DNA of 64,000 nt from the NCBI GenBank assembly GCA_026196045.1, contig JAPHRJ010000042.1, positions 4,151 through 68,150 of the forward strand. Direction: 5' to 3'. Both the position numbers and the translations under genes were made by a program. How positions within the stretch are numbered: the first letter of the stretch is position 1; every line of letters begins with the position of its first letter. Below are positions 1 to 64,000 of the stretch, piece after piece. The notes under the pieces are model-generated. The model had not been told where the DNA came from. It did not search any database and saw only the letters and a list, made by a program, of their open reading frames with translations. This stretch comes from Gammaproteobacteria bacterium. GTDB lineage: Bacteria > Pseudomonadota > Gammaproteobacteria > UBA6429 > Thiohalophilaceae.

Positions 1-96
1 GGGGTTGAGCCGGCTACTGCTCGTAATGAGTTGCTAAAAGTCGTACATGGTGAACAAAGTGAGCTACTCGCAAAATACAAGCCACCCAAACTTTAA
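1..96 (+). CDS. 3' end of an unidentified CDS that continues upstream of the window
   Basis: Frame 1 is open from base 1 to TAA at 94-96 (GVEPATARNELLKVVHGEQSELLAKYKPPKL*). It is convergent with dcd. No family is recognisable from 31 residues. Confidence 0.3.
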   Translation, partial: GVEPATARNELLKVVHGEQSELLAKYKPPKL

Positions 97-99
97 TCA

Positions 100-116
100 G
101 CAGAAATTAATTCTGC
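100..116. terminator. Weak hairpin between the convergent genes
   Basis: gcagaa-attaa-ttctgc gives a 6-bp stem. It lies between the upstream partial CDS and the dcd stop. A short T run (cttttc) follows on the plus strand only. Confidence 0.3.
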
Positions 117-147
117 CAGTGGCTTTTCCTGAGTTCACAATGACTGA

Positions 148-714
148 TCAGGCTTTCGGTAAAGTCACACCTGTCTGGCCCTGATATTTACCCGCCCGAT
201 CACCGTAAGAAACCTCACAGACTTCGTCAGACTCAAAAAAGAGCATCTGGGCAACGCCTTCATTGGCATAAATTTTTGCTGGTAGTGGCGTGGTATTGGA
301 AAATTCCAATGTCACATGCCCCTCCCATTCGGGTTCCAGTGGAGTTACATTCACAATAATGCCACAGCGGGCATAAGTCGACTTGCCAAGGCAGACGGTT
401 AGCACGCTGCGTGGGATGCGGAAGTATTCAACCGTGCGAGCAAGCGCAAAGGAGTTAGGGGGAATAATGCAGACATCACCCTTGTAATCAACAAAGCTCT
501 GATGATCAAAATCCTTGGGATCAACAATGGCTGAATTAATATTGGTAAAAATCTTGAACTCATCGGCACAGCGAACGTCGTAGCCATAACTCGATGTACC
601 ATAGGATACAATTCGGCCCTGCTCATTTTCCCGAACCTGACCTGCCTCAAATGGCTCAATCATGCCCTGTTCCTGCGCCATGCGCCGTATCCACTTATCG
701 GCTTTAATACTCAT
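148..714 (-). CDS. dcd: dCTP deaminase
   Basis: 188 aa, [15 protein letters not shown]...[11 protein letters not shown]. Full-length resemblance to bacterial Dcd, with typical length. Confidence 0.95.
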
Positions 715-827
715 TGCTATTCATTTTCCTGTATTTATGACAGGCTATTTTAATAGGGACGCCAGGAAAATACTATCGGCAATATTATTTATCCGTAATT
801 ACTAGCGGCAACAACCGTGCTATAAGT

Positions 828-3065
828 CTATTCAATAACCTGGGGGCCTAATACACGTAATACTTCGTAAATTGTCGTTTGACCACTATCTACTTTTTTA
901 TAGGCATCCTGCAATATGCTACTCATACCCTGTTGTGTGGCCGCCTGAGTAAGTTCTCCAATATTGGCACCGGCAGCAATCATATTTTTCAAATCTGTGC
1001 CGGGCACCAGAATTTCATAGATACCAATTCGCCCGCTATATCCCGTATGATTACATTGTTTACAACCTGTTCCCTCAAATGTCTGCAGATTGTCATTTTT
1101 AAACACAGGACCCAGTTGATGTAAATCCTCGTCCCGAATCGCAACAGGCGCTCTGCAGACCTCACAGATCTTGCGCACCAGCCGCTGGGCGATAATTGCT
1201 TCTAATGCGGTCGATACAATATAGGGCTTTAGCCCCAGATCCAGAAGTCGAGCGATAGTTGCCACCGCCGAGTTGGTATGCAGTGTCGAAAAAACCAGAT
1301 GCCCTGTCAGGGCCGCATTAAAGGCCACTTCTGCAGTTTCAATATCCCTAATCTCACCCAGAAGAACAACATCGGGATCCTGGCGCAGAATGGCACGAAG
1401 TACCGTTGCAAAACTGAGACCGACCTTATCCTTCACCATCACCTGGCCGGCCATATCCAGATAGTATTCAACCGGGTCCTCAATGGTGACATAGTTCTTA
1501 TCGGCTGTAGCATTATGCTGCAGGAGTGAATACAGGGTTGTAGTTTTGCCGCTTCCAGTAGGCCCGGTTGCGAGGATAATGCCCTGAGGCTTTTTAATTA
1601 CATTGACCACTCTATTGAAGTCCTCTGTTTCCAGACCCAACTGGTTAACTTCATGGATCGATGAATTACGATCCAGTAAACGCATAACAATCTTTTCACC
1701 ATTAATGGTCGGTAATGTTGAAATACGCAGGTCAATAATGCGCATTGGTGTCTTTACCGTAATACGACCGTCCTGTGGTCGACGACGCTCTGTAATATCA
1801 AGTTCAGCCATCACCTTGATACGTGAAACCAGCGACATATGCAGGCTATGGGGTATCTGAATCTTGTCAGACAAAATACCATCGGTTCGATAACGCACCA
1901 CGACACTATTGGTACGAGGATGAATATGAATATCACTGGCCTGATAACGTATTGCTTCCAGAATAATGGCATTGACCAGGCGAATGGCCGGAGGCTCATC
2001 TGAACCGTGTAATAAATCCTCCAGTGTCAGATCATCATCATCATCAAGAATGATCTCGATCGCCTCAAAGGGATCTGTACTTGATATCAGGGTTTCCAGA
2101 TCATCAAAATTGATATCCTCATCACCATAAACCTCGGTAATTTTATCCTGAATATCGGCAGCATTCGCCATGACGGCCTGGATCTCCAGACCAACGGTAA
2201 AGCGCAGATCATCTATCAGCCCCATATCCATCGGATCTGCCATAGCCAGTAACAAACGCCGGTTTTCCTGTTTTAAAGGTAAAACTAACTGTCGCTCACA
2301 AAAGCTGCGCGGGATCAATGATGATATAGCCGAATCAACCTGGAACTCAGCTAGTGAGACTTCATCGACCAACAAATCTTTTTTTAGAATATCGCGAATT
2401 TTTTTCTCCGCGACCCATTCTTTATCCAGGAGGATCCGGATGGTGGGAATTTTCTTCGCCTGCTGTATTTTATAAAGTTCCTGTACCTGTTTGTCATTCA
2501 GGAGATTGCATTTATGCAACATAATAGCAAGCTGACTGCGATTACTGACAGCCAGTTTGGACAGCTCCGATATTTCCTTCGCCCTTTTCTCATTTTGTTT
2601 TTGCAGTATTTTATTGCGCTGAATCAGATCATGCTGTTCCAGTGCCAGACTGACAGTAACGCGCAGGTCATCATCATTCCAGGGCTTGAGGATGAATTTA
2701 TAAACGGCACCTTCCTTGATAGCACTCATTACCGCATCCGTATCTGCGTGGCCCGTTAGCATAATACGGATAGTTTCAGGATGTTGTTTCTTGACCCTCC
2801 TCAGCAACTCACCACCATTCATCACTGGCATATTGAAATCAGAAATTATGAGCTGGAACACCGATCCATCCATAACTTTTAACGCCTCCTCACCACTGCC
2901 TGCAGTCATGATGTGATAGTTTTCCTGCCGGAACACTCGCTTCAAGGCATTTAGCACATTGGGTTCATCATCGACCAGGAGTATATGATAACCTGAGCTA
3001 GTCTCAACGGGCTGTTCGCTATCACCGGACTCTCCGGCTGTAAATAGTGAGGAATATTGTGACAT
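828..3065 (-). CDS. Response-regulator receiver fused to a GspE/PilB/MshE-family (type II/IV secretion) ATPase
   Basis: Receiver at aa ~27-145 (LLVDDEPNVL, acceptor in IISDFNMP, KPWNDDDL). T2SSE_N-like segment at aa ~240-310 (LIPRSFCERQLVLPL...LLLAMADPMD). ATPase core: Walker A GPTGSGKTTT, Asp box VTIEDPVEY, Walker B DPDVVLLGEIRD, His box GHLVFSTLHTN, and a tetracysteine CEVC...CKQC. The ATG lies 3 nt after the stop of the upstream kinase. Confidence 0.9.
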   Translation of the reverse strand: MSQYSSLFTAGESGDSEQPVETSSGYHILLVDDEPNVLNALKRVFRQENYHIMTAGSGEEALKVMDGSVFQLIISDFNMPVMNGGELLRRVKKQHPETIRIMLTGHADTDAVMSAIKEGAVYKFILKPWNDDDLRVTVSLALEQHDLIQRNKILQKQNEKRAKEISELSKLAVSNRSQLAIMLHKCNLLNDKQVQELYKIQQAKKIPTIRILLDKEWVAEKKIRDILKKDLLVDEVSLAEFQVDSAISSLIPRSFCERQLVLPLKQENRRLLLAMADPMDMGLIDDLRFTVGLEIQAVMANAADIQDKITEVYGDEDINFDDLETLISSTDPFEAIEIILDDDDDLTLEDLLHGSDEPPAIRLVNAIILEAIRYQASDIHIHPRTNSVVVRYRTDGILSDKIQIPHSLHMSLVSRIKVMAELDITERRRPQDGRITVKTPMRIIDLRISTLPTINGEKIVMRLLDRNSSIHEVNQLGLETEDFNRVVNVIKKPQGIILATGPTGSGKTTTLYSLLQHNATADKNYVTIEDPVEYYLDMAGQVMVKDKVGLSFATVLRAILRQDPDVVLLGEIRDIETAEVAFNAALTGHLVFSTLHTNSAVATIARLLDLGLKPYIVSTALEAIIAQRLVRKICEVCRAPVAIRDEDLHQLGPVFKNDNLQTFEGTGCKQCNHTGYSGRIGIYEILVPGTDLKNMIAAGANIGELTQAATQQGMSSILQDAYKKVDSGQTTIYEVLRVLGPQVIE

Positions 3066-3068
3066 GGT

Positions 3069-4298
3069 CTACTCCTTCACAGGCAAGATAATTGTGAAAG
3101 TAGTTCCTGTATCTTCCTGACTGTCTACCGTAATAGTACCGTTATGTGCCGCGATAATGTCACGACTGACTGTTAAACCCAGACCTGTTCCTTCACCAAC
3201 ATCATGCGTAGTATAAAATGGATCAAAAATCCGCCTCATAACCTCGGCGGACATACCCTTACCATTGTCACTAACCCGTATCACAATCTCCCTATTTATT
3301 AATCCGGACTCAATTTGAATCTTACCAGCAGCCTTTTTAATTGCCGTCACTGCATTCAATAATATATTGAGAAATACCTGCGCCAAATGCCCTGGTCGAC
3401 AACGCGTCAAAGGTAGTTCTCCTAATGCCAGCTCTAGTTCAGCCTTTTGTCCGATCTGGTTGGTAGCTACATTGCACACAGAGTGTATGATCTGATTTAT
3501 ATTCAGTGTTGCTTCTTCAGTGCGATCAACATTTGAAAAGTCCTTGAGATCAGACACTATACCTGCAACACGCTCTGCACCACTAACGCTTTCCTTCAGT
3601 AGTTCATTAAAGTCTTGCAACATATATTCAATATCACATTCATCCCATACCCTCTTCAAAACTGGCCCATTCAGTTCTTTTTGTATTTGTTCACTAAACT
3701 TAACAATATTTGAGACATAGTTTTGTGCGGTGGCAAGATTGCTAGTAATAAAACCAACTGGATTATTAATTTCGTGTGCAATACCGGCGGCTAACTGACC
3801 GACTGAGGCCAGTTTTTCAGCCTGATAGAGTTGACGCTGGGCATTTTCGATTGTTTTAACCTGTTCCTCTACACGTTGCTCCAGATTCTGCGCCAGTGCT
3901 TTGTATTTTTCCTCTGAATCCATCAAGGCTTCATGTTTCTTCTGTAGCGCTTCATAATCGGCATGAACTGCTTCAACATGTAAATTTGATGCCATCAGAT
4001 AACGTTCAGCACTTTTTAATATCTGTTCCACAAGAATTGTTGCGCTATGTGTCACCTTACTGTCACCTGCTTGCAAATAGGCAACGGGCTCCAGCTGAAT
4101 GGTTAACGGGATCCTGATACTGTCTATCCTGTCATTGTATTCACCCAGCACACTGTCGCCAGCCATATTCAGTATGCAAACTGACTCACCTAGTAAGCTC
4201 CTCAATGCCTGCAACAGTTTTTCCCTGTTAACGCCTTTTAACAGGTCATCTATACTGAGTTCACGATCAAATGCCGCAATGGGGGTTTCCTTCATCAT
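3069..4298 (-). CDS. Cytoplasmic sensor histidine kinase with an uncharacterised ~100-aa N-terminal domain
   Basis: No hydrophobic segments, a coiled coil, HisKA H-box AAGIAHEINNPVGF, and HATPase_c (DNGKGM, GTGLGL). Its ATG overlaps the GTPase stop (ATGATGA at 4293-4298). Confidence 0.9.
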   Translation of the reverse strand: MMKETPIAAFDRELSIDDLLKGVNREKLLQALRSLLGESVCILNMAGDSVLGEYNDRIDSIRIPLTIQLEPVAYLQAGDSKVTHSATILVEQILKSAERYLMASNLHVEAVHADYEALQKKHEALMDSEEKYKALAQNLEQRVEEQVKTIENAQRQLYQAEKLASVGQLAAGIAHEINNPVGFITSNLATAQNYVSNIVKFSEQIQKELNGPVLKRVWDECDIEYMLQDFNELLKESVSGAERVAGIVSDLKDFSNVDRTEEATLNINQIIHSVCNVATNQIGQKAELELALGELPLTRCRPGHLAQVFLNILLNAVTAIKKAAGKIQIESGLINREIVIRVSDNGKGMSAEVMRRIFDPFYTTHDVGEGTGLGLTVSRDIIAAHNGTITVDSQEDTGTTFTIILPVKE

Positions 4299-4960
4299 GG
4301 CACACCCGTTTCGGTTGAAGTCATAACCGACATAATAAAGTCATGCTCTTTTATACCGTGCTTTGTATGCAGTTCGAAACGACGTTCCATAGCCGGGTAT
4401 ACCTGTCGCAGCAATTCAACAAAGGTTTCCTTTACACCATCACCATTCAATGCCGAACTGAAAAAAAGTGACCACTGAGTCTTATCCCATCGAGCAGAGA
4501 CTTCATCCTTACTGACAATATCGGGTAGATCGCGTTTATTAAACTGAATCACCAGGGGTAAAGACTCAAAATCCAGACCCGCCCGTGCACAATTGTCTGC
4601 AAGGTTTTGAAATGACTGAGCATTGTTCATACTCTGGCTGGATTGAGAATCGGCCACAAACACCACACCATCAGCACGGGACAATACCGCCTTACGGGTA
4701 CCGTCATGGGCAACCTGGCCGGGAACGGTAAACAGTTTAAACTTAATCAGTAGACCGGAAGGGGCACGAAAACCAATCGGAAGCAGGTCGAAAAACAAGG
4801 TACGATCATTTTTAGTTTCCATCGTCATGATGTCGCCCTTAAGTTCAGGCCGCAGCATGTCATACAAGCGCATCAGGTTTGTTGTCTTGCCACTTTGAGC
4901 AGGACCATAGTAAACCAGCTTGATGGTCAGTTTTTGTAACTGTTCATCGTACTCAGCCAT
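4295..4960 (-). CDS. MglA-family Ras-like small GTPase
   Basis: 221 aa. IKLVYYGPAQSGKTTNL (P-loop), DRTLFFDLLP (MglA-type switch I with the intrinsic Arg), TVPGQ (G3), VIQFNKRD (G4), SSAL (G5). Collinear with my recollection of Myxococcus MglA (KIVYYGPGLCGKTTNL...DRTLFFDFLP...TVPGQ...NKRD). Confidence 0.85.
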   Translation of the reverse strand: MAEYDEQLQKLTIKLVYYGPAQSGKTTNLMRLYDMLRPELKGDIMTMETKNDRTLFFDLLPIGFRAPSGLLIKFKLFTVPGQVAHDGTRKAVLSRADGVVFVADSQSSQSMNNAQSFQNLADNCARAGLDFESLPLVIQFNKRDLPDIVSKDEVSARWDKTQWSLFFSSALNGDGVKETFVELLRQVYPAMERRFELHTKHGIKEHDFIMSVMTSTETGVP

Positions 4961-4969
4961 ATTGTAGAC

Positions 4970-5503
4970 TTAAACATCATCCTCACTCAGGATAATAGAG
5001 CCATCCGTGGCCCAGTCCACCGAAAATAATTCCGGATGTTGATTTTTATATTGTTCAAGTATCTGTTTTCGTTTATCGAGTTCTTTCTGCTGTGCCCTGA
5101 CCTGGTCAGCAAGATGACGGTTTTCTACTAGCACATCTCGGAATGCCAATGCCTGTTTAATGGTAGAAATAAGTTCATAATCCTGCCAGGGCTTGGTTAC
5201 AAAGCGGTATATTTCGGCGTTATTAATTGCACCAAGCAGGGCTTCCAGATCCGTATGTCCACTGAGGATCAAACGCATAGAATTGGGTTGCAGGTTTTTT
5301 ACCTCACTGAGAAATTCGACCCCATTCATCTCAGGCATACGGTAATCAGAGAGAAACAAATCAAAATTAGTAACCTGAGCGCGTTTAAGTGCATCTTTCA
5401 CATTGGAATATGATTCTATTTCCCAGTCAGTCTGTCCCCTGAATATACGCTCCAGAGCTTTAAGAATATTTTCCTCGTCATCAACAAGCATAATCTGGTA
5501 CAT
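4970..5503 (-). CDS. Stand-alone response-regulator receiver with a ~55-aa coiled C-terminal tail
   Basis: MYQIMLVDDEENILK..., acceptor LFLSDYRMPEMNG, KPWQDYEL. I chose the internal ATG at 5503 because GGAGAA lies 6-7 nt upstream and the longer ORF would overlap the upstream gene. Confidence 0.85.
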   Translation of the reverse strand: MYQIMLVDDEENILKALERIFRGQTDWEIESYSNVKDALKRAQVTNFDLFLSDYRMPEMNGVEFLSEVKNLQPNSMRLILSGHTDLEALLGAINNAEIYRFVTKPWQDYELISTIKQALAFRDVLVENRHLADQVRAQQKELDKRKQILEQYKNQHPELFSVDWATDGSIILSEDDV

Positions 5504-5504
5504 G

Positions 5505-6851
5505 TTATTTCTCCTTATCCGCCAATACGTAAATTTCCAGCTCATAATCTATCGCTTCTTCAAGATTATAAATACGTTCAATAATGCCTTCGGTCAGACA
5601 ATGTCCCTGAGAGAGCAACAGTATGTCATCCTGTATGATTAAATCCCGTGAGAGCACCATACCACTAGCCAGCCCATTTGATTTTAAACGGCGTTCAGCT
5701 ACATGTTCACTGCGTTCCGCCAGACGACTGATAACTTTGCGGAATATATCAACAGATTTAGGGTCATAAAAACTACCCCGGTGTCTGATGATATAGTCTC
5801 GCGCATCACTTGAATTCAAAAATTCTGTCACCAACAGTCCCTGTTGGAGATCATAGTAGTCACCCGCCACTTTTAGTATAAGTGCGGCGACAGGGATAGA
5901 ATCACCTTTCCGTTTTTCTGGATAGCCTGAACCATCAATATGTTCGTGTTGATGATGTATCAGACGTGCCGCATCCTGTAATGGTTCCAGAGCCATTAAT
6001 ATTCCTTCACCCACAATAGGATGTTGAGTATATGTTTTGTGCTCACTATCATTCATAGTATTGAATGATTTTTTCAGTAGTGTATCGCTGAGGCTGATTT
6101 TACCGACGTTACGTAATAGTGCGGCAAAGCGAAGCTGTTGAGTATCAGCCTCATCCATGCCCATTTCTATTGCCATATGTTCAGCCAGTTCAGCGATCTT
6201 ACGTGTCCGACCACTGGTCTGATGTTCACGCATTTCAATAATATTTGAGAACACTTCAACGGTAGAACGATAACTATCATTTAATGACTCATGTGCAAGT
6301 TCCAGGAAACTCACGGTTTGCTGTAACTCCCCTGTGCGTGCGGCTACTTTATCTTCCAGGCCAGCATTTAAGGTCTTAAGCTGTTTATTCTGCTTTCTAA
6401 TTACGACTTCAAGACGACGGCGTTCTTTTTCAAGCCGTTGTTGCTCAAGTGCCCGCTGCACAGTAAGTAGAATATCATTATCTTCCCATGGCTTACTGAT
6501 ATAGCGATAAATTTGTCCTTTGTTTACTGCATCAATCGTTGATGTAATATCTGAATAGCCTGTTAATAATATACGTACTGTCATAGGCCAGCGCTTAGCA
6601 ACTTCTTCCAGGAATGCAGCCCCATCCATCTCGGGCATACGCATATCAGAAATCACAAGGTCAATGGAATAGTGCTCCATAAACTTCAAACCTTCTGCCC
6701 CACTTTCTGCGGTTAAAATATGATAACCATGAGGACGAAAAAGGCGCTTTAAAGATGACAGGATGTTTGTCTCATCATCAACAAACAATAGGGTCGGAGG
6801 GTGTGACTTTTTCTGACCTGTCTGTGCTTCGGTATTAATTACTTTATCCAT
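5505..6851 (-). CDS. Response regulator with a degenerate HD-GYP output domain (RpfG-like architecture)
   Basis: Receiver (LLFVDDETNIL, VISDMRMPEMDG, KPWEDNDIL), a coiled coil, then an HD-GYP domain with HEHIDGSGYP. The canonical LHDIGK reads LRNVGK (CGT AAC at 6108-6113). The start is set at MDKVINTE (6851), just after the upstream stop. Confidence 0.88.
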   Translation of the reverse strand: MDKVINTEAQTGQKKSHPPTLLFVDDETNILSSLKRLFRPHGYHILTAESGAEGLKFMEHYSIDLVISDMRMPEMDGAAFLEEVAKRWPMTVRILLTGYSDITSTIDAVNKGQIYRYISKPWEDNDILLTVQRALEQQRLEKERRRLEVVIRKQNKQLKTLNAGLEDKVAARTGELQQTVSFLELAHESLNDSYRSTVEVFSNIIEMREHQTSGRTRKIAELAEHMAIEMGMDEADTQQLRFAALLRNVGKISLSDTLLKKSFNTMNDSEHKTYTQHPIVGEGILMALEPLQDAARLIHHQHEHIDGSGYPEKRKGDSIPVAALILKVAGDYYDLQQGLLVTEFLNSSDARDYIIRHRGSFYDPKSVDIFRKVISRLAERSEHVAERRLKSNGLASGMVLSRDLIIQDDILLLSQGHCLTEGIIERIYNLEEAIDYELEIYVLADKEK

Positions 6852-6858
6852 AATTAAT

Positions 6859-8139
6859 TCATGCTTCCTTTGCTTCTTCTGAACTCTGGGAAACAGGCAA
6901 CCAAACTTTGAAAGTTGTTCCTTTTCCAGCTTCACTCTGAACATCAATGTTTCCATGGTGTTTATTTATAATCCCATACGATAATGATAATCCAAGTCCC
7001 GTCCCCTTCCCTACTTCCTTTGTTGTAAAAAAAGGATCGAATATCTTTTTCATATTCTCCGGTTCAATTCCTTTTCCTGTATCACTTATTTCTATCCATA
7101 TCTGCTCATCCTGTTTTCCAGTACGAACAGTTATTACGCCACGTTCTTCAATTGCATGTGCGGCATTTACCAATAGATTCATAAAGACCTGATTTACCTG
7201 TGATGCAAGACATTCAATATCAGGTAATTCGCCATATTCTTTTATGACTTCCGCCTTATATTTTATCTCGTTATTTACAATATTCAGTGTGCTGTCCAGG
7301 CCACGATGAATATTCGCCCATTGCCATTCAGCTTCATCAACATGAGAGAAGTCCTTGAGGTCCTGAACAATCCCTTTTACTCTCGCAATACCTTCGCGGG
7401 ATTCAGAGACCAGTTCCTGCATGTCACGTTTTAAATAGCCTAAATCCAGTTCCTGTTTAAGTTTTAGTAACTGTTCAAGTTTATCGCCACCTGATTCAAT
7501 CATTGACTCCAGGTTTTCATACGCCTCCAGTAACTGACAAATATCAGAAACATAAGTTTGTAACGTAGCTAAATTCGAAAAAACATATCCCACGGGGTTA
7601 TTGATTTCATGGGCAACGCCAGCAGCAAGCTGGCCTATTGATGCTAGCTTTTCTGACTGTAGTAATTGTTCATGCGTTTCATGTAAATGTTTATTCGCTT
7701 CCAGAAGATCGTCATGACTTTTTTTCAACTCCTGCTGTGTCTTTCGCGATTCCTCATCTGCACGATACAAACGAATTGCGGTATTAATACAGTGATGCAA
7801 TATTTCTGCATTCAGACTGTCCTTTGAAAGATAGTCTGAGGCACCGGCACGCAGTAGATCTACAATCAGTCGCTCATCAGGCTGGCCTGTCAGAATAACC
7901 ACCGGTATACCCAGTTTCTTCTCCTGGATACTGTTTAACATTGTCAGCCCATCACCATCTGGCAACATATAATCAAGTAATGCGCAGTCATATTGCGTTT
8001 TTGTCATGGCTTCAATAGCACCAGCGACACTATTTGACTCATCAATTCTGATATCAGGTTTACTTGCGCTCAGCGCACGGCAAACCGCCATGCGATCCAC
8101 GTCGTCATCATCCACAACAAGTATTTTTAGTTCACTCAA
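6859..8139 (-). CDS. Hybrid receiver-histidine kinase (N-terminal REC, then HisKA and HATPase_c)
   Basis: ILVVDDDDVDR with acceptor ALLDYMLPDGDG. H-box AAGVAHEINNPVGY, paralogous to the kinase at 3069-4298. DTGKGI and GTGLGL. TTG start with GGAGAA about 8 nt upstream. Confidence 0.9.
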   Translation of the reverse strand: MSELKILVVDDDDVDRMAVCRALSASKPDIRIDESNSVAGAIEAMTKTQYDCALLDYMLPDGDGLTMLNSIQEKKLGIPVVILTGQPDERLIVDLLRAGASDYLSKDSLNAEILHHCINTAIRLYRADEESRKTQQELKKSHDDLLEANKHLHETHEQLLQSEKLASIGQLAAGVAHEINNPVGYVFSNLATLQTYVSDICQLLEAYENLESMIESGGDKLEQLLKLKQELDLGYLKRDMQELVSESREGIARVKGIVQDLKDFSHVDEAEWQWANIHRGLDSTLNIVNNEIKYKAEVIKEYGELPDIECLASQVNQVFMNLLVNAAHAIEERGVITVRTGKQDEQIWIEISDTGKGIEPENMKKIFDPFFTTKEVGKGTGLGLSLSYGIINKHHGNIDVQSEAGKGTTFKVWLPVSQSSEEAKEA

Positions 8140-8179
8140 CCTACCGTTCTCCTATTGGTAAAATAACCGATACTGTATA

Positions 8180-8605
8180 TTACGGTAACCTTATTAATGA
8201 CCAGAACTGATATAAAGTATGGATTGCTTCATTAAATTTTTCCGGCTCGATTGGTTTCAGCACATAACCTGACACATTCAGTTCATAGGCTGCCTGTCGA
8301 TCCCTGTCCTCATCAGAGGTTGTTAATATCACGACACAGAGTGCACGCAAGGCCGGATCAGCCCGTAACTCGCGTAAAAATTCTATGCCATTCATTTTTG
8401 GCATATTTATATCCAGCAGGATAATTTTTGGCATGGGTGACAGTTTTGTTTCATGCTTCCCACGCAACATTGCCAGTGCATCAACACCATTACCTGCGAT
8501 ATATAACGGGTTATTAATCTTATGAAGACTGAAAGCACGTTGTACATTCATGGCATCTACTTCATCATCATCTACCAGCATAATGGCTACTTTATCGTCC
8601 AGCAT
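8180..8605 (-). CDS. Single-domain CheY-like response regulator
   Basis: 141 aa, IMLVDDDEVD, ILLDINMPKMNG, YVLKP. GGGAGA RBS upstream. Confidence 0.9.
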   Translation of the reverse strand: MLDDKVAIMLVDDDEVDAMNVQRAFSLHKINNPLYIAGNGVDALAMLRGKHETKLSPMPKIILLDINMPKMNGIEFLRELRADPALRALCVVILTTSDEDRDRQAAYELNVSGYVLKPIEPEKFNEAIHTLYQFWSLIRLP

Positions 8606-8617
8606 CCACTTATCTCC

Positions 8618-11242
8618 CTATGCAACCTGTTCCTCACTAGTCTCTACCGATACGACCTTTCCTTTTACCGGCAGGGTAAAACGGAATACGGCACCTTTTC
8701 CTTCTTCTGATTCTATTTCAACCTCTCCACCCAGTTCATTGACAATTTTCTTTACCAGCGTCAGTCCAACACCGGTGCTTTCTACACTATCGCGGGCCTG
8801 CAGCGTCTGAAACATATTAAATATTCTGTCATGGTATTCAGCGGCAATACCTGGCCCATCATCAGCAACACTGAATTCATAATATAGTACATTAAAGTCA
8901 GAATTATTCTGGCTATCCATATTGTCTTTACTGGTGATCAGTTTGCCCTCCAGTGTCCGTTCACGAACAGAAATATGAATATGGCCGTTATCCTTATGAT
9001 GGTACTTGATTGCATTACTAATCAAATTTGAAAAAACCTGAAATAGGGGAACACGGGCCGTCCTGACTAACGGCATACCAGGACTGATATCAATAGACAG
9101 ATCCTTGCAATCCAGTCCCTGCAGAATGTCCTTCAGCAGTCCAGATACATCTACCATTTCCATTTCCATATCCACGCGACCGGCCCGTGAATACTGTAAA
9201 ATGCCATTAATCAGTCCTTCCATGCGTGCTACTCGCCCACGCAACAGATCCATCTGCTTGCGAGTGCTGTCGGTCATAACGTCAGTAAGGTCTTCTTCTA
9301 TCCACTGAGAGAGGTTTGCAATTGCACGTAGTGGTGCCTTGAGATCATGAGATGTCACATAGGCAAACTGATCCAGTTCATGGTTGATACGCTCCAGTTC
9401 AACAAAAGCCCGCTTGCTTTCGGTTACGTCCGTATGTGAACCGGCAATTCGTACCGGGAAACCGTCCTCATCCAGCAATGCCAGACCTCGACAATGCATC
9501 CAGAGGTATTCGCCCGTTTTGCTTCGTACCCGGTATTCGATTGAAAAGGAACTGTTATCACCCGCCATACAGTCTGCCCATACATCCAGTGCATAGCCCA
9601 GATCATCGGGATGAATAAGACTCTGCAAGGCGATAAAGTTATTTTCAACCTCATACTCGGCATAACCCAGCATATTTTTCCAGCGCGATGAAAAATATAT
9701 CTGATCACGAGTCAAATCCCAGTCCCAGATACCATCCTGCGTTCCCCTTGTTACCAGTGAAAACCGCTCCTCACTGAGACGCAAGGCTTCCTCACTTTTC
9801 CTGCGTTGGGAAATATCACGCACAATACCAATAAAATGGACGCCTTCATGTTCCATTGGCAACTCACTTACTGACAGCTCTATTGGAAATTCATTACCAT
9901 CACTCCGTAATGCCGTTATCTCACGCGGTCCCTTGTTGATTATCTCTCCTTTGAGGGTGCCCCAATAATTTTCCTGATCAATATCTTGCTTATCGGTATC
10001 GGGAGCGAGCATTAACATACTTACATTCCGGCCTATCACTTCCCTGGCGTAATAACCAAACATACATTCGGCCGTGCGACTAAAACTTTCCACAACGCCT
10101 TGTGCGTTAATCGTAATAATACCATCGGCCGCATTCTCAATAATGGCATTTATCTTTTGTTTACTCTGTGTAAGCGCAACGACACTCTGCCGCAGATCTA
10201 CCTGCATCATTCTGCGTGCGCGCTGATTACGCAAAAACAGTATTAATATCACGACAAAAACGACCAGTACTAATAATGAAATTAACCACAGCAGACTCTT
10301 TTTCTTTTGTAACTCTTTTGACTGACTTTTAAACATCCCATCAAGTTCATCTTCTGTCGCATCAAATAGCCTGTATAACACACCCAATGTTTTCGTCCCT
10401 GCAGCGAAATAATTTTCACTCGACATACGTAATTGCGGCGTATCCCCTGTCTGTTTCTGTACCAGCAGTAAGAAATACCTGATACCTTCATTTACATCCT
10501 GCAGCTGTGGTAACAAGTTTGACCGCAGTTCCGGGTTGACAAGAAAAAGCACGTCCATATTCCGTTGCAGTTTATCCATTTCAATCTTAATAGACTCCTG
10601 CAGTATCGTGATTGGTTTAGTATCTGTCTCCGCAAGTTCGCTGTGCGTCACAATACCCGTTCCCATTCCTCTTATCTGGGCAATACTTTCTATTAACCTG
10701 GGTAACACAATTATGGATTCAGCAAGGTAGTAGGTATCCCTTCTTTTATCGGCGGTAAGACGAAAGAGATCAATCCCTTCATGCATGGAGGAGAGGTACT
10801 TTTCAATTATTACAGTATGTGCCGCAAACGTACCTGCTGGTGACATACGTGGATACTGTTGTAACAGTACATGCCAGTCTCTAAGCCACACCTTTTGGTT
10901 TTCTTTTACACCCGGCATCATTTGAATGGTGGGAAAACGATCCTGTATTTGCTGAATGTCCGCATTAATGTGTTGCGCCAGCTCTGGCAAGCTATCCCTG
11001 AAACCCTCTTTTCCGCTAAGGTAAGCGTAAGCCATACCACGATGTTGCTGAATATGATCAAGTAATACCCGCATGGATTCAATATAATCAATACCGATTT
11101 TCTGCTGGCTAATCAGGTGGCTTCTTGCCTCAAGCTCACTGCTAAGCAGATAAATGATGCTCGCAAAGGGCAACACCAGCATCAGTAACAGTAAGGTAAG
11201 GCTCAGGCTGTCTGTTGGTATTTTTCTATTGTGGTTGACCAT
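8618..11242 (-). CDS. Membrane sensor histidine kinase: periplasmic NIT-like domain, then two PAS domains, HisKA and HATPase_c
   Basis: Two TM segments (LTLLLLMLVLPFASIIYLL and LWLISLLVLVVFVVILILFL) bracket ~300 aa containing HIQQHRGMAYAYLSG and IAQIRGMGTGIV, which resemble NIT-domain motifs. Two PAS modules follow. H-box YVTSHDLKAPL, DDGPGI, GVGL. Confidence 0.85.
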   Translation of the reverse strand: MVNHNRKIPTDSLSLTLLLLMLVLPFASIIYLLSSELEARSHLISQQKIGIDYIESMRVLLDHIQQHRGMAYAYLSGKEGFRDSLPELAQHINADIQQIQDRFPTIQMMPGVKENQKVWLRDWHVLLQQYPRMSPAGTFAAHTVIIEKYLSSMHEGIDLFRLTADKRRDTYYLAESIIVLPRLIESIAQIRGMGTGIVTHSELAETDTKPITILQESIKIEMDKLQRNMDVLFLVNPELRSNLLPQLQDVNEGIRYFLLLVQKQTGDTPQLRMSSENYFAAGTKTLGVLYRLFDATEDELDGMFKSQSKELQKKKSLLWLISLLVLVVFVVILILFLRNQRARRMMQVDLRQSVVALTQSKQKINAIIENAADGIITINAQGVVESFSRTAECMFGYYAREVIGRNVSMLMLAPDTDKQDIDQENYWGTLKGEIINKGPREITALRSDGNEFPIELSVSELPMEHEGVHFIGIVRDISQRRKSEEALRLSEERFSLVTRGTQDGIWDWDLTRDQIYFSSRWKNMLGYAEYEVENNFIALQSLIHPDDLGYALDVWADCMAGDNSSFSIEYRVRSKTGEYLWMHCRGLALLDEDGFPVRIAGSHTDVTESKRAFVELERINHELDQFAYVTSHDLKAPLRAIANLSQWIEEDLTDVMTDSTRKQMDLLRGRVARMEGLINGILQYSRAGRVDMEMEMVDVSGLLKDILQGLDCKDLSIDISPGMPLVRTARVPLFQVFSNLISNAIKYHHKDNGHIHISVRERTLEGKLITSKDNMDSQNNSDFNVLYYEFSVADDGPGIAAEYHDRIFNMFQTLQARDSVESTGVGLTLVKKIVNELGGEVEIESEEGKGAVFRFTLPVKGKVVSVETSEEQVA

Positions 11243-11456
11243 AACTATCTAACTATGTCGCTGATTTCTGTCCCTTCAGACACGGTGCCGCCTGGCGTTT
11301 AAAGCAGGCTTTCCTTCTCAGTTATTAAAATCGTAATATTTTGCCGATTAAATTTATTCCAAAAATAAACGTCTATTTTCAGTTTTTTAGCGGCTTTTTT
11401 TTTGAGAACTTTAAAATTGGGCGTTATAACCCATACTAAAAAGAATAGTTTAATGG

Positions 11457-12302
11457 TCAGGACGCACTGTCAATCAGCTGATCAGAAAACCGGTTCAGGT
11501 TTTCAATTTCGCCCAGATAACTACGAATAATGTCCCAGTTCAGGCCTAAACGTGCGAGTACAGAGGATTTCAGGAAGGGAATAAGATCATCACCGCCATG
11601 GCCAATATTCAAACCACGACAAAGGATATCAGACAGGTGGATCAGTTCAGCAAGGGGCAAGGACGTTGCAGGCAACGAGTGATGACTCTTTATCGCATCG
11701 ACAACGGGTTTGGGAAGTTTCCAGCTCTGAGCGACCTGTGCCCCAACAAGCGTATGGTCAAAGCCGAGCACAGCCTGTTCCGCTTCCCTGATTAAGCAAT
11801 CATGCTCATCTCGATAGGCAAGTACTCGGGCGAAATCCTCTTCAAAGTAGACCGCCATTACCACCTTACCAATGTCATGCAGCAAACCCGCCGTAAACGC
11901 CAGCTCCTGATCCATGCCAGCGTGGTGAGCTAATACTCGCGCACAAATCCCCGTTCCAATCACATGTTGCCAGAACGAATGCCGGTCAAAGTTTTGATCC
12001 TCTGCGGGAGGAAAGTGCCCAATAATGCCAGCGGCAGTAACGATATTATATAAAGTATGGATACCCAACATGGTACCGGCATCTTTTAGAGAACCAATAT
12101 GCGCGGATAAACCATAAAAAGGTGAATTGGCAATATGTAAAATGCGGGCTGCAAGAGCTTGATCATGACTGGCTTCTTCCATCAACTCAGCCATTGCAAC
12201 ATCATCCCGTTGGAGTTGCGTCAACAGGTGCGTAACAATAACCGAAAGTGACGGTAACTGTTGAATTTCTTTACTAAGACTTTCACGTGTCAACTTAGCC
12301 AT
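11457..12302 (-). CDS. HDOD domain protein
   Basis: 281 aa. LPSLSVIVTHLL..., ILHIANSPFYG, GLLHDIGKVVM. These are typical HDOD signatures. Confidence 0.85.
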   Translation of the reverse strand: MAKLTRESLSKEIQQLPSLSVIVTHLLTQLQRDDVAMAELMEEASHDQALAARILHIANSPFYGLSAHIGSLKDAGTMLGIHTLYNIVTAAGIIGHFPPAEDQNFDRHSFWQHVIGTGICARVLAHHAGMDQELAFTAGLLHDIGKVVMAVYFEEDFARVLAYRDEHDCLIREAEQAVLGFDHTLVGAQVAQSWKLPKPVVDAIKSHHSLPATSLPLAELIHLSDILCRGLNIGHGGDDLIPFLKSSVLARLGLNWDIIRSYLGEIENLNRFSDQLIDSAS

Positions 12303-12323
12303 TCTGGCATCCGATAATTTTCA

Positions 12324-12650
12324 TTATTCAAGCGATTCCAGGCGATAGGCCATTAAAATGTTTTTCAGCTGTTGCATTTCCACATCATCCTGTACATGGC
12401 GAAACCGATGTTCAAACTGAGTGATACAGGTATTTCGTAAAGCCGCGATCTCTTCAGCACTCAGCTCCTGCTCAAACTCAATTGCAAGACTATTGATACC
12501 CCGTTTGCTCAGACTATCCAGTTGTTTTTTTGTTAATACAACACCAGAAACCATCAGGCAATTTCCACTGGCATCCAGTACATCCTGGGCTAATGTCATA
12601 CCTGCTGTTACCTGATCCAGGCCAAGTATTTTACTGCTCATTATTGTCAT
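12324..12650 (-). CDS. Small hypothetical protein, translationally coupled to the upstream receiver-PAS gene
   Basis: The ATG at 12650 overlaps the upstream TGA (ATGA). The sequence MTIMSSKILGLDQVTAGMTLAQDVLDASGNCLMVSGVVLTKKQLDSL resembles, from memory, the short N-terminal module seen on many HD-GYP and GGDEF regulators. That family assignment is not verified. Confidence 0.5.
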   Translation of the reverse strand: MTIMSSKILGLDQVTAGMTLAQDVLDASGNCLMVSGVVLTKKQLDSLSKRGINSLAIEFEQELSAEEIAALRNTCITQFEHRFRHVQDDVEMQQLKNILMAYRLESLE

Positions 12651-13474
12651 TCTGTATGCACCGGTATAATCACAAGAATCACACCTTCGGCATTCGAACT
12701 CTGGCCTATCTGCCTGCAATAGACATCAATATCATTGCCATTAACAACAAGACCTCGTGCATGCGCTTCCTGTTCTTCAACTGCACGTTTACATAACTCA
12801 CAGACTGCCGGGGTTATGATATTAGAAACATCTTTCCCTACAAGCGCAAAGTCTTTTCCATTCAGCAAGGTATAAGCTCTACGATTTGCCAGAACAACCG
12901 TTCCACTGCCATCAATACCTATGACGCCAACGGGCAGGTTCTCTAATACTTCCTGTGAAACCTGTAAAGCATGCATATTTAACAGAACTTCACGGGTTTT
13001 CTCTTCTACCCGTTGTTCCAAACCCTGATTAATTTTTTCCAGCTCAATGTTCGCTTCTTTCAGTTCCTGAGTCAGACGTTCATTTTCCCGCCCGAGCTCA
13101 TAATAACGAAATGCCTCTTCTACATTGGCGCGTAATAATTCATCTTCCCAGGGCTTGGTCAGAAATTTGTATATGGCTCCCTGATTGATTGCTTCTGTCA
13201 CTGTATTCAGATCGGTATAGCCGCTTAACACCATACGAACAGTATCCGGGTATGTCTCACGTACTTTGGAAAGAAACTGAACACCAGTCATTTCGGGCAT
13301 ACGTTGATCTGAAAGAATGACTCCGACACCAGCATGTTCGGCCAGTAGCTGTAAACCTTCCGTACCACCGCCCGCTTTTAATATACGATAACCGTCGCGT
13401 CGTAATACCCGTGTTAGTGAACGCAGGATATTTTCCTCATCATCAACCAGTAAAATAGTCCGTTCATTACTCAC
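12647..13474 (-). CDS. Response regulator: receiver, coiled coil, C-terminal PAS-like domain
   Basis: ILLVDDEENILRSL, ILSDQRMPEMTG, KPWEDELL. The C-terminus LENLPVGVIGIDGSGTVVLANRRA is PAS-like. The ORF track starts at TTG 13483, but the AGGGGA spacing favours GTG at 13474. Confidence 0.82.
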   Translation of the reverse strand: MSNERTILLVDDEENILRSLTRVLRRDGYRILKAGGGTEGLQLLAEHAGVGVILSDQRMPEMTGVQFLSKVRETYPDTVRMVLSGYTDLNTVTEAINQGAIYKFLTKPWEDELLRANVEEAFRYYELGRENERLTQELKEANIELEKINQGLEQRVEEKTREVLLNMHALQVSQEVLENLPVGVIGIDGSGTVVLANRRAYTLLNGKDFALVGKDVSNIITPAVCELCKRAVEEQEAHARGLVVNGNDIDVYCRQIGQSSNAEGVILVIIPVHTE

Positions 13475-13932
13475 TAAACTCAATCCCCTACGATTAAACT
13501 TACTAAAATTCTTTTATAGTTACTAGCCTGTTCAACCGCTTTTATGGAACGTATAAACAACACCAGACATAGCTACATTCCAGTTTAAACAAATGTTATC
13601 TACAAAAAATTGTATCTAATAAAATTGCCTAAGTAATTTATCCGGATTTTTTTTAAGAGTAATAAATATTTTTCTTAACTCTATAATTATATATATCGAC
13701 TTTATGACAATTTTCTTCAGTCTTCAATCGCAAGGACAACTATGTTTTCATTAGCAGACTAAACACGCGTCTACATTTAAAATGTATCTAAATAATTTAA
13801 CGGTTCAGATATCAGAAAATTACAGGCAAAATGATCTCTAGTGAAAAACCGGGCCGGAAAGATCGACATCGGTATTCAGCTATGAAAAGTATGGCGCTAA
13901 CCATGATATGAAAGTGATAGACCTGTCACCAT

Positions 13933-13986
13933 AAAAAAAGCCGCCATACATACAGAATATACACTCTGTATCCATGGCGGCTTTTT
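13933..13986. terminator. Bidirectional rho-independent terminator; it serves apbC/mrp on the minus strand
   Basis: aaaaaaa-GCCGCCATacATACAGA-atatacac-TCTGTATccATGGCGGC-ttttt. This is a two-tier stem flanked by an A run and a T run, 180 nt downstream of the apbC stop. Confidence 0.65.
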
Positions 13987-14166
13987 CAGGCTCCGCTATA
14001 TAACCAGACTAAATCAGCATCAAGGTGATTTAGCCATCCCACAAATTGCGCTGTACAGAATAACTTAAGGGATTTTGGACAGGGTGTAAAATAACGAAAA
14101 AGCAGCGTTTACATATAGTAAATGAGCAGCATTTTAAGTTACTTTACAACGCCGTAAGGAAACCCC

Positions 14167-15258
14167 CTAATTGTTCTGAATAACAATGTTAGGGAAGCTA
14201 GCACTATAGTCCTTAGACTGCAGTGACAACTTGGCCGCAATGCGGCGGGCAATATCACGATAAATCTGAGCAATACGGCCTTCAGGATCAGCAACAACAG
14301 AAGGCTTGCCTTCATCTGTACCTTTACGAATAGACATTTCCAAAGGTAAGGAACCCAGCAGATCGACATTGTGCTGCTCGGCCATGCGTTCACCACCGCC
14401 AGCACCGAAGATATGTTCTTCATGACCACATTCACTACAAATATGAATACTCATGTTTTCGACAATACCCAGTACAGGTACTTCGACTTTCTCAAACATC
14501 TTCAGACCTTTGCGCGCATCCAGCAGGGCAATATCCTGAGGTGTGGTTACGATAACTGCACCCGTGACCGGAACCTTTTGCGCCAGCGTTAGCTGAGTGT
14601 CACCTGTACCTGGTGGCAGATCGATAATCAGGTAATCAACATCTTTCCACCTGGTTTCGTTTAATAGTTGCTCCAGCGCCTGGGTAACCATCGGGCCACG
14701 CCAGATCATCGGAGTTTCTTCATCAATCAGGTAACCAATCGACATGGACTGAATGTGATAGCTGTTCATGGGTTCCAGGCTCTTGCCATCGGCCGACTCA
14801 GGTTTCGCACTAACACCCAGCATACGAGGCTGGCTGGGACCATAGATATCGGCATCCAGAATACCGACTGTGGCACCTTCCGCTGACAATGCCAGCGCCA
14901 AATTAACCGAGGTAGTGGATTTACCCACACCTCCTTTACCGGAAGCCACAGCAATAATATTCTTCACGCCAGAAATGGTGTTCACACCTTTCTGAACCGC
15001 ATGTGAAACAATTTTATGGGTAATATTGAAAGTTGCTTCACTGACGCCATCAACCGCCTCAACTTTTTCTTTCAATTTTGCGGCCATATCCGCCTTGTAG
15101 CCATTAACTGGAAAACCCATTTCAATATCAACACTGACCTTGTCACCATCGATTTTAATATCCTTGATGGCCTTATTCGAAACTAAATCCCCTTCCAGAT
15201 AGGGGTCAATATATGCCTTAATGGCATCTTCAATCTGTGAGCGGGCAACTTCAGCCAT
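14167..15258 (-). CDS. apbC: Fe-S cluster carrier ATPase Mrp/ApbC
   Basis: N-terminal MIP18-like domain, then the deviant Walker A VASGKGGVGKST, then CSECGH. The start is set at MAEVARSQ (15258), with GGAGAG 6 nt upstream. It is divergent from metG, as in E. coli. Confidence 0.93.
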   Translation of the reverse strand: MAEVARSQIEDAIKAYIDPYLEGDLVSNKAIKDIKIDGDKVSVDIEMGFPVNGYKADMAAKLKEKVEAVDGVSEATFNITHKIVSHAVQKGVNTISGVKNIIAVASGKGGVGKSTTSVNLALALSAEGATVGILDADIYGPSQPRMLGVSAKPESADGKSLEPMNSYHIQSMSIGYLIDEETPMIWRGPMVTQALEQLLNETRWKDVDYLIIDLPPGTGDTQLTLAQKVPVTGAVIVTTPQDIALLDARKGLKMFEKVEVPVLGIVENMSIHICSECGHEEHIFGAGGGERMAEQHNVDLLGSLPLEMSIRKGTDEGKPSVVADPEGRIAQIYRDIARRIAAKLSLQSKDYSASFPNIVIQNN

Positions 15259-15515
15259 TCTTCTCTCCTGCAATCAAAAGGGTTATTAACAATTTTCCGG
15301 CTAATAACCTAGTAAAATGATAAACTATATTTCAGGGGGCATATTACACAAAATCCTGTCAGATAGCCACTGCTGAAAATAAGCCTGCTATTCTACAGGG
15401 AATCGCCATATTTTTCGCCTATCGGGTGGCTCAAACAGGCCAGAACTGATAGTGTATCGCCCGCCGAAAACAGTATTAAAATCAGTTAAATCAACAAAAT
15501 CCGTGAATATAAACT

Positions 15516-17555
15516 ATGTCGACAAGTAAACGTCAGATCCTGGTCACCAGCGCCCTTCCCTATGCCAATGGCTCCATTCACCTGGGCCACCTGGTCGAAT
15601 ACATTCAGACCGATATCTGGGTACGTTTTCAGAAAATGCAAGGCCACGACTGTGTTTATGTCTGCGCCGATGATGCGCATGGCACTCCCATTATGCTGCG
15701 CGCGCAGAATGAAGGCATTAGCCCTGAGGAACTCATTGCCCGCTCTGACAAAGAACACCAGGCGGACTTCAGCGATTTTAATATTGGATTTGATAATTTC
15801 CACTCCACCCATTCACCAGAAAACCGTGAACTGGTTGAATATATCTATAAGCAGCTAAATAACAGTGGTCACATCGAAACTCGTACGATTAATCAGGCCT
15901 ATGATCCAGAAAAAGAAATGTTCCTGCCAGATCGTTTTATCAAAGGAACCTGTCCTAAATGTGGTGCTGAAGACCAGTATGGTGACAATTGTGAGGTCTG
16001 CGGTGCGACCTATTCACCAACCGAATTAAAAAACCCGGTGTCAGCCATATCTGGAGCGACACCAACAGAAAAAGAATCCGAGCATTATTTCTTTAAGCTA
16101 GGTGACTTTGAACCTATGCTCAAAACCTGGATCCAGGGTGAGCATGTACAGCCGGAAATCAGCCGCAAATTGAATGAATGGTTTGAAGCCGGTTTACAGG
16201 CCTGGGATATTTCCCGTGATGCTCCTTATTTTGGTTTTGAAATCCCCGGCGCTGAAGGCAAATTTTTCTATGTCTGGCTCGACGCTCCGGTTGGCTATAT
16301 GGCCAGTTTCAAAAACCTGTGTGATAAAACAGAAGATCTGGACTTCGACAGCTACTGGAACAAGGACAGTGACTATGAGGTATACCATTTTATCGGTAAA
16401 GATATAGCTTACTTCCATACCCTGTTCTGGCCCGCCATACTTGCCGGTGCAGGTTTCCGGACACCAACCGGAGTGTTCTGTCATGGTTTCCTGACGGTAA
16501 ATGGACTGAAGATGTCCAAGTCACGCGGCACCTTTATTACCGCACGCACATATCTGGATAACCTTAACCCGGAATACCTCCGTTATTACTTCGCCGCCAA
16601 ACTTGGTAGTGGTATTGAAGATCTCGATTTAAACCTGGAAGACTTCCAGCTGCGTGTGAATTCTGATCTTGTCGGCAAGGTTGTTAACATTGCCAGTCGA
16701 TGTGCCGGCTTTATTAATAAACGTTTCGAAGGTCAGCTCTCTGCTGAGTGTGCCGAACCTGAGCTGTATGCCCAGTTTGCAGAAGCACGAGATAAAATTG
16801 CCGACCTGTATAATAAGCGTGAATTCTCACATGCTGTGCGAGAAATCATGGCCCTGGCAGATAAAGCTAATCAATATATTGATGAGAAAAAACCCTGGGT
16901 CCTGGCCAAGGAAGACGGCAAAGATGATGAAGTACAACAGGTTTGTAGCATGGGTATTAACCTGTTCCGTGCCCTGATCATTTATCTTAAACCCATATTA
17001 CCGACAATGGCCGAACAGTCCGAGTCTTTTCTTAATATTGAACCATTAAGCTGGGATGATATAGCGACACCCTTGACTGACCATACGATTAACAAATTCA
17101 AACCGCTAATGACCCGAGTTGAAAAAGAAAAACTGGATGTGATTGTGGAAAGCTCCAAAGCTAATTTAGCTCAAACCAGCAAAGCTCCCAAACCGGTAGC
17201 CAAAGAAAGTAAAACTGAAGCTGTTGCTGATCATATTGAGTTTGATGACTTTGCTAAAATTGATTTACGCATCGCCCGTATTGTCAAAGCAGAACATGTT
17301 GAAGGTGCTGATAAACTATTACAGCTGACCTTAGATATTGGTGATGAAACCCGTAATGTCTTTGCTGGAATTAAATCAGCTTATGCACCAGAAGATCTAC
17401 AGGGTAAACTGACCGTGATGGTCGCCAACCTGAAACCACGCAAAATGCGCTTTGGAGTTTCTGAAGGCATGGTGCTGGCCGCTGGTCCCGGTGGTAAAGA
17501 CTTGTGGATACTGGAACCTCATGAAGGTGCGCAACCAGGAATGAAGGTCAAGTGA
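15516..17555 (+). CDS. metG: Methionine--tRNA ligase
   Basis: 679 aa. [14 protein letters not shown] (HIGH), KMSKSRG (KMSKS), Zn knuckles CPKCG...CEVCG, and a C-terminal tRNA-binding (EMAP-like) domain. Confidence 0.97.
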
Positions 17556-17680
17556 CGAGTGACGAGTGACAGCATATTATGAGAATAGTTAAATTTAAAA
17601 AAACAGGTAATACTAATGGAAAATATTCTTCAATCCTTGACTCTTATCCCTCATCACTCGTCACTTGCCACTCGTCCCTG
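17552..17680. repeat. GTGACGA-heptamer blocks in inverted orientation, flanking an AT-rich spacer between metG and rnfA
   Basis: Left block gtgacgagtgacgagtgacag (17552-17572, overlapping the metG stop). Right block ctcatcactcgtcacttgccactcgtccctg (17650-17680). Confidence 0.55.
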
Positions 17681-17685
17681 ATCTT

Positions 17686-18267
17686 ATGAAGGAATACGCT
17701 CTCATATTAATAAGTACCGTCCTGGTCAACAACTTCGTTCTGGTGAAGTTCCTGGGACTGTGTCCTTTTATGGGAGTCTCTCGTAAATTAGAAACAGCCA
17801 CTGGCATGGCATTGGCCACTACCTTTGTCCTGACTTTATCTTCTGTTTGTAGTTATCTGGCCAACGAATATTTACTTGCTCCTTTAGGTCTGGAATATCT
17901 ACGCACCATTACCTTTATTCTTGTTATTGCTGTTGTTGTTCAATTTACCGAAATGGTCGTGCATAAAACCAGCCCCCTGCTTTATCAGGTTCTGGGAATT
18001 TTCCTGCCACTGATTACAACTAACTGTGCCGTACTCGGGGTGGCCTTATTAAATGTCCAGACTCAACATGGTTTTATTGAATCTGCCCTGTATGGTTTTG
18101 GTGCTTCAATTGGATTCTCTTTAGTTTTGATTTTATTTGCGGCTATGCGAGAACGTATTAATGTTGCTGATGTACCTGAAGCTTTTCAAGGTCCGGCTAT
18201 TGCATTGATTACAGCGGGTTTAATGTCAATGGCCTTTATGGGCTTTGCCGGACTGGTGAAGGGTTAA
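17686..18267 (+). CDS. rnfA: Rnf/Rsx electron transport complex subunit A
   Basis: [32 protein letters not shown]...[10 protein letters not shown]...[17 protein letters not shown]. Near-collinear with E. coli RsxA. ATG at 17686. Confidence 0.95.
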
Positions 18268-18279
18268 ATTATATAAATC

Positions 18280-18870
18280 ATGTTTGAAGCCCTGATAGCC
18301 ATAACTGTTCTTGCCATCCTGTTTGGATTGTTACTGGGTTTTTCATCTATTCGTTTTAAAGTTGAAGGCGATCCAATTGCCGATCAAATTGATTCTATAT
18401 TACCGCAAACACAGTGTGGCCAATGTGGTTATCCAGGTTGTCGTCCCTACGCCGAAGCCATTGCTAAAGGTAAAGCTCCTATCAATCAATGCCCACCTGG
18501 TGGTGAAGCGGTCATTCATGCCCTGTCTGATCTGCTTGGTGTCGATCCTATACCCTTAGATGAAGAACTTGAAGTCAAAGAAGAAAAAACAGTTGTTGTG
18601 ATCGATGAACAGATCTGTATCGGTTGTACGCTGTGTATTCAGGCCTGTCCGGTTGATGCCATTTTAGGGGCAGCCAAACATATGCATACCGTGATCAAGT
18701 CAGAATGCACCGGTTGCAATCTATGTATTCCTCCATGCCCGGTTGACTGCATCTATATAGTCCCAGCCGAGGAAGGTATAAAAAGCTGGAAGTGGTCAAT
18801 CCCTGAAGCACCACTTGAACATTCGCCAATAGAAATCGTTGCACCTGAAGGGGCTGAAAATGGGATTTAA
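18280..18870 (+). CDS. rnfB: Rnf complex subunit B (Fe-S)
   Basis: N-terminal [15 protein letters not shown], and two ferredoxin motifs, [12 protein letters not shown] and [12 protein letters not shown]. Confidence 0.93.
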
Positions 18871-20500
18871 GCTCTGGCAATTCCATGGTGGACTCAGGCT
18901 GCAGGGCCATAAAAAACAGTCCATGCACGAAGCGGTTGTCAAAGCAGCCATTCCTTCAATCCTGGTTCATCCCTTGCAACAACATATCGGTGAACCGGCT
19001 CAAGCTGTTGTTGAAGTTGGTGATCATGTATTAAAAGGTCAACTAATAGCAGACTTCAAAGATCATATTGGCGCACCAGTCCATTCGTCCACATCAGGGT
19101 CAGTAATAGCTATTGAAGAGCGTCTTATCCCTCATGCTTCAGGCTTTAAAGCTCTCTGTATTGTGATCGAAGCTGATGGTAAAGATACCGCCTTTGAATA
19201 CCCCACTTATGATCACACCGAACTGGAAGCAGAACAGCTAAGAGACATTTTACGTGATGCCGGAATTGTTGGACTCGGTGGTGCCGGCTTCCCAACCTAT
19301 GTCAAGTTATATCCGGGCAATAAACACGTCGTTGACACCTTAATTCTTAATGGCGCTGAGTGTGAACCCTACATCACCTGCGATGCCATGTTAATGCAGG
19401 AGCAGCCTAGAAAAATTATCGAAGGGCTGTTAATCATGCAACATGCCCTGCAGGCTCGACATTGTGTCATTGCTATTGAAGATAACAAACGTGCCGCACA
19501 TACCATGTTAGTCAACGCCTTAAAAGAACATGAGGCTGAATGCATCGATATCATTCAAGTACCAACCATCTATCCAACCGGCGGTGAGAAACAACTGATT
19601 AAGATCATCACGGGTAAGGAAATTGCGGCCCGTGCCCGTCCCATTCATAAGGGTGTCCTTTGTCACAATGTTGCAACGGCCGCCGCAACTCGCGATGCTT
19701 TAGATGGTAAGCCACTTATTTCACGTATCATCACGATAACTGGTGACGCTGTTAAACAGCCACGAAATATGGAAGTCCGTCTTGGTACTTCTTTCAAAAC
19801 ATTACTTGATGAATGTGGTATCGACCGTAGTACACCCTACAAACTCATTATGGGTGGTCCCTTAATGGGAACAGCCATCCACAGTGAAGATGTCCCCGTT
19901 ATAAAAACCACAAACTGTATCTTAAGTTTAAAACTGGAAGATTCAAAGATACCGACCATGCCCTGTATTCGTTGTGGTGAATGTGCAAAAGTCTGTCCGG
20001 CAAACTTACTACCACAACAATTATACTGGTATGCCCGCGCAAAAGATTTTGATCGCATTCAGGACTACAATCTATTTGACTGCATTGAATGTGGTTGCTG
20101 TGCCTATGTTTGTCCCAGCAAAATCCCCCTGGTTAATTATTATCGTTTTGCAAAGAATGAAATCTGGACACAGGAACAGGAAAAAGAAAAATCAGATGCC
20201 GCTCGTGAGCGCCATGAGTTCCGACAGTTCAGGATGGAACGTAAGAAAAAAGAAGACGAAGAACGTAAGCGCCTTAAAAAAGAACTGTTGAAAAAAACAA
20301 CGGGTCAGTCTGATGATAAGGATAATAAAAAGGCAGCCATTGAGGCGGCTATGGCCCGAGTTAAAGCTAAAAAAGAACAACAGAAAAAAAATGTCGATGA
20401 CCTGACCGATGCACAAAAAAAGGCCATTGCTGATGTTGATGCACGCCGAAAACAGCCCAAACAAGCAACCAGTGATTCCAACGAATCGTCTGATAAATAA
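18860..20500 (+). CDS. rnfC: Rnf complex subunit C (NADH-binding, Fe-S) with a Lys/Glu-rich C-terminal tail
   Basis: [45 protein letters not shown]. The start is taken at [11 protein letters not shown] (18860), overlapping the rnfB end. Confidence 0.93.
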
Positions 20501-20512
20501 TAACTAATACTT

Positions 20513-21541
20513 ATGAATAATACACAGTCATCACCCTTTGTTAGTTCGACAAACAGTGTTTCCCGTGTGATGTTGCTGGTTATCCTGGCATTGTTCCCCG
20601 GCATAATAGCCCACATCTACTTCTTTGGCTGGGGACTGATGATTAACATGATCATCGCCATCAACGTTGCGGTTGCCAGTGAAGTCTTGATGTTAAAACT
20701 TCGTCAACGACCAATACTTCCTTTTCTCGCAGATGGTAGCGCAGTGCTTACTGCCATGTTACTCGCCATATCAATTCCCTCGATGGCTCCATGGTGGTTG
20801 ATATTTTTAGGCACCGCCTTTGCCATCATTATCGCAAAACAACTCTATGGTGGCCTGGGCTATAATCCCTTTAATCCTGCCATGGTTGGCTATGCCATGT
20901 TACTTATTGCTTTTCCTCGTGAAATGACCACATGGTTACCTCCAACTGGAGAGGCACTCAGTTTTACCGAGCTATTAAACTACAGTCTGTTTGAAATCCT
21001 GCCTGCTGGACAGAGCCTTGACAGTATCAGTATGGCCACGCCACTGGATATCGTTAAAACTCAAACAGCACTGGAACTGTCCCTGACAGAGATCGGACAA
21101 CAGTTCCAACATGTTTCTGGTGCAGTTGCTGGACAGGGTTGGGAATGGGTAAACATGATGTTCCTCGTTGGAGGACTCTTCCTCATGGCAAAGCGAACTA
21201 TTAGCTGGCATATCCCGGTCGCTTTCCTGAGCAGTCTCTTTATTTGTAGTCTGCTCTACCAACTTAGTGACCCGGCTGCTCACGCTTCTCCACTGTTCCA
21301 TTTATTTAGTGGTGCCACCATGTTGGGTGCATTTTTTATCGCCACGGATCCTATCACGGCATCAACAACAGTACGTGGAAAACTCATATTTGGTGCAGGC
21401 ATTGGTGCACTGATCTTTATTATTCGAACCTGGGGTGGTTATCCAGATGCGATTGCCTTTGCCGTACTGTTAATGAATACCGCGGTGCCGACCATTGACT
21501 ATTACACTCAGCCCCGTGTTTTTGGTCATAAGGACGATTGA
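20513..21541 (+). CDS. rnfD: Rnf complex subunit D
   Basis: 342-aa polytopic membrane protein with NPAMVGY and the FMN-attachment-type motif FFIATDPITASTT. Confidence 0.93.
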   Translation: MNNTQSSPFVSSTNSVSRVMLLVILALFPGIIAHIYFFGWGLMINMIIAINVAVASEVLMLKLRQRPILPFLADGSAVLTAMLLAISIPSMAPWWLIFLGTAFAIIIAKQLYGGLGYNPFNPAMVGYAMLLIAFPREMTTWLPPTGEALSFTELLNYSLFEILPAGQSLDSISMATPLDIVKTQTALELSLTEIGQQFQHVSGAVAGQGWEWVNMMFLVGGLFLMAKRTISWHIPVAFLSSLFICSLLYQLSDPAAHASPLFHLFSGATMLGAFFIATDPITASTTVRGKLIFGAGIGALIFIIRTWGGYPDAIAFAVLLMNTAVPTIDYYTQPRVFGHKDD

Positions 21542-21543
21542 GC

Positions 21544-22206
21544 ATGGATCTGATCAAAAACATGAGCATCAGTGCTATCCTGCTAGGACTATTTGCTATC
21601 GTTGGTACGGCACTGGTCAGTCTGACCTATATAAACACCGCTGATCGTATTGCAGAAAACCATCGCAATATGTTGTTACGAAGCCTGCATGAATTAATTA
21701 CCCCAGATCAACATGACAATGATCTGTTTGCCGATACAGTTGAAGTCGTTGAGCCAGCCCTTCTTGGTACAAAAAGGCCTGTTACTATCTATCGTGCTCG
21801 TATGAATAAGCAACCGGTTGCCGCTATTATTAATAGTATCGCACCGGATGGTTATAGTGGAGATATTCATCTGCTTGTGGCTGTTTATACAACAGGTAAA
21901 CTGGCTGGCGTGCGAGTGGTTAAACACAAGGAAACTCCCGGGCTGGGAGATGCCATAGAGACCTCACGCGGTGACTGGATACTCGGTTTTGCTAACCACT
22001 CTTTAACCTCTCCAGAACAAAGTGGGTGGGCGGTTAAACGCGATGGCGGTATTTTTGACCAGTTTACCGGCGCAACAGTTACACCCCGAGCCATTGTGAA
22101 AGCGGTATACAATAGCCTGCTTTATTTTAAGGCCAACCAGAAAACTATTTTTAAATCCGTAGAGCATTCCAGCGATAAGGATACTGATACCCATGAGCAC
22201 AACTAG
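21544..22206 (+). CDS. rnfG: Rnf complex subunit G
   Basis: Single N-terminal TM, ETPGLGD, and [13 protein letters not shown] (FMN-binding motif). The ATG at 21544 lies directly after the rnfD stop. Confidence 0.9.
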
Positions 22207-22885
22207 TTACTCCGATATTGTCCACCAGGGTTTGTGGAAAAATAATGCGGCCTTTGTTCAGTTACTCGGGCTATGTCCACTACTGGCCATCAGTAATACT
22301 ATTGTTAATAGTCTGGGACTGGGCCTGGCCACGACACTGACCTTGATCAGTTCCAATGTTACAGTTTCATTAATCAGGCACTGGGTTCGACCTGAAATTC
22401 GCATCCCGGTTTTTGTCCTTATTATTTCATCAGTTGTCACCGTGATTGAACTTAGCATGAATGCCTGGTTCCATGAACTTTATAAAATACTCGGTATCTT
22501 CATTCCTTTAATTGTGACTAACTGTGCCATTATCGCTCGAGCCGAAGCTTTTGCATCTAAAAACACAGTCCCTCACGCTTTTGCTGATGGCCTGTTCATG
22601 GGCCTGGGGTTCACCGTTGTTCTGGTGTTATTAGGCGCCATGCGTGAAGCTATTGGCTTTGGCACTCTGTTTCAGCAGATTGAACTCATGTTTGGTGAAG
22701 GGGCAACATGGCTGACTATCACTCTGGTTGATGACTATCGTGGTTACCTTCTGGCCATCCTTCCTCCTGGGGCCTTCTTAGGATTGGGATTTTTAATCGC
22801 CTTAAAAAACGTTATTGATAAACGCATCGGAAAAAAAGCATCACAAACCGTTACTCTTGCCAGAGCAAGCACTGAAAACGCTTAA
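22193..22885 (+). CDS. rnfE: Rnf complex subunit E
   Basis: [20 protein letters not shown]...[18 protein letters not shown]. It is a paralogue of RnfA. Confidence 0.93.
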
Positions 22886-22886
22886 G

Positions 22887-23522
22887 ATGAATAAAGACAA
22901 GCGAACTCAAATATTCACTCGCCTTAAAACCCACAATCCAGAACCCACCACCGAACTTAATTATAGAAATCCTTTTGAGTTATTAATTGCAGTGATCCTG
23001 TCAGCCCAGGCCACTGATAAAGGTGTCAATAAAGCAACGGATGAATTATTCAAAGTTGCAAACACAGCTGAAAAAATTCTGGCATTAAAAGAATCGGGTC
23101 TGAAGAAATATATCAAAACCATTGGGCTGTTTAATACCAAGGCCAAAAATATAATCAGGACCTGTAAGATTTTGATTGAGGAACATGATAGTGAAATCCC
23201 TGAAGATAGAGCGGCTCTGGAAGCCTTACCAGGTGTCGGCCGAAAAACGGCAAATGTTGTTTTGAATACTGCTTTTGGACACCCAACGATTGCTGTGGAT
23301 ACTCATATTTTTCGGGTTTCTAATCGTACAGGAATTGCCCCCGGTAAAAATGTCGTGGAAGTAGAGAAGCGACTGTTACGACTGGTACCAGAAGAATTCA
23401 AACAGGATGCTCATCACTGGTTAATATTGCATGGACGTTATACCTGTATTGCCAGAAAACCACGCTGTGGTTCCTGTATTATTGAAGATCTATGTGAATT
23501 CAAAGACAAACCCCTGGACTAA
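22887..23522 (+). CDS. nth: Endonuclease III
   Basis: FELLIAVILSAQATD, the HhH-GPD loop LPGVGRKTANVVL, and the C-terminal 4Fe-4S cluster CIARKPRCGSCIIEDLC. It lies immediately after rnfE, as in the E. coli rsx-nth operon. Confidence 0.95.
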   Translation: MNKDKRTQIFTRLKTHNPEPTTELNYRNPFELLIAVILSAQATDKGVNKATDELFKVANTAEKILALKESGLKKYIKTIGLFNTKAKNIIRTCKILIEEHDSEIPEDRAALEALPGVGRKTANVVLNTAFGHPTIAVDTHIFRVSNRTGIAPGKNVVEVEKRLLRLVPEEFKQDAHHWLILHGRYTCIARKPRCGSCIIEDLCEFKDKPLD

Positions 23523-23542
23523 TCTCCGTAAAATCAGCCGCT

Positions 23543-24169
23543 ATGTTTCAAACTGCCTTAACACAACAAATTTCTGCCGGCATTATCTGTGCACTGATAT
23601 TTATTCTTGTTTCTTATCTTGTAAACAAACGCCTGACCGCAAACACACTGAATCTGGATAAATACCTGATTACCCTTTATGCCACTACCGTTTTCCTCCT
23701 GGCCGTCATCTGTGAAGTGGGAGTAAATACTATTTATACTGGCTTCATTGGTGAACAACTATGGCAGTACCACATTATGCCGCGACATGGTGGAGATATT
23801 TCCCTGATGGCACCATTACTCTGGTCAGCTTATGGAGTACACCTCTATTTTGTAGAACAAACCTATGGGCTACGACTACCCGCTTTTCTTAAACGATATA
23901 AAGCCACAGCTTTACTACATGGCTTTGATGCACCCTTGATATTTGAGGTTTCCGGTAACCTGATCTTCCTGGCACTACTTGGGCAATATTATGCCTATTA
24001 CCTGCCGGGTGATTTATTTCATCTGACATCTTTACGCGTTATACCAATATATATCGTTTGTATTTTCATTGGACTATTAGTTTTACACTGGCTTGAAAAG
24101 CAACGTCGTCATTGGACAATTCCTGCTGGTTTATTTTCCAGTGGTGTTGTGTTTTTAGCGCTTGCCTGA
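23543..24169 (+). CDS. Hypothetical polytopic membrane protein
   Basis: 208 aa with about 5-6 hydrophobic segments. I cannot assign a family with confidence. Confidence 0.55.
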   Translation: MFQTALTQQISAGIICALIFILVSYLVNKRLTANTLNLDKYLITLYATTVFLLAVICEVGVNTIYTGFIGEQLWQYHIMPRHGGDISLMAPLLWSAYGVHLYFVEQTYGLRLPAFLKRYKATALLHGFDAPLIFEVSGNLIFLALLGQYYAYYLPGDLFHLTSLRVIPIYIVCIFIGLLVLHWLEKQRRHWTIPAGLFSSGVVFLALA

Positions 24170-24233
24170 TTCCATCGTCAGCTCTATAGTCATCAGGACT
24201 ACCAACAAAATATTAGATAGATAGAGTAAGCTT

Positions 24234-24659
24234 ATGTTTGGTCAAGATAGAAACGCCATGAGACAGGTATTTTTTGATGCCTGGCAGCGAGCGAAAAACA
24301 AACAATTATTAGAGCCTTTACAGGCATTGATTGTTGGCATCATAGAACAGCATCCAGAATATCATGCCATTTTTGAGAATGCGGATAGCACACTTGATAA
24401 GGACTTTAATCCAGACATGGGTGAAACCAATCCTTTTCTACACCTGTCCATGCATCTGGCAATTCAGGAACAAATTGGTAGCCAACGGCCACACAATATT
24501 GCTGAGCTATACCAACAGTTATCAACAAAATGTGGTGATGCCCATCAGGCCCAACATAAAATAATGGAGTGTCTCTCAGAAATGATCTGGCAGGCTCAAA
24601 AAAATCAAACCGAGTTTGACGAGAATATTTATCTGTCCTGTATTCAGAAACAGCTTTAA
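24234..24659 (+). CDS. DUF1841 family protein
   Basis: HPEYHAIFEN...GETNPFLHLSMHLAIQEQ...IMECLSEMIWQAQ matches my recollection of DUF1841 proteins. Confidence 0.7.
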   Translation: MFGQDRNAMRQVFFDAWQRAKNKQLLEPLQALIVGIIEQHPEYHAIFENADSTLDKDFNPDMGETNPFLHLSMHLAIQEQIGSQRPHNIAELYQQLSTKCGDAHQAQHKIMECLSEMIWQAQKNQTEFDENIYLSCIQKQL

Positions 24660-24686
24660 TAAGAAACTTTATAAATAGGGCAGACA

Positions 24687-24709
24687 GTCAGGCTCATAAT
24701 GAGCCTGAC
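24687..24709. terminator. Hairpin between the convergent DUF1841 gene and argG
   Basis: gtcaggctca-taa-tgagcctgac is a perfect 10-bp stem. There is no strong T tract on either side. Confidence 0.45.
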
Positions 24710-24722
24710 CTGGACTTTGTAA

Positions 24723-25931
24723 TTACTTTTTACGCGCAGCAATACGCATACGCAAGGCATTCAGTTTAATAAAGCCTTCCGCATCTTTTTGATTATAGGC
24801 ACCGGCATCATCTTCAAAAGTTGCAATGCTCTCATCAAACAGGCTATCTGACTCTGACTGACGACCTTCTACAATCACGTTGCCTTTGTAGAGTTTTAGA
24901 CGCACGTTACCATTTACCGTTTCCTGTGAAGCATCGATCATTTTCTGCAGCATTAATCTTTCAGGAGACCACCAGTAACCGTTGTAGATCATAGAGGCAT
25001 AACGTGGCATGAGCTCATCTTTTAAGTGGGCCACTTCACGATCCAGCGTTAAGGATTCCATTGCACGATGGGCTTTTAACAGAATGGTACCTGCTGGTGT
25101 TTCATAACAACCGCGGGACTTCATACCAACATAACGGTTTTCAACAATATCATCACGGCCAATTCCGTTTTCACCACCCAGCCTGTTCAAAGTTTCCATA
25201 ACGGTTGCTGGAGACATGTCTTTACCATCGATAGCAACCACATCCCCTTTCTTAAAAGATAACTCGATCACTGTCGGAACATCCGGTGCTGTTTCCGGTG
25301 AAACAGACCAACGCCACATATCATCCTCAGGCCCGTGCCAGGGATCTTCAAGCACACCACCTTCATAGGAAATATGCAGTAGATTGGCATCCATGGAATA
25401 AGGAGATTTTTTACCTTTGTTAAAATCGACAGGAATGCCGTGTTGCTCGGCATAAGTCATCAGTTTTTCACGTGAATTCAAATCCCATTCACGCCAGGGA
25501 GCAATAATTTTTACATCCGGTTTCAATGCATAGGCACCCAGTTCAAATCGAACCTGGTCGTTACCCTTACCAGTCGCACCATGAGAAATAGCATGGGCTC
25601 CCGTTTCGTTGGCAATTTCAACCAGACGTTTGGAAATCAGCGGACGAGCAATAGAGGTACCCAGCAGATATTCGCCCTCATAGATGGTATTGGCGCGGAA
25701 CATGGGGAACACGTAGTCACGAGCAAAATCTTCACGCAGGTCTTCGATATAGATTTCCTTCACACCCATGGCTTCAGCCTTGGCTCGTGCCGGTTCGACT
25801 TCCTCACCCTGACCAATATCTGCGGTAAAGGTCACGACTTCACAGTCATAAGTATCTCTCAACCACTTCAGAATAATTGAAGTATCCAGACCACCAGAAT
25901 AGGCCAGCACGACTTTATTGATTTTGCTCAT
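24723..25931 (-). CDS. argG: Argininosuccinate synthase
   Basis: [29 protein letters not shown], 402 aa. Confidence 0.97.
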
Positions 25932-26002
25932 AATAAATACCAGATTTCAAAATACGTGGAAAAACAGGCGGGAATTATACAGGAAAAAACGGGAAAGAGT
26001 TG

Positions 26003-26086
26003 TAGTTGTAGATTGGGCTGAGGGACGAGGCCCAGCACAAGAAACTTTGATGACAATTTAACTGTTGGGCTTCGTCCCTCAGCCCA
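26003..26086. repeat. REP-like element: 21-bp inverted repeat with a 31-nt loop, just downstream of the MotY-like gene
   Basis: tgggctgagggacgaggccca (26014-26034) pairs with tgggcttcgtccctcagccca (26066-26086) with one G:T position. The leader tagttgtagattgggctg (26003-26020) recurs at 52239-52256. Confidence 0.7.
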
Positions 26087-26098
26087 GGCTACTGAAGC

Positions 26099-26977
26099 CT
26101 AGCGACTCAGCTGAACCTCTACCCGGCGGTTCTTTTTACGCCCTGCTGCGGTACGGTTACTGAATTTGGCTTCCAGCTCATTATGGGCAACCACTTTGAT
26201 TTTACTGGCCTTAATACCATTCTCCACAAAATATTTCTTAACCGCATTGGCTCGAGCACGAGCAACCTTGATGTTAACCCGTTGCAGTCCCTTACTATCG
26301 GTATACCCGTCTATTCTTACACTGCGTACGCTCGGATCAGCCTTCATATATCTGATCATCCTGTCCAGTTCCAGTTTGGCGCTACTGTTCGGCTCGATCT
26401 GACCTTTAGCATAAAGAATTACATTCTGTTTGATATCGGTGAAATTAACTTTCAGTAAGCCCTGTTCACAGTCCTGGAATTCATCCCAGGCTGAATTAAA
26501 ATTCATGCCCAGAATCCGTACTGAAATCTCGTCCGTTTCATCGGACCAGTCACGGTACTTCAGGTGTAAATCCATGCCTTCCTGGAGTTCAGCGACCATT
26601 CGAGTCGCCCATGAGTTACTCAGATAAAACGGACTTCTACCCTGAATAACCGGTACAGAACCAAAGTTCCTGGCAAAGGAAAAATGTTTCCATTCTGGAG
26701 GTAATGACTGCAGTCGAGCTTCACCGGGCCTGGTCGCCGGCTGATTTACATTGACGACAAATTCCAGCTCACTTTTGATTTTACGTAGAAATACGGCTTC
26801 ACCATAAACAGAAATTTCATGCACCATCCGACAGACCACCGGCGAGGACTCCACGTACCAGCGAGCTTCTTCAAGCGTGGCTTTATGGAACTGGTATCCA
26901 GCCCATAGCGGTGGATTCAGGCACAGCGTGCTCAAAATAAATATGAGAAGTAATGATGAACGCATTTTTCCAGACAT
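26099..26977 (-). CDS. MotY-like protein (N-terminal MotY-type domain plus C-terminal OmpA/peptidoglycan-binding domain)
   Basis: ARWYVESSPVVCRMVHEISVYGEAVF, PPEWKHF, and YRDW...F.DC...LL are collinear with my recollection of Vibrio MotY. The C-terminus has OmpA_C motifs (GYTDS...RARANAVKKYF...NRRVEVQL). The start is uncertain (26977 or 26965) and a signal peptide is present. Confidence 0.65.
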   Translation of the reverse strand: MSGKMRSSLLLIFILSTLCLNPPLWAGYQFHKATLEEARWYVESSPVVCRMVHEISVYGEAVFLRKIKSELEFVVNVNQPATRPGEARLQSLPPEWKHFSFARNFGSVPVIQGRSPFYLSNSWATRMVAELQEGMDLHLKYRDWSDETDEISVRILGMNFNSAWDEFQDCEQGLLKVNFTDIKQNVILYAKGQIEPNSSAKLELDRMIRYMKADPSVRSVRIDGYTDSKGLQRVNIKVARARANAVKKYFVENGIKASKIKVVAHNELEAKFSNRTAAGRKKNRRVEVQLSR

Positions 26978-27121
26978 ACCTCGGAAAATGCAAAGGTCGT
27001 ACCAGAATTGGAGAGAATAGAAGATAACGAGAGAAAAACACTTCAACGCAAAGACGCGGAGCTTGCAAAGAATTAATAAAGATAATCTTTGCGCATTCTG
27101 CGCCTTTGCGTTAGTAAGCTT

Positions 27122-30100
27122 TTATTTTTTCCTGCGCTTCTCAGCACGACGCAGGCGAGAACTCAGGCGACGAGCCAGTTCACCGAACAACTCAGTCTGA
27201 GTTGGGTGAGGATGTATCGCATTGCCGACCTGTTCCAGTGTCATATCACCAGAAACCATCATTACGCCTTCACCAATCAACGTATCTGCATGATCTGCAA
27301 GGAAATGTACGCCAATAACACGGTGAGAAACCTTGTCGGCCACAATCTTGATCAGGCCGTGGATTTCATTGGTAATCATGGCCTTGGCGTCGATATTCAT
27401 CGGTACTTTGACTTCAACCGCATCAATACCTTTAGCTTTGGCCTGATCAACAGAGAGACCAACAAAAGCCGCTTCGGGACGAGTAAAGATCACACCAGAA
27501 TCTTTGTCCTGATCATAAACCATGTCTTCACCGGCAATCGTGCAGGCCGCGACTCGGCCCTGCTGACCTGCGGTGTGCGCAAGCATCAGGCCACCGATAA
27601 CATCACCCACGGCAAAGATATGTGGTACCGAGGTGCGGCAACGATTGTCCGCCTTGATGACACCTTTTTCCGTTTCAACGCCGGCTTTGTCCAGAGCCAG
27701 AGGTTCAAGTACCGGACGTTTACCGGTAGCCATGATGACGTAATCACAACTGAACGTATGATCCTTATCATCACTACCGCCATAAACGATTTTCATCGCA
27801 CCGGGCTTGCCCTTGATTTCTTTAACCGTCGCGCCGGCTTCAATGGTCAGACGAGGATCATCATTAAGGACAGCGGTCAGCTGTTTGGCGATTTCAGGCT
27901 CCACTTCAGCAAGGATACGTTCGTTACCTTCAAGAAGCAGGACGTTAGCACCGAAATCCTGGAAAATCTGTGCCATTTCGACGCCGATCGCACCACCACC
28001 AATCACACCTAATCGTTTAGGAGCAGCTTTCAATCCCCAGACAGTATCTGAAGTCAGTACGCCACCAGCTTCAACCCCATCAAGGGCACCAGGGATAGGG
28101 GGAACAAATGGCGGTGCACCAGTCGCGATAACCGCACCGGCAAATGTTACGTTCTTAACTTTGGAACCATCACCGGGAATTGCACGAGTATGTGGATCGT
28201 CCTGATTACCGCCTGTATCAATCGCAATCGTGTGATCGTCAACAAAACGAGCAAAACCCTGGATCACATCAATCTTCACACCTTTATCGGTGTTCAGTGC
28301 CATTCCACCGCGCTTCTCTAGAACGCCACGGCGAGTTTTTTCCATCTTGGCCCAGTCGAGTGTCGGCTTGTTAGTGCCTTTAACACCCAGATGTTCATCA
28401 TGAGCACGATCACGAATACGATCGGCCGCTGCCCGCCAGGCTTTGGACGGTATACAACCACGCCACAGACATTCACCACCGGGGAACGGAGCATCGTTAA
28501 TCATGGCCACTTTATATCCGTGTTCTTTCAAATCACGGGCACAATCTTCACCGCCAGGGCCACCGCCAATGACAACGACATCATAGTCGTAGTTACCTTC
28601 TGGCAGTTTAAAATCAAAGCTGGCTGTTTGAGGAGCCGCCACGGCTGCTGGTGCTGACGCATCCAGCCAGGTTGGGCTTTCAACCAGTCCTTTAAATGTA
28701 TTCAGGAATTTAGCGGCATCGGCACCATTAACAATACGATGATCCGCTGTAATGGTGATCGGCATACCCTGAGGTCCCAGAGTAGAAATCGCAAAAATTG
28801 CTGAAGTACCCGGAGATGGAATCGCATCAAACTGTGCAACTCCCATCATGCCCATATTAGAAATGGTAAACGTGGGATTAGAGTATTCTTCTGGTTTCAG
28901 TCGACGGGCACGAGCACGATCGACCAGATCTTTCCAGTTAGCCGACAGATCACCTAAATCACGGTTAGACGCATCGCGCAGTACTGGTACGACCAGACCC
29001 ATGCCGTCGGTTTCTACCGCCAGACCAACATCGACATGTTCGCGTTCTATGATCCGATCTTCGTGCTGATATACCGCATTGATAATAGGATGTTTATCAA
29101 TCGCCAATGCCGCTGCTTTAGCCAGCGTAACAGTGAGTGAAAAACCTTTGGCTTTGGATGCCGCTTTCAATGCTGATGGATCGATATTCACCGTCACGCG
29201 GAACAGGGGCATGGAGAGTGAATATTCCATATTGTGCGCAACCGCTTTTTCCATAGCCGTCATTGGACGACCTTCACCCGCTACCTGGAAAATACGCTGA
29301 GTTGAGGTCTTCTGCACATTACTGTTCATCACGTCAGCCGCGATGATACTGCCATCAGCACCGGTTCCGGTGATGGAATTCAGATCAATACCATGTGCTC
29401 CGGCCAGTTGTCGTGCATACGGTGTGGCACTACCACTGCGTGGACGCGGTGCAGGTGTCGCACCATGTGGCATGGCTGGAATTTTGGTTTTGTGTTTAAC
29501 CGTACCGGAAGGTATCGCCTTCACTGGAGTCGCCGTATCTGCTGTCGAAGCGGCCGCACTGGCTGATTTTGTGGTGTTCAACACATGTCCCGCTTCCGGA
29601 ACCAGATACGCAATAGGTTCTCCAACTGGAATGACCGCATCAACCTCGGCCATCGGTCCAGAAAGATAGCCTTCACGGAAAACTTCCACGTCCATAATGG
29701 CTTTATCGGTTTCAATCTGGGCAACGACATCGCCACGTTCAACCTTGTCGCCAATTTCTTTTTCCCAGCTGACCAGCACACCTTCGGTCATGGTGTCAGA
29801 CAACTGAGGCATTTTAACTGGGTGAGCATCGGCTGGAGCTTCATCGACAGGCGCAACACTTTCTTCTACCACTTCTTCAGAAATGGCTTCCACTGGTGCT
29901 GCGGCTGGAGCAACTCCTTCCTGCTGTACCTCATCGGCACTCGCAACAAGATAAGCAATTGCATCACCCACGGGAACGGTTGCATCAACTTCGATCATTG
30001 GACCCGACAAATAGCCTTCACGGAAGACTTCTACATCCATGATGGCCTTATCAGTTTCAATGGTTGCGACAATTTCACCACGTTCAACTTTGTCGCCAAT

Positions 30101-30181
30101 TTCTTTTTCCCAGCTAACCAGCACACCTTCAGTCATGGTGTCAGAGAGCTGGGGCATTTTGATTACATAAGGTTCAGACAT
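27122..30181 (-). CDS. Fused E2-E3 of a 2-oxoacid (pyruvate/acetoin-type) dehydrogenase complex: two lipoyl domains, E3-binding domain, acyltransferase core, dihydrolipoyl dehydrogenase
   Basis: Two ETDKAIMDVE lipoyl motifs. PSBD: TPYARQLAGAHGIDLNSITGTGADGSI. Catalytic ADHRIVNGADAAKF. An Ala/Pro linker leads into VVVIGGGPGG...GGECLWRGCIPSK (redox disulfide) and the C-terminal HPHPTQTE. It is one uninterrupted 1019-aa frame. Confidence 0.9.
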   Translation of the reverse strand: MSEPYVIKMPQLSDTMTEGVLVSWEKEIGDKVERGEIVATIETDKAIMDVEVFREGYLSGPMIEVDATVPVGDAIAYLVASADEVQQEGVAPAAAPVEAISEEVVEESVAPVDEAPADAHPVKMPQLSDTMTEGVLVSWEKEIGDKVERGDVVAQIETDKAIMDVEVFREGYLSGPMAEVDAVIPVGEPIAYLVPEAGHVLNTTKSASAAASTADTATPVKAIPSGTVKHKTKIPAMPHGATPAPRPRSGSATPYARQLAGAHGIDLNSITGTGADGSIIAADVMNSNVQKTSTQRIFQVAGEGRPMTAMEKAVAHNMEYSLSMPLFRVTVNIDPSALKAASKAKGFSLTVTLAKAAALAIDKHPIINAVYQHEDRIIEREHVDVGLAVETDGMGLVVPVLRDASNRDLGDLSANWKDLVDRARARRLKPEEYSNPTFTISNMGMMGVAQFDAIPSPGTSAIFAISTLGPQGMPITITADHRIVNGADAAKFLNTFKGLVESPTWLDASAPAAVAAPQTASFDFKLPEGNYDYDVVVIGGGPGGEDCARDLKEHGYKVAMINDAPFPGGECLWRGCIPSKAWRAAADRIRDRAHDEHLGVKGTNKPTLDWAKMEKTRRGVLEKRGGMALNTDKGVKIDVIQGFARFVDDHTIAIDTGGNQDDPHTRAIPGDGSKVKNVTFAGAVIATGAPPFVPPIPGALDGVEAGGVLTSDTVWGLKAAPKRLGVIGGGAIGVEMAQIFQDFGANVLLLEGNERILAEVEPEIAKQLTAVLNDDPRLTIEAGATVKEIKGKPGAMKIVYGGSDDKDHTFSCDYVIMATGKRPVLEPLALDKAGVETEKGVIKADNRCRTSVPHIFAVGDVIGGLMLAHTAGQQGRVAACTIAGEDMVYDQDKDSGVIFTRPEAAFVGLSVDQAKAKGIDAVEVKVPMNIDAKAMITNEIHGLIKIVADKVSHRVIGVHFLADHADTLIGEGVMMVSGDMTLEQVGNAIHPHPTQTELFGELARRLSSRLRRAEKRRKK
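29600..29818 (-). repeat. Second lipoyl-domain copy of an internal tandem duplication
   Basis: aa 122-194, VKMPQLSDTMTEGVLVSWEKEIGDKVERGDVVAQIETDKAIMDVEVFREGYLSGPMAEV..., is nearly identical to aa 7-79, and the underlying DNA is also similar. Confidence 0.85.
29945..30163 (-). repeat. First lipoyl-domain copy of the internal tandem duplication
   Basis: aa 7-79, IKMPQLSDTMTEGVLVSWEKEIGDKVERGEIVATIETDKAIMDVEVFREGYLSGPMIEV... The offset to copy 2 is 345 nt. Confidence 0.85.
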
Positions 30182-30200
30182 AAAATCAAGTTTCTAGGTT

Positions 30201-30329
30201 CGAGTAACAAGTGACGGCGATTCAAATAAAAAACAAACTAATCTCGAATTGCCTGACACTCCTTACTTAATTTTTAATATTTACTTAGTTAACGCTTTTA
30301 CTAGTCACTCGTAACTAGTCACTCGTCAC
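30201..30329. repeat. GTGACGA-type heptamer blocks in inverted orientation between the E1-beta stop and the E2-E3 start
   Basis: Left block cgagtaacaagtgacgg (30201-30217). Right block agtcactcgtaactagtcactcgtcac (30303-30329). They bracket an AT-rich spacer. Confidence 0.55.
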
Positions 30330-31310
30330 TTAAATTTTTCCCATTACCTTCAGTGCACCGTGATACACATCTTCCGCACTTGGGATGGCGGCCTTTTCCA
30401 GTCTGGCGTTATAAGGTACAGGCACATCCGCTGCATGAACACGAACAGGCTGAGCATCCAGAGCAAAGAAACACTCTTCATTAATCACAGCCATGATTTC
30501 TGCACCAACACCTACAGCCGCTTCGTCTTCCTCAGCGATAACAACACGATGAGTTTTTTCCACTGATTTGCGAATAGAGTCATGATCAAGCGGTTTCAGC
30601 GCACGCAAGTCCAGCACTTCGGCATTAATACCGTCAGCTTCAAGACGTTTCGCAGCTTCCAGACACAGATGCACACTGTAGTTATAACCAATTAAAGTAA
30701 TATCAGACCCTTCACGAACGACTTCCGCTCCTTCAAGAGGACGGAAAAACTCTTCATCCGGAATATCTTCTTTCAGGTTATACATTTGCTCATGTTCAAT
30801 AATGATCACCGGATCATTACATCGCACTGCTGATTTCAACATACCGTAGGCATCCAGTGGTCCACGTGGTGTCACCACGCGCAGGCCGGAGGTACTCATA
30901 AACATACGTGCCAGACGCGCGGAATGTTGTGCCGCTAACTGATGTGCAGTACCACCTGGGGTACGCATTACAATTGGACATTGAACTCGACCACCTGACA
31001 TGTAACGGATTTTTGCCGCTGCATTGATCAGGGTATCTAACGCCAGTAGCGCAAAGTTAATGGACATGATTTCAATAATCGGACGCATGCCAACCATTGA
31101 AGCGCCAATACCAATTCCGGTGTAAGAGTTTTCAGAAATTGGGGTATCAATGACCCGCTCTTCACCGTACTTGTCATACAGGCCCAGCGTTGCTTTATAA
31201 GTACCGCCAGCAACACCAATGTCTTCTCCCATTGCAATAACCAGTGGGTCATTTGCCATTTCTTCATCATGGGCGCGACGAATCGCTTCCCAATATGCCA
31301 TCTCTGCCAT
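30330..31310 (-). CDS. 2-oxoacid (pyruvate/acetoin) dehydrogenase E1 component, beta subunit
   Basis: MAEMAYWEAIRRAHDEEMANDPLVIAMGEDIG...DTPISE is a transketolase-like pyrimidine-binding fold. The start is at 31310, with GAGG upstream, just after the alpha-subunit stop. Confidence 0.92.
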   Translation of the reverse strand: MAEMAYWEAIRRAHDEEMANDPLVIAMGEDIGVAGGTYKATLGLYDKYGEERVIDTPISENSYTGIGIGASMVGMRPIIEIMSINFALLALDTLINAAAKIRYMSGGRVQCPIVMRTPGGTAHQLAAQHSARLARMFMSTSGLRVVTPRGPLDAYGMLKSAVRCNDPVIIIEHEQMYNLKEDIPDEEFFRPLEGAEVVREGSDITLIGYNYSVHLCLEAAKRLEADGINAEVLDLRALKPLDHDSIRKSVEKTHRVVIAEEDEAAVGVGAEIMAVINEECFFALDAQPVRVHAADVPVPYNARLEKAAIPSAEDVYHGALKVMGKI

Positions 31311-31326
31311 TGTTAAACCTCGGTAA

Positions 31327-32337
31327 TTATTTCTGCAGTGGACCAATCCAGCGAGGATCGGGGTTGTCATCCAGAACGTATTTCGTCAGATCTTCAACTC
31401 TCGGTTCAGGACTTTCTTCAGCAAATTTAATGATTTCATTTTCCATGTTTTCATCAATTTCTCTTTCCATCGCCTTGATATCATCCTGAGTAATAAGACC
31501 GGCATCGATCAGACGTTTGCTGTAGATATTAATAGGATCACGTTTTTCCCATTCCAGCTCTTCTTCACGGGTACGATAACTTTTCGCATCTGACATTGAG
31601 TGTCCGCGGAAACGATAAGTCATAAACTCGAGAAAGTAAGGACCTTTACCACTACGTACAAAATCAATCGCTTTTTCTGCTGCTTCCATAACGATATCAA
31701 TATCCATACCATCATGTTGACTGGCTTCCATATCGTAAGCGGCAACACGCTTATACTGATCTCTTACCGCCGTAGAGCGATCAATGTGGGTACCAATAGC
31801 GTATCCGTTGTTTTCACAAACAAACAGCACCGGCAAATTCCAGATCTTGGCCATATTCATGGTTTCATGGAATGTGCCCTGATTATTAGCACCGTCACCC
31901 AGGAAGCAAATTGCAATTTGATTTGTTTTCTTATGCTTGCAGCCCATCGCCAGGCCTGCAGCCAGGGGGAAAGGTTGCCCTACCAGCGCATAACCGCCCA
32001 TGAAATTCTGGGTTGGATCAAAGATATGCATGGAGCCACCACGGCCACGGGATGAACCCGTTTCCTTGCCATACAGCTCAGCCATAACTTCTTTGGCTGG
32101 TGCTCCGGTCTTTAAGGCATGAACATGATCACGATAACCCGTGATGACATAGTCATTTTTGTTACCCTGTCCCACGACGGCTTTTTCAAGCACACCCGTG
32201 GCCACAGCTTCCTGACCAGAATATAAGTGTAAAAACCCACCAATCTTGCGTTCCATGTAGGCTTCAAATGTGCGGTCTTCGAAACGGCGGTAAAATATCA
32301 TTTCCCGCAGTAGACGTTTTTTATCGGCGTCGTTCAT
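31327..32337 (-). CDS. 2-oxoacid (pyruvate/acetoin) dehydrogenase E1 component, alpha subunit (TPP-binding)
   Basis: GFLHLYSGQEA, GKETGSSRGRGGSMH, and the TPP motif GDGANNQGTFHETMNMAKIWNLPVLFVCENNGY. Confidence 0.92.
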   Translation of the reverse strand: MNDADKKRLLREMIFYRRFEDRTFEAYMERKIGGFLHLYSGQEAVATGVLEKAVVGQGNKNDYVITGYRDHVHALKTGAPAKEVMAELYGKETGSSRGRGGSMHIFDPTQNFMGGYALVGQPFPLAAGLAMGCKHKKTNQIAICFLGDGANNQGTFHETMNMAKIWNLPVLFVCENNGYAIGTHIDRSTAVRDQYKRVAAYDMEASQHDGMDIDIVMEAAEKAIDFVRSGKGPYFLEFMTYRFRGHSMSDAKSYRTREEELEWEKRDPINIYSKRLIDAGLITQDDIKAMEREIDENMENEIIKFAEESPEPRVEDLTKYVLDDNPDPRWIGPLQK

Positions 32338-32408
32338 AGGACTCCTTCGCAGATAACTCTAAATAAGTTGTTGAATTTATTAGGCTAGGCTCAGATTGCC
32401 ATCTATTT

Positions 32409-32427
32409 ATAACAACAATGTTGTTAT
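32409..32427. promoter_or_regulatory. Perfect 9-1-9 palindrome; candidate operator upstream of the dehydrogenase operon
   Basis: ATAACAACA-A-TGTTGTTAT, about 70-90 nt upstream of the E1-alpha ATG, in the divergent intergenic region. Confidence 0.35.
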
Positions 32428-32687
32428 TATCAATCTGTATCAGCCCCCAGGTATTCCTGGTTTATCAGGGTTCACCAGGCCAATAATTCCGACCAGTTAA
32501 CCTGCTGCCGTAAACAAAGCCGCCTATGATCGGGCTTTTGTCCGCCAAGGTCAAGAAACGAGGGATTATCTTTCTAGAAAAAAGCTAACAACTCATTCAA
32601 ATCAATAACTAAAAACAAGCTAGACTTGGCCGATTAATCATTAAGATTACCTGAACGCACAATAATTGAGTATTAATTAACCAAATT

Positions 32688-33065
32688 ATGTCACAAACAA
32701 TAATTGAACAATGGCTGCAAGATCTCAGTAACAGCATCATGTCCTTCGATCTAGAAGCGCACATGGCTCTGGTTTCCAGCGAAGTCCAGGTTTATGGACT
32801 TCCCAGCGGTAAAGTGGTGAACTACCAGCAATGGAAAATTCGTCGGCAGAATGAATTCAATAATGAAGAATTGCAGGGCCTTTCCTATACCTTATTAAAG
32901 GTGAAAAACATGACCCTTCGCCGCCTGGTATTTAATGTTGAAGAAAACATGCAGGCCAGAGATGGCCCATCTTTTATGGTCAACAAAGACATTATCCTTG
33001 AACTGGAAGAAGACAATTGCTGGCGCGTGGTCGAGGAAAAAATACATCACTGGAAAGCCAGCTAA
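32688..33065 (+). CDS. Hypothetical protein, possibly with an NTF2/SnoaL-like fold
   Basis: 125 aa, a clean ORF 17 nt upstream of fumC. The fold guess comes only from size and alternating beta-like segments, and it is not verified. Confidence 0.45.
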   Translation: MSQTIIEQWLQDLSNSIMSFDLEAHMALVSSEVQVYGLPSGKVVNYQQWKIRRQNEFNNEELQGLSYTLLKVKNMTLRRLVFNVEENMQARDGPSFMVNKDIILELEEDNCWRVVEEKIHHWKAS

Positions 33066-33082
33066 CATAGAGAATAACACCT

Positions 33083-34465
33083 ATGGCAAAACAATCTTTT
33101 CGTACCGAATATGACAGCATGGGCGAACTTCAGGTTCCCGCCAATGCCTTCTATGGTGCTCAAACTCAACGCGCGGTAAACAACTTTCCTATCAGTGGCC
33201 TGCCCATGCCTGCGGCATTTATCCGTGCTTTAGCCCTGGTGAAATATGCCTGTGCCACCGCTAACCATGAACTGGGTTTGCTTGATAGTGCCATTGCCGC
33301 CACCATCCAGACCTCGGCCCTTGAAATCGCCGATGGTCAGCACCTTGAGCATTTTCCTGTGGATGTGTTTCAAACGGGATCCGGTACCAGTACCAATATG
33401 AATATGAATGAGGTGATCGCTCACCTTGCCAGTAAAAATTCCGGGATCACGGTGCATCCCAATGATCATGTCAACATGAGCCAAAGCTCCAATGATGTGA
33501 TCCCGACAACTATCCATGTGAGTGCCTGCCTGGAGTTAAATCACAAACTACAACCTGCCCTGCAGCACCTCGCCAATACGATCGAAATTCGTTCGGTGGA
33601 ATTACAAAGTGTAGTGAAAACGGGCCGTACCCATTTAATGGACGCCATGCCCATCACCCTGGGACAGGAGCTGAAAGCCTGGAAAAACCAGCTCGATGAT
33701 GGACTGGCGCGAATTCAATCCAGCTTGCCACGCCTGCTTGCGCTTCCACAGGGAGGCACCGCTGTCGGTACGGGCATTAACGCTCACCCGGACTTTGGAA
33801 AATACGTTGCTCACATGCTGGCAGAAAAAACCAGTCTGGCTTTCACTCCAATGCAAAATAATTTTGTTGGTCTGGCTTCTCAGGACAGTGCGGTTGAAAT
33901 GAGTGGGCAACTAAAAACACTGGCTGTTAGCCTGATGAAAATTGCCAATGACCTGCGCTGGATGAACAGTGGCCCTCTGGCTGGACTGTCAGAAATCGAA
34001 TTACCTGCCCTGCAACCGGGTAGTTCTATCATGCCTGGAAAAATTAACCCGGTAATACCAGAAGCAGTTGCCATGGTCTGTGCTCAGGTCATTGGTAACG
34101 ATACCACGATCAGTATTGCTGGCCAGTCAGGCACCTTCCAGCTTAATGTAATGTTACCGGTCATTAGCTATAACCTGCTGCAAAGTACTGAACTGCTTGC
34201 CACAGCTTCCCGCCAGCTCGCAGATAAAGCCATTGATGGATTTAAGGTCAATAAAGACAACATCAATGCATCCATATCGAAGAACCCAATCCTGGTCACA
34301 GCATTAAATCCTGTTATCGGTTATGAAAAGGGGGCGGCTATTGCCAAGAAAGCCTATGCCGAAAAAAGACCTGTGCTGGAAGTGGCAATGGAAATGACCG
34401 ATCTGGATGAAGCTGAATTAAAAAAACTGCTTGATCCCGGCAAGCTCACAACAGGTGGCATATAA
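33083..34465 (+). CDS. fumC: Class II fumarate hydratase (aspartase/fumarase superfamily)
   Basis: DSMGELQVPANAFYGAQTQRA, QTGSGTSTNMNMNEV, SQSSNDV (fumarase-type motifs), and the signature GSSIMPGKINP. The segment after the signature (NPVIPEAV...GNDTTISIAG) looks more aspartase-like. Confidence 0.8.
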   Translation: MAKQSFRTEYDSMGELQVPANAFYGAQTQRAVNNFPISGLPMPAAFIRALALVKYACATANHELGLLDSAIAATIQTSALEIADGQHLEHFPVDVFQTGSGTSTNMNMNEVIAHLASKNSGITVHPNDHVNMSQSSNDVIPTTIHVSACLELNHKLQPALQHLANTIEIRSVELQSVVKTGRTHLMDAMPITLGQELKAWKNQLDDGLARIQSSLPRLLALPQGGTAVGTGINAHPDFGKYVAHMLAEKTSLAFTPMQNNFVGLASQDSAVEMSGQLKTLAVSLMKIANDLRWMNSGPLAGLSEIELPALQPGSSIMPGKINPVIPEAVAMVCAQVIGNDTTISIAGQSGTFQLNVMLPVISYNLLQSTELLATASRQLADKAIDGFKVNKDNINASISKNPILVTALNPVIGYEKGAAIAKKAYAEKRPVLEVAMEMTDLDEAELKKLLDPGKLTTGGI

Positions 34466-34541
34466 TCATTATATTAGCTTTATTATGCCTCTCTAGAATG
34501 CATAGTATTCAACAACACCGGGCAAAAAATAAGGATAAAAA

Positions 34542-35594
34542 ATGGACGCCTTGGACTATTTAAAAAAACAGGCCAAATCGGTACTTAAAGATAAAGAACA
34601 GGCTACCGGTAAACATGAATCGCTGGATGAATTTCATCATAGCGAGATCGTTAACTGCCTGGATCGTGTCCACCATTACCTGATTGAGTTAATGGAACAA
34701 TTACGTATTGTTTCGCCTGACATCAAGACAGACTTTGAAATCGAAAAACTGGGCACCTTACATGAACTGGTGCAGAAAAATTATCGTCTGTATACCGAAA
34801 ACACTTTTAGTAACTTAACCATTGGGCTTGGCTTTATACTATTCTGTGAACAGGAACACTGCAAAATCTCCACCTCCAGCCCGGAAGATGCTGACAAATT
34901 ACATAATAAACTTCGACATTTAGGTATAGAGATCAATGGTCATATAGTGGGAGAACCTGAAATCAAAGGCTATGTATCTTCCAGCTTATTATTTCGTTCA
35001 GATTATCAACGACAACTTATTAATCTGACCATTAACAATGTAGAAAATAGTGTGGTACATACCTATGAACTCGATCCTGAAAACATTAATAATACCCTGT
35101 TAAATGAACTTGGTAATTATTTATTACGAAAAGAAAATAATTTCATCAACCTTATCAAGCAACAGGAAAGTAGATCTGCCCATATAAAATCGATCAAGGA
35201 ACTGGATGAAGCAGAACCCACATTGACAGAAATGATGAACACCTCCCTGGCTAATAGTTTATTCAAGGGAAAACAACAACTGTATTTAACTTATCACGAA
35301 AAAATTAAAGAGCTAGATTCAAGAGGTGCTGGTTTGGTAGTTGGCCGCAGCACTAAATGTGCTTTCATTATTGATTCAGATTGTGCTTCACGGCAACATG
35401 CAAAATTGTCTTATCGTAAAGGTAAGTTTGTTGTTTCTGACCACAGCACGAATGGCACCTTTATTAAACCTCAGGGTGGTAAAGAAGTTTATATACATGG
35501 CGAAGACTATCCTTTAAGCGGTTCAGGCTTTATCAGTCTGGGTGAATCTATTTCTGTTGACAATGAGCACCTGATTTACTATTCATGCCAGTAA
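34542..35594 (+). CDS. FHA domain-containing protein
   Basis: C-terminal FHA: LVVGRSTKCAFIIDSDCASRQHAKLSYRKGKFVVSDHSTNGTFI. The N-terminal ~250 aa are unassigned. Confidence 0.8.
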   Translation: MDALDYLKKQAKSVLKDKEQATGKHESLDEFHHSEIVNCLDRVHHYLIELMEQLRIVSPDIKTDFEIEKLGTLHELVQKNYRLYTENTFSNLTIGLGFILFCEQEHCKISTSSPEDADKLHNKLRHLGIEINGHIVGEPEIKGYVSSSLLFRSDYQRQLINLTINNVENSVVHTYELDPENINNTLLNELGNYLLRKENNFINLIKQQESRSAHIKSIKELDEAEPTLTEMMNTSLANSLFKGKQQLYLTYHEKIKELDSRGAGLVVGRSTKCAFIIDSDCASRQHAKLSYRKGKFVVSDHSTNGTFIKPQGGKEVYIHGEDYPLSGSGFISLGESISVDNEHLIYYSCQ

Positions 35595-36178
35595 ATCGGA
35601 AGCCACTCCACCGATGTGAATGGGCCGGTAACGATCCCCTGTATATTGATTATCATGACAATGAGTGGGGTGTACCCGTTCACGATGATCAAAAACTGTT
35701 TGAATTTCTGATCCTGGAAGGTGCACAGGCTGGGCTAAGCTGGATTACTATCCTTAAAAAAAGGCAAAACTACCGTAAAGCCTATAATCAATTTGATGTT
35801 AATAAGGTTGCACGCTACTCAGACAAAAAAATCCAGCAATTATTAACCAACCCGGGAATTGTGCGTAACAAATTAAAAGTAAACGCTTCTGTTCAAAACG
35901 CCCGCTCTTTTATTGAAATACAAAACGAATTTTCCAGCTTTGATCAATACCTCTGGCGTTTTGTTGATGGTGCTCCTGTGCAGAATCACTGGAAGACCCT
36001 CAGACAGATTCCCGTAACAACACCTGTATCGGACGCATTGAGTCTTGATCTAAAACAACGTGGCTGTAAATTTGTTGGCAGTACAATTTGCTATGCATTT
36101 ATGCAGGCCGTTGGTATGATCAACGATCATGTCACGGACTGCTTTCGACACAGGGAAATTAAACATTTAACACAGTAA
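35585..36178 (+). CDS. tag: DNA-3-methyladenine glycosylase I
   Basis: RCEWAGNDPLYIDYHDNEWGVPVHDDQKLFEFLILEGAQAGLSW...CYAFMQAVGMINDH. Confidence 0.92.
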   Translation: MPVNRKPLHRCEWAGNDPLYIDYHDNEWGVPVHDDQKLFEFLILEGAQAGLSWITILKKRQNYRKAYNQFDVNKVARYSDKKIQQLLTNPGIVRNKLKVNASVQNARSFIEIQNEFSSFDQYLWRFVDGAPVQNHWKTLRQIPVTTPVSDALSLDLKQRGCKFVGSTICYAFMQAVGMINDHVTDCFRHREIKHLTQ

Positions 36179-36196
36179 CTACCGGTATCTCGTTCT

Positions 36197-37117
36197 ATGT
36201 CTGTAGAAAAATTTAAACACTTTATTGGTTTTGAATCGAGCCATGTCAGCCATACAGAAAAGCTGGCATCCGCGATGGGAGGTTTTGTCGGTATCAGTCT
36301 GATTGCCCTGATCAGTTACTGGTTCACCGGTGCCAGTGGCAGCACATTGATTGTCCCTTCCATGGGGGCCTCGGCTGTGCTGGTCTTTGCCGTCCCACAT
36401 GGCAAACTATCTCAGCCCTGGGCACTGTTTGGTGGACATCTATCTTCTGCGCTGATTGGCGTGGCCTGTTATCAGTTTATACCCAATTTATTTTTAGCGG
36501 CTGGTCTTGCTGTTGGGCTCGCCATTGGTGCCATGCATGTTTTGCGCTGTATCCATCCACCGGGAGGTGCGACAGCATTGGCGGCCGTGATCGGTGGCAG
36601 TGCTATTCATGAACTGGGGTACAGCTATGCCCTTACACCGGTTTTATTAAACTGTATTATTATTTTCATTGTTGCGCTGACATTTAACAGTGTTTTCCCC
36701 TGGCGACGCTATCCGGTCACACTCATGCGCTTTACAGATACACCAAAGACACTCCAGAATAAAACCATTTTACCCTTCAAACAACATCATCTTGAAAAGG
36801 CTATAGAAGATATGGATCTTGTTATTGACGCCACGATCGATGACCTGCAGAGTTTATTTACGCTGTGTTTGAAAGAAGCACAACATGCACGACTGAAACC
36901 CGCCGATATTAAGCTTGGCCATTATTACAGCAATGGGCTCCACGGAACAGAATGGTGCGTGAGACACATCATAGATGAATCCCACCACACCGATCCTGAC
37001 AAGGACATGGTCATTTATCGCATTGCTGAAGGTATCGGTCTACGTAGTGCTGATAGCTGTAGCCGTACCGAGTTTGCCCACTGGGCCGATCATGAGGTCT
37101 TTGCCACTAAAAAATAA
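36197..37117 (+). CDS. HPP family membrane protein with a C-terminal soluble extension
   Basis: The HPP signature IHPPGGATAL lies within 4-5 TM segments, followed by a ~140-aa hydrophilic tail. Confidence 0.8.
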   Translation: MSVEKFKHFIGFESSHVSHTEKLASAMGGFVGISLIALISYWFTGASGSTLIVPSMGASAVLVFAVPHGKLSQPWALFGGHLSSALIGVACYQFIPNLFLAAGLAVGLAIGAMHVLRCIHPPGGATALAAVIGGSAIHELGYSYALTPVLLNCIIIFIVALTFNSVFPWRRYPVTLMRFTDTPKTLQNKTILPFKQHHLEKAIEDMDLVIDATIDDLQSLFTLCLKEAQHARLKPADIKLGHYYSNGLHGTEWCVRHIIDESHHTDPDKDMVIYRIAEGIGLRSADSCSRTEFAHWADHEVFATKK

Positions 37118-37235
37118 ATACAGGTTGGATTATGACTTACAACTTTCAATCTAATTTTATTCGTCACTTAGAATGCACACTACAATCTAATATAACTGTA
37201 AGCACATCTAACCCAACCTACACTAGATTGATATT

Positions 37236-38270
37236 ATGGATAAAATAACACTGTCTCGACCTGATGACTGGCACCTGCATGTACGTGACGGTGATGTTCT
37301 TAAAAATGTCATCCCAGATACCGCACGACGTTTTGCTCGCGCTATTATCATGCCTAATCTCAAGCCACCCGTTACCACTGTTACGCAGGCACTGGCCTAC
37401 CGTGAACGCATTCTTGCCGCTATCCCGGATGACTGTCAGTTTGAACCTTTGATGACCTTATACCTGACTGATAATACTTCAGCCAAAGAGATTCAACTGG
37501 CTGCCAGCAATGCCCATGTTCATGCCGTAAAATATTATCCCGCCGGAGCAACAACGAATTCAGACTCCGGGGTGAGTGATATAAAATACACCTATACGGC
37601 TCTGGAAAAAATGGAACAGACTGGCCTGCCATTACTGGTACACGGTGAAGTCACCGATCCCAATGTCGATATATTTGATCGTGAAGCCGTATTTATTGAG
37701 TCCGTCCTCGAGCCATTACTCAAACGTTTTCCAAACTTACGCCTGGTACTGGAACATATTACCACGGCCCATGCCGTCGACTTTGTGAAGTCCATGGCAA
37801 GTAATGTGGCCGCCACCATTACTCCCCACCACCTGTTGATGAATCGTAATGATATTTTCAAAGGTGGGATTAACCCGCATCATTATTGTTTACCCATCTT
37901 AAAGCGAGAAGCCCATCGTACTGCGCTGATTGAAGCAGCGATCAGTGGTAACCCAAAATTTTTCCTGGGTACAGATAGCGCACCACATTCACAGGCCAGC
38001 AAGGAATCATCCTGTGGGTGTGCTGGTATATATTCTGCCCATGCGGCCATCGAGCTTTATGCCGAAGCTTTTGAACAGGCCAATGCACTGGATAAACTCG
38101 AAGCCTTCGCCAGTTTTTTCGGGCCAGACTTTTATCGTTTACCACGAAACACCGATAGCATTACCCTGCGACGTAAATCCTGGGATGTCCCTACTGAGCT
38201 TCCATTTGGAAATGAAACACTCATTCCCCTTCGTGCAGGACAGACCGTTGCCTGGCACCTGGATAAATAA
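37236..38270 (+). CDS. pyrC: Dihydroorotase (E. coli-type homodimeric class)
   Basis: [54 protein letters not shown]. Collinear with E. coli PyrC. Confidence 0.95.
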
Positions 38271-38317
38271 AAAACTGAATTGCTAAAAATAAACCAGAAA
38301 TATAAATATACTCAGGG

Positions 38318-39247
38318 CTAATAAACCGGTACTGGCTTAAACCCTCTCTGCCTGAGTAATTGCAGCAGCCCTTTTTCTCCTGGCAAATGCAGTGCGCCCA
38401 CAGCAATAAAGGCATTACCCTCCTTTAGAATAGGCAACATGCGTTCTAACATACGTAGATTGCGTTTAATAATGACCTCAGTATCTATTACTTTCACAAG
38501 TTCAGGATCACTTTGTTCCATGAACCCATAACTCAGCTCATATATTTCAGTCAGATTTCGATTCAGGTAAGCTTTAGTCAATAATTCAATCATTTTTTGT
38601 GAATCGGCATGTTGCGCAATGGCTTCATTGAGCATGGTAATCTGCAACTTCAGAGGCATATCATCAAAAAGTGACATTTGTTCATCGACTGATTCCAGCC
38701 CGTAAAGTTTTTTACCTGCGGCTTTTGCTTCTCTATACATAAAAAGATCAAGAAACTGGCCAGATGCTTTCGGCATACTTAATGTCACGGCGACCGCCCA
38801 GGGTTTCATTTTTTTTACCAACAGCTCTGGGATCCCATAATCATCCAGCAGATTTACACATTGTTGAAATACAGACTTATCGACTAATTCATCCAGCGAT
38901 TTCTTCCCGCTTAAAAACATCGACAGATTTGCCTTTAGCAGTGTAGCCGGCTCCATTTTTATTTCAGCGGTAAAGCTATCTGCCTTATTAAATGCCTGCT
39001 GCACCTGGGTAGGTAGTTTTAAAATACGTTCGTCCGCACTATGGATCGTTCCAAGAACATAGCTGGGAATATAGTTGGGAATAAGACCAGATTCAGCATT
39101 AGTCTCAATGCGCCACAATAAGGCAGTCTGGTTTTCCCCAACGGCTAGCACTAATGGTATGCAGGCAAGGCACACACCAAAAAGAAAAATACGAAAAATT
39201 GAAAATACAGAAATCTTGGGGGGCATTTCAACGCTCATAACTATCAC
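38318..39247 (-). CDS. TraB/GumN family protein
   Basis: Signal/TM, LLWRI, LGTIH, and AFIAVGALHLPGEKGLLQLL, typical of the family. Confidence 0.8.
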   Translation of the reverse strand: MIVMSVEMPPKISVFSIFRIFLFGVCLACIPLVLAVGENQTALLWRIETNAESGLIPNYIPSYVLGTIHSADERILKLPTQVQQAFNKADSFTAEIKMEPATLLKANLSMFLSGKKSLDELVDKSVFQQCVNLLDDYGIPELLVKKMKPWAVAVTLSMPKASGQFLDLFMYREAKAAGKKLYGLESVDEQMSLFDDMPLKLQITMLNEAIAQHADSQKMIELLTKAYLNRNLTEIYELSYGFMEQSDPELVKVIDTEVIIKRNLRMLERMLPILKEGNAFIAVGALHLPGEKGLLQLLRQRGFKPVPVY

Positions 39248-39342
39248 TTTAATACATATTTAGGCGAAAAGCAGGCGCATCCACGATTAGATAATTACTT
39301 TTCACAATCGCAATTTTTGGGGCATTCCTGTATGCTGCGCGC

Positions 39343-39963
39343 ATGAGAAATAAACCTGAAAAAGGCATAGCCCAACGTTTTCGCGGGTTCCTGCCTGTTG
39401 TTGTTGATGTTGAAACTGCCGGGTTTGATGCCAAAAAGAATGCCTTACTGGAAATTGCAGCCCTGCCCATTCTAATGGATGAAATGGGTAAAGTTGTTCC
39501 CGGTGAAACCATTGACTGTTATGTTGAACCTTTCCCTGGCTCAGAGCTTGACCCCAAGGCACTTGAATTTACTGGTATCGATCCATTCCATCCCTTTCGT
39601 ATGGCCAAACCTGAAGCTGAAGCACTGAAAATAATTTTTGACCCCCTGAGTGATTACCTTGAGGAGACCCGTTGCAGTCGGGCTATCCTGGTCGGCCACA
39701 ATCCATTTTTTGATCTGGGCTTTATACACGCCGCGTCCAGTCGCTGCGGTTTCAGTAAAACACCATTTCATCAGTTTAGTACTTTTGATACCGCAACATT
39801 AGGTGGGCTGGCCTTCGGCCAAACCGTACTGGCACGAGCAGCTCAGGCGGCGGGGATCCAGTGGAATAATAGTGAGGCACATTCTGCTGTTTATGATGCT
39901 GAGCGAACAGCAGAGCTGTTCTGCCACATCATTAACAAATGGGATAGAGTTGACCCTCCTTAA
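39343..39963 (+). CDS. rnt: Ribonuclease T
   Basis: RFRGFLPVVVDVETAGFDAKKNALLEIAA...VGHNPFFDLGF...SAVYDAERTAELFC. Collinear with E. coli RNase T (DEDDh). Confidence 0.93.
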   Translation: MRNKPEKGIAQRFRGFLPVVVDVETAGFDAKKNALLEIAALPILMDEMGKVVPGETIDCYVEPFPGSELDPKALEFTGIDPFHPFRMAKPEAEALKIIFDPLSDYLEETRCSRAILVGHNPFFDLGFIHAASSRCGFSKTPFHQFSTFDTATLGGLAFGQTVLARAAQAAGIQWNNSEAHSAVYDAERTAELFCHIINKWDRVDPP

Positions 39964-40002
39964 TCTCCTTTCTCCTCTTAGTCAGGCTGAGTATTATTTC
40001 TT

Positions 40003-42081
40003 TTAGCTTGCTGTCATCTGCACTGGCAAACTAATTTCAAAACAAAAACCCCGATTTGGTTCAGAGTAAGCATTCAGATTACCCCCCATTGACTCAATAA
40101 TGGAATAACTAATAGGCAGACCCAAACCGATCCCCCCGGTCTTGGTGGTAAACAGTGGTTTCATAATTTCCTCCAGGAGTTCATCCTCTACACCTGGACC
40201 GGTATCACAAACACGCAACTGAACTGCATTATGGTTAACATTAGTTGAAATAGTTAATACCCGCGTTTTCAGTTCTGCCGTTTGCATTGCTTCAATAGCA
40301 TTAAATGACAGGTTAAGAATCACCTGCTGTAATAAAATAGTATCCGCAATAATATTTGGTATGGTTGGAGACAAAATAGATACCAGACTAACGTCAGCAC
40401 TCCTGGCTTTTTCTTCAATTAATTTTATTGTCTCTTCAACGACTTCATTCACGTCTACCGTTGAAAAACGTATGTCCTTTCTATTCACAAACTCCCTGAG
40501 CTTTTTAACAATTTTTCCTGCTCGTGTCGCTTCATCTGACATGCAGGTCATAATATCTTTGATTTCAGTATCTGACAGTTTCTCACTTGCTAGCCGTGTC
40601 AATGCCCCACGGCTATAACATATTATCGAAGTAAGTGGCTGGCTGATCTCATGCGCAAGACTGGTACCTAATTCACCAACAGAAATGTATCGACTTAACC
40701 TGGCCAGTTCTTCCTGTTGTTGTTTACGATTTTCTGCGGCCTCTTTTCTTTCAGTAATATCTTCAGCAATACCTGCGATGCGATATAATTCACCTGATTC
40801 GTTATATACAGGAAAACCTTTATCATGGATCCAGCGAATACTGCCATCACGTTGAACTATTCTATATTCATAATCAAATTTTGTGCCCTTGCTTAATTTT
40901 TCAAAACTGGTTACAACTTCATTCACATCATCGCTATGAATTGGTTTTGTCCAGTTATTACTATCCTCCAGCAATGCTTCGACTTTTGTTTCCCATATAT
41001 TTTCGTAAGAAGGACTGGCATAGATCACATCTCCTGTCTTAGCATCTGCTAGCCAGAACACTTCTTTAATATTATCTGAGACCTGCCGAAGGCGTAATTC
41101 ACTTTCCTTTAATTGCTGGTGCGATTGCCGAAGAGAATGTTCAGCTTGCTGCCTCTCAGAAAACAGTGCAGCAACAATCAGAGACGTAATCACCGTAATG
41201 GCGATAAATGTAACCACCAATAAAAGATTAAGATGTCCATCATGAATGGCAAAGGTATCCCAATAAGGGTGATAAGCAACTAATAAAATACTACTCACTA
41301 TTGCCGTTGCTAGCGTCGCACCCTTCTGTCCCCACAAAATTGCCGCAATCACCGTCAATGGCATGATCAAGTAAAATGAGGCTAATTGAGTCGTTATACC
41401 TAAATCATGAGGTATGAAACTATAATAACTGGCAAGGGTTAACAGCGAGATAACCGCAAGGAACTGCATATAATTTTTTGTACTCAGATGATAATCCTGA
41501 GCAGCCAATTTCGGTAGTGTCAGCTTTGTTTGCGGTAACAACGCCTGTATTTTTTTAACTACGGAATAACGCCAGGCCAGTCCCAAAGGCAGGATCAGAA
41601 GAATACCTATCGCATCTCCCAACCACCACATTGCCCAGATAAATCCAAATTCAGACCAACTGGCACCAATTTCTAACATCATCGCAATACTTCCCAGAGT
41701 ACTGGATATCAGGGGGGCGACAAATGCAATGATGGAAAAATAGGCTACGTGCTTTACTGTATTGAAGGTCAGTTCAAAACCCGCTTTTTGCAGCAGGAAC
41801 CAGGCGATGATCGCTTCAAACGCATTGCCACTTGCAGCAATCATAGCAACAGGAAAAGAAATTCCATGATTACTTGCCAGTAAAGCTATGCCTAGAAAAA
41901 CGGCGGGCCAGTAGCGTGTGCCTACCAGCAAAAAAACCATGAGCATTAACCCTGACGGGGGCCAGAACGGCGTAACCCCTGCAATCCCTGTTTTAATGAG
42001 CAGCCCAACCTCACCAAATATAAAATACAGCACACCATAGAGTACGCACTGCAACAGGTATGATAGATAAAATTTAGTCAT
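40003..42081 (-). CDS. Sensor histidine kinase with a MASE1 membrane domain, PAS, HisKA and HATPase_c
   Basis: N-terminal ~300-aa polytopic region with TPFWPPSGL (MASE1-like), a PAS domain (WIHDKGFPVYNESGELYRIAGIAEDITERK), H-box LAHEISQPL, DTGPGV and GIGLGL. Confidence 0.85.
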   Translation of the reverse strand: MTKFYLSYLLQCVLYGVLYFIFGEVGLLIKTGIAGVTPFWPPSGLMLMVFLLVGTRYWPAVFLGIALLASNHGISFPVAMIAASGNAFEAIIAWFLLQKAGFELTFNTVKHVAYFSIIAFVAPLISSTLGSIAMMLEIGASWSEFGFIWAMWWLGDAIGILLILPLGLAWRYSVVKKIQALLPQTKLTLPKLAAQDYHLSTKNYMQFLAVISLLTLASYYSFIPHDLGITTQLASFYLIMPLTVIAAILWGQKGATLATAIVSSILLVAYHPYWDTFAIHDGHLNLLLVVTFIAITVITSLIVAALFSERQQAEHSLRQSHQQLKESELRLRQVSDNIKEVFWLADAKTGDVIYASPSYENIWETKVEALLEDSNNWTKPIHSDDVNEVVTSFEKLSKGTKFDYEYRIVQRDGSIRWIHDKGFPVYNESGELYRIAGIAEDITERKEAAENRKQQQEELARLSRYISVGELGTSLAHEISQPLTSIICYSRGALTRLASEKLSDTEIKDIMTCMSDEATRAGKIVKKLREFVNRKDIRFSTVDVNEVVEETIKLIEEKARSADVSLVSILSPTIPNIIADTILLQQVILNLSFNAIEAMQTAELKTRVLTISTNVNHNAVQLRVCDTGPGVEDELLEEIMKPLFTTKTGGIGLGLPISYSIIESMGGNLNAYSEPNRGFCFEISLPVQMTAS

Positions 42082-42185
42082 GTAAAGGTAAACGATGTCC
42101 CTGCTTAAAGTGAATTAAATCACGATCCTTCGGAATAATATTTATTATAAATAAACAGCTCGTTATATTTTTCCCCATCATACAA

Positions 42186-42220
42186 AAAAGGGGAGCCTGA
42201 TAACAACAGGCTCCCCTTTT
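42186..42220 (-). terminator. Rho-independent terminator of grxD
   Basis: On the minus strand, aaaaGGGGAGCCTG-ttgttat-CAGGCTCCCC-tttttt. A 10-bp GC-rich stem plus a T run, 22 nt after the grxD stop. Confidence 0.8.
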
Positions 42221-42241
42221 GATGGTTGAATGACTACCGAT

Positions 42242-42562
42242 TTATTTTTTATCGACAGCCTCCTGTACCGCCTTTTTCAACTCGCCTTTCTGGAACATTT
42301 CCAGCGTGATGTCACAACCACCAATGAGTTCACCATCAATATAAATCTGTGGGAATGTTGGCCAGTTTGCATAACGAGGCAGGTTTTCAAAAATTTCAGG
42401 ATCCATCAGGACGTTTACATGTGCAAACTCACGTTCACATGACATTAATGCCTGGGCTGCGCGACTGGAAAAACCACACTGTGGCATTTGTGGTGTACCT
42501 TTCATGAAAATGACCACAGGATTATTTTCAACCTGCTGTTTAATACGCTCCATTACGTCCAT
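42242..42562 (-). CDS. grxD: Monothiol glutaredoxin (Grx4 family)
   Basis: VVIFMKGTPQMPQCGFS (CGFS active site) and WPTFPQIYIDGELIGGCDI. Confidence 0.93.
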   Translation of the reverse strand: MDVMERIKQQVENNPVVIFMKGTPQMPQCGFSSRAAQALMSCEREFAHVNVLMDPEIFENLPRYANWPTFPQIYIDGELIGGCDITLEMFQKGELKKAVQEAVDKK

Positions 42563-42775
42563 AGTTGCTACCTCTATAAAATGTGTTCAACAGGTTAAAC
42601 CTGCTTTGGAATTGGTTCATCTGGGCTTAATTCTTTTCGGCTTAATCCTAAGCACAAAAAAGCTAGCTCTAAAATATATTACCCAATCCTAATATATTTT
42701 CAGACAAAGGGGAATACCAGAGTAAAATAGTATACATTTATTTCCTGTAACCATATCTTTCGTATGGCTCTATTT

Positions 42776-44566
42776 CTAGATTTCAAGCCCATCAATATGA
42801 GTCTGTAACCAAAATTCCAGTAAAGATAAATGCCACAACTTGCTCCCCTGCAGGGCAGTAAAATGCTGATCCGGCTCAGAAAGTAGCTTATCAACATAAC
42901 TTCGCTGGTAAATTCCACGATGTCGACAGGCCTGAGAATTCAGGATATCCTGCATAAACTCTAAAAATTCACCGCGAACATATTTCAGCGCAGGCATGGG
43001 AAAATAACCTTTGGGCCGATCAATAATGGCATCGGGTAATAAGCCCCGGGAAATATGTTTAAGCACATGCTTCCCGCCAGACCCCAGTTTTAGCTCAGGC
43101 GGCATTTGTGCTGCCAGCTCAACCAGATGCTGATCCAGGAACGGTACGCGAGCTTCCAGTCCCCAACCCATGGTCATGTTGTCTACACGTTTGACCGGAT
43201 CATCAACAATTAAGGTCGTCACATCCATATGCAGGACCCGATCAATAAACTCATCGGCCAGAGGTTCCGCCAGCAATGCCGCCACTTTGGCACGAGTGTA
43301 ATCTTCGCCAAGATAGTCAGGATGCAACATTTCACTGAATTCAGAATGCGGGCGATCAAAATAATATTTTCCAAAACGCTCCACATCAATGAGGTTGTTA
43401 TTATCCTGATTCATTAATGGGAACCAGAAGTAACCGCCAAATAGCTCATCAGCCCCCTGTCCGCTTTGCACCACTTTGACTTCCTTTGAGACCTGTTCGG
43501 ATAACAGGTAAAAGGCCACGGCATCCTGTCCTACCATCGGCTCCGCCATGCATTTAACCGCTTCAGGCAGGCGAGTTAGTACCTGACTATTTGGAATATG
43601 GTATTTGTGATGGCGGGTCTGATAGCGCTCAACAACCTGATCGGAAAATTCAAACTCACTGCCTTTTTCCTCGGGTTGATCTTCAAAGCCAATGGAAAAG
43701 GTAAGCAGATCCTTCACCCCGGCTTCCGCCAACAGGGCCACCAGTAAACTGGAATCCAGTCCACCCGATAACAACACACCGACAGGCACATCCGCGACAT
43801 CCAGTCGTTTGCGCACAGCGTCACGTAGCGCATCGTGGATGGCATCTGTCCACTCAGCTTCATTCATAACGTGGTCAGGTCGTGTTGCTTTAAGATGCCA
43901 GTAACGAGTTTCAACTGTCTCGGCCTGACAATCGATAGTTAATCCTGTGGCTGGAATCAGTTTACGAACACCGGTGAGAATAGTACGAGGTGCCGGGATC
44001 ACTGCATGCAGAGTGAACTGATGATGCAGGGCGACCGGGTCAATCGAGGTATCGACACCCCCTGCGGCTAATAAGGCCTGGGGGTTGGAAGCAAAACGTA
44101 GGCGCTTGTTATCCTGGGTATAGTACAGAGGTTTAATCCCCATACGATCACGAGCAAGAAACAAGTGCTGCTGTCGCAAATCCCAGATAGCAAAGGCAAA
44201 CATACCATGCAGGTATTCTGGGCAGCGATCCCCCCACTTGTGATACGCCTTGATAATAACTTCAGAGTCACCCTCGGTAAAAAACTGGTAACCATCTCGT
44301 TGTAATTCAGTACGCAACTCACGGTAGTTATAAATGGCACCGTTAAAAACCAGGGCCAGTTGAAGTTGCTTATCGAACAAAGGCTGGTTGGAACGTTCTG
44401 AAAGATCGATAACTGCAAGACGACGGTGGCCCAGGGCAACATGATCATCAGACCATTCACCTTCAAAATCAGGGCCACGTCGTGCCAGTGCCGGCAACAT
44501 ACGTTTTACCGCCGCCGTATCTGGACGCGCACCATCAAATCTTATTTCACCGCAAATGCCACACAT
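42776..44566 (-). CDS. Asparagine synthase family glutamine amidotransferase (AsnB/AsnO-like)
   Basis: N-terminal MCGICGE (Ntn Cys2), LGHRRLAVIDLS, the PP-loop VGVLLSGGLDSS, and QSGQGADELFGGY. Its collinearity with NAGGN-type AsnO is from memory only. Confidence 0.88.
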   Translation of the reverse strand: MCGICGEIRFDGARPDTAAVKRMLPALARRGPDFEGEWSDDHVALGHRRLAVIDLSERSNQPLFDKQLQLALVFNGAIYNYRELRTELQRDGYQFFTEGDSEVIIKAYHKWGDRCPEYLHGMFAFAIWDLRQQHLFLARDRMGIKPLYYTQDNKRLRFASNPQALLAAGGVDTSIDPVALHHQFTLHAVIPAPRTILTGVRKLIPATGLTIDCQAETVETRYWHLKATRPDHVMNEAEWTDAIHDALRDAVRKRLDVADVPVGVLLSGGLDSSLLVALLAEAGVKDLLTFSIGFEDQPEEKGSEFEFSDQVVERYQTRHHKYHIPNSQVLTRLPEAVKCMAEPMVGQDAVAFYLLSEQVSKEVKVVQSGQGADELFGGYFWFPLMNQDNNNLIDVERFGKYYFDRPHSEFSEMLHPDYLGEDYTRAKVAALLAEPLADEFIDRVLHMDVTTLIVDDPVKRVDNMTMGWGLEARVPFLDQHLVELAAQMPPELKLGSGGKHVLKHISRGLLPDAIIDRPKGYFPMPALKYVRGEFLEFMQDILNSQACRHRGIYQRSYVDKLLSEPDQHFTALQGSKLWHLSLLEFWLQTHIDGLEI

Positions 44567-44578
44567 AAGATCAGGGCC

Positions 44579-44603
44579 GAGTGACGAGTGACAAGGGACG
44601 AGG
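44579..44603. repeat. GTGACGA-type heptamer block
   Basis: gagtgacgagtgacaagggacgagg, 13 nt upstream of the asnB-family ATG. It is the same unit as at 17552 and 30303. Confidence 0.5.
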
Positions 44604-44661
44604 AACTGGTTTCATGAAATTTTGCTTCACTAAATATAGATATTCCTAAAAGATGACCAGT

Positions 44662-44742
44662 TTAGACCGTTCGCCCTGAGCTTGTCGATTAGACCGTTCG
44701 CCCTGAGCTTGTCGGTTAGACCGTTCGCCCTGAGCTTGTCGA
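44662..44742. repeat. Tandem repeat, 27 bp x 3
   Basis: TTAGACCGTTCGCCCTGAGCTTGTCG(A/G) occupies 44662-44688, 44689-44715 and 44716-44742. The copies are identical except for the last base. Confidence 0.95.
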
Positions 44743-44770
44743 AGGGTGAATATACGTAAATATAGATATA

Positions 44771-46390
44771 TTATGCTTTTAAACCAAACCCACCACCACC
44801 CGGAGTCTGGATTGTCAGCACATCACCAGCTTCTACATCAACATGCACCTTGGCACCCAGTTCATTACCATTCAGGCTATTGCTTCCTGGCTGGGCATCC
44901 TGTCCACCATTGAGTCCCCATGGCGCATAATAACGACGTTCAGTTAATAAAGTCACCGTAGCCGGTTGTAGAAATTCAAATTCACGAATCAGACCATCAC
45001 CACCCCGGTACTGTCCCCCACCACCTGAATATTCCCGTAGTGCATAACGTTGGATTCGTATTGGATAACAGCTTTCCAGTACTTCAACGGGGGTATTGCG
45101 AGTATTGGTCATATGGGTCTGGATTCCAGATTCTCCCGCTCCCTCTGGCCCGGCCGCACTGCCACCGCCGATGGTTTCATAATAATCCCACACGGCATTT
45201 TTTTCTGGCTGTTCATTCGTTCGACTGCCCCGTGGCCTACTACCCATAGCTAGGTTATTCATACTGCCATGACTGGCCGCGGGAATACGTTCAGGCATGG
45301 CTTTCGCCAATGCACCGAGAACCACATCAACAATCCTTGTACTGGTTTCCACATTTCCAGCCGCCACTGCAGCGGGACGTTGTGCATTGATCAAACTGCC
45401 TGTTGGTGCCTCCAGTGTAATCGGGCGAAAAGTCCCGGCACAGGCTGGAGTCTGGTTCGGCATCAGACAGCGAAACACGTAAAAAACAGCCGCCGCCGCT
45501 ACCGATAAAGGACAATTAATATTGCCGCTAACCTGTCCGGCTGTTCCACTGAAATCGACATGTACCCGATGTTGCTGTACCTGTAAGCGTGCCTTAATAG
45601 GAATCCCTTTTTGGCCCAGGCCATCATCATCCATATAATCAGTAAATTCATAAGCACCATTCGGAATAGCCAGTAGCGCCGATTCAGCCAACCGTTCTGC
45701 GTAGTCGTTCAGACTCACCAGGGCCTTATCAAACTGAGCGGCCCCAGGACTTTTTATGAGTCCGGCCAGTCTGTCTAGCCCGCTATGATTTGCAGAGATC
45801 TGTGCCGATAAATCGCCCTGGCCCGTTTCGCCACTGCGCGTAGCACCAGTGATTTCCTTAAAAAAATCCTGATCCTGTTTCCCTGCTACCACTAATTTTG
45901 TCGGCGGAATAATGATGCCTTCTTCTTCCAGTCTGGACGACAGGGGCATGGAACCCGGTGTTGTTGCCCCAATATCCGCATGATGCGCACGATTGGCGAC
46001 AAATGCCTGTAACTGATTATCGACAAACAAGGGGGCAATCAGGGTGACATCGGGTAAATGGGTCCCACCTAAAAAGGGATCATTGACGATCACCATATCC
46101 CCATCAGTCCAGTCGATCTGGCTGACAATATTCCGCATGGCAAAGGCCATACTGCCAAGGTGAACGGGAATATGGGCGGCCTGGGCGCAGAGCTCACCCT
46201 GTGCATCAAATACGGCGCAGGAAAAATCGAGTCGATCTCGAATATTGGGCGAAAACGCGGCCCGTTGCAGAACCGCCCCCATTTCATCACACACGGCATT
46301 CAGACGGCTGGTAAAAATACTTAATTCAATAGCATTCATCGAGAACCCGTTTATGGCAATATCCGGAAGTTCACCCTGAAACCCGGACAT
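44771..46390 (-). CDS. Hydantoinase B/oxoprolinase family protein
   Basis: MNAIELSIFTSRLNAVCDEMGAVLQRAAFSPNIRDRLDFSCAVFD... is a typical HyuB N-terminus. The true start may be the internal ATG at 46339 (M18) rather than 46390. Confidence 0.85.
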   Translation of the reverse strand: MSGFQGELPDIAINGFSMNAIELSIFTSRLNAVCDEMGAVLQRAAFSPNIRDRLDFSCAVFDAQGELCAQAAHIPVHLGSMAFAMRNIVSQIDWTDGDMVIVNDPFLGGTHLPDVTLIAPLFVDNQLQAFVANRAHHADIGATTPGSMPLSSRLEEEGIIIPPTKLVVAGKQDQDFFKEITGATRSGETGQGDLSAQISANHSGLDRLAGLIKSPGAAQFDKALVSLNDYAERLAESALLAIPNGAYEFTDYMDDDGLGQKGIPIKARLQVQQHRVHVDFSGTAGQVSGNINCPLSVAAAAVFYVFRCLMPNQTPACAGTFRPITLEAPTGSLINAQRPAAVAAGNVETSTRIVDVVLGALAKAMPERIPAASHGSMNNLAMGSRPRGSRTNEQPEKNAVWDYYETIGGGSAAGPEGAGESGIQTHMTNTRNTPVEVLESCYPIRIQRYALREYSGGGGQYRGGDGLIREFEFLQPATVTLLTERRYYAPWGLNGGQDAQPGSNSLNGNELGAKVHVDVEAGDVLTIQTPGGGGFGLKA

Positions 46391-46607
46391 GGGCCGGGAA
46401 ACCCCTAAATAATGATTGATTAAAATACTAGGTTATTATATTATCAGTCACTAATGTTATCAGCATCGGCCTTGAGAATGTTCATATCGATACCATATTG
46501 ATATTCTATGCTGATCAACATGGCAAGCCTACTCAAAAGGCTGAACTTGCCAGGTTATTAGATATGTCATTTTAAATTTAATACTAACAAATTAGGAGCT
46601 CTGAACC

Positions 46608-47186
46608 ATGGCCCACGAACTGCCTGCACTGCCTTATGCGCAAAATGCACTGGAACCCCATATTTCTGCTGAAACTCTGGAATACCACTATGGTAAACAT
46701 CACCAGACGTATGTCACCAATTTAAACAACCTGATCAAGGGTACTGAATTCGAAACGGCTTCACTGGAAGACATTATCATGAAATCTTCTGCGGGCCTGT
46801 TTAACAACGCCGCCCAGGTCTGGAACCACACGTTCTACTGGAATTGCTTAAGCCCTAATGGTGGTGGTGAACCAACGGCTGCTCTAGCCGATGCTATCAA
46901 CAGTGCATTTGGTTCTTTTGCTGATTTCAAGGAAAAGTTCACGACCTCCTGTGTGACCAACTTCGGCTCAGGCTGGACCTGGCTGGTGAAAAACAAAGCT
47001 GGCGCACTGGAAATCGTGAATACCAGCAACGCCGGTTGCCCTCTGACTGACGGAGTCACTCCACTGATGACCTGTGACGTCTGGGAACATGCTTACTACA
47101 TTGACGTTCGCAATGCGCGTCCAAAATATGTAGAAAACTTCTGGAATCTGGTGAACTGGGATTTTGTTGCCAGTAACCTCGGTTAA
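46608..47186 (+). CDS. sodB: Superoxide dismutase (Fe type)
   Basis: [36 protein letters not shown]...[26 protein letters not shown]. Confidence 0.95.
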
Positions 47187-47206
47187 TTTTTGCCAGAAGC
47201 TAGCTG

Positions 47207-47236
47207 AAACCCGGTTGCAAGACCGGGTTTTTTTAT
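47207..47236 (+). terminator. Rho-independent terminator of sodB
   Basis: AAACCCGGT-tgcaag-ACCGGGTTT followed by tttttatt. Confidence 0.85.
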
Positions 47237-47348
47237 TGCCAAAATAATGGGATGAATTTGCTCCCTTATCTGGAAAAGGCTAGAATATTGCGTTTCGGCG
47301 GTCTCGAGAGGGGCTGCTTTTTTGTTTTATAGGTTTTGATGATTCGGT

Positions 47349-48521
47349 ATGAACAAACATTTAATGCAAAATTACGCACCCTTACCCGTCACGTTTAAAA
47401 AAGGTGAAGGTGTCTGGCTGTGGGACAACGAAGGGAAAAAATACCTGGATGCATTAAGTGGTGTGGCGGTCTGTAGTCTTGGCCATGCTCACCCGGCTGT
47501 TACCGCAGCGATTTGCCAGCAAGCACAGACACTGGTTCATACCTCTAACTGGTATGAGATTGAAAACCAGTACCGTCTGGCTGAAAAACTGACTGCTCTC
47601 TCCGGTATGGATAATGTCTTCTTCTCCAACTCCGGAGCCGAAGCCAATGAAGCCGCCATCAAACTGGCCCGTCTTTATGGCCACAGCAAAGACATTGCTA
47701 TCCCCAATATTATTGTCATGGAAGGCAGCTTCCATGGCCGCACCATGGCCACCCTGACAGCCACAGGTAACCGTAAAGTCCAGGCGGGCTTCGAACCATT
47801 GGTGCAGGGATTTGTCCGTGCGCCCTACAATGATCTGACAGCACTGGAAAATATTGCCAAAAATAACAACGACGTCGTTGCAGTTATGCTGGAGCCTATT
47901 ATAGGTGAGGGCGGCATACAGATTCCTGATGAAGACTATTTGTCCAGTGTTCGTAAACTCTGTAATAAGCAGGGCTGGTTATTGATCCTGGATGAAATTC
48001 AGACCGGTATGGGTCGGACTGGAAAATGGTTTGCCTATGAACATAGTCAGATCACGCCTGACATTCTAACATTGGCCAAGGCACTGGGTAATGGTATGCC
48101 CATCGGTGCCTGCCTGGCAAAAGGTCAGGCCGCTGAGCTGTTTCAACCAGGCCACCACGGTAGCACTTATGGTGGCAATCCACTGGTTTGCGCCGCTGCC
48201 CTGGCGGTCATTGATACCATGGAAAAAGAAAAGCTACCTCAACGTGCCGCCGAACTCGGCCAACGCATGTTAAAAGGCTTTCAAGCGGCATTAGCCGATG
48301 TCGACAGTGTCGTTGATATTCGAGGCAAAGGCATGATGCTGGCGGTTGAACTGGATCGCCCCTGTGGTGAAATACTAAAACAGGCACTGGATAGTGGTCT
48401 GTTACTCAATATCACGGCGGACAACGTTGTACGTTTATTGCCACCACTGGTACTGACTGATGCGGAAGCGGATCAAATCGTCAGTATGACCAGTAAACTG
48501 ATTCAATCCTTCCTTAACTAA
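47349..48521 (+). CDS. argD: Acetylornithine aminotransferase (class III PLP aminotransferase)
   Basis: [35 protein letters not shown], and TLAKALGNG (PLP lysine). It lies adjacent to argF. Confidence 0.9.
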
Positions 48522-48555
48522 TACTCGCACTCTTTCCTCTGCGAGGGATCTGACT

Positions 48556-49455
48556 ATGACTCAACACTTTCTGACATTGCTGGATATTAATAAACCCGAT
48601 CTTGAGGCCATGATTCAACGCGCCATTGAACTCAAGCGTATGCAAAAGGCCGGGGAAGTTTTTGAACCATTAAAAAATAAAGTACTGGGAATGATTTTCG
48701 ATAAATCATCCACTCGCACACGCGTATCTTTTGAAACCGCGATGGCACACTTTGGCGGCCACGCAATTTTCCTCTCCCCTAGAGACACGCAACTAGGTCG
48801 CGGTGAACCCATTGCCGACAGTGCACGCGTACTTTCCAGTATGGTTGATGCCATTATGATCCGTACCTTTGATCATGAAGGTCTTACACAGTTTGCTGAC
48901 AACTCAAGCGTCCCCGTCATTAATGCCTTAACCGATACCTACCATCCCTGCCAGTTGCTTGCTGATGTCCAGGCCTATACTGAACGCCGTGGAAGCATCA
49001 AAGGTAAAACTGTCACCTGGATTGGTGATGGTAATAATATGTGTCATTCCTATATCAATGCCGCCATCCAGTTTGGCTTTCACTTGACCATTGCCACTCC
49101 AGTTGGTTATGAACCCGATGCACAGATTCTGGCCACAGCCGGTGATCAGGCAAAAATATTCAATAACCCTCTCGATGCGGCGAAAGGGTCTGATCTCATC
49201 GCGACGGACGTCTGGGCCAGTATGGGACAGGAAGAAGAACAGAAAAAACGTGAGCGGGATTTTGCTGATTTCCAGGTTACCGCTGAAACCATGGCCGTTG
49301 CCAACTCTGATGCCCTGTTTACCCACTGCCTGCCCGCACACCGAGGAGAGGAAGTCAGTGCCGAAGTGATTGATGGCTCGCAGAGCATGACCTGGGATGC
49401 AGCCGAAAATCGCCTGCACAGCCAGAAAGCCCTGCTTGAATACCTGCTGAAATAG
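48556..49455 (+). CDS. argF: Ornithine carbamoyltransferase
   Basis: [18 protein letters not shown], and [10 protein letters not shown]. 299 aa. Confidence 0.93.
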
Positions 49456-49465
49456 CCTACATTTA

Positions 49466-49494
49466 CTTCCGGAGAACAAACGATTCTCCTGAAG
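49466..49494 (+). terminator. Possible hairpin after argF
   Basis: cttccggagaa-caaacga-ttctcctgaag forms an 11-bp stem with one mismatch. No T tract follows. Confidence 0.3.
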
Positions 49495-49578
49495 TGCCCG
49501 CAACGGCTAAAGTTTACCAACATTAACGCCGCTAAAATATTGATTCCCATGTTCACAAGTTCACAGGAAAATTGATGC

Positions 49579-50157
49579 ATGCGCTTTAAGTTATTGATTG
49601 GTTGTCTGCTTAGCCTGTTTTTTATTGGCCAACTTCAGGCCAGCCCACTGGAACAGGGCGTTACTGCTTTCAAATCGGGTAACTACACACAAGCACTGGA
49701 ATACTGGCAACCCCTGGCAAAAAAGAATCACCCTGATGCCCTTTACAATATTGGTCTGCTCTACATGAAGGGACTGGGGGTTGAGCACAATGACAGAACA
49801 GCAATAAAATACTTCAAGCAGGCCGCCTCCTACGGCAATATCGACGCAGCATATAACCTGGGTGTTCTCTACAAACGCGGACGTGGTGGTTACCCCAATA
49901 GTAAAGATGCTATTTACTGGTGGAAACAGGCCGCTGAGCGCGGGCACGCCGATTCACAGTTTAACTATGGCGTCATGTTAGCCTATGGTAATGGCACTAA
50001 AAAAGATTCCCAGGCGGCATTAAAGCTGTGGGAACAGGCGGCTATGCAAGGTCATCAGGGAGCTATTGATACTCTGGTTAAAACTTTTGAACAGGGTCTG
50101 TTTGATATTCCCGCCGATAAGGAATTAGCCAAAACCTGGCGTATTCTTCTCAAATAA
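49579..50157 (+). CDS. Secreted Sel1-repeat (SLR/TPR-like) protein
   Basis: Signal peptide MRFKLLIGCLLSLFFIGQLQA, then repeated A..WY.KAA.QG...A...LG..Y..G.G modules. Confidence 0.85.
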   Translation: MRFKLLIGCLLSLFFIGQLQASPLEQGVTAFKSGNYTQALEYWQPLAKKNHPDALYNIGLLYMKGLGVEHNDRTAIKYFKQAASYGNIDAAYNLGVLYKRGRGGYPNSKDAIYWWKQAAERGHADSQFNYGVMLAYGNGTKKDSQAALKLWEQAAMQGHQGAIDTLVKTFEQGLFDIPADKELAKTWRILLK

Positions 50158-50276
50158 CCCCGTCCTTTACCCCGTTCTCGTAATAATTTTTATTTCATTC
50201 AATTCGATGCCTTGCCCCCAACTTTGCTATGATGTGGCGAGTTAACTATCAACATCAATTTTAGATATAAGCACAC

Positions 50277-51323
50277 ATGGTTCCATTACTGACACTGAAA
50301 AACATTGAGTGCCGGCATCACGGGCATACCATCATTAAAGGTATTAACCTGCATATTAATGAAGGGGATCTCATTTGCCTGCTAGGTCCCAGTGGCTGCG
50401 GTAAAACAACCATCCTGCGTTCCATCGCTGGTTTTCAACCCCTGACACAGGGTGAAATCTTTATCCGGGAACGTAAGGTTTCCTATCCTGGCTATACAAT
50501 GGCTCCAGAAAAACGGCATATTGGTATGGTTTTTCAGGACTATGCCCTGTTCCCTCATATGAATGTTTACCAGAACATCTGTTTTGGCTTACGCGGTATC
50601 AATAAAAGCGAACAACAAAAACTGGCTGATGAGATGCTGGAAATTACCGGGCTGGCTGGCATGGGTGAGCGTTTTATCCATGAGCTCTCCGGCGGACAGC
50701 AACAACGCGTGGCACTGGCCAGAGCGCTACTTCCTAACCCAGATCTGATCTTGATGGATGAACCCTTCTCGAATCTGGATATCGATATGCGCGAACGTTT
50801 AAGTGCGGATGTCCGTCAAATTCTAAAAGCCCGTGGTGCCACAGGTATCCTCGTCACACATGATCAGCATGAAGCTTTTGCGATAGGGGATCAGATCTGT
50901 GTGATGAATGAAGGGGAAATTCTGCAACGTGATACGGCTTATAACCTCTATCACTCACCAGAAAACCGTTTTGTCGCTGACTTTATTGGCCAGGGTGTCT
51001 TTGTTGAAGGCACATTAACAGCCCATGATACGGTCGAAACTGAGATTGGTGTGATTCAGGGTGACCGGGCTTATGAATGGAAGATGGGCAGCAAAGTTGA
51101 GTTACTGATACGGCCTGATGATATTATTTATGACCCTGAAGGTGATCTAAAAGCTCAGGTCACACAGCGCGCTTTTAAAGGTGCGGAGATTTTATATACC
51201 CTGAAATTTGATTCTGGACTGGAAATTCTGTCCCTGATCCCCAGCCATCATAATCATTATATCGGTGATCAACTTCGGCTACGACTCGCAGTCGACCACA
51301 TGGTGGCCTTTCCTCTTAGCTAA
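50277..51323 (+). CDS. ABC transporter ATP-binding protein (FbpC/PotA-like, C-terminal TOBE-like domain)
   Basis: Walker A GPSGCGKTT, signature [15 protein letters not shown], Walker B LILMDEPFSNLD, and H-loop THDQHEA. Confidence 0.9.
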   Translation: MVPLLTLKNIECRHHGHTIIKGINLHINEGDLICLLGPSGCGKTTILRSIAGFQPLTQGEIFIRERKVSYPGYTMAPEKRHIGMVFQDYALFPHMNVYQNICFGLRGINKSEQQKLADEMLEITGLAGMGERFIHELSGGQQQRVALARALLPNPDLILMDEPFSNLDIDMRERLSADVRQILKARGATGILVTHDQHEAFAIGDQICVMNEGEILQRDTAYNLYHSPENRFVADFIGQGVFVEGTLTAHDTVETEIGVIQGDRAYEWKMGSKVELLIRPDDIIYDPEGDLKAQVTQRAFKGAEILYTLKFDSGLEILSLIPSHHNHYIGDQLRLRLAVDHMVAFPLS

Positions 51324-51376
51324 ACAGTTCGCGGCTATTTTTATGACCGCTCTGATTAATTCCGTTTGCTGTTCAT

Positions 51377-51424
51377 GGTTCGACAAGGCTCTCCTGAGTA
51401 TCACCGAAGGGCTCACCACGAACG
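51377..51424. repeat. Single copy of an element related to the 27-bp tandem unit
   Basis: ggttcgacaaggctctcctgag...gggctcaccacgaacg. Its reverse complement shares CGTTCG and GAGC(C)TTGTCGAA with the unit at 44662. Confidence 0.4.
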
Positions 51425-51448
51425 AAATTAATCAGAGCTTCCTTATTA

Positions 51449-52183
51449 TTATTTTTCCTCATTCCCTTTAAAGCTGCGGGCATCATCGGCAACTTTATCC
51501 ATACTGGTATGGCGTACATCCTTGCCCTTAACCAGATAAATAACATATTCACAGATATTCTTGGAACGATCACCGATACGTTCCAGTGCACGTGCTGACC
51601 ACATAATGTTAACCACAACAGGGATGGCACGGTTGTCTTCCATCATATAGGTCATCAAACTACGTAAAACACTTTCGTATTCCTGATCAATCTTAATGTC
51701 CTTGTGTACGACTTCAACCGCCGCATCCGCATCCATACGAGCGAACGTATCCAGAGAAGCATGCAACATTTTTAATGCCAGTTCACCTAAATGGCTAATT
51801 CCAGCCAGCATTTTAGTATTGCCACCCGCCTCAGCAAAATGCAGTGCCATACGACCAATACGTTCGGCCTCATCACCAATACGCTCAAGATCCGTTATCG
51901 TTTTAATCACAGCAATCACCAGACGCAAATCACTTGCGGCTGGCTGACGTCGAGCTAGAATCTGAGTACATTCTTCATCAATCGCCACTTCAAGGGCATT
52001 CACTTTAAAATCGTTACTAACAACCACTTCAGCGAGTGTGGCATCAAGTGTGGTCATTGCCTTAATCGCATCTGACAATTGCTGTTCGACAAGTCCTCCC
52101 ATATTCATAACACGTGTACGAATATCTTCCAGCTCTTCATTGAACTGTTGAGAAATATGTGTTCCCAGTTTTGACTTGTCCAT
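51449..52183 (-). CDS. phoU: Phosphate signalling complex protein PhoU
   Basis: 244 aa with two PhoU repeats (DLERIGDEAERI and ALERIGDRSKNI). It follows pstB. Confidence 0.95.
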   Translation of the reverse strand: MDKSKLGTHISQQFNEELEDIRTRVMNMGGLVEQQLSDAIKAMTTLDATLAEVVVSNDFKVNALEVAIDEECTQILARRQPAASDLRLVIAVIKTITDLERIGDEAERIGRMALHFAEAGGNTKMLAGISHLGELALKMLHASLDTFARMDADAAVEVVHKDIKIDQEYESVLRSLMTYMMEDNRAIPVVVNIMWSARALERIGDRSKNICEYVIYLVKGKDVRHTSMDKVADDARSFKGNEEK

Positions 52184-52238
52184 GGTTATCCTCTGATTAT
52201 TCTCTTGGAATGCTTCTGGTAAAAATGTTCATTCTATT

Positions 52239-52256
52239 TAGTTGTAGGTTGGGCTG
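52239..52256. repeat. 18-nt copy of the leader of the 26003 REP-like element
   Basis: tagttgtaggttgggctg differs at one position from tagttgtagattgggctg at 26003-26020. It lies in the pstB-phoU spacer. Confidence 0.5.
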
Positions 52257-52290
52257 TAAGCAGCGGGGAATTAAACCCTCAGAGATTAAA

Positions 52291-53127
52291 TTACCCATAA
52301 CGACCGGTTATATAATCTTCTGTCTTTTTCCTGGATGGATTGGTAAACAGTGTATTGGTATCATCATACTCGATTAATTCACCCATATACATAAATGCTG
52401 TGTAATCGGAAACACGTGCCGCCTGCTGCATATTATGAGTCACGATAACAATCGTATATCTATCCTTAAGTTCATAAATTAATTCTTCAATTTTAAGTGT
52501 CGATATTGGATCCAGCGCTGAAGCCGGTTCGTCCAGTAACAGAACTTCCGGTTCCACCGCAATGGCACGAGCAATGACCAGACGTTGCTGCTGACCACCC
52601 GACAAACCCAGGGCACTTTCATGTAAACGATCTTTTACTTCATCCCAGAGTGCGGCACCCTGTAATGCCTTTTTAATACTTTCATCCAGTTGGCGTTTAT
52701 CTTTAACACCCTGTAAACGCATACCATAAGCTACATTTTCATAAATAGTTTTTGGAAATGGGTTAGGTTTCTGGAACACCATCCCTACTCGACGACGTAA
52801 CTCGGCAACATTAATAGTTTTGTCAAAAATATTTTCACCATCGAGACTAATTCCGCCTTCGATTCTGACACCATCCACCAGATCATTCATACGGTTGAAA
52901 CAACGTAACAAGGTTGACTTACCACAACCACTGGGACCAATGAAAGCCGTTACCCGATTTCGAGCCATCACCATATTGATATCAGATAAGGCCTGTTTTT
53001 CACTATAAAACAAATTTAGATTATTGACTTCAAGGCAGGTTTCTTCCTGTTCCTTGTCGGTCTTACTGGCAGGACGATCCAGTTCATCCATCTTCATACC
53101 ATGTGTCAGTTGCGCTTCTTTATTCAT
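52291..53127 (-). CDS. pstB: Phosphate ABC transporter ATP-binding protein
   Basis: [42 protein letters not shown], and the C-terminal [10 protein letters not shown] typical of PstB. Confidence 0.96.
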
Positions 53128-53187
53128 TTCATTATCCGAATAATATAAATACAGTAAAAAGAATCTATAATGATTCTGTAACCCTGT

Positions 53188-54849
53188 TTATGATTCCAAT
53201 GCCTTGTAACGTTCACGTAGGCGATTTCGAATGGTAATTGCCAGTAAATTCAGTAACACAATGACAACAATCAGTAATAATGATGTGGCATAAACCAGAG
53301 GACGTGCTGCTTCAACGTTTGGACTTTGGAAACCAACATCATAAATATGAAAACCCAGGTGCATAAACTTACGTTCCATATGCAGGAAGGGGAAGTTTCC
53401 ATCCAGAGGTAAAGATGGAGCCAGCTTCACCACACCCACCAGCATTAATGGTGCAACCTCGCCAGCGGCACGAGCTACCGCCAGAATCAATCCTGTCATC
53501 ATTGCTGGTGACGCCATCGGTAAAATAGTACGCCAGAGTGTTTCTGCCTTGGTCGCACCCAGGGCAAGACTCCCTTCCCTGATTGAACTGGGAATACGTG
53601 ACAGCCCTTCTTCAGTAGCAACAATCACGACCGGCAAGGTCAGTAATGCCAGTGTTAATGATGACCAGAGAATACCTGGTGTACCAAACACCGGGGCCGG
53701 TGCGGCTTCGGGGAAAAACAAGGCGTCAATGTTTCCACCTAAAAAATAGACAAAGAAGCCCAGGCCAAATACGCCATAGACAATAGACGGTACACCGGCG
53801 AGATTATTCACCGCAATACGAATTACGCGCACAATGGGCCCCTGCTTGGCATACTCACGTAAATAAACCGCTGCAACAACACCAAAAGGTGTAACAAGAA
53901 CCGCCATGAGCATTACCATCATGACCGTGCCAAAAATAGCCGGAAAAATACCACCTTCCGTATTGGCCTCACGCGGTTCATCCGAGACAAATTCCCATAT
54001 CTTTGCAAAATAAAACCCGGTTTTTCCTAATACCGACATACTATTAGGATAATAGGCATGGACAATATTTTGTAGTGAAACTTCAAGCTGTTCACCATTC
54101 ATGGCTTCAACCACGATACTGTCCCGCTGAATCTGTTCCTGCAGATCGGTCATCTTCTTTTGCAGAACACTGTATTTCTGATCCAGTGTTTCTCGTTGAC
54201 TGGCAATCTTCGCTTTCTTCCCTGGATCCTGATCATTATCCAGTTCCAGCCTGCGTTTCTTCAGACGTAATTTTTCCATGCTATAGTTAATCGCACCAAT
54301 ATCCTGTTGCTGGATGACACGAAGCTCAGCAAAGATATCTGATACACGATCAATCAAATCCGGAAGCACATTTTTTGCTTCTTCACCTTCAGCAATAATC
54401 TCGCCTTTTTTCTTAACCGACTTGAGGTAACCATAGAAATTACCCCACTCCCTTCGCTCAATCGCAATGATCTCCTCAGGGAACTGGACATTAGTCAGTA
54501 GAGGTTTAAACACCAGCTGAAAATCAGAACCATAGATATCGCGGTTACCTGTCTTAATCAGATGACGCTGGATAAATTCATCATTTGAATCAATTTCATA
54601 CCCACCATCACGAACACGTTGAATGGCGATGTCTTCTGTTTCGACAATCTCACCAATTAGAAATACCGAGCTCTCAGAAGTAATTTGATAGTCCGCTTTC
54701 ATTACATCTGCTGGCCAGAAAAAGCCAAGGCCACGAGTTGCGATCAATACCACCAGACCAAAGACCATAATCAGACTGGTACTGACAGCTGCCGCATTTA
54801 GCCAGATCCAGGGCTGACCACTTTTAAACCATTTCGATATGTCTGTCAT
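53188..54849 (-). CDS. pstA: Phosphate ABC transporter permease PstA (long form)
   Basis: 553 aa: N-terminal TM, a ~250-aa hydrophilic insert, then a PstA-type permease core (EGSLALGATKAETLWRTILP). Confidence 0.9.
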   Translation of the reverse strand: MTDISKWFKSGQPWIWLNAAAVSTSLIMVFGLVVLIATRGLGFFWPADVMKADYQITSESSVFLIGEIVETEDIAIQRVRDGGYEIDSNDEFIQRHLIKTGNRDIYGSDFQLVFKPLLTNVQFPEEIIAIERREWGNFYGYLKSVKKKGEIIAEGEEAKNVLPDLIDRVSDIFAELRVIQQQDIGAINYSMEKLRLKKRRLELDNDQDPGKKAKIASQRETLDQKYSVLQKKMTDLQEQIQRDSIVVEAMNGEQLEVSLQNIVHAYYPNSMSVLGKTGFYFAKIWEFVSDEPREANTEGGIFPAIFGTVMMVMLMAVLVTPFGVVAAVYLREYAKQGPIVRVIRIAVNNLAGVPSIVYGVFGLGFFVYFLGGNIDALFFPEAAPAPVFGTPGILWSSLTLALLTLPVVIVATEEGLSRIPSSIREGSLALGATKAETLWRTILPMASPAMMTGLILAVARAAGEVAPLMLVGVVKLAPSLPLDGNFPFLHMERKFMHLGFHIYDVGFQSPNVEAARPLVYATSLLLIVVIVLLNLLAITIRNRLRERYKALES

Positions 54850-54861
54850 GAGAACCCTGCC

Positions 54862-57129
54862 TTACAAACTACTGTAACGTTTGCGTAACCGCTGACGAAC
54901 AATTTCAGCAGCGGTATTGAAAATAAAGGTAAATCCGAATAATACGAGTGCGGCCAGAAACAGGACTCGATAATGCGTACTGTCGACTTCTGATTCAGGC
55001 ATTTCGACTGCAATATTGGCAGATAATGTCCGCATGCCTTCGAAGAAACTGAAATCCATCACCGGGGTATTACCGGTTGCCATTAACACAATCATGGTTT
55101 CACCCACGGCACGCCCAAGACCAATCATGACGGCAGAAAAAATACCGGGGCTGGCCGTTAACAGGACAACATGAACCATGGTTTGCCATTGAGTCGCCCC
55201 TAATGCCAGCGAACCATTAACAAGATGCTTGGGCACAGCAAAGAGCGCATCTTCCGCGATGGAAAAAATAGTTGGGATAACGGCAAAACCCATGGCTAAA
55301 CCAACGACCAGAGAGTTACGTTGATCGTAACTGATACCCAGTTCATTGCGTAACCAGCCAGGCATATTACCGCCAAAGAATTGCTGTTCCAGAACAGGGC
55401 TTAGTGCAAAGGAGGCATAACCCAGAAAACTAACGACCGGAATTAACAGGGCCGCTTCCCAACCTTCAGGAATAAAGTAGCGAATAGAATCTGGTAAGCG
55501 ATGATAACTATAGGCGGCAATCAGGACACCTATGGGCATTATCAATAACAGGCTGAATAGCCCCGGCAAATTAGCCTCTATATAAGGAGCCAACCAGAGG
55601 CCGGCCAGGAAACCCAGAATAACGGTTGGCAGGGCTTCCATAATTTCAATGCTGGGTTTAACAACCTGACGCATTGAAGACGTCATAAATTGTGCTGTAA
55701 ACATTGCACCCATTATCGACAGGGGGACCGCAAAAAGCATGGCATAAAAAGCGGCCTTAAGTGTACCAAACGAAATCGGCACCAGACTCAGCTTGGGTTC
55801 AAAATCATTACTCGCTGAAGATGATTGCCAGATATAGTCAGGTTCGGGGTAACTTTCATACCAGACCTTGCCCCATAAAGAAGACCAGGATACTTCAGGA
55901 TGTTCATTATCAATCCTGTAGAAATAGAGTCGATCACTATCCTGTAATAGAACGGCATTCGCCCGGGGTGAAACGACCATATGCTGAAAAGCACTATCTG
56001 TAATTTTCTCAGTCAGGATCGTATTGTGTGCGGTGCTATGAAAAATTCCGAATCGTCCACTTTCATCAACCGCAAGAAAGCCCTTGCGATTATATTCCGA
56101 ACTGATGCGATTAACAGGCTGTGAAAATGAGTCAAAACTACGAATACGTTTGAGTCCAAGTCGACCTTGCTTGTCCTGCACAGGAAACCACTGGCTAATA
56201 GTTCCAGACGAATCACCGATCAGGAGTGAAATATCACCAGTAAGAAATTCTAATGAAACAAGCTGTTTATTGCTGCCTAAAACAGACAGGTGCTGAACCT
56301 GATATGGGTCTGATTTGTCCGACACATCGTAGTAACTTAACTCACCATTTTTGCTGGCCAGAAAAAGATTCCGCATCTCTTTATCCAGCAAAATGAAATC
56401 AACATTACTTTGCGGATGAACAAACGGCACATTCAATTCTTCAACCCAACGCGGCTCATCATCGAGCATCGACTCTTCTTTCACCAGGACCGTCATCATA
56501 ATGCGTTCATCATGATTAGCCGGGCTATCTGAATGCGCCATGGTCCCAATGATAACGGCCTGTTCTTCGTTGATCTGTACGGCCAGTTCATGAACCTCAC
56601 TTTGCGCAGGATCCAGACGAACCGTTTTTTCGCCCAGGGGGTATTCGATGACTGGCGTGATGAGACGTTTGTCTTTGGGGAAGGACACACGGTATTTATG
56701 TTTGAACAGCAATACTTCACCATTCGACAGGCCCAAGGCCAGAATCCCACTATTGGGTTCAGCAGCCCCCAGGGCGGTGACTGTTGTGTCCGCTGGCAGG
56801 GGAAGTTCAACCGTATCAATAATACGGCCTGTTTCTGTACTCAAAAATTGTGCACGACCCGCATCGGTTACCCGGATAGCAATTTCAGACTGTTCTTCCA
56901 TTGCCAAATATAGGGTGTCGCCACCACTTGCCGGAACAGGGTATTCGGCAACTTTTTCGATAGTTGCACCGTAAAAGATGGGTATGACCACAAAGACGAG
57001 ATAAACGAATATCAGAATAATGGCGATAATCACACCAAGACCGCCAACAGCAACCATGTGCCTGGCCAGGTAATCTTTCAGGAGACGCCAACGCATATGG
57101 CTCTCAGAATATTTTGGATTAGTATTCAT
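54862..57129 (-). CDS. pstC: Phosphate ABC transporter permease PstC (long form)
   Basis: 755 aa: N-terminal TM, a ~400-aa extracytoplasmic region, then a PstC-type core (NGSLALGATQWQTMVHVVL). Confidence 0.9.
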   Translation of the reverse strand: MNTNPKYSESHMRWRLLKDYLARHMVAVGGLGVIIAIILIFVYLVFVVIPIFYGATIEKVAEYPVPASGGDTLYLAMEEQSEIAIRVTDAGRAQFLSTETGRIIDTVELPLPADTTVTALGAAEPNSGILALGLSNGEVLLFKHKYRVSFPKDKRLITPVIEYPLGEKTVRLDPAQSEVHELAVQINEEQAVIIGTMAHSDSPANHDERIMMTVLVKEESMLDDEPRWVEELNVPFVHPQSNVDFILLDKEMRNLFLASKNGELSYYDVSDKSDPYQVQHLSVLGSNKQLVSLEFLTGDISLLIGDSSGTISQWFPVQDKQGRLGLKRIRSFDSFSQPVNRISSEYNRKGFLAVDESGRFGIFHSTAHNTILTEKITDSAFQHMVVSPRANAVLLQDSDRLYFYRIDNEHPEVSWSSLWGKVWYESYPEPDYIWQSSSASNDFEPKLSLVPISFGTLKAAFYAMLFAVPLSIMGAMFTAQFMTSSMRQVVKPSIEIMEALPTVILGFLAGLWLAPYIEANLPGLFSLLLIMPIGVLIAAYSYHRLPDSIRYFIPEGWEAALLIPVVSFLGYASFALSPVLEQQFFGGNMPGWLRNELGISYDQRNSLVVGLAMGFAVIPTIFSIAEDALFAVPKHLVNGSLALGATQWQTMVHVVLLTASPGIFSAVMIGLGRAVGETMIVLMATGNTPVMDFSFFEGMRTLSANIAVEMPESEVDSTHYRVLFLAALVLFGFTFIFNTAAEIVRQRLRKRYSSL

Positions 57130-57282
57130 TTATTTCAGCTTTTGTCACGATCTTGAATTCTGTGCAGCATTCTTAAAGATAGTCTTACACGCCTGGTCAC
57201 TGGCCAGTAGAAACAAACGATCTGGAATCCAGGTACAAAACAGGCTCATATATAATTCAGATTGGGAGGATAATAAGCAAAT

Positions 57283-57300
57283 ATGACAGAAATGTGACAA
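57283..57300 (-). promoter_or_regulatory. Candidate Pho box upstream of pstC
   Basis: The minus strand reads TTGTCAC-attt-CTGTCAT, two heptamers on an 11-bp register. It lies between the pstS terminator and pstC, about 155 nt before the pstC ATG. Confidence 0.5.
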
Positions 57301-57413
57301 TTACTTCCAATTACACATTTGTTTCAACTATTTCACTCCCCTTACAGGGAACTACTTTTTATATTGACACTATATCTATAAAAAACGGCATCTTACTAAC
57401 AATTAAGCTGAGC

Positions 57414-57438
57414 AAAAAAACCCCCGCTGAAGCGGGGG
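57414..57438 (-). terminator. Rho-independent terminator between pstS and pstC
   Basis: The minus strand reads CCCCCGC-ttca-GCGGGGG followed by ttttttt, 32 nt after the pstS stop. Confidence 0.8.
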
Positions 57439-57469
57439 AGGTTTTTACTCAATGGAGAGCAGGCCAGGC

Positions 57470-58453
57470 TTATTTCAGTTTAGCCAGTTCCTTTGCAGCA
57501 ACTTTTGCTGGAAGAGGGATATAACCATCTTTCACTACGACGTTCTGACCCGCTTTTGCCAGTACCAGCTTGATGAACTCTCGTTCCATAGGAGGTAAAG
57601 GCTTGTTAGGGTGCTTGTTCACGTAAACATAAAGGAAACGTGACAGCGGGTAGGTACCTTTGATGGCATTGTCAGGCGTTGCAGCAACAAATGCTTTACC
57701 TGGCTTTTTGGTCAAAGGAACGGCACGAACACCTGATGTTTTATAACCGATACCTGAATAGCCGATACCATTCAGTGAAGTGGTAATTGATTGAACAACT
57801 GAAGCCGAACCTGGCTGTTCGTTCACACTGTTTTTGAAGTCACCTTTACACAGGCCTTTTTTCTTAAAGTAGCCGTAAGTACCTGATACAGAGTTACGTC
57901 CATATAACTGGATTTTACGATTCGCCCAGCTACCTGTCAGACCCAGGTCTCCCCACTGGCTAACATCCTGTTTACCACCACATTTACGAGTTGAAGAGAA
58001 AATCGCATCAACCTGAGGAATAGTCATACCTTTGATTGGGTTGTCTTTATTTACATAGATAGCCAGGGCATCAATAGCAACACGGATAGGAGTAGGCTTG
58101 TAACCAAATTTCTTTTCAAATGCCTGAAGTTCTTTGTCCTTCATCTTACGGCTCATTGGGCCCAGATTTGAAGTACCTTCAGTCAGTGAAGGAGGCGCAG
58201 TAGATGAACCAGCTGCCTGAATCTGAATGTTAACGTTAGGGTACATACGTTTGAATTCTTCTGCCCACAGAGTCATCAAATTAGCCAGCGTGTCAGAACC
58301 TACACTGCTGAGGTTGCCAGAAACACCGCTTGAACGTTTGTAATCTGCCAGGTTTGCATCTACTTTAGCGCCAGCTACCGCTGTGCCTGTCATCGTCATG
58401 CCTACAAAAGCAGAGGCTATCACTACGCTGACAATTAGTTTTTTATGGAACAT
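57470..58453 (-). CDS. pstS: Phosphate ABC transporter substrate-binding protein
   Basis: Signal peptide, then GSDTLANLM...[10 protein letters not shown]...GYSGIGY, a PBP-like phosphate-binding fold. It sits at the head of pstCAB. Confidence 0.9.
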
Positions 58454-58511
58454 GTTAATTAATCTCCTCGATTATATTGAATCTCTATGGCAGGCATTTT
58501 GTATCACCAAT

Positions 58512-58551
58512 GTGACAGCACTATGAACTCTATATGACAGAAACATGACAG
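58512..58551 (-). promoter_or_regulatory. Two tandem Pho boxes (four phased heptamers) in the pstS promoter
   Basis: The minus strand reads CTGTCAT-gttt-CTGTCAT-atag-AGTTCAT-agtg-CTGTCAC. Heptamers start every 11 bp (plus-strand 58545, 58534, 58523, 58512), 60-100 nt upstream of the pstS ATG. Confidence 0.7.
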
Positions 58552-58568
58552 AAATAAACGCTAAACGA

Positions 58569-58588
58569 CTGTCATTAATATATGACAG
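58569..58588. other. Palindrome made of two Pho-type heptamers, immediately after the phoR stop
   Basis: CTGTCAT-taatat-ATGACAG. It could be a 7-bp hairpin ending phoBR or an extra PhoB site. It is not on the 11-bp register of the adjacent boxes. Confidence 0.35.
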
Positions 58589-58595
58589 CCATTCA

Positions 58596-59939
58596 CTAAA
58601 ATCTGTCTACCTGAACCTGTTCCAGAGCGGGAGGAATAACGGCCTGTTTATGCAGAATACATTCAGAAGGGAAATCACAGATAAACGAACTGCCACGACC
58701 AATTTCACTATCTATGCGTAACTGTGCGTTATGACGTTGTAAAGCATGTTGAACAATCGCCAGTCCCAGACCAGAACCACCTGTATTGCGTGAACGTGCT
58801 ACATCGACACGATAAAATCGTTCAGTCAGTCGTTCGACATGATAAGGCGCAATACCAATGCCTGTATCATTCACTTCATAATGAGCGCCACTGTCATCCT
58901 GGTACCACCGCACCTTAATGGCCCCTCCAGTCGGAGTGTAATTTATCGCGTTGACCAGCAAATTGGTGAAGACACTATCCAGTTGCTTGGGATCGCCCTG
59001 TAACAATAAGTCCGGCTGAATATCAAAAACAATGGCGTGGTTTTGATTCCCGCTCAGGATTCGTGCTTCTTCCTGCAAACTGGCCAATACCTGTGGCACA
59101 TCAACCCGCTCGGTTTTAACTTCAACTTTTTTATTATCTACGTTCGACAGGATAGTCAGGTCATCGGTCAAATGACGCATACGTGCAGCCTGTTGCAACA
59201 TCACTCGGAAGGCATGTTCCAGTTGGTCACCATCCAGATCAGAATCTTCCAGTAAATTTTCAAGATAACCGCTAATCACGGTAAGAGGAGTGCGTAGCTC
59301 ATGAGAAATATTTGCCACAAAGTCCCGCTGCATTTCCTCAACCCGTTTAAACAGGGTGATATCTCTCACTACAACCAGGTTCTGTTTTTTTCCATAGGGA
59401 ACCACTTTTAATGACAGTGTGACCTGCTCATCCAGCGGTGATGGAAAGGTGACAGGCTCGTCCCTGTTTTCACTTTGACAGTAGGTGGTCACTTCGGGGT
59501 TTCGTAACAGATTATTCAGGCGTTGATTAACATCCTGTGGATATTTCAGCCCCAGCAATTCACCCGCTTTGGTATTCCACCATTCAATTTCACCCATTTC
59601 ACGGGTAACAATCACACCTTCTGGTAAGGCTGCGGTTGATTCACGAAAACGGTTCAGGAGTTTAAGCAGCTTTTTATTACGTTTTAATTTCCGTTGCTGC
59701 AAATAATAAATTTCATTAAAAATATGTCCCCAAATGCCCATGGCAACAGGAGGAGTTAATTTTTTGCCTTTGTGTAACCAGATTTCCAGCCGGGCGAGGT
59801 TATAAAAATGCCAGGCTAGATAGGAGAAAATAAAGATAATAAGTGCCAGTTTAACTTCATTGACGATCATACCAACGAAAATGGCAGCAATGGCCATAAA
59901 CAAAAATTGCCAAATGGATTTAACCCAAATTGAAGTCAT
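58596..59939 (-). CDS. phoR: Phosphate regulon sensor histidine kinase
   Basis: Two N-terminal TMs, PAS, H-box FVANISHELRTPLT, NDTGIGI, GGSGLGLAIV. It is adjacent to phoB. Confidence 0.93.
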   Translation of the reverse strand: MTSIWVKSIWQFLFMAIAAIFVGMIVNEVKLALIIFIFSYLAWHFYNLARLEIWLHKGKKLTPPVAMGIWGHIFNEIYYLQQRKLKRNKKLLKLLNRFRESTAALPEGVIVTREMGEIEWWNTKAGELLGLKYPQDVNQRLNNLLRNPEVTTYCQSENRDEPVTFPSPLDEQVTLSLKVVPYGKKQNLVVVRDITLFKRVEEMQRDFVANISHELRTPLTVISGYLENLLEDSDLDGDQLEHAFRVMLQQAARMRHLTDDLTILSNVDNKKVEVKTERVDVPQVLASLQEEARILSGNQNHAIVFDIQPDLLLQGDPKQLDSVFTNLLVNAINYTPTGGAIKVRWYQDDSGAHYEVNDTGIGIAPYHVERLTERFYRVDVARSRNTGGSGLGLAIVQHALQRHNAQLRIDSEIGRGSSFICDFPSECILHKQAVIPPALEQVQVDRF

Positions 59940-59961
59940 GCGCTAAAAAAATCCAGTCTAC

Positions 59962-60663
59962 TCAAACATGTCTGGAAAAACGGTAACCGGAGCCACGTAC
60001 AGTCTGTACATGCCGATCATAACCGAATGGAGCTAAAGCTTTACGCAGTCGCCGGATATGCACATCGACCGTACGATCTTCAATATAAACCTGGTTACCC
60101 CAGACCTGATCCAGCAACTGGTCCCGGCTATAAACCCGCTCGGCGTGGGTCATGAAAAAATGTAACAATCGAAATTCAGTCGGGCCCAGTTTCACGGCAC
60201 CACCATTAATATTTAGCCGATGTCCTGCAGTATCAAGACTCAATCCATCGATTTCAACCACTTCTTCGCTACTTTCAACACCAGCACGGCGTAAAACAGC
60301 CTTGATTCTGGCGATAAGTTCCTGAGTGGAAAAGGGTTTTGTAATGTAGTCATCGGTGCCTACTTCAAATCCCCTGAGCTTATTCTCTTCTTCACTTCGG
60401 GCCGTCAACATAATAATGGGGAGCTTACTGGTCGGCTCTTCCCGACGCAGGCGTGCCGCAAAATCAACACCACTGATGCCCGGTAGCATCCAGTCCAGCA
60501 GAATCAAATCCGGGCTAGCACTACTAATCATCTCCAGAGCGACCCGGGTATCCTCAGCTTCAAATACCTGAAAACCCGCACGGACCAGGGTAAAACTCAC
60601 CATGTCCCGTATAGCCTGCTCATCTTCAACCAGCAGAATTTTTAAACCACTATTCTCTGTCAT
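59962..60663 (-). CDS. phoB: Phosphate regulon response regulator (OmpR family)
   Basis: [33 protein letters not shown], and a winged helix ([12 protein letters not shown]...[11 protein letters not shown]). Confidence 0.95.
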
Positions 60664-60802
60664 AGCTAATTACTTGTACTCAATCTGTTTAATAACAATA
60701 AAGTGACAAGACCGGGGAATATTACCAATCTGTCACACAGAACGAGGAAAAAGATCCAGAATTCGTCCTGATTATGTTGCCGTCGCATTACACCGAATCA
60801 AT

Positions 60803-60820
60803 ATGACACGAGTATGACAG
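60803..60820 (-). promoter_or_regulatory. Candidate Pho box upstream of phoB
   Basis: The minus strand reads CTGTCAT-actc-GTGTCAT on an 11-bp register, about 140 nt upstream of the phoB ATG. Confidence 0.5.
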
Positions 60821-60943
60821 GAATTTGGAGTATAGCCGGAATATACAAACTAGCCGTAAAATTGTGATTTATCGCGTATTTACGATAGCTTCCCCTATGA
60901 AATGCTTACGCTTTATATATAATTACTGCACAGATAGTTTTAT

Positions 60944-61627
60944 ATGAAAATAATAGAAAAGGTATTCACCGTGAAATCGTATTTGTTGACAGCCATACTT
61001 CTAATTTCCTCCGGCCTGGTTCAAGCGGAAAATATTCAATATGTCAGTGATCAGCTCCGTATCACTCTACGCACCGGTCAGGGCAATACCTACCAGATCA
61101 TAAAAACCCTTGATAGCGGCACAAAGTTAGTAGTCCTTGAGACAACCGAGACAGGCTATGCTCATGTCCGCCTCGAAGACGGTACAGAGGGCTGGGTGCG
61201 TACCCAATATTTAAGTGAAGAGCCAATTGCACGAATAACGCTGGCTTCTACTGAAAAAAAGCTTGAACGCCTGCAGTCACAAAACATCAAGCTCCGAGAA
61301 GAAGTGGACAACCTGCGTAAACGCTCCAGGGAACTAAGCAGTGAACAGAGCAGCCTGAGCAGTAAATTAAAAACCTCAGAAACCGAACTGGCACGTCTTA
61401 GTGAGGTCGCCGCCAAACCTATCCTGCTCGACAAGGAAAATCGGGAACTACAACAGCGCAATATTGCCCAGGAAAAAGAACTACAAATGGTGGCTCAGGA
61501 GAATCAGGTACTGAAAGACCGTTCGCAACGGGAATGGTTTCTTGCTGGCGCGGGTGTGCTACTGGGCGGAATCCTGCTTGGGCTGCTTATCCCAAAAATT
61601 CGCTGGCAGAAAAAAAGCAACTGGTGA
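60944..61627 (+). CDS. YgiM-like SH3-domain membrane-anchored protein
   Basis: Signal peptide, an SH3b segment YVSDQLRITLRTGQGNTYQIIKTLDSGTKLVVLE...GWVRTQYLSEEP, a long coiled coil, and a C-terminal TM plus KIRWQKKSNW. Collinear with E. coli YgiM as I recall it. Confidence 0.82.
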   Translation: MKIIEKVFTVKSYLLTAILLISSGLVQAENIQYVSDQLRITLRTGQGNTYQIIKTLDSGTKLVVLETTETGYAHVRLEDGTEGWVRTQYLSEEPIARITLASTEKKLERLQSQNIKLREEVDNLRKRSRELSSEQSSLSSKLKTSETELARLSEVAAKPILLDKENRELQQRNIAQEKELQMVAQENQVLKDRSQREWFLAGAGVLLGGILLGLLIPKIRWQKKSNW

Positions 61628-61701
61628 TAGTGACTCCTGAATTACTCTGGCCAGTTGATTGTGTAATATGACCGGAACATTGCAACCTTACCGATAGCAC
61701 C

Positions 61702-63033
61702 ATGACTCAAACTCAATATCCCGATGGCAACACTTTTGTCCGCTGGTTTCGGGATTCCTCTCCGTATATCAATGCGTTTCGTGGACGAACCTTTGTTATC
61801 GCCTTCGGTGGCGAAATGCTTACGGACGCCCAGTTTTCGTCCATGGTGCATGATATTGCTCTGCTTAATAGTCTCGGAGTCAAACTGGTTCTGGTACATG
61901 GTACCCGGCCACAGATTGAAGCTCGATTAAAACAACGCAAGGCCCAGCTTCATTATGTTAATGGCCTACGAGTCACGGATGATGAGGCACTGCACTGTGT
62001 GAAAGAGGCCGCTGGCTGTGTACGCCAGGACATCGAAGCCCTGCTTTCCATGGGACTGACCAATTCACCAATGGCCGGTGCTGACATTCGGGTGGTCTCT
62101 GGTAATTTTGTCACGGCCCAGCCCCTTGGTATCCGCGATGGAGTCGACTACCTCCATACCGGTGAAGTCAGGCATATACATACCGAAGCCATACAGGCAC
62201 AACTTGCCAGCAACGCCATTGTCCTGCTTTCCCCCATCGGCTATTCCCCAACAGGTGAGATTTTTAACCTGAGCGCCGAAGATGTCGCCACTGTTGCTGC
62301 GGCACAATTGCAGGCCGATAAACTGATCTATCTCGTCGATGCCAAAGGGATTACGGACAATCGTAAACGTCTTATTCGTGAGCTGACAGCTGATGAAGCC
62401 GAAACTCTGTTAGAAAAAAAGAACAAGTTACCGGAAGACATCCAGCATTGCCTGCACAACGCTCTTGATGCCTGTCGATCTGATGTTCCCCGTGTTCATA
62501 TTCTTAACCGCCACATCGATGGAGCCCTGTTGCTGGAACTATTTACTCGCGATGGCTGTGGCACATTAATCACAGCCGATCTTTTCGAAGACACCCGTAA
62601 AGCGCGGCTTGAAGATATTGGCGGTATCCTGGAATTGATCTCACCACTGGAAACTGATGACATTCTGGTCAAGCGTTCGCGCGAAAAACTGGAAATGGAA
62701 ATTGAATTTTTCACTGTAGTTGAACGTGATGGTACGATCATCGCCTGTGCAGCACTGTATCCATTTATAAAAGAACATTGCAGTGAACTTGCCTGCCTTG
62801 CCGTTCATCCATCTTACCGTAAGCAGGGCCGTGGCGATGCCTTGCTGAAGTATATCGAACGGCAAAACAAACAGCTGGGTATTGAACAAATTTTTGTTCT
62901 AACCACTCGTACTGCCCACTGGTTCAGGGAAAGAGGTTTTAAGCCTGGCTCACTGGATACTCTGCCGGTGAAGCGTCGTAGTCTGTATAACTACCAGCGT
63001 AATTCGAAAGTCTTCATCAAGGATATCAATTAA
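61702..63033 (+). CDS. argA: Amino-acid N-acetyltransferase (N-acetylglutamate synthase)
   Basis: FRDSSPYINAFRGRTFVIAFGGE...VSGNFVTAQPLG..DGVDY.HTG, and the C-terminal GNAT LACLAVHPSYRKQGRG...LYNYQRNSKV. Collinear with E. coli ArgA. Confidence 0.95.
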   Translation: MTQTQYPDGNTFVRWFRDSSPYINAFRGRTFVIAFGGEMLTDAQFSSMVHDIALLNSLGVKLVLVHGTRPQIEARLKQRKAQLHYVNGLRVTDDEALHCVKEAAGCVRQDIEALLSMGLTNSPMAGADIRVVSGNFVTAQPLGIRDGVDYLHTGEVRHIHTEAIQAQLASNAIVLLSPIGYSPTGEIFNLSAEDVATVAAAQLQADKLIYLVDAKGITDNRKRLIRELTADEAETLLEKKNKLPEDIQHCLHNALDACRSDVPRVHILNRHIDGALLLELFTRDGCGTLITADLFEDTRKARLEDIGGILELISPLETDDILVKRSREKLEMEIEFFTVVERDGTIIACAALYPFIKEHCSELACLAVHPSYRKQGRGDALLKYIERQNKQLGIEQIFVLTTRTAHWFRERGFKPGSLDTLPVKRRSLYNYQRNSKVFIKDIN

Positions 63034-63875
63034 TGGATGCCAGGGTGAAAAGTAATACTGTAGACACTCCACTTTGCCGTCCATTTCTGAAATGGGCTGG
63101 AAATAAATTTCGCATCATTGAGCGCATAAAAAATCGATTACCACCAGGTAAACGACTCATTGAACCCTTTACCGGATCCGGAGCCGTTTTTCTAAACACC
63201 AACTACCCGCACTATCTGCTTTGCGACAGTAACCCGGATCTGATTAATCTTTACAATCTATTAAAAGAAGAAGGCCCAAAATTTATTCGCTATTGTAAAC
63301 GTTACTTTAATGGTGACCATAACAATTCAGAAAGCTATTACCAGTTACGTGAGCGGTTTAATTTACAGACTAATATCCGACAACGTGCCGCGCTATTTAT
63401 TTATTTAAACCGTCATGGATACAACGGGCTTTGCCGTTATAATTCAAAAGGCGGTTTTAATGTGCCATTTGGTCGTTATATAAAACCTTATTTCCCTGAA
63501 AAGGAAATGCTCTCTTTTCATAAAAAAGCACAGAATGCTGAATTCAAAATAGCAACATTTGAACAAACGATAAATGCTTCGAAAAAAGGGGACGTTATTT
63601 ACTGTGATCCCCCTTACGCACCCTTATCAAACTCAGCAGATTTCACCAGTTATAGTCCTGGTGGCTTTTCTATACAGGAACAAAGGGATCTCGCAGAGCT
63701 TGCTGTGCAAACATCAAAGCGAAATATCCCGGTATTACTTTCTAACCACGATACTGAGTTTACTCGTAAAGTTTATGATAAGGCTAAAATTGAACATTTT
63801 TATGTTCGTCGTTATATCAGTTGTAATGGGAAAAAGCGGGAACATGCAGGAGAAGTCCTGGCACTATTTCAATAG
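63033..63875 (+). CDS. dam: DNA adenine methyltransferase (Dam family, GATC-type)
   Basis: PFLKWAGNKFRIIERI, EPFTGSGAVF (the AdoMet FxGxG motif), YLNRHGYNGLCRYN, and the catalytic YCDPPY. The ATG overlaps the argA stop (TAATG). Confidence 0.92.
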   Translation: MDARVKSNTVDTPLCRPFLKWAGNKFRIIERIKNRLPPGKRLIEPFTGSGAVFLNTNYPHYLLCDSNPDLINLYNLLKEEGPKFIRYCKRYFNGDHNNSESYYQLRERFNLQTNIRQRAALFIYLNRHGYNGLCRYNSKGGFNVPFGRYIKPYFPEKEMLSFHKKAQNAEFKIATFEQTINASKKGDVIYCDPPYAPLSNSADFTSYSPGGFSIQEQRDLAELAVQTSKRNIPVLLSNHDTEFTRKVYDKAKIEHFYVRRYISCNGKKREHAGEVLALFQ

Positions 63876-63891
63876 CGCACACTATTTTGCC

Positions 63892-64000
63892 TTTTGATTC
63901 ACCACAGATGGACCTGGTAGTAAATTTTCTATTTCAACCGGTTCACCTAAATGAAACCCCTGAACATAATCAAGCCCCATCTTTGTTACATAGTCCAGAA
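63892..64000 (-). CDS. 3' end of a CDS entering from beyond the window; the tail looks like the C-terminus of an EAL domain
   Basis: The minus frame reads LDYVTKMGLDYVQGFHLGEPVEIENLLPGPSVVNQKAK*. The motif DYVQGFHLGEP resembles the terminal D..QG(Y/F)..(G/S).P of EAL domains. Only 36 codons are visible. Confidence 0.4.

Follow-up and report, generated by a model that had tools for sequence, protein, structure and literature searches.

Related systems and layout of the locus

MglA/MglB polarity systems (Group 1) have been described in Myxococcus xanthus, Thermus and Bdellovibrio and include SofG, which positions the ATPases PilB and PilT; the locus described here shares with them the pairing of a small GTPase with a PilB-type ATPase. 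In the conservons of Streptomyces (Group 2; kinase CvnA, Roadblock protein CvnB, CvnC and GTPase CvnD), an MglA-family GTPase likewise cooperates with a histidine kinase encoded beside it (PMC4316618). The soluble Burkholderia kinase NosK, ~400 aa long, carries an H-E-I-N-N motif and lacks any recognised sensor domain; it is controlled by the adjacent NosP and phosphorylates the REC-HD-GYP protein NosR (PMC12570481). For the c-di-GMP-regulated ATPases of the MshE/PilB/GspE type, the canonical form of the second c-di-GMP motif in MshEN is R-L-G...G...Q, and some proteins are known to combine MshEN and REC domains (PMC5013675).

The DNA analysed here is a stretch of 64 kb, referred to below as the window. 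Positions 828-13483 are filled by eleven open reading frames, all co-directional on the minus strand, with dcd (148-714) on one side and apbC/mrp (14167-15273) followed by metG on the other. Pfam domains were assigned in a scan of the translated frames to all genes except g02. The features are as follows:

12647..13483, minus strand: g01, REC-PAS response regulator (Pfam Response_reg + PAS) with a REC of the RpfG/NosR type
12324..12650, minus strand: g02, small protein (108 aa) encoded as a pair with HDOD; ATGA overlap with g01
11457..12302, minus strand: g03, HDOD-domain protein of 281 aa (Pfam HDOD, E 3e-55)
11243..11456, no strand: intergenic gap g03/g04 of 214 nt, from the gene coordinates
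8618..11242, minus strand: g04, membrane sensor kinase, PAS-PAS-HisKA-HATPase, genome-specific (Pfam PAS, PAS_3, HisKA, HATPase_c)
8180..8605, minus strand: g05, CheY-like single receiver of 141 aa, genome-specific (Pfam Response_reg)
6859..8139, minus strand: g06, REC-HisKA-HATPase hybrid kinase, paralogue of g10 (Pfam)
5505..6851, minus strand: g07, REC-HD-GYP response regulator, degenerate here (Pfam Response_reg + HD_5)
4970..5503, minus strand: g08, stand-alone receiver extended by a tail of ~55 aa at the C-terminus, 177 aa in all (Pfam Response_reg)
4295..4960, minus strand: g09, MglA-family small GTPase of 221 aa, first gene of the core triad (Pfam Arf/Ras)
3069..4298, minus strand: g10, soluble histidine kinase of 409 aa, second gene of the core triad (Pfam HisKA + HATPase_c)
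828..3065, minus strand: g11, REC + MshEN-like + N1 + N2 + C-terminal ATPase domain, 745 aa, third gene of the triad (Pfam Response_reg, MshEN, T2SSE)

The eleven-gene layout had been described in an initial annotation made from the letters alone, and its domains, common direction, 214-nt gap and spacings from g04 to g11 (12, 40, 7, 1, 9, -4 and 3 nt, taking the starts 6851 for g07 and 5503 for g08) were all confirmed. ATGA overlaps can be read in the sequence at g02/g01 and at g09/g10, where the start of the kinase gene overlaps the stop of the GTPase gene. Between g03 and g04, the gap may mark a boundary of transcription units; no Rfam match was found in it. Promoter and terminator scans of the locus returned a number of sites not above chance expectation, so the operon is proposed from the gene spacing. 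To our knowledge, GTPase-based polarity has not been investigated in beta- and gammaproteobacteria.

The triad differs from MglA/MglB in that an MglB/Roadblock gene neither adjoins the GTPase gene nor recurs in its vicinity (scans performed here and PMC4316618 Table S2), and in that the GTPase gene lies in a proposed operon with those of a histidine kinase and an ATPase. Conservons combine a Roadblock protein and CvnC with a membrane-bound kinase bearing HAMP and a C-terminal LPxR motif, and have no response regulator; the triad has neither Roadblock nor CvnC, its kinase is soluble and its ATPase is fused to a receiver. Similar in kinase type are NosP-NosK-NosR and H-NOX-HnoK, in which a soluble kinase of ~400 aa with H-E-I-N-N and no recognised sensor domain is controlled by a small protein encoded alongside. 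That protein is a haem-binding FIST or H-NOX protein there and a GTPase here, and the output of NosK-type kinases is a c-di-GMP enzyme, whereas the output encoded beside g10 is a PilB-type ATPase. The partner regulator of NosK is a REC-HD-GYP protein, often degenerate (PMC12570481), and g07 passes the cut-off of the NCBIfam NosR family (550 bits vs 400).

Full-text literature searches, which included locus tags and the combination of GTPase and REC-ATPase, found no description of the operon, in line with the initial statement that no system of such composition has been characterised; the triad operon appears to have been studied by nobody. What appears to be new is the GTPase-kinase-REC-ATPase operon. 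The GTPases themselves have been known since 2014 as orphan Group 1 MglA, four members of the subfamily having been listed as such without an adjacent MglB (PMC4316618 Table S2).

Conservation of the triad

Co-occurrence of the GTPase with its downstream kinase and the REC-ATPase across genomes had been suggested as a check, and it was found: the three genes are adjacent in identical order in 64/64 loci from other genomes for which enough DNA was available, and these loci belong to several bacterial orders. The kinase gene adjoins the GTPase gene in 76/78 loci, and the REC-PilB-like ATPase was found in 64/64. Peptides specific to the subfamily gave at least about 570 matching places among 185,579 species-representative genomes, and the triad is distributed over hundreds of beta- and gammaproteobacterial species. 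Spacing is tight throughout, with a median of -1 nt from GTPase to kinase (at most 30 nt in 72/75 loci, 25 of which have ATGA-type overlaps) and of 5 nt from kinase to ATPase, and the pairwise divergences of the three proteins are correlated (r = 0.72-0.85, 62 loci).

The eleven-gene island did not hold up as a conserved unit. The triad alone is universal; REC-HD-GYP genes are present in 44/66 loci, REC-only genes in 34/66 and REC-PAS genes in 29/50, and the sensors vary. Methylomonas and other genomes carry the triad without the other cluster genes of the window directly upstream. In a close relative (locus L015), the triad sits as a block at another position with the flanking genes unchanged, and the modules are the same as those of the window in a different order. 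The convergence of three kinases and six receivers on the GTPase and the ATPase, as proposed earlier, is a reading of one genome and not of the family. Judged from these sequences, the conserved functional unit is plausibly the three-gene operon of g09, g10 and g11.

A fortuitous pile-up of two-component genes, in which GTPase, kinase and ATPase have no functional link, would fit the frequent clustering of signalling genes and the variation of the upstream part between genomes. It is nevertheless highly improbable, given the same order in 64/64 loci from several bacterial orders, the conserved stop/start overlaps and the correlated divergence; that order recurs in all comparable loci of other genomes, and the arrangement is therefore not due to chance.

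GTPase and kinase

The nearest solved structures to g09 are MglA of Myxococcus and Thermus (E ~4e-42), far ahead of the next, Rab27 (8e-5), and the MglA-like identity first given to it therefore stands. It shares 46-47% identity with MglA sequences of canonical appearance. In an alignment of 13 GTPases (the window copy and 12 relatives), there is no variation in R53 (in DRTLFFD), T78 and Q82 (both in TVPGQ) or NKRD; the Arg finger, the Thr of TxxGQ, the Gln and NKxD are thus shared with Group 1, and with these residues kept the GTPase looks active. The G4 motif NKRD also sets it apart from the conservon GTPase, in which G4 is the deviant NxFD. Two features differ from MglA: the Ras-G12 position is occupied by alanine (A21) rather than Gly, and the C-terminus carries a conserved tail of ~25 aa, in which L197, H201 and F208 are invariant in the same alignment. 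Daro_0968 of Dechloromonas aromatica belongs to the g09 subfamily. In Methylomonas methanica, MglB genes are present but unlinked.

The kinase g10 consists of an N-terminal domain of ~80 aa, a long coiled-coil helix and the DHp and CA domains, and its phospho-acceptor His motif, H-E-I-N-N, is the same as that of g06. In the AlphaFold2 model (pLDDT 83 for the whole protein, 90 for residues 1-112), short helices (8-11 and 16-20) are followed by a longer helix (25-36), four strands and the long helix. The N-terminal domain matched no family in the Pfam scan; Foldseek returned weak matches to GAF domains (E 0.06-0.3) and, with a best E of 0.06, no significant likeness to Roadblock/MglB or to a solved GTPase-binding domain. 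It is tentatively regarded as a family-specific, GAF-like domain, and g10 seems to have no other sensor.

In three unrelated proteins, all of which sit on real contigs, an MglA-like GTPase (41-44% identical to g09) is fused N-terminally to PocR/GAF and HisKA-HATPase, and the order of domains is the gene order g09 then g10. The profile comparison of g10 with a fusion protein gave an alignment confined to the kinase core, and the genes beside the fusion proteins are not REC-PilB. Because such fusions exist, the GTPase, initially placed at the end point of the cascade, is likelier to be an input of the adjacent kinase.

From these fusions and the likeness to NosP-NosK-NosR, and with the conservons as a second precedent, the GTPase is proposed to gate the kinase; the kinase would set the phosphorylation of the ATPase receiver, and the ATPase would drive a pilus-type machine encoded elsewhere. 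A probability of roughly 0.5 is assigned to this reading. Depending on its nucleotide state, g09 would bind the GAF-like N-terminal domain of g10 and so switch the kinase between kinase and phosphatase activity, by which g10 would control the phosphorylation of Asp76 in the receiver of g11. The triad would then couple a G-protein switch to two-component signalling and to a pilus-type motor.

The order of events may also resemble that in Myxococcus, in which case phosphorylated receivers such as g08 would act on the GTPase as RomR/RomX act on MglA, the GTP-bound GTPase would recruit or activate the PilB-type ATPase at the pole, and the kinase would independently phosphorylate the ATPase receiver. 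In M. xanthus, MglA and its paralogue SofG govern the positioning of PilB and PilT at the poles and their use, and the response regulators RomR, FrzS and AglZ interact with MglA and lie upstream of it, the reverse of a GTPase that gates a kinase (PMC4316618). The identity of g09 to MglA, its intact intrinsic Arg finger and catalytic Gln, and the REC-only gene directly 5' of the GTPase gene in 34/66 loci are consistent with such an order. However, g08 and other receiver genes are missing beside the triad in many genomes, the constant and often overlapping neighbour of the GTPase gene is that of the kinase, no RomR, RomX or MglB-like gene is recurrent near the triad in the 80 related loci, and the fusions place the GTPase as an input domain. 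The Myxococcus-like order is for these reasons considered rather unlikely.

The receiver-fused ATPase

By its sequence, g11 is a predicted full-length PilB-type hexameric ATPase with an added N-terminal receiver. Residues 180-739 align to residues 6-561 of M. xanthus PilB (E 1e-129), and MshE, PilB and GspE have the same MshEN-N1-N2-CTD order, catalytic motifs and zinc site. D76, T104 and K127 of the receiver, Walker A and B, the Asp and His boxes, four Cys and RRRPQDGR are each kept in 49-60 of 60 sequences, and the ATPase components (catalytic boxes, zinc cysteines and receiver D/T/K) look active on that account. In contrast to the canonical R-L-G...G...Q, family members have P-[VIL]-I...[DGE]...[ED] as their second MshEN motif. 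The receiver may thus take over from c-di-GMP in the control of the ATPase: placed in front of an MshEN-like domain without the canonical c-di-GMP site, it would gate the assembly or the activity of the hexamer.

Within the GspE/PilB family to which it was first assigned, g11 is slightly nearer to PilB than to GspE and falls below both NCBIfam cut-offs (PilB 568 bits vs 675.65; GspE 560 vs 630.25). Since both equivalog cut-offs are missed, the protein is more readily taken as an extra paralogue than as the house PilB or GspE. If it were instead the ordinary ATPase of a complete pilus or T2SS encoded elsewhere, its neighbours would be its regulators, and only the arrangement would be unusual. 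The full-length PilB-like protein and its high scores with both models agree with this, and some bacteria are known to have unlinked pilB genes. This explanation is nonetheless quite improbable in view of the missed cut-offs and of the extra receiver and altered MshEN motif, which are conserved across the family. Furthermore, the genome of Dechloromonas aromatica, which encodes a GTPase of the subfamily, is reported to contain several clusters of pilus and PulDEFG type, and one of the pilus clusters has its own ATPase and a PulF-type protein (PMC2907700).

The neighbours of g11 include no pilus or gsp genes. The 45 further ORFs beyond 13483 are housekeeping genes only, and the Pfam scan of the 64 kb, for which ORFs of at least 90 aa were taken and overlaps greedily removed so that a very small or overlapped gene could be missed, contained no T2SSF/PilC, secretin, pilin, PilT or Roadblock/MglB, as had been noted initially for the window. 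Pilus or secretion machinery was not recurrent across the 80 related loci either. These negative results would also suit a self-contained triad in which the ATPase serves signalling or regulation (for example, an exopolysaccharide/biofilm output) or drives an unrecognised machine. M. xanthus PilB is reported as a signalling protein for exopolysaccharide production (PMC5544727), and the accessory genes are of c-di-GMP/biofilm type (HD-GYP, GGDEF-EAL, HDOD). An ATPase of this kind is unlikely, as g11 aligns with PilB from end to end and keeps all the hallmarks of an assembly motor (N1 domain, zinc cysteines, arginine fingers and catalytic boxes), a degree of conservation for which docking onto a PilC/PilM-type platform is the simplest explanation. 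In the preferred reading, in which the GTPase gates the kinase, g11 would power a machine for type IV pilus-like or related filaments, with its genes elsewhere in the genome.

Accessory genes

The eight upstream genes are, by their predicted domains, a variable, c-di-GMP-flavoured accessory set. They would act as optional modules that bring environmental signals to the same receiver class and provide a link to c-di-GMP turnover: a variable sensor kinase of the same type; REC-HD-GYP with REC-only; and REC-PAS (or PAS-GGDEF-EAL-REC) with the small protein and HDOD.

The kinase core of g06 is 48% identical to that of g10. Its sensor part differs between genomes, relatives bearing GAF, PAS or other N-terminal domains, and g06 and its relatives match NCBIfam T2SS_HK over the C-terminal 290 aa only, below the cut-off. 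Kinases of the g04 type were found upstream in only 7/50 loci. The NIT-like, presumably outer region of g04 corresponds to a Pfam NIT match between two hydrophobic segments that covers nearly the whole profile (2-230 of 239), at a score below the cut-off (18.8 vs 24.9 bits, E 0.002), so that this part of the description is weakly supported. The REC of g05 differs in type from those of g01, g07, g08 and g11 and is rare in other loci.

The REC of g08, of the RpfG/NosR type, is 39-44% identical to those of g01, g07 and g11. The description of the HD-GYP domain of g07 as degenerate is correct for the window copy, in which RN replaces HD and QHE replaces HHE; HD, HHE and DGxG[YF]P are kept in 32/45 aligned REC-HD-GYP sequences, the window copy included. 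No NCBIfam or Pfam match was obtained for g02. A similar frame of ~106 aa precedes the HDOD gene in several loci, including that of Sulfuricella, and an HDOD gene lies upstream in 21/50 loci, with Sulfuricella denitrificans among the carriers. In 22 loci, the place of the REC-PAS protein is taken by a PAS-GGDEF-EAL-REC protein.

Gene organization of the region

The initial annotation had described eleven co-directional genes within 828-13483; their order, strand and domain content were borne out by the coordinates and by Pfam, and the intergenic spacings and the two ATGA overlaps reported there proved correct on the sequence. The genes, numbered from the high-coordinate end, and those flanking the region are collated below.

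Genes of the region and its flanks (domain assignments from Pfam)
12647-13483, minus strand: g01, REC-PAS protein
12324-12650, minus strand: g02, 108-aa protein without a family in NCBIfam or Pfam
11457-12302, minus strand: g03, HDOD protein
8618-11242, minus strand: g04, membrane PAS-PAS kinase
8180-8605, minus strand: g05, CheY-like REC protein
6859-8139, minus strand: g06, REC-kinase
5505-6851, minus strand: g07, REC-HD-GYP protein
4970-5503, minus strand: g08, REC-only protein
4295-4960, minus strand: g09, small GTPase
3069-4298, minus strand: g10, soluble kinase
828-3065, minus strand: g11, REC-MshEN-T2SSE ATPase
148-714: dcd, flanking the region on the low-coordinate side
14167-15273: apbC/mrp, flanking the region on the other side and followed by the divergent metG

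The genes g03 and g04 are separated by 214 nt, and all six receivers of the region match Pfam Response_reg. The outer domain of g04 had been called NIT-like; a NIT match was indeed obtained over the whole Pfam profile, but its score is under the cut-off. The G+C content of 828-13483 resembles that of the remainder of the window, and a foreign origin of the region was rejected on this basis. No riboswitch or other RNA was matched in the region by Rfam at E <= 0.1, and the number of sites returned there by a promoter and terminator scan was no higher than expected by chance. The remaining window carries housekeeping genes (rnf, nth, argG, motY, a 2-oxoacid dehydrogenase cluster, fumC, asnB, sodB, arg genes, pst-phoU and phoBR).

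Conservation of the GTPase-kinase-ATPase triad

Two peptides specific to the g09 subfamily were searched against collections holding one genome per species. At least 599 stretches were matched, at least 570 of which encode a relative. Neighbourhood counts were taken from the best 80 of these at least 570 loci (numbered with the prefix L) by tblastn with the eleven window proteins. The best 80 loci belong mostly to Gammaproteobacteria in the broad sense, with a few Desulfobacterota MAGs; the hosts include Methylomonas, Methylotuvimicrobium, Sedimenticola and Thiohalomonas, and, from the former Betaproteobacteria, Sulfuricella, Gallionella, Thiobacillus, Dechloromonas, Zoogloea and Methylophilaceae.

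The triad of GTPase (g09), kinase (g10) and REC-ATPase (g11), for which the initial annotation had proposed a neighbourhood check, was found to be co-localized in constant order across these loci: the kinase adjoins the GTPase in 76 of 78, and the ATPase is present in all 64 whose DNA extends far enough. The median spacing is -1 nt between GTPase and kinase genes (25 four-base overlaps) and 5 nt between kinase and ATPase genes. The divergences of the three proteins are correlated (r = 0.72-0.85); mean pairwise identity is 69% in the GTPase, the most constrained of them, 66% in the ATPase and 49% in the kinase. One assembly, the MAG CAZLJK01 of an uncultured Sulfuricella, carries the triad twice, on different contigs (L011 and L042).

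The claim that pilus and secretion machinery is missing from the vicinity was upheld, since a Pfam scan of the 45 ORFs past 13483 in the window gave no pilus, secretion or Roadblock/MglB domain and no such machinery recurs in the 80 related loci. All-against-all clustering of the 1,092 ORFs from these loci, in which platform, pilin, PilZ and MglB genes were sought, returned no conserved neighbour beyond the gene types of the window. The unit formed by these three genes is real, widespread and uncharacterized, and no machinery is linked to it.

Properties of the GTPase

The closest solved structures to g09 are those of MglA from M. xanthus and T. thermophilus (E ~4e-42), other Ras-like proteins being matched at 8e-5 or worse. 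Thirteen sequences, comprising the window copy and 12 relatives, were aligned. The G3 motif TVPGQ (residues 78-82) is invariant and carries the hallmark of the MglA family, a Thr at the site usually occupied by Asp (TxxGQ; Thr78 of the M. xanthus protein; PMC3000849). The intrinsic arginine finger Arg53 (within DRTLFFD) and the catalytic Gln82 are likewise invariant and correspond to Arg53 and Gln82 of M. xanthus MglA, and the G4 motif, NKRD (141-144), is identical in all thirteen and has the canonical [NT]KxD form by which Group 1 MglA proteins are recognized (PMC4316618). Judged by its structure matches and family motifs, g09 is a true MglA-family GTPase, in agreement with its first description as MglA-like.

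The g09 subfamily shares TxxGQ, the Arg finger, Gln82 and G4 with Group 1 MglA. Two features set it apart from MglA: an invariant Ala in the position of Ras G12, which is Gly21 in MglA, and a conserved C-terminal tail. The G21V variant of MglA shows a lower kcat (PMC3000849). In g09, Ala21 may slow GTP hydrolysis. A further difference is that no adjacent MglB (Roadblock/LC7) gene was found, either in the window or among the recurrent neighbours in the 80 loci. Four proteins (Daro_0968, HCH_00229, MEALZ_0921 and Metme_1144) had been listed by Wuichet and Sogaard-Andersen (2014) as Group 1 MglA without adjacent MglB (PMC4316618, Table S2); Group 1 neighbourhoods were reported in that study to be highly variable, and an operon of the g09-g10-g11 type is not described in it. 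The subfamily is very conserved (58-76% identity across classes). Only a few of its entries are left in a 50%-identity clustered library, and the next relatives are 38-52% identical.

Properties of the REC-ATPase

In the ATPase g11, a receiver precedes a complete PilB: its segment 180-739 aligns with positions 6-561 of the M. xanthus protein. The Walker A and B motifs, the Asp and His boxes, the four zinc Cys residues and the arginine-rich motif are each present in nearly all of 60 aligned sequences, and the same applies to DD32-33, D76, T104 and K127 of the receiver. The full-length architecture and the motifs are thus shared with type IVa PilB, but g11 scores below the equivalog cut-off of the PilB model (568.3 bits against 675.65; NCBIfam TIGR02538) and has no linked pilus genes: PilC, PilD and further pilus machinery genes are absent from the window beside g11 and do not recur in the 80 loci. 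The GspE model is also matched under its cut-off (560.1 bits against 630.25; NCBIfam TIGR02533), and gsp genes were found neither in the window nor recurrently near related loci. In Dechloromonas aromatica, which has a GTPase of the g09 subfamily (Daro_0968), several pilus and PulDEFG-type clusters are reported, one pilus cluster containing its own ATPase and a PulF-type protein (PMC2907700). Because g11 falls below both cut-offs and D. aromatica possesses a pilus cluster with a separate ATPase, the evidence suggests that the g11-type ATPase is an extra paralogue and not the house PilB or GspE.

Domains of the MshEN family, which occur with REC domains among other partners (Wang et al., 2016), bind c-di-GMP through two 24-residue motifs of the form RLGxx(L/V/I)(L/V/I)xxG(L/V/I)(L/V/I)xxxxLxxxLxxQ (PMC5013675). 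Motif 1 is partly retained in the g11 family (Q-L-A...N/G...Q); at motif 2, most of the 60 aligned sequences have P-[VIL]-I...[DGE]...[ED] in place of the canonical residues. On sequence grounds, the MshEN part of g11 lacks the canonical second motif, and the ATPase would be expected to bind c-di-GMP poorly or not at all.

Genes upstream of the triad

Genes of the g01-g08 types are accessory, given their partial presence across loci and the occurrence of the triad without them in Methylomonas and several other hosts, where no other gene of the window cluster lies directly upstream. Within 3.6 kb upstream of the triad, a g06-type kinase was found in 43 of 66 loci, a REC-HD-GYP gene in 44 of 66 and a REC-only gene in 34 of 66; farther upstream, REC-PAS and HDOD genes occur in 29 and 21 of 50 loci, respectively. 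Few loci have genes of the g04 and g05 types. A protein similar in size to g02 occupies the equivalent position in several loci, among them that of Sulfuricella denitrificans. The nearest relative with apbC and dcd flanks (L015, JASBTR010000074.1) shows the order g01-g04, triad, g05-g08, a rearrangement that kept the module boundaries intact. Of the earlier interpretation, the triad as a unit without linked machinery was retained; the island of eleven genes and the converging kinases and receivers proposed for it are features of the window genome only.

The sole recurrent newcomer is a PAS-GGDEF-EAL-REC protein, which accounts for 22 of the 89 nearest unlabelled ORFs (Pfam); platform, pilin, secretin, PilZ and Roadblock domains are not recurrent among the same 89. 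In these 22 loci (e.g., L006:1787-5383 and L081:1521-5477) its gene takes the position of g01, before the small protein and HDOD genes, and this placement ties the accessory module to c-di-GMP turnover. The order in Sulfuricella denitrificans is PAS-GGDEF-EAL-REC, small protein, HDOD, GAF-kinase, REC-HD-GYP, REC, GTPase, kinase, REC-ATPase.

The receivers of g01, g07, g08 and g11 are of one paralogous, RpfG/NosR-like type (39-48% identity), and g06 and g10 share the H-E-I-N-N motif and 48% identity over their kinase cores. With receivers and kinase cores related in this way, g06 and g10 plausibly address the same receivers.

Within g07, which passes the NCBIfam cut-off for the NosR family (550 against 400), the receiver residues DD26-27, D70, T98 and K121 are each present in nearly all aligned sequences. 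Its HD-GYP domain had been called degenerate; this is true of the window copy, in which RN and QHE stand in place of the metal-binding and catalytic residues HD and HHE. The HD, HHE and DGxG[YF]P motifs are intact in 32 of 45 aligned REC-HD-GYP copies, and these look catalytically competent. Ligand loss has two patterns in two separate groups of loci: RN/QHE in the window, with the variants HN/QHE and RN/YCE within the group formed by L002-L004, L015 and L046, and LD/HRE in L027, L030, L037, L038, L054 and L068, which are mostly Gallionella-like MAGs.

The kinase and natural GTPase-kinase fusions

A confident AlphaFold2 model of g10 (pLDDT 83 overall, 90 for the N-domain alone) predicts an alpha/beta domain of about 80 aa, followed by a very long helix, DHp and CA. 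The N-domain, which was considered as a hidden MglB/Roadblock domain, gave no Roadblock match of note in a Foldseek search of the PDB and has no Pfam family; weak GAF-like matches were obtained (E 0.06-0.3). The name T2SS_HK (NCBIfam NF038348) was tried for the kinases and rejected: g06, g10 and eight relatives (from L002, L013, L017, L027, L028, L048, L068 and L074) match the C-terminal ~290 aa of the model only, with 245-407 bits, all below the cut-off of 450 bits. The T2SS_HK subfamily, named after type II secretion, is by these matches a close relative of g06 and g10, and it may mark a sister system.

A search of representative proteins retrieved three natural fusions of 665-745 aa, in which an MglA-like GTPase is joined to PocR/GAF and histidine kinase domains in the order of g09 followed by g10: P0247 (L082:3045-5042), P0293 and P0336 (L083:2211-4448; L084), all on real contigs. 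No REC-PilB gene follows the fusion genes in the loci examined, and a profile comparison of their sensor domain with the g10 N-domain aligned the kinase core only.

Characterized relatives of the g10 kinase type are governed by an adjacent protein. NosK of Burkholderia, a soluble kinase of ~400 aa with an H-E-I-N-N motif and no recognized sensor, is governed by the adjacent NosP and phosphorylates the REC-HD-GYP protein NosR (PMC12570481). The region resembles NosP-NosK-NosR in combining a soluble H-E-I-N-N kinase with a NosR-family regulator (g07), but the FIST domain of the NosP sensor was not found by Pfam in any of the eleven proteins. The Streptomyces conservon, an independent case, has a kinase and an MglA-family GTPase that work together (PMC4316618). 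It comprises a membrane HAMP kinase with an LPxR tail, a Roadblock protein, CvnC and a Group 2 GTPase with NxFD at G4, whereas g10 is predicted by Pfam and AlphaFold2 to be soluble and free of HAMP, no Roadblock gene was found, and G4 of g09 is NKRD.

Proposed mechanism

From the fusions in g09-g10 order and by analogy with kinases of the g10 type, the GTPase is most likely the input of the kinase. The N-domain of g10 would read the nucleotide state of g09, the kinase would set the phosphorylation of the g11 receiver, and the receiver, instead of c-di-GMP, would switch a PilB-type motor serving machinery encoded elsewhere. The input delivered by the GTPase would perhaps report the guanine-nucleotide state or an exchange factor. 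The main rival is the reverse, Myxococcus-like order, in which the GTPase is itself the target of receivers and in turn acts on the ATPase; it is the fusions and the kinase analogy that favour the GTPase as input. The triad can tentatively be read as a "G-protein-gated two-component system" of hundreds of species, in which an MglB-free Ras-like GTPase is the sensory input of the kinase and the output is the control of a PilB-type motor by phosphorylation; this reading as a whole is put at a probability of about 0.4.

The triad combines known kinds of component: the MglA family, kinases gated by accessory proteins, and PilB-type ATPases. The initial annotation knew of no characterized system of this composition, and none emerged from full-text literature on a GTPase with REC-PilB or REC-GspE, on the locus tags of members and on MglA in the host genera, in which no description of the operon was found, subscription journals being mostly outside its coverage. 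To our knowledge, bacterial small Ras-like GTPases are understood almost entirely from MglA/MglB of Myxococcus and a few relatives, and links of such GTPases to two-component signalling are known solely via indirect, unlinked partners. The g09 subfamily is conserved, has no adjacent MglB and is bound in a predicted operon to a kinase and a receiver-fused pilus-type ATPase. The proposed mechanism, if true, would represent a widespread, undescribed signalling logic shared by hundreds of species of beta- and gammaproteobacteria, environmentally important bacteria that include methanotrophs, iron and sulfur oxidizers and denitrifiers. It would reveal phosphorylation, not c-di-GMP, as the switch for pilus-type motors, and its study would reveal whether a bacterial G protein can serve as a kinase input. 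Should the ATPase serve an ordinary type IV pilus, the module would probably make attachment, twitching or biofilm formation subject to conditional control. The triad amounts to three purifiable proteins, which makes the mechanism directly testable, and Methylomonas, Methylotuvimicrobium, Zoogloea, Dechloromonas and Hahella are tractable hosts.

Additional observations

Downstream of the fusion gene in L083 lies the gene of a TPR and PatA_N (PATAN) protein; the PATAN domain has previously been linked to MglA/MglB neighbourhoods. Elsewhere in the window, two ORFs are without a significant family (23543-24169, plus strand, 208 aa; 32688-33065, plus strand, 125 aa), and the sole match of a 350-aa protein (34542-35594, plus strand) is a C-terminal FHA domain. 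A MASE1-PAS sensor kinase is encoded at 40003-42081 (minus strand), for which Pfam gives HATPase_c and no HisKA at E <= 1e-6. The ORF at 27122-30181 (minus strand, 1019 aa), downstream of the E1 alpha and beta genes (30330-31370 and 31327-32337), combines two lipoyl domains, an E3-binding domain and an E2 catalytic domain with a complete dihydrolipoamide dehydrogenase (E3), and such an E2-E3 fusion is an unusual arrangement.

Follow-up and report, generated by a model that had tools for sequence, protein, structure and literature searches.

The ATPase gene and its signalling neighbourhood

The window analysed here, meaning the whole 64-kb stretch of DNA, encodes on its reverse strand a protein in which a response regulator receiver (REC) is followed by a long helix, an MshEN region and a secretion ATPase core of the T2SSE family (Table 1). 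The original prediction had described this open reading frame as a receiver fused to a secretion ATPase with an MshEN-like stretch, and the Pfam and NCBIfam domains confirm that description with its coordinates exact. The AlphaFold2 model of the full-length chain places the elements in the order REC, helix 131-169, four-helix bundle, MshEN_C and ATPase, with a pTM of 0.50 that makes its inter-domain geometry unreliable.

Table 1. Features of the ATPase gene and of the genes upstream of it, in window coordinates
Feature	Position (nt)	Strand	Residues or size	Basis
REC-MshEN-T2SSE ATPase gene	828..3065	-	745 aa	ORF, Pfam/NCBIfam domains
T2SSE ATPase core	855..2000	-	356-737	Pfam PF00437, 434 bits
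Tetracysteine motif, CEVC and CKQC	1053-1166	-	634-637 and 668-671	
His box TGHLVFSTLH	1278-1307	-	587-596	
Walker B VVLLGEIRD	1344-1370	-	566-574	
Walker A GPTGSGKT	1542-1565	-	501-508	
Asp box ERRRPQDGR	1764-1790	-	426-434	
MshEN_C / T2SSE_N1 subdomain	2115..2360	-	236-317	Pfam PF05157, 76.9 bits
MshEN_N motif II equivalent, degenerate	2376..2447	-	207-230	
MshEN_N motif I equivalent, degenerate	2463..2534	-	178-201	Profile/MAFFT register
Long linker helix	2559..2675	-	131-169	AlphaFold2 model, invariant columns
Receiver domain	2655..2984	-	28-137	Pfam PF00072, 92.5 bits
Acceptor D76 of ATPase receiver	2838-2840	-	76	
Cytoplasmic histidine kinase	3069..4298	-	409 aa	Pfam HisKA + HATPase_c
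MglA-type small GTPase	4295..4960	-	221 aa	PDB MglA 6h17
Single-domain response regulator	4970..5545	-	about 177-191 aa	Pfam
REC-HD-GYP protein, NosR family by NCBIfam	5505..6956	-		Pfam HD_5, 8.2e-38
REC-HK	6859-8139	-		Signalling cluster, 6859..13483
REC	8180-8605	-		Signalling cluster
PAS-PAS-HK	8618-11242	-		Signalling cluster
HDOD	11457-12302	-		Signalling cluster
Small ORF	12324-12719	-		Signalling cluster
REC-PAS-like	12647-13483	-		Signalling cluster

The two genes directly upstream encode an MglA-type GTPase and a 409-residue histidine kinase. The stop codon of the GTPase gene overlaps the start codon of the kinase gene (ATGA), and the kinase stop codon in turn lies 3 nt ahead of the ATPase start. 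The GTPase aligns with MglA (6h17) over residues 9-193 (E 3.6e-42), and 72-73 of 73 orthologues possess its P-loop, Arg finger, PGQ motif with the catalytic Gln, and NKxD motif. The kinase begins with some 150 residues to which no domain was assigned, and its N-terminal 159 residues returned only chance-level matches from PDB sequences. This pair of genes, missing from the original prediction, provides the most telling context of the ATPase.

Farther upstream, the single-domain response regulator is a paralogue of the ATPase receiver (40% identity over 142 residues), and beyond it in the upstream direction is the gene for the REC-HD-GYP protein (NF053512, 550 bits; cut-off 400). The expectation of a degenerate HD-GYP gene and an HDOD gene in the neighbourhood was borne out: the former has RN in place of HD, and the latter is recognised by Pfam. 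Among 58 orthologues of the HD-GYP protein the HD pair is kept in 46 and RN occurs in only 2. The signalling cluster comprises three kinases and six receivers in total, and four of the receivers are paralogues of one another, sharing 38-46% identity. Housekeeping genes (apbC, metG, rnf) occupy the window from position 14167 on. Scanning the cluster for promoters and terminators gave nothing that exceeded shuffle expectation.

Genes for a pilus or a secretion system were also sought. Pfam detected no pilC/gspF, pilin or secretin gene in the window, where 20 further open reading frames are housekeeping only, or among the genes that Pfam annotates on eight related contigs, and clustering of all open reading frames of 80 related loci gave no recurrent pilus or secretion gene family. 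Neither in the window nor among the recurrent families of those 80 loci does pilD stand beside the ATPase gene. No MglB/roadblock (Robl_LC7-type) gene was found in the cluster, its small open reading frames included, or in the annotated regions flanking its relatives; the genome may have an MglB-type gene at another locus. The target of the motor would most likely be a type IV pilus-like machine encoded outside this region of the genome.

A receiver joined to a PilB/GspE-type ATPase

The receiver scores 92.5 bits with PF00072 against a curated cut-off of 30.2, and has the D32/D33 acidic pair, the acceptor D76, T104, the switch aromatic F124 and K127. Its integrity, originally read from the IISDFNMP acceptor motif (residues 73-80) and the KPW motif (127-129), is thus upheld, five catalytic and switch positions (D32, D33, D76, T104 and K127) being invariant in 119 homologues and F124 in a 69-sequence alignment. 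Conservation along the linker helix is heptad-periodic, following L140, L147, L154 and L168 and also Q144, N151, N158 and I165; the helix is probably a dimeric signalling helix, presumably forming a coiled coil.

The T2SSE core scores 434 bits against a PF00437 cut-off of 24.9. It had been called a complete GspE/PilB-type ATPase, and rightly so, with Walker A and B, the Asp box, the His box and the tetracysteine motif all located and all motif residues, including C634, C637, C668 and C671, invariant in the family alignment. The tetracysteine zinc motif marks the GspE/PilB branch and is absent from PilT. The protein scores below the curated cut-offs of both equivalogs of that branch, with 568.3 bits for PilB (TIGR02538; cut-off 675.65) and 560.1 bits for GspE (TIGR02533; cut-off 630.25). 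Such similar scores could indicate a type II secretion ATPase (GspE/XpsE-like) rather than a pilus motor, in which case the module would gate protein secretion. XpsE too has a degenerate MshEN_N, and the adjoining kinase partly matches the NCBIfam family NF038348 'T2SS_HK'. We consider this assignment unlikely, however. The below-threshold GspE alignment begins only at residue 251, whereas the alignments with PilB profiles and structures start as early as residue 177-180, and the best full-length PDB matches are PilBs (437 and 429 bits; M. xanthus 3JC8, Geobacter 5TSG). The kinase match covers only the generic catalytic half, at 245 against a cut-off of 450. Furthermore, no gsp genes lie near the ATPase gene in the window or among the recurrent families of the 80 loci, and the partners of MglA described in the literature consulted are type IV pili and motility or polarity systems.

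The MshEN_N bundle and its altered c-di-GMP motifs

Residues 178-201 (QLAIMLHKCNLLNDKQVQELYKIQ) had been proposed to lie in the register of motif I of MshEN, and the alignment to MshE and PilB is indeed collinear. The register was set by TIGR02538, by aligning the protein to structures of PilB and MshE with phmmer and with profiles, and by MAFFT with references; it places Q178 on MshE R9 and Q201 on MshE Q32. The family profile aligns to MshE (5htl) with an E value of 1.1e-4, profile positions 7-112 falling on chain positions 7-112, and to the N-terminal domain of X. citri PilB (7lkm) with an E value of 1.3e-7. Two 24-residue segments and a 5-residue spacer (178-201, 202-206 and 207-230) thereby correspond to MshE 9-32, 33-37 and 38-61. 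The AlphaFold2 model of the MshEN region (pLDDT 84, pTM 0.75) has a predicted four-helix MshEN_N bundle, closed by helices 208-215 and 220-230, and then an alpha/beta MshEN_C with a fold like those of PilF GSPII, PilB-N, MshE and XpsE-N. Foldseek matched it to 9g1w (E 3.5e-9), 7lkm (E 1.4e-8), 5htl (E 2.4e-7) and 2d28 (TM 0.70). Because the profile alignment is collinear and the predicted fold is alike, residues 178-201 are, as judged from alignment and modelling together, homologous to MshEN motif I.

The residues that define the motif have largely been replaced. Wang et al. (2016, Nat Commun 7:12481) give the c-di-GMP motif as RLGxx(L/V/I)(L/V/I)xxG(L/V/I)(L/V/I)xxxxLxxxLxxQ and a relaxed form as [RKPN]hGxxhhxx[GAS]hhxxxxhxxxhxx[QNKRYWST]. 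Neither form matches anywhere in the ATPase protein, nor in any of 120 family members or 16 distant representatives. The predicted loss of the Arg and both Gly from motif I is correct, with Q178 standing in for Arg and A180 and N187 for the two Gly. The accompanying claim that the Leu and terminal Gln positions are kept holds for L179, L183, L188, L189 and Q201, but not for position 7 (His), position 17 (Val) or position 21 (Tyr). Motif II (207-230), which was absent from the original prediction, has lost the Arg, both Gly and the terminal Gln.

Resemblance to the MshE motif, by which the segment had first been recognised, proved no better than chance as a pattern match; it is the homology seen by alignment and fold that stands. 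Motif I and motif II each match 7 of the 11 constrained positions of the relaxed motif, and since all 300 shuffled versions of the ATPase protein contained a 24-mer scoring at least 7 of 11, the resemblance was dropped as evidence. The Pfam 'MshEN' match was rejected as evidence for a c-di-GMP site, its model spanning residues 236-317 (profile positions 6-88 of 90), which correspond to MshEN_C and not to the binding helices.

Within the family, N175, R176, S177, Q178, L179, A180, Q193, Q195, Q201, W217 and E220 are invariant or nearly so. A decaying remnant of the domain is ruled out because the replaced residues are themselves almost invariant; on these sequence grounds the altered MshEN_N is a fixed, repurposed domain. 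The bundle keeps the predicted fold of a c-di-GMP receptor with the binding residues of both half-sites lost, and, because the replacement residues are strongly constrained, it would most likely relay a signal structurally or bind a partner rather than sense a nucleotide.

These same constraints would suit a new ligand site, through which the altered MshEN_N might still bind c-di-GMP or a related dinucleotide by non-canonical conserved residues, with the motor integrating both signals. The fold is retained, motif I keeps its terminal Gln and several hydrophobic positions, the module is accompanied by HD-GYP, HDOD and GGDEF-EAL genes, and Wang et al. (2016) report that binding is possible with imperfect motifs. 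Such dual control nevertheless seems improbable, given that the Arg and two Gly are missing from both half-sites, that motif II has also lost its Gln, that no family member passes the relaxed motif, and that XpsE and the PilBs of P. aeruginosa and Xanthomonas are comparably degenerate and are reported non-binders. Because these two PilBs have a degenerate MshEN_N and no receiver, loss of the pocket cannot be tied specifically to the gain of a receiver. In more distant REC-fused clades motif I retains xLGxxLxxxG, a distribution that fits, without proving, a history in which the receiver was added first and the c-di-GMP pocket was lost later. The original suggestion that phosphorylation may have replaced c-di-GMP control of the motor is an inference.

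The MshEN region might instead serve as a docking platform for a PilZ-type adaptor, for MglA-GTP or for the HD-GYP protein, with c-di-GMP or the state of the GTPase acting indirectly. The Xanthomonas PilB-PilZ-FimX complex provides a precedent for docking of a PilZ-type adaptor, and the predicted domain matches the X. citri PilB N-terminal domain that was crystallised with PilZ (7lkm). Moreover, surface residues are conserved, and the genes for MglA and HD-GYP are constantly found nearby. The cluster in the window contains no detected PilZ gene, however, and we regard docking as a tentative possibility. It is compatible with the relay or partner-binding role described above and does not exclude it.

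Distribution of the module and possible control of the motor

Relatives of the REC-fused ATPase occur in up to 544 GTDB species genomes, and the carriers, numbering hundreds of species of environmental importance, include methanotrophs, oxidisers of sulfur and iron, and denitrifying Rhodocyclales. In 71 of 73 related loci the ATPase gene is immediately preceded by those for the MglA homologue and the 409-residue kinase, as it is in four of five distant clades in which the N-terminal halves of the ATPase are only 38-43% identical. Of 63 loci, 52 have a REC-HD-GYP gene upstream, single-REC homologues are upstream in many related loci (tblastn), and a GGDEF-EAL gene accompanies the module in 24 of 80.

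This organisation suggests a phosphorylation-controlled PilB-like motor inside an MglA, two-component and c-di-GMP module, an explanation to which we give about even confidence. The gene product would be a response regulator with a PilB/GspE-type hexameric motor ATPase as its output, and phosphorylation of D76 would control the motor, presumably through its ATPase activity. The likeliest phosphate donor, to judge from gene adjacency, would be the co-translated upstream kinase, which may itself be coupled to the MglA-type GTPase of the overlapping gene. Receivers paralogous to that of the ATPase are found in the REC-HD-GYP protein, the single REC and REC278, and these proteins probably form a branched phosphorelay by which ATPase activity and local c-di-GMP turnover would be set in parallel.

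The presence of three paralogous receivers in the cluster, a layout typical of sink and branch designs, could also mean that the ATPase receiver acts as a sink for phosphate or as a tag for polar localisation, FimX and FrzS having REC domains that act in localisation, and that the ATPase is constitutive. We think this very unlikely, for the residues of phospho-chemistry, the heptad linker and MshEN_N are jointly invariant over hundreds of species, and this joint invariance fits transmission of a signal along the chain. A more speculative extension of the phosphorylation-controlled motor, which we consider possible but doubtful, is that MglA, the kinase and the REC-fused ATPase constitute an ancient and obligate three-gene unit in which the GTPase gates the kinase and the kinase phosphorylates the receiver of the pilus-type motor, the MshEN_N pocket having been converted to a relay or docking element. 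If true, this would represent a direct pathway from G-protein to phosphorelay to motor that is widespread in beta- and gammaproteobacteria.

The REC-MshEN-T2SSE architecture is not new, as it was catalogued without a function in 2016 (Wang et al. 2016, Suppl. Table 4; Geobacter metallireducens Gmet_3473 as an example), with an identical domain order and a range over beta-, gamma- and deltaproteobacteria. Gmet_3473 differs in retaining 'ILGSILTEAG' in motif I, where the clade of the window has QLA...N and fails the motif, and the accessible part of that paper makes no mention of the MglA-kinase partnership. A literature search, which mostly did not extend to subscription journals, yielded this entry only for a REC-PilB/GspE protein or an MglA-kinase-ATPase module. 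V. cholerae MshE (5HTL) has the same MshEN_N and MshEN_C fold followed by T2SSE, in the same register of segments and spacer. Its R9, G11, G18, R38, G40, G47 and Q61 are however replaced in the window protein, which additionally possesses a front receiver and linker helix and is encoded outside any msh pilus operon. Similarly, the PilBs (3JC8, 5TSG and that of P. aeruginosa) include the best full-length matches up to the C-terminus and share the tetracysteine motif, and the MshEN_N of P. aeruginosa PilB is likewise degenerate; in contrast, the window ATPase falls under the PilB equivalog cut-off, has an extra N-terminal receiver and is not adjoined by pilC or pilD.

Parallels to the wider module exist in other lineages. 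In Myxococcus the formation of type IV pili is regulated by MglA, and in Bdellovibrio MglA acts together with these pili (PMC4316618). The MglA-SgmX-FrzS/RomR system of M. xanthus brings together MglA, receiver proteins and a PilB-type ATPase, which here are encoded together. Unlike in M. xanthus, all three are fused or adjoining in one operon that also contains a histidine kinase, their functional link is a predicted one, no MglB or SgmX was seen at the locus, and the hosts are beta- and gammaproteobacteria. The PATAN-REC proteins of Synechocystis, which bind PilB1, and PilG/PilH of P. aeruginosa likewise provide phosphorylatable receivers for a type IV pilus motor, but as separate proteins downstream of a chemotaxis-like CheA, whereas the receiver of the window is fused to the motor and accompanied by classical HisKA kinases. 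In actinobacterial conservons (CvnA kinase, CvnB roadblock, CvnC, CvnD GTPase) an MglA-family GTPase also adjoins a histidine kinase, the two being presumed partners; the window differs in phylum, in containing neither a roadblock/MglB protein nor CvnC, and in having a fused motor ATPase as the output.

Known inputs to the control of such motors are c-di-GMP (MshE), PilZ-FimX adaptors, separate regulators (PilG/PilH, PATAN) and, in Myxococcus, MglA via SgmX. The REC-fused ATPase family would bring three of these together within a single operon and, in part, a single polypeptide, hinting at an undescribed mode of pilus or secretion motor control. It may consequently offer a compact system for asking how a Ras-like GTPase addresses two-component signalling and a motor, and what becomes of an MshEN pocket once c-di-GMP binding ceases. 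Should the function be ordinary alternative pilus assembly, the value of these findings would lie mainly in improved annotation; an identical protein in the public collection is filed as 'ATPase, T2SS/T4P/T4SS family' (P0001).

Domain content and class of the ATPase

The ORF at 828-3065 (-) encodes 745 residues, and its MshEN-like segment, acceptor Asp, KPW, ATPase motifs and cysteine pairs lie exactly where they were originally predicted. Public databases hold the identical protein, labelled merely "ATPase, T2SS/T4P/T4SS family". It belongs to the REC family and to the T2SSE superfamily and has the MshEN fold. Because it scores below the curated equivalog cut-offs of both PilB (568 versus 675.65) and GspE (560 versus 630.25), lacks the operon context of either, and departs from how a c-di-GMP-binding MshEN is defined by sequence, the ATPase should be filed as a separate REC-fused PilB/GspE-like subfamily, neither PilB nor GspE nor MshE. 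The architecture itself has been catalogued before: Wang et al. 2016 (Supplementary Table 4) give "REC - MshEN - T2SSE" for Geobacter metallireducens Gmet_3473 and for beta-, gamma- and delta-proteobacteria, and point out that some of the tabulated proteins have no recognisable motif. No functional study of this architecture was found in the literature searched.

Features of the ATPase and of the gene cluster that it ends
Feature	Location	Strand	Basis or remark
Receiver (REC)	ATPase residues 28-137	-	Pfam, 92.5 bits
MshEN	residues 236-317	-	Pfam, 76.9 bits
T2SSE	residues 356-737	-	Pfam, 434 bits
MshEN-like segment QLAIMLHKCNLLNDKQVQELYKIQ	residues 178-201, nt 2463-2534	-	motif location in translated ORF
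Acceptor D76	within IISDFNMP	-	motif location in translated ORF
KPW	residues 127-129	-	motif location in translated ORF
Asp box	residues 426-434	-	motif location in translated ORF
Walker A	residues 501-508	-	motif location in translated ORF
Walker B	residues 566-574	-	motif location in translated ORF
His box	residues 587-596	-	motif location in translated ORF
Two CxxC pairs	residues 634-637 and 668-671	-	motif location in translated ORF
HisKA kinase, 409 aa	3069-4298	-	directly upstream of ATPase gene
GTPase, 221 aa	4295-4960	-	precedes kinase; stop overlaps kinase start codon (ATGA)
Single REC			directly upstream of GTPase; cluster order 1
REC-HD-GYP	5505-6956	-	NCBIfam NosR family, 550 bits vs cut-off 400; cluster order 2
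REC-HK			upstream of REC-HD-GYP; cluster order 3
REC			upstream of REC-HK; cluster order 4
PAS-PAS-HK			cluster order 5
HDOD protein			cluster order 6
REC-PAS-like protein			cluster order 7, furthest upstream

Within the receiver, D32, D33, D76, T104 and K127 are invariant in 119 of 119 homologues, as is F124 in a 69-sequence alignment. The full-length model (pLDDT 77.9, pTM 0.50) extends the final receiver helix as a single long helix (131-169) with heptad-spaced conservation (L140/L147/L154/L168 and Q144/N151/N158/I165); this would be a dimeric signalling helix joining REC to the MshEN bundle. The receiver is preceded by a conserved peptide at the N-terminus, MSxYxSLFT (residues 1-9, window 3039-3065, -); in the family alignment M1 does not vary and L7 and F8 hardly do, and model confidence is low there.

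The MshEN segment and its altered pocket

The 24-residue motif given in the original prediction agrees with the text of Wang et al. 2016, where it reads RLGxx(L/V/I)(L/V/I)xxG(L/V/I)(L/V/I)xxxxLxxxLxxQ in two copies with a 5-residue spacer and is accompanied by a relaxed search form. The pattern resemblance of residues 178-201 to this motif is weak, and homology rests on alignment and fold; of the relaxed form's 11 constrained positions the segment fits 7, and 300 of 300 shuffles of the ATPase protein contain a 24-mer scoring at least as high. In the PilB profile TIGR02538, residue 179 is aligned to profile position 2 and the alignment is then collinear through the C-terminus; phmmer lines up the segment column for column with Geobacter PilB RLGELLVRNNVITKEQLAKALEEQ. 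A family profile of residues 170-345 picks up V. cholerae MshEN (5htl) with an E-value of 1.1e-4; its positions 7-112 fall on chain residues 7-112, which puts Q178 at R9 and Q201 at Q32. The AlphaFold2 model of residues 170-345 (pLDDT 84, pTM 0.75) consists of four helices and, after them, an alpha/beta subdomain. As a Foldseek query it matches PilF GSPII-A (E 3.5e-9, TM 0.75), the X. citri PilB N-domain in complex with PilZ (E 1.4e-8), MshE with c-di-GMP (E 2.4e-7, TM 0.62) and the XpsE N-domain (TM 0.70). Given these collinear profile alignments and predicted-fold matches, the motif I register proposed for 178-201 is right, on firmer grounds than were first offered. The Pfam MshEN match is restricted to the C-terminal subdomain and is uninformative on the binding helices.

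A second motif copy, absent from the original prediction, occupies residues 207-230 after a spacer at 202-206; like the first it is without the Arg and both Gly, and its terminal Gln is also missing. The 119 full-length homologues (65-84% identical) show no or almost no variation at N175, R176, S177, Q178, L179, A180, Q193, Q195, Q201, W217 and E220. Since these residues are near-invariant and 0 of the 120 family sequences pass the relaxed motif, the altered pocket is a fixed trait of the family under purifying selection, degenerate yet not decaying.

Comparable MshEN degeneracy is found in XpsE and in the PilB proteins of P. aeruginosa and Xanthomonas, all reported as c-di-GMP non-binders, and both PilBs are without a receiver. 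The suggestion that phosphorylation replaced c-di-GMP is plausible but unproven. More distant REC-fused clades keep xLGxxLxxxG in motif I, for example "ILGSILTEAG" in Geobacter Gmet_3473 and "RLGVMLKKKG" in P0170, a distant representative; an order in which the receiver joined a c-di-GMP-competent ancestor and the pocket was lost afterwards in the window clade would be compatible with these sequences.

Distribution and gene neighbourhood

Family-specific peptides, used as queries against one genome per GTDB species, yielded at least 544 confirmed relatives. The best 80 of these are 57-74% identical, nearly all span the whole of residues 1-345, and they include Dechloromonas, Azonexus, Aromatoleum, Sulfuricella, Methylotuvimicrobium and Methylomicrobium as well as many Gallionellaceae, Thiobacillus, Chromatiales and Ectothiorhodospiraceae MAGs. 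Sulfuriferula sp. AH1 also has a family ATPase, and 50% clustering gave about a dozen further clusters (627-819 residues, two from Halomonadaceae) matching over REC, linker and MshEN.

The ATPase gene ends a tightly packed (-) cluster, 13483 down to 828, between dcd and apbC/metG. A gap of 3 nt separates the kinase stop codon and the start of the ATPase gene, and AAGGAG is positioned as a ribosome-binding site. The 221-aa GTPase is homologous to MglA; it matches M. xanthus MglA 6h17 over its full length (E 3.6e-42) and keeps the P-loop, intrinsic Arg finger, catalytic Gln and NKxD.

In 71 of 73 loci with sufficient flank, the ATPase gene is directly preceded on its own strand by the genes for the MglA homologue and the kinase; in the remaining two, the kinase gene is farther upstream. 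The triad is kept in distant clades (L085, L086, L088, L089) that share just 38-43% identity with the window protein over the ATPase N-terminal half. The MglA-like gene is 52-54% identical in the two loci compared (L085, L086), which makes the GTPase the more conserved partner there. The sole exception among the distant clades examined is the P0170 locus (L087, 3946-6270), a single case on a 7-kb contig with no MglA or kinase gene upstream; P0170 is the most divergent REC-MshEN-T2SSE examined and its motif I is near-canonical. The family gains interest from its ancient, near-obligate association with a dedicated kinase and an MglA GTPase, of which no description was found in the literature searched. 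A REC-HD-GYP gene lies upstream in 52 of 63 related loci and GGDEF-EAL proteins recur (24 of 80). Genes for pilC/gspF, pilin, secretin, pilT and mglB are absent from the 64-kb window and not recurrent in the flanks of relatives.

The window REC-HD-GYP has lost the HD dyad (AALLRNVGK) and keeps HHQHEHIDGSGYP. The predicted degeneracy of HD-GYP thus holds for this copy, with RN for HD, but in related loci HD is intact in 46 of 58 orthologues, and just 2 of 58 carry RN. Because the dyad is lost here while most orthologues keep it, the source organism's protein may be a non-catalytic variant. Kinase residues 1-150 matched no Pfam family and no PDB sequence; this region appears conserved, since tblastn alignments in related loci typically begin near residue 10, and is a candidate GTPase-binding or sensor domain. 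A small ORF (12324-12719, -; about 108 aa from MTIMSSK...) between the HDOD and REC-PAS-like genes could be a genuine small signalling protein or spurious.

A putative signalling route and other ORFs

The ATPase protein is most likely a response regulator with a PilB-like motor as its output. Alongside the directly observed domain content, residue conservation, fold and synteny, we infer that D76 would be phosphorylated, most probably by the translationally coupled 409-aa kinase, and that the dimeric linker and repurposed MshEN bundle would carry the signal on to the ATPase, affecting its hexamer assembly, its activity or its docking; the direction of regulation and a pilus as target are presumed. 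In actinobacterial conservons small GTPases are thought to modulate a kinase, and the MglA homologue probably does likewise here; another option is that it may position the motor, in the way that Myxococcus MglA positions type IV pili. The receivers of the ATPase, single REC, REC-HD-GYP and REC278, another cluster protein, form a paralogous group (38-46% identity, versus 21-33% to the cluster's other two receivers). This suggests a branched relay that may also set c-di-GMP turnover via HD-GYP, and c-di-GMP would then be tied to the ATPase by context and not by direct binding. The MglA-kinase-ATPase linkage offers a concrete signalling hypothesis open to testing.

Elsewhere in the window, a 755-aa ORF (54862-57129, -) beside a phosphate-transport permease gene gave no Pfam match at E 1e-8. 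One 1019-aa ORF (27122-30181, -) contains by Pfam a complete E2 (two lipoyl domains, an E3-binding domain and a 2-oxoacid acyltransferase) and a complete E3 (Pyr_redox_2 and Pyr_redox_dim), and would be an E2-E3 fusion from a 2-oxoacid dehydrogenase complex.

Follow-up and report, generated by a model that had tools for sequence, protein, structure and literature searches.

MglA-type GTPases are assigned to Group 1 by an intrinsic arginine and a TVPGQ motif, as set out in the 2014 survey of Wuichet and Sogaard-Andersen (PMC4316618). Coupling of MglA to MglB within four genes is typical but not obligatory: 59 of the 449 MglA proteins in that survey (PMC4316618), about one homologue in eight, are orphans, which were then left aside. 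Daro_0968 and Dalk_0302, both members of the family considered here, were entered there as orphan MglA with their neighbourhood undescribed (PMC4316618). The control and the targets of MglA-type GTPases outside Myxococcus are largely unknown. MglA of M. xanthus has a stimulatory effect on type IV pili (PMC7668184) and is itself acted on by the receiver-domain protein RomR (PMC6876712). The precedent for linkage of such a GTPase to a histidine kinase is given by the actinobacterial conservons, where an MglA-family GTPase and a histidine kinase are encoded in one operon (PMC4316618, PMC13343842); the conservon GTPase belongs to Group 2, with a GTPGQ motif and a threonine in place of the arginine finger (PMC4316618). 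As for motor ATPases, receiver-MshEN fusions have been catalogued, though not studied (PMC5013675), and receiver-fused PilB is not mentioned in a 2024 review of PilB regulation.

Organization and conservation of the locus

The window (the whole 64-kb stretch of DNA that was analysed) contains a signalling island bounded by dcd (148-714) and apbC/mrp (14167-15273). All island features given below lie on the minus strand. The conserved unit of the island is formed by three strictly co-occurring genes, which encode the GTPase (4295-4960), the histidine kinase (3069-4298) and a REC-MshEN-T2SSE ATPase (828-3065), in this order. Every one of the 76 related loci in which 1.7 kb or more of downstream DNA is available keeps this order. 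The third gene, the probable output, had been missed in the preliminary description of this DNA, which ended at position 3069. The cassette loci are distributed over many species of beta-, gamma- and deltaproteobacteria/Desulfobacterota, and among the cultured carriers are Dechloromonas, Zoogloea, Methylomonas, Janthinobacterium and Pseudomonas/Stutzerimonas species. No literature was found for six locus tags of family members, and the three-gene cassette appears not to have been the subject of a prior study.

The junctions within the cassette are tight. In the window the kinase start (ATG within ...CCATGATGAAG...) shares a 4-nt ATGA with the GTPase stop codon. A 4-nt ATGA/GTGA overlap occurs at this junction in 31 of 78 loci and the distance does not exceed 20 nt in 72 of 78, which bears out the coupling of the two genes claimed earlier from the window alone. 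The kinase and ATPase genes overlap by 4 nt in 20 loci. A promoter/terminator scan of positions 500-14200 was uninformative (counts at or below chance), so the operon structure rests on gene spacing. The best-conserved members are the ATPase and the GTPase (median identity among loci 66% and 63%, respectively), the kinase being less conserved. Kinase-ATPase fusions of ~1100 aa, apparent in the first ORF pass, are ORF-calling artefacts in GC-rich genomes, because separate kinase ORFs of 400-407 aa end ahead of the ATPase when the start codon closest to the GTPase stop is used (loci L004, L021 and L026).

The cassette is preceded by two accessory genes. A stand-alone receiver of the RpfG/HD-GYP type with a ~55-aa helical tail (177 aa, 4970-5503) ends with a TAA stop 9 nt before the GTPase ATG, as had been described, and its own ATG, with AAGGAG upstream, lies 1 nt after the stop of the HD-GYP gene. 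The latter encodes a REC-HD-GYP c-di-GMP phosphodiesterase (5505-6956; NCBIfam NosR family, 550 bits with a cut-off of 400), the true start of which is probably an internal Met at ~6851. In 37 related loci a REC-HD-GYP gene precedes the GTPase at a distance of no more than 1.5 kb. The rest of the island (6859-13483) is composed of kinases, receivers, HDOD and a small ORF: a REC-kinase (6859-8139), a REC (8180-8605), a PAS-PAS kinase (8618-11242), an HDOD protein (11457-12302), a small conserved ORF (~12324-12650) and a REC-PAS protein (12647-13483). The small ORF was considered as a hidden MglB or RomX and rejected: it has no Pfam match and by eye resembles the C-terminal segment of the REC-HD-GYP protein of the island. 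The Pfam domains found in the island genes, both here and in Sulfuricella (a cassette locus with Pfam-annotated neighbours), are only REC, HD, HDOD, PAS, GAF, kinase and T2SSE.

The MglA-type GTPase

The GTPase (221 aa) is recognized as a Group 1 MglA-type small GTPase by both sequence and fold. Every MglA hallmark named in the preliminary description was located. The P-loop GPAQSGKTT (residues 19-27) agrees with the GxxxxGK[ST] pattern, and Gly19, Pro20, Gly24, Lys25, Thr26 and Thr27 are invariant in 120 orthologues. The DRTLFFD motif (residues 52-58) aligns with DRTLFFD of M. xanthus MglA and harbors the intrinsic arginine Arg53 next to the G2 threonine Thr54; Asp52, Arg53 and Thr54 are invariant in the same 120 orthologues. 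TVPGQ with Gln82 occupies residues 78-82, so that the motif is neither DxxGQ nor GTPGQ, and the G4 motif [NT]KxD is represented by NKRD (residues 141-144). In phmmer searches the protein matches the solved M. xanthus and T. thermophilus MglA with E of 3.6e-42 to 8.9e-42, versus 8e-5 for the next family, Rab. When its AF2 model is searched with Foldseek, MglA takes all of the first 14 places (TM 0.80-0.86 on target-length normalisation), with 39-42% identity to the solved MglA in the structure-based alignment. The C-terminal extension of ~25 aa is specific for the family; it contains an extra helix (residues 205-214), and His201 and Phe208 are conserved in this region. Judged by its motifs, the GTPase is a catalytically complete Group 1 MglA.

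The reported absence of MglB from the island is borne out by the searches. There is no match to Pfam Robl_LC7 among the island genes, and tblastn with M. xanthus MglB (the query being identical to PDB 6h5b_B) gave no significant match, the best E being 4.2 in the 64-kb window and 0.43 in 81 related loci. Among 92 flanking small ORFs no family recurs in more than two, and no Roadblock gene is conserved nearby; the canonical mglB that might have adjoined the GTPase in relatives, a finding said earlier to count against the original idea, is not conserved in these 81 loci.

The histidine kinase and its N-terminal domain

The kinase (409 aa) consists of an N-terminal domain (residues 1-100, 3999-4298), a conserved helical linker of the coiled-coil type (residues 101-160, 3819-3998; RYxMASxLHxEAVHADYE...SEARYK...LEQRV) and a catalytic core (3069-3818), the linker connecting the N-terminal domain to the phospho-accepting helix. 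The core is built of HisKA (E 2.6e-7) with the invariant His175 in AHEINNP and of HATPase_c (E 1.1e-26); the H, N, G1, F and G2 boxes are intact, with DNGxG, FDPF(F/Y)TT and GTGLGL conserved. By its HisKA and HATPase_c boxes the protein is classified as an orthodox two-component histidine kinase. Its core is a paralogue of that of the REC-kinase encoded at 6859-8139 (41.5% identity). Neither a transmembrane segment nor a Pfam sensor domain was found in the kinase.

The model of the N-terminal domain is confident (pLDDT 87.8, pTM 0.78) and shows a compact alpha/beta fold of two helices, four strands and one long helix (alpha-alpha-beta-beta-beta-beta-alpha). The conserved residues are the N-terminal F-D-R-E/D-L motif, Glu70 and Glu76. 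The statement that these ~100 residues match no known domain is confirmed for Pfam, which gave no match for the domain alone, nor for any of 20 orthologues with E allowed to reach 10. Beyond this kinase family the domain hardly occurs: a search of 1.84 billion representatives yielded 36 clusters, nearly all of them kinases of ~400-420 aa, and the HMM of the domain matches 72 of the 78 locus kinases. Full-length-kinase and exhaustive representative searches were required for this, as a word-indexed search with the domain alone gave 2 relatives. In the reverse search, via the N-terminal domain, the gene immediately preceding the kinase encodes the GTPase in each of 10 loci; metagenome retrieval through relatives of the domain gave 11 loci, which are rather close, a more diverse alignment having given no search patterns. 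The near-exclusivity of the domain, the GTPase upstream of it and the tight coupling fit an input domain that would sense the GTPase. We counted against this reading that the domain is the fastest-evolving part, with a median identity of 32% versus 63% for the GTPase. The kinases of Desulfobacteraceae have a longer N-terminus that the HMM hardly matches, and the GTPase is nonetheless kept there.

A Roadblock-like or MglB-like fold, for which the preliminary description had proposed a check, found no support. Comparison of the 189-sequence profile of the domain with M. xanthus MglB by hhalign gave a probability of 0.9%, and the best Roadblock match in Foldseek (8yqk) has E 1.3-1.9, probability 0.20-0.28 and TM 0.41-0.45. 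The Roadblock/LC7 topology (alpha-beta-beta-alpha-beta-beta-beta) was rejected, the model having no helix between strands 2 and 3. The top Foldseek matches are GAF domains, though non-significant (E 0.088-0.42; TM 0.42-0.52, normalised by query length); the domain is ~40 residues shorter than the matched GAF chains (140-155 aa) and has no Pfam GAF or PAS match. These weak fold matches make a small-molecule input possible. It is conceivable, though somewhat doubtful, that the N-terminal domain is an undescribed effector or GAP for MglA-type GTPases, unrelated to MglB, through which the GTPase would gate the kinase and hence phosphorylation of the PilB/GspE-type motor.

The receiver-fused ATPase

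The third universal member of the cassette (745 aa) is a PilB/GspE-like ATPase with an N-terminal receiver followed by MshEN and T2SSE domains. The T2SSE domain (E 3.4e-130) has the conserved Walker A motif GPTGSGKTT, and the DD/D/T/K residues of the receiver, including the receiver Asp, are intact and conserved in 68 orthologues. With scores below the NCBIfam cut-offs for both PilB (TIGR02538, 568 versus 675.65) and GspE (TIGR02533, 560 versus 630.25), the protein is by its sequence a member of the family not assignable as an orthologue of either. Its two c-di-GMP-binding motifs are degenerate by eye, with Q-L-A and P-x-I at the positions of what we take to be the R-L-G motif. In XpsE, c-di-GMP binding was lost by changes in the corresponding region (PMC5013675). 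The ATPase is the probable phospho-acceptor and output of the cassette. What it drives in the cell is a guess, because the window holds no pilus or secretion platform genes.

Proposed mechanism and alternative explanations

We propose that the three proteins form a signalling cassette, in which the state of the GTPase gates the kinase and the kinase phosphorylates the receiver of the motor ATPase; we consider this proposal nearly as likely to be right as to be wrong. The MglA-type GTPase, working without MglB, would be co-produced with a soluble dimeric histidine kinase, the sole input element of which would be its small family-specific N-terminal alpha/beta domain. This domain would read the nucleotide state of the GTPase and may also stimulate GTP hydrolysis. 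The signal would travel through the conserved helical linker and set the autophosphorylation of the kinase, which would then phosphorylate the receiver fused to the downstream PilB/GspE-like ATPase. Phosphorylation would switch the assembly or activity of the ATPase, or whether it is recruited to a type IV pilus or a type II secretion-like machine whose genes lie elsewhere. The paralogous receivers and kinase of the larger two-component and c-di-GMP island probably cross-talk with the cassette. Synteny alone gives no direction of signalling; the direction drawn here, as well as all protein-protein contacts and the cellular output, is what we infer.

It is possible, but in our estimate rather unlikely, that the GTPase acts on the motor itself. 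MglA-GTP would then bind or localise the ATPase directly, in a way resembling the activation of type IV pili by M. xanthus MglA via SgmX, the N-terminal domain would be an ordinary minimal GAF/PAS-like sensor for a metabolite or another protein, and the kinase would provide a second, independent input to the ATPase via its receiver. The higher conservation of the GTPase and the ATPase relative to the kinase agrees with such direct action, and so do the fold matches of the N-terminal domain, all of them to GAF, the retention of the GTPase in Desulfobacteraceae despite the different kinase N-terminus, and the precedent of type IV pili stimulated by MglA in M. xanthus (PMC7668184). However, the GAF matches are non-significant (E of at least 0.088) and the domain has four strands in ~100 aa and no Pfam sensor signature; moreover, it was not seen outside the cassette in the searches made, a restriction that general ligand sensors seldom show, and it is the GTPase and the kinase that are joined by gene overlap. 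An arrangement with the polarity of conservons is improbable: there the kinase or its N-terminal domain would be an exchange factor or GAP, the GTPase would be the output with effectors elsewhere, and the receiver-ATPase would be a parallel phospho-acceptor. Unlike in conservons, the kinase is here followed in every case (76 of 76 loci) by a dedicated response regulator, the conservon hallmarks (Roadblock CvnB, CvnC and the Group 2 GTPGQ motif) are absent, and a soluble kinase without another sensor would have no input of its own, even though the GTPase has been proposed as the output of a kinase system without response regulator in actinobacterial conservons (PMC4316618) and efficient hydrolysis by a Group 1 MglA depends on a helper, none being encoded nearby.

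Two further explanations concern the regulators of MglA. The cassette could be an ordinary MglA/MglB polarity module with mglB moved elsewhere, its linkage to two-component genes being mechanistically meaningless. The view of this genome is 64 kb long, and some cassette hosts own separate MglA-MglB systems (Desulfatibacillum Dalk_2485 and the Group 3 systems in methanotrophs; PMC4316618). We nevertheless regard such a relocation as very improbable: the linkage is invariant over three proteobacterial classes with the genes overlapping, a conserved Roadblock gene is missing from the vicinity in 81 loci, and the MglB genes of other cassette hosts adjoin those hosts' own MglA paralogue. For Dechloromonas aromatica and Hahella chejuensis, which presumably carry the cassette-type GTPase, the 2014 survey records neither a coupled nor an orphan MglB (PMC4316618). 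The least credible explanation, suggested in the preliminary description, is that the REC-only protein promotes nucleotide exchange on the GTPase in the manner of RomR. Apart from its adjacency to the GTPase, the idea draws on RomR itself being a receiver-domain protein acting on MglA (PMC6876712). Against it, no more than 29 of 78 loci possess the gene, which in most of these comes right after the HD-GYP gene, and the protein aligns with positions 1-147 of the NosR-family REC-HD-GYP profile (E 2e-47), has the REC-HD receiver 2rjn as its best solved relative (E 1e-24) and is 37-41% identical to three other receivers of the island; RomR is not among the 23 PDB matches listed (E up to 1e-8). The sequence statements of the preliminary description on the GTPase, the REC protein and the kinase all hold, and from its interpretation the complete MglA without MglB, the unassigned N-terminal domain and the tight coupling remain, whereas the RomR analogy and the Roadblock-like N-terminal domain found no support.

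The cassette gives one clade of orphan MglA two fixed partners: a kinase whose input domain is peculiar to it, and a motor ATPase fused to a receiver. If the proposed gating of the kinase by the GTPase is true, it would represent a second, simpler design of G protein-histidine kinase coupling beside the actinobacterial conservons, a pathway from a G protein through a two-component system to a pilus or secretion motor conserved in many proteobacterial species, and, as far as we found, the first described PilB/GspE-type ATPase regulated via its own receiver. The proposed signal flow is directly testable.

Comparison with known systems

The cassette GTPase shares with MglA of M. xanthus and T. 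thermophilus the P-loop, the intrinsic arginine by the G2 threonine, TVPGQ with the catalytic Gln and NKxD, as well as a link to a PilB-type motor, which is suggested here by gene linkage and corresponds to that of MglA with type IV pili. It differs from them by the lack of MglB nearby, by the ~25-aa C-terminal extension with an extra helix, by its fixed gene linkage to a histidine kinase and a receiver-fused ATPase, and by its occurrence in beta- and gammaproteobacteria and Desulfobacterota. Like MshE, PilB and GspE, the cassette ATPase possesses a complete T2SSE ATPase domain, a Walker A motif and an MshEN domain; in contrast to these, it bears an N-terminal receiver, sits away from pilus and secretion genes and scores below the PilB and GspE NCBIfam cut-offs.

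In the SasA-KaiC system the soluble kinase has a small domain at its N-terminus that contacts a switch protein dependent on nucleotide, and in this way its autophosphorylation is set. The proposed logic of the cassette, with an N-terminal domain that would read the state of a partner NTPase, is similar to it as an analogy of mechanism. There is no homology between the two: the N-terminal domain of SasA is KaiB/thioredoxin-like, a kinase domain of this kind being mentioned in PMC3164672, and its partner is KaiC.

In the conservons (CvnA-D), as in the cassette, a G protein and a kinase appear to form one signalling device. The conservon comprises the membrane kinase-like CvnA, the Roadblock protein CvnB, CvnC and a Group 2 GTPase, with no response regulator. 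In contrast, the cassette combines a soluble kinase with a Group 1 GTPase (TVPGQ, Arg53), has neither a Roadblock protein nor CvnC, and always contains a dedicated response regulator, the ATPase.

Conservation of the three-gene cassette

The small GTPase (4295-4960), the histidine kinase (3069-4298) and the REC-MshEN-T2SSE ATPase (828-3065), all encoded on the minus strand, form a cassette of constant order. Eighty loci from species-representative genomes were retrieved with an alignment of the closest GTPase homologues, and the Sulfuricella denitrificans locus was added with its precomputed Pfam annotation; pattern matching yielded at least 524 stretches encoding a relative. Domain pieces located by tblastn follow the GTPase on its 3' side in the same succession: the helical kinase linker (residues 101–160) at ~+320 nt, the kinase core at ~+490 nt, and then the ATPase receiver (~+1230), MshEN (~+1900) and T2SSE (~+2300 nt). 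The 76 loci whose downstream DNA reaches 1.7 kb or more all have both the kinase and the receiver-ATPase. Three genes, rather than two, make up the conserved unit. In 31 of the 78 loci the GTPase and kinase genes overlap by 4 nt (ATGA/GTGA), and in 72 they lie within 20 nt; the kinase and ATPase genes overlap by 4 nt in 20 loci, although these counts may be slightly inflated by the preference given to the start codon nearest the upstream stop. The gene of the REC-only protein (4970-5503 in the window) is found immediately 5' of the GTPase in only 29/78 loci, and an HD-GYP gene within 1.5 kb upstream in 37; other loci have unrelated upstream neighbours.

The hosts belong to Gammaproteobacteria (Sedimenticola, Methylomonas, Oleiphilaceae, Pseudomonas/Stutzerimonas, Halomonadaceae), Betaproteobacteria (Gallionella, Sulfuricella, Zoogloea, Dechloromonas, Azoarcus/Aromatoleum, Janthinobacterium) and Desulfobacterota (Desulfosarcina, Desulfatibacillum).

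Organization of the island

The cassette closes an island of closely packed minus-strand genes, with domains assigned by Pfam/NCBIfam. Read 5' to 3', these encode a REC-PAS protein (12647-13483), a small ORF of ~108 aa without Pfam match (about 12324-12650, likely start MTIMSSKILGLDQV...), an HDOD protein (11457-12302), a PAS-PAS histidine kinase (8618-11242), a REC protein (8180-8605), a REC-kinase (6859-8139), a REC-HD-GYP protein (5505-6956), the REC-only protein with its helical tail (4970-5503), the GTPase, the kinase and the ATPase. The 9-nt spacing between the REC-only stop and the GTPase start, as well as the coupling of the GTPase stop to the kinase start (a 4-nt ATGA overlap), were given in the preliminary description and are borne out by the sequence. 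At least 10 related loci retain the small ORF at this place, flanked by the REC-PAS and HDOD genes (e.g. 5488-5808 in locus L081, 41% identity); by eye it resembles the C-terminal segment of the REC-HD-GYP protein.

Four receivers of the island are paralogous and of RpfG type, those of the REC-PAS, REC-HD-GYP and ATPase proteins having 41, 37 and 38% identity, respectively, to the REC-only protein. They share the island with two paralogous kinases (41.5% identity) and the HDOD protein, and this combination suggests a branched phosphorelay with cross-talk.

Housekeeping genes flank the island, namely dcd (148-714) on one side and apbC/mrp, metG and rnf on the other (apbC/mrp-metG at 14167-17555). 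In a related locus, L072, the cassette likewise has a dcd homologue (85% identity) after it; the dcd / apbC/mrp-metG site may be a recurrent insertion site. Elsewhere in the window, a 1019-aa minus-strand ORF (27122-30181) adjoins an E1 beta-like gene (30330-31370). In this ORF the lipoyl domains, E3-binding domain and acyltransferase of a 2-oxoacid dehydrogenase E2 are fused with an entire dihydrolipoamide dehydrogenase (E3). The minus strand also encodes a MotY-like flagellar stator-associated protein (MotY_N and OmpA, 26099-27046), another sensor kinase with MASE1 and PAS domains (40003-42081) and two unusually long ABC-transporter permeases (553 and 755 aa, 53188-57129), in each of which BPD_transp_1 is confined to the C-terminal part.

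The GTPase

The GTPase, whose NCBI entry from a gammaproteobacterial metagenome bin is an unnamed "GTPase domain-containing protein", matches the solved MglA proteins of M. xanthus and T. thermophilus with E-values of 3.6e-42 to 8.9e-42, the next family being Rab (8e-5). All the motifs ascribed to it earlier (GPAQSGKTT, DRTLFFD, TVPGQ and NKRD) were found. Two features define Group 1 MglA proteins, TVPGQ as the G3 motif and an intrinsic arginine adjacent to the threonine of G2 (PMC4316618); both are present here and are invariant or nearly so across 120 orthologues. By its sequence the GTPase belongs to Group 1 of the MglA family and has every sequence-defined feature; no coupled MglB was found, but such coupling is not obligatory. 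The AF2 model (pLDDT 83, pTM 0.85, switch I of low confidence) has only MglA structures as its best 14 PDB matches (TM 0.80–0.86, normalised by target length). A C-terminal extension (residues about 187–221, 4295-4400 on the minus strand), absent in the 195-aa M. xanthus MglA, contains a confidently modelled extra helix (residues 205–214) with invariant F208, and H201 is nearly invariant. It is possible that this extension is a partner-binding element.

The kinase and its N-terminal domain

The kinase core is orthodox, with HATPase_c and a HisKA carrying the invariant AHEINNP histidine. The protein aligns with the REC-kinase of the island (41.5% identity, residues 88–409 vs 91–418) only from residue 88, and its N-domain (residues 1–100) therefore sits where the paralogue has a receiver. 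This region is present in all 120 full-length orthologues (50–67% identity). Nearly invariant are D11, L19, L20, L28, L36, G37, E70 and E76 and, at the start of the linker, R99-Y100-x-M102-A103-S104; among 20 aligned kinases of greater diversity from the loci, F10 is invariant and R12 nearly so. The AF2 model of the N-domain, built from the 120-orthologue alignment, is confident (pLDDT 87.8, pTM 0.78) and consists of helices 16–20 and 25–36, strands 41–43, 49–51, 61–67 and 70–77, and a long helix 80–104 running into the linker.

When 1.84 billion representatives were searched exhaustively with phmmer, the N-domain turned up in only 36 clusters, nearly all of them kinases of ~400–420 aa or fragments. 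Its HMM matches 72/78 kinases of the loci; the domain is shorter in Pseudomonas. In metagenome loci found via the N-domain and linker alone, which are fairly close relatives, the GTPase lies directly upstream in 10/10 cases with upstream DNA.

The ATPase

The acidic pocket, Asp, Thr and Lys positions of the ATPase receiver are intact and, like Walker A, strongly conserved in 68 orthologues. Its other domains are MshEN and a complete T2SSE ATPase (E 3e-130); the protein scores under the NCBIfam cut-offs of both PilB and GspE, and no pilin, platform or secretin genes were found in the 64-kb window. Compared by eye with the MshEN motif, both motifs for c-di-GMP binding look degenerate: in place of R-L-G they have Q-L-A and P-x-I. 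In XpsE, changes in the corresponding region led to loss of c-di-GMP binding (PMC5013675).

Proposed signal flow through the cassette

The best-supported reading, which we hold tentatively, is a complete linear chain from the GTPase through the kinase N-domain and core to the ATPase receiver. The N-domain would read the state of the GTPase and may also supply the GAP function that is otherwise missing. Through the helical linker the signal would reach the catalytic core, and the kinase would phosphorylate the receiver of the PilB/GspE-like ATPase. A linear module is suggested by the invariant co-occurrence, the overlapping genes, the N-domain being exclusive to the cassette context, and a soluble kinase without other input.

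The preliminary description called for a test of the N-domain for a Roadblock/longin-like or PocR/GAF-like fold. A Roadblock fold was not supported: Foldseek placed a Lokiarchaeal Roadblock domain no higher than rank 26, and again at rank 47 (probability ≤0.28), and the profile comparison with M. xanthus MglB (query verified identical to 6h5b_B) gave 0.9% probability. The top matches are GAF domains (Nlh1, KdpD, CodY; TM about 0.42–0.52 on the query), with no PDB match below E 0.08. Pfam at permissive thresholds, run on 20 diverse members, returned no family, only coiled-coil noise in the linker. The N-domain may be a minimal GAF-like ligand sensor and the GTPase may act directly on the ATPase; we regard this as unlikely, though the most probable of the rivals. 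Kinases of Desulfobacteraceae (loci L060, L068, L071, L073-L076 and L078; 465–479 aa) have a longer N-terminus with weak or no match to the N-domain HMM, which may be a different input domain, and the GTPase and ATPase are kept there. A conservon-like order, with the kinase regulating the GTPase, appears less likely again.

MglB was reported missing from the island, and the searches agree: no Robl_LC7 match occurs among its genes, and tblastn with MglB found nothing in the window (E 4.2). Neither is a canonical mglB conserved beside the cassette in relatives (best E 0.43 in 81 loci; no Pfam family in more than two of 92 small unassigned flanking ORFs). As far as such searches reach, a conserved neighbouring mglB is excluded, and a lone Roadblock match could still occur among singletons. 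A 2014 survey lists Group 1 MglA without MglB within four genes (PMC4316618): Daro_0968 (214 aa), HCH_00229 (216 aa), MEALZ_0921 (239 aa), Metme_1144 (220 aa) and Dalk_0302 (216 aa), which we infer from size and taxonomy to belong to the cassette family. Dechloromonas aromatica and Hahella chejuensis have no other entry in its tables of coupled and orphan MglB (PMC4316618). That an unlinked MglB serves the GTPase is improbable. Least probable is a RomR-like role of the REC-only protein, an analogy drawn earlier that was not supported. The protein matches the first 147 positions of the NosR-family REC-HD-GYP profile (E 2e-47), and its nearest solved relative is the REC-HD receiver 2rjn (E 1e-24). 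These matches, and its likeness to three other island receivers, make it a receiver of RpfG/HD-GYP type that carries a helical linker. It thus looks like a piece of the accessory c-di-GMP module, where it might serve as a phosphate sink or pair with the helical linkers.

Comparison with known systems

The openly accessible literature that was searched yielded no paper describing the cassette, a PilB fused to a receiver, or any of the locus tags; Group 1 neighbourhoods are said to "vary widely", the cassette being undescribed there (PMC4316618). The cassette is widespread, coherent, directly testable and apparently uncharacterised; its direction of signal flow, its output and its mechanistic core are what we infer. 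It works like the actinobacterial conservons (AGPS) but is not a member of them: conservons have CvnB and CvnC, both absent from the cassette, and their GTPase is of Group 2 instead of Group 1. Unlike conservons, the cassette possesses a dedicated response regulator.

Follow-up and report, generated by a model that had tools for sequence, protein, structure and literature searches.

The gene at positions 5505 to 6851 of the window (the whole stretch of gammaproteobacterial DNA analysed here, 64,000 nucleotides long) encodes a response regulator in which the HD dyad of an HD-GYP domain is replaced by Arg-Asn, hereafter the RN-GYP regulator. We consider this protein likely to be a response-regulator pseudoenzyme, namely a phospho-switched, non-catalytic adaptor that binds other proteins. 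Its domain architecture, the loss of metal ligands and of the substrate loop, the presence of RN throughout a clade, the purifying selection and the conserved gene context are seen directly in the data; they are presented below together with the other explanations that they bear on.

Gene structure and domain architecture

The open reading frame runs from 6851 to 5505 on the minus strand and codes for 448 amino acids, laid out as a receiver (REC) domain, a long helix, a degenerate HD-GYP domain and a small C-terminal domain. The gene and its parts are as follows:

5505..6851, minus strand: RN-GYP regulator, whole gene (reading frame and translation, Pfam, NCBIfam, AF2)
6486..6794, minus strand: receiver domain, residues 20-122, with phospho-acceptor D69 (Pfam, conservation, fold matches)
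6228..6485, minus strand: single helix of about 85 residues, residues 123-208, leading from REC to HD-GYP (AF2, dN/dS)
5715..6227, minus strand: degenerate HD-GYP domain, residues 209-379 (Pfam HD_5, Foldseek, ligand map, dN/dS)
5523..5696, minus strand: family-specific C-terminal beta-beta-beta-alpha-beta domain, residues 386-443 (AF2, conservation)

An alternative frame of 483 amino acids, starting at 6956, runs into the upstream kinase gene. Between the TGA of that gene and the ATG at 6851 there are 7 nt, and the Shine-Dalgarno-like sequence AAGGAAG is found ahead of this ATG. Pfam detects Response_reg at residues 22-131 (E = 2.5e-22) and HD_5 (PF13487) at residues 199-365 (E = 6.9e-38; 130.5 bits against a cut-off of 27.2), the latter match spanning positions 1-169 of the 170 in the profile. 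The AF2 model, a monomer built from a 50-sequence alignment, has a pLDDT of 86; in it the receiver spans residues 20-119, the uninterrupted helix 124-208, the core of the HD-GYP domain 215-379 and the C-terminal domain 386-443.

All the residues expected of a working receiver are in place. Among 50 homologues, D25, D26 and D69 are conserved in at least 90%, and T97 and K120 are invariant; this agrees with the preliminary description, which had suggested from the sequence that the protein is controlled by phosphorylation. In Foldseek searches the receiver matches those of two HD-domain regulators, 2RJN and 3HV2, with rmsd of 0.8-1.6, and the HD-GYP core matches 9RBZ (DvhD), 4R8Z and 4MCW with a probability of 1.00. 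By analogy with the stalks of PmGH and DvhD, the helix that joins the two domains is a probable dimerisation stalk.

The C-terminal domain is modelled with pLDDT of about 85-90 both within the full-length protein and on its own, and carries a motif conserved family-wide (L..GM.L.RDL....LLL.KG..L....I..I..E). Searching Pfam with it gave nothing credible at E<=10, and a Foldseek search of the PDB with the domain-only model gave no match at E<0.1, the best being Bd1817 at E = 0.14.

Loss of the metal site and of the substrate loop

Three segments of the HD-GYP domain depart from the canonical motifs:

6108..6113, minus strand: codons CGT AAC for R247 and N248, at the HD dyad (PmGH H221 and D222) (sequence and alignments)
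5919..5957, minus strand: HHQHEHIDGSGYP, residues 299-311, with Q301 for PmGH H276, and with H302, E303 and the GYP loop kept (alignments)
5826..5864, minus strand: GDYYDLQQGLLVT, residues 330-342, with G330 for ligand D305 and Y333 for D308 (alignments)

The forward strand reads GTTACG at positions 6108-6113, so that the coding strand gives CGT AAC within LLRNVGK (residues 245-251), as first reported. Three independent alignments place this RN at the HD dyad: phmmer alignments to 5Z7C, 4MCW and 4R8Z, the match to the Pfam profile, and 124 family members aligned with MAFFT. A different HD pair at the ligand positions had been named as something that could overturn this assignment; the entire protein contains no HD dipeptide.

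Compared with the consensus HHExxDGxGYP, the loop reads QHEHIDGSGYP: GYP, D306, G307 and E303 are kept and the first His is lost, Q301 standing at PmGH H276, in accordance with the original reading. That reading had also pointed to two His just upstream. Both are present (H299 and H300), but neither is conserved in the RN clade. Similarly, the GYP motif described as intact is so in this protein but is not a constraint on the clade, where the Tyr position is Tyr in 18 members, Phe in 17 and Cys in 2. The string GDYYDL was correctly read in place of D(x)2DA(L/M), at residues 330-335.

We then mapped the domain on the crystal structure of PmGH, as the preliminary description had proposed doing with characterised enzymes; the phmmer alignments (5Z7C, 4MCW, 9RBZ, 4R8Z) and the family alignment agree on the map. 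The metal ligands of PmGH are E185, H189, H221, D222, H250, H276, H277 and D305. Six of these eight are replaced (E185 by Q211, H189 by R215, H221 by R247, D222 by N248, H276 by Q301 and D305 by G330), and two are kept (H250 as H277 and H277 as H302); the losses at H189 and E185 had been overlooked before. In PmGH, Ala at H189, H221, D222, H250, H276 or H277 kills activity, and four of these six positions (H189, H221, D222 and H276) are substituted here. The structural D308 of PmGH is replaced by Y333, and the substrate contacts R314 and K317 by L339 and T342, the DALTSxRxYK loop reading YDLQQGLLVT. Within GDYYDLQQGLLVT, L339, V341 and T342 occupy the nucleotide-contact positions R314, Y316 and K317 of PmGH (R650, Y652 and R653 of DvhD).

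The protein thus shares with the active HD-GYP phosphodiesterases (PmGH 4MCW, PA4781 4R8Z, V-cGAP3 5Z7C and the RpfG family) the fold, the REC-HD-GYP architecture, the GYP loop, the Lys of HDxGK (K251), E303 and I319 (PmGH I294), but differs from them in lacking six of the eight metal ligands as well as the R314 and K317 contacts. Since a di- or trimetal centre would no longer be held, hydrolysis of c-di-GMP or cGAMP is not expected; the doubt about hydrolysis that was first raised from the dyad is strengthened by the ligand map, and a loss of c-di-GMP hydrolysis appears well supported by the sequence comparisons. From the same comparisons we infer that the protein has no enzymatic activity.

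Some residual catalysis on another phosphoester, by different chemistry or a reduced metal site, would require H277, H302, E303, D306 and D331, together with R247, to form a mononuclear or metal-independent site, and we regard this as very improbable. Two His and several acidic residues of the pocket are indeed still conserved, mononuclear enzymes exist in the HD superfamily (the PmGH paper calls them phosphomonoesterases), and the E185A and D305A mutants of PmGH retain some activity. However, R, R, N and Q, which are unable to coordinate metals in the same way, now take the place of four of the six ligands that PmGH needs for activity, all degenerate HD-GYP proteins that have been tested (HnoD, PA2572, DvhD and ECA3548) are inactive, and the H302 position is Tyr in seven of 37 RN family members.

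We also considered a salt bridge between R247 and D334 as a replacement for the metal cluster. R247 and an acidic residue at 334 co-occur in the main RN clade, but position 334 is A, S, T or G in lineages that acquired Arg independently (P0075/L011/L033, L019/L021 and the RD groups). The candidate was rejected, as it is not replicated in them.

RN is fixed in a clade under purifying selection

Homologue searches retrieved thousands of relatives and 80 related genome loci. Across 124 family members, none identical to another, the dyad is HD in 56, RN in 37, LD in 12, HN in 5, KD in 5, RD in 4, RS in 2, HG in 2 and LN in 1. The 52 members with both HD and HHE keep H189, H221, D222, H250, H276 and H277 (PmGH numbering) without exception; they have Asn at the D305 position, vary at E185 and lack the R314/K317 loop. 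HD/HHE is clearly the ancestral state of the family, and judging by their motifs these members are probably active. One HD/HHE orthologue comes from the cultured Methylobacillus sp. MM3 (L077).

In the RN members, R247 is found in 37 of 37, Q301 in 36, N248 in 35 and G330 in 34. A maximum-likelihood tree places the RN-GYP regulator inside a clade of 33 (SH-aLRT 99) whose members are all RN or RS, while the other degenerate states form separate groups within the HD background, and at least ten state changes are required. Overall, the HD dyad was lost at least five times in one gene slot of a conserved multi-kinase island (described below), which argues that catalysis is dispensable for the role of that slot.

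Selection was estimated by the Nei-Gojobori method against the closest relative, L085 (94% amino acid identity). dN/dS is 0.043 overall, 0.034 in the HD-GYP domain (52 synonymous and 9 non-synonymous differences), 0.052 in the aligned part of the receiver, 0.024 in the linker helix and 0.097 in the C-terminal domain. Synonymous differences are found even at R247 (CGT/CGA) and N248 (AAC/AAT). The HD-GYP domain is about as similar among RN members (mean pairwise identity 0.56) as among HD members (0.57).

A decaying gene or an assembly artefact, for which the atypical motif is the single argument, is already refuted by these data, and its probability is close to nil. The frame is intact and preceded by AAGGAAG, the AF2 model is confident, dN/dS is low over the whole gene, and RN occurs in 37 relatives from independent assemblies and is kept through synonymous codon changes; the earlier view that it is no translation artefact thus stands, and extends to sequencing error. 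The earlier suggestion of a domain that works without being an enzyme is likewise borne out by the dN/dS of the HD-GYP domain and the fixation of RN across the clade, which indicate that this domain is functional, though apparently not as a metal enzyme. Strong purifying selection on the HD-GYP fold, the GYP loop and the C-terminal domain, in a protein that has lost its metal centre, points to a non-catalytic output.

A conserved island of kinases and receivers

The island that contains the gene is co-directional and is bordered by apbC/metG and dcd. Its order is REC-PAS, a small ORF, HDOD, a NIT-like/PAS kinase, REC, REC-kinase, the RN-GYP regulator, a short REC, an Arf/Ras/MglA-like GTPase, a soluble kinase and a REC-MshEN-T2SSE ATPase, in total three kinases and six receivers. 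The kinase genes are at 8618-11242 (PAS kinase), 6859-8139 (REC-kinase) and 3069-4298 (soluble kinase). The two immediate neighbours are:

6859..8139, minus strand: REC-histidine kinase, directly upstream with a 7-nt gap (Pfam; adjoins the regulator gene in most of the 80 related loci)
4970..5503, minus strand: short REC-plus-linker paralogue, directly downstream, starting 2 nt past the stop of the regulator gene (NosR profile match)

The upstream REC-histidine kinase is most likely the phosphodonor, as its position suggests. Two soluble kinases with an H-E-I-N-N (phosphatase-type) motif flank the regulator, and the upstream REC-kinase carries this motif. The short REC paralogue matches the NosR model at positions 1-147 with 162 bits, is 36% identical to the REC and linker of the RN-GYP regulator, and is found downstream of it in many related loci. 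Four sibling receivers (those of the RN-GYP regulator, the short REC, REC-PAS and the REC-ATPase) share 36-43% identity when the linker is counted, and each of the four matches the REC-plus-linker part of the NosR profile; identity between them and the remaining two receivers is 20-27%. By analogy, the four siblings suggest a branched relay of the Hno type.

Such an abundance of receivers raises the alternative that the protein is a phosphate sink, in which an extra receiver would drain phosphoryl groups from the shared kinases and tune its three sibling receivers, with largely structural output domains. The three kinases, the six receivers with their four close siblings and the REC-only paralogue directly downstream would all suit this arrangement. 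Nevertheless, we find it improbable, as a sink has no need of an output domain, yet selection on the HD-GYP domain (0.034) and the C-terminal domain (0.097) is as strong as on the receiver (0.052), and the adjoining REC-only protein is already available for the job.

The island order recurs in many Gamma- and Betaproteobacteria, among them Thioalkalispiraceae, Ectothiorhodospiraceae, Gallionellaceae, Sulfuricellaceae and Methylophilaceae. Among close RN relatives with the gene in this chromosomal slot, L083 and L084 lack the GTPase-kinase-ATPase cassette and L001 lacks both the cassette and the short REC; the modules at the 3' end are therefore separable. We found no clear correlation between the degenerate state and the cassette, as the cassette is present in some HD and some degenerate members and absent from others of each kind, and a link between the two was not retained. 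Co-degeneration of the HD-GYP domain with the c-di-GMP motif in the MshEN domain of the neighbouring ATPase was also rejected, since the two do not covary: the MshEN motifs depart from RLGxxLLxxGLL in 24 of 24 loci, irrespective of the regulator's HD state.

Pfam found neither FIST/NosP nor H-NOX genes among all island ORFs, and neither appears in the precomputed Pfam annotation of the neighbours in L081-L084. A nitric-oxide system linked to NosP or H-NOX was accordingly rejected. No EAL or GGDEF domain was found in the island ORFs (Pfam) or in the related contexts examined, and a crude motif scan of the 64-kb window gave no GGDEF, EAL or PilZ; that the island holds no EAL or GGDEF protein to regulate counts against an adaptor.

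Adaptor or receptor

The preliminary description had left the choice between adaptor and receptor open. Its first half fits our data better than its second, and the difference comes from the comparison with DvhD of Desulfovibrio vulgaris (PDB 9RBZ/9RC0), a degenerate HD-GYP protein with SQ for HD and MN for HH that binds c-di-GMP free of metal, with an affinity in the sub-micromolar range, and leaves it unhydrolysed. We drew the DvhD contacts on our protein through the phmmer alignment, whose numbering offset is right at every residue named in the DvhD paper. The contacts at the canonical site translate as Y523 to Q211, L577 to M266, K582 to H271, Y621 to Y310, M646 to L335, R650 to L339, Y652 to V341, R653 to T342 and E668 to R358. 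Only one of the nine is identical (the GYP Tyr), and two are conservative. The response of DvhD to c-di-GMP is disrupted by R650A and by the double mutant Y652A/R653A, and the equivalents of all three residues are lost. This loss, together with the alternation of the GYP Tyr with Phe, makes a role as a DvhD-like c-di-GMP receptor unlikely on sequence grounds.

A broader form of the receptor explanation holds that the pocket binds c-di-GMP, cGAMP, pGpG or another phosphorylated ligand free of metal and does not hydrolyse it, so that the protein would integrate phosphorylation with the level of a second messenger. DvhD is a precedent and its domain ranks with the best fold matches; R247, N248, Q301, H302, E303 and D331 hardly vary within the RN clade; and the H221 position has turned basic (R or K) in several separate lineages, where it could face a phosphate. 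Set against this are the contact map, with the GYP Tyr as the sole survivor of nine and R650, Y652 and R653, needed for the c-di-GMP response, among the losses; the Y18/F17 exchange at a Tyr whose hydroxyl contacts phosphate in PmGH and DvhD; and the variability of the second basic position, R215, which may be R, W, H, K or Q. Taken together, we view a metal-free receptor as unlikely, although less so than a phosphate sink. The strict conservation of the six pocket residues would also fit a small-ligand pocket, as an alternative to a pure protein-binding surface.

For the adaptor that we favour, the following mechanism may be proposed. The intact receiver is most likely phosphorylated at D69 by island kinases, the first candidate being the REC-histidine kinase 7 nt upstream; we infer this phosphorylation from gene proximity. 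The receiver would act through the long helical stalk on an HD-GYP domain predicted to be unable to hold a metal centre. By analogy with the stalks of PmGH and DvhD, phosphorylation probably re-sets the geometry of the stalk and dimer, and the new geometry would alter the choice of partner protein to be bound or inhibited by the HD-GYP and C-terminal domains, in the manner of HnoD acting on HnoB. A protein-binding output is thus presumed by analogy with such regulators.

Comparison with known degenerate HD-GYP regulators

The type of regulator is already described: HnoD, NosR and PA2572 are response regulators with degenerate HD-GYP domains, and a curated NCBIfam family exists. The RN-GYP regulator matches this family, NF053512 ("response regulator c-di-GMP phosphodiesterase, NosR family"), with 550.5 bits against a cut-off of 400, and the alignment is full length, residues 21-442 covering positions 1-422 of the 422 in the model, the C-terminal domain included.

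NosR of Burkholderia pseudomallei (BPSS1648) has a degenerate HG...GTP domain; NosK phosphorylates it, and its presumed targets are other c-di-GMP enzymes. As judged from the NCBIfam profile and the published description, the two proteins share a REC, a degenerate HD-GYP domain and a presumably non-catalytic output, and the H-E-I-N-N motif described for NosK is also found in the neighbouring soluble kinases of our island. They differ in motif (HG...GTP versus RN...GYP) and in context, as the nosR gene belongs to nosR-nosP-nosK, which includes a FIST-domain NO sensor, while the island has no FIST or H-NOX gene.

HnoD of Shewanella oneidensis (SO_2541) has SE for HD and QLE for HHE. HnoD is reported to be without phosphodiesterase activity and to inhibit the EAL regulator HnoB (REC-EAL) by binding it directly, an inhibition lifted by kinase input. 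The likeness, which is one of architecture, lies in a REC plus degenerate HD-GYP protein within a branched network of several kinases and regulators. HnoD differs in its substituted residues, and its HnoB target and H-NOX/HnoK input have no counterpart in our island.

PA2572 of Pseudomonas aeruginosa, a YN-GYP protein, shows no detectable c-di-GMP hydrolysis yet has regulatory phenotypes, and its output domain is active once freed from REC. It resembles our protein in joining REC to a non-canonical HD-GYP domain, but has an aromatic Tyr in place of the Arg, and its partner is the orphan chemoreceptor PA2573, whereas the RN-GYP regulator sits in a kinase island. DvhD shares with our protein a degenerate HD-GYP domain on a helical dimerisation stalk and is among the best fold matches to this part; it is, however, a membrane dCache-PAS receptor and not a response regulator.

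Discussion

What our analysis adds to the known type is modestly new in three respects: the clade-wide fixation of RN with strong selection on it, the fact that a single orthologous slot has lost the dyad repeatedly and independently, and the lack of the NO-sensor partner after which the NosR family is named. A well-populated and strongly constrained RN-GYP clade thereby joins the short list of HD-GYP pseudoenzymes (HnoD, PA2572, NosR and DvhD). Automatic annotation is misleading here, as the NCBIfam product name is that of a c-di-GMP phosphodiesterase and the sequence argues against it. The known picture of c-di-GMP signalling is not changed by the RN-GYP regulator.

A more far-reaching possibility, to which we give marginally less weight than to the metal-free receptor in general, is that in the RN clade the former metal site has become a new metal-free pocket for a signal other than c-di-GMP, with the near-invariant R247, N248, Q301, H302, E303 and D331 as its lining. 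Phosphorylation and this ligand would then together gate the cassette of MglA-type GTPase, kinase and receiver-fused PilB-type ATPase, with the NosR-like family being primarily a scaffold in which phosphodiesterase activity is optional. If this reading is true, that scaffold role is what the loss of the dyad, at least five times in one orthologous slot, would mean for the family. With repeated loss of the dyad in a domain that otherwise remained under selection, the family offers a good natural experiment on the non-catalytic roles of HD-GYP domains.

Gene content of the island

The response regulator with the degenerate HD-GYP dyad (the target) lies within a co-directional multi-kinase gene cluster, here termed the island, which comprises the following features:

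828-4960, (-) strand, GTPase / kinase / REC-ATPase cassette
828-3065, (-) strand, ATPase of this cassette, with two MshEN c-di-GMP-binding motifs at residues about 175-235
3069-4298, (-) strand, soluble kinase with an H-E-I-N-N motif
4970-5503, (-) strand, short REC protein with a helical linker
6859-8139, (-) strand, second soluble kinase with an H-E-I-N-N motif
10253-11242, (-) strand, PAS kinase, N-terminal portion (330 aa)
11457-12302, (-) strand, HDOD protein

Comparison with the related loci L083/L084 and L001 showed that the close relative L083 carries, in the same slot between apbC and dcd, the target, a short REC gene and dcd without the cassette, and that in L001 dcd directly follows the target; these differences mark the island as modular at its 3' end. 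The short REC gene, which starts 2 nt past the target stop codon, is kept directly downstream of the target in many related loci. Its product matches positions 1-147 of the NCBIfam NosR model (162 bits), is 36% identical to the target, and looks like a truncated paralogue of it.

The phosphatase-type H-E-I-N-N motif of the two soluble kinases is the one described for NosK, the kinase phosphorylating NosR of Burkholderia pseudomallei. Their top NCBIfam match was the subfamily model "T2SS_HK" (245 bits for 3069-4298 and 371 bits for 6859-8139, both under the cut-off of 450), and no recognisable domain was found in the ~160 N-terminal residues of the 409-aa soluble kinase. The N-terminus of the PAS kinase weakly resembles the Pfam NIT (nitrate/nitrite sensing) domain over 229 of 239 profile positions, below threshold (E 0.0038; 18.1 bits versus a cut-off of 24.9), and may be the input domain of the island. 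Upstream of the kinases is the HDOD protein, a conserved island member; HDOD is a further HD-related domain, thought to be non-catalytic.

Both MshEN motifs of the ATPase deviate from the RLGxxLLxxGLL... consensus (R to Q, G to A and G to N). Such non-canonical motifs occur in all 24 of 24 related loci, next to HD and degenerate-dyad regulators alike.

Divergence of the HD-GYP domain across the family

Loss of the dyad also marks a separate lineage in Gallionellaceae and relatives (L026, L028, L036, L042, L049, L056, L058, L064, L065, L067, L070, L072 and L073), where HD has become LD (LN in one) and HHE has become HRE, and where most members replace the residue matching metal ligand H250 of PmGH, a solved active phosphodiesterase, with Y, C or F. 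More separate degenerate lineages read KD/QHE, HN/QHE, HG/HLE and RD/YRE, and in several of the separate lineages the H221 position has turned basic (R or K).

Orthologues retaining HD and HHE were examined in a family alignment of loci L010-L080, at the columns matching target residues 330-342. Asn occupies the PmGH D305 ligand position in 49 of these 52 proteins, and the R314/Y316/K317 substrate loop is missing, with a conserved Q..G motif in its place. Since these changes extend even to orthologues with HD and HHE, the whole family, its substrate not certain, represents an atypical HD-GYP lineage.
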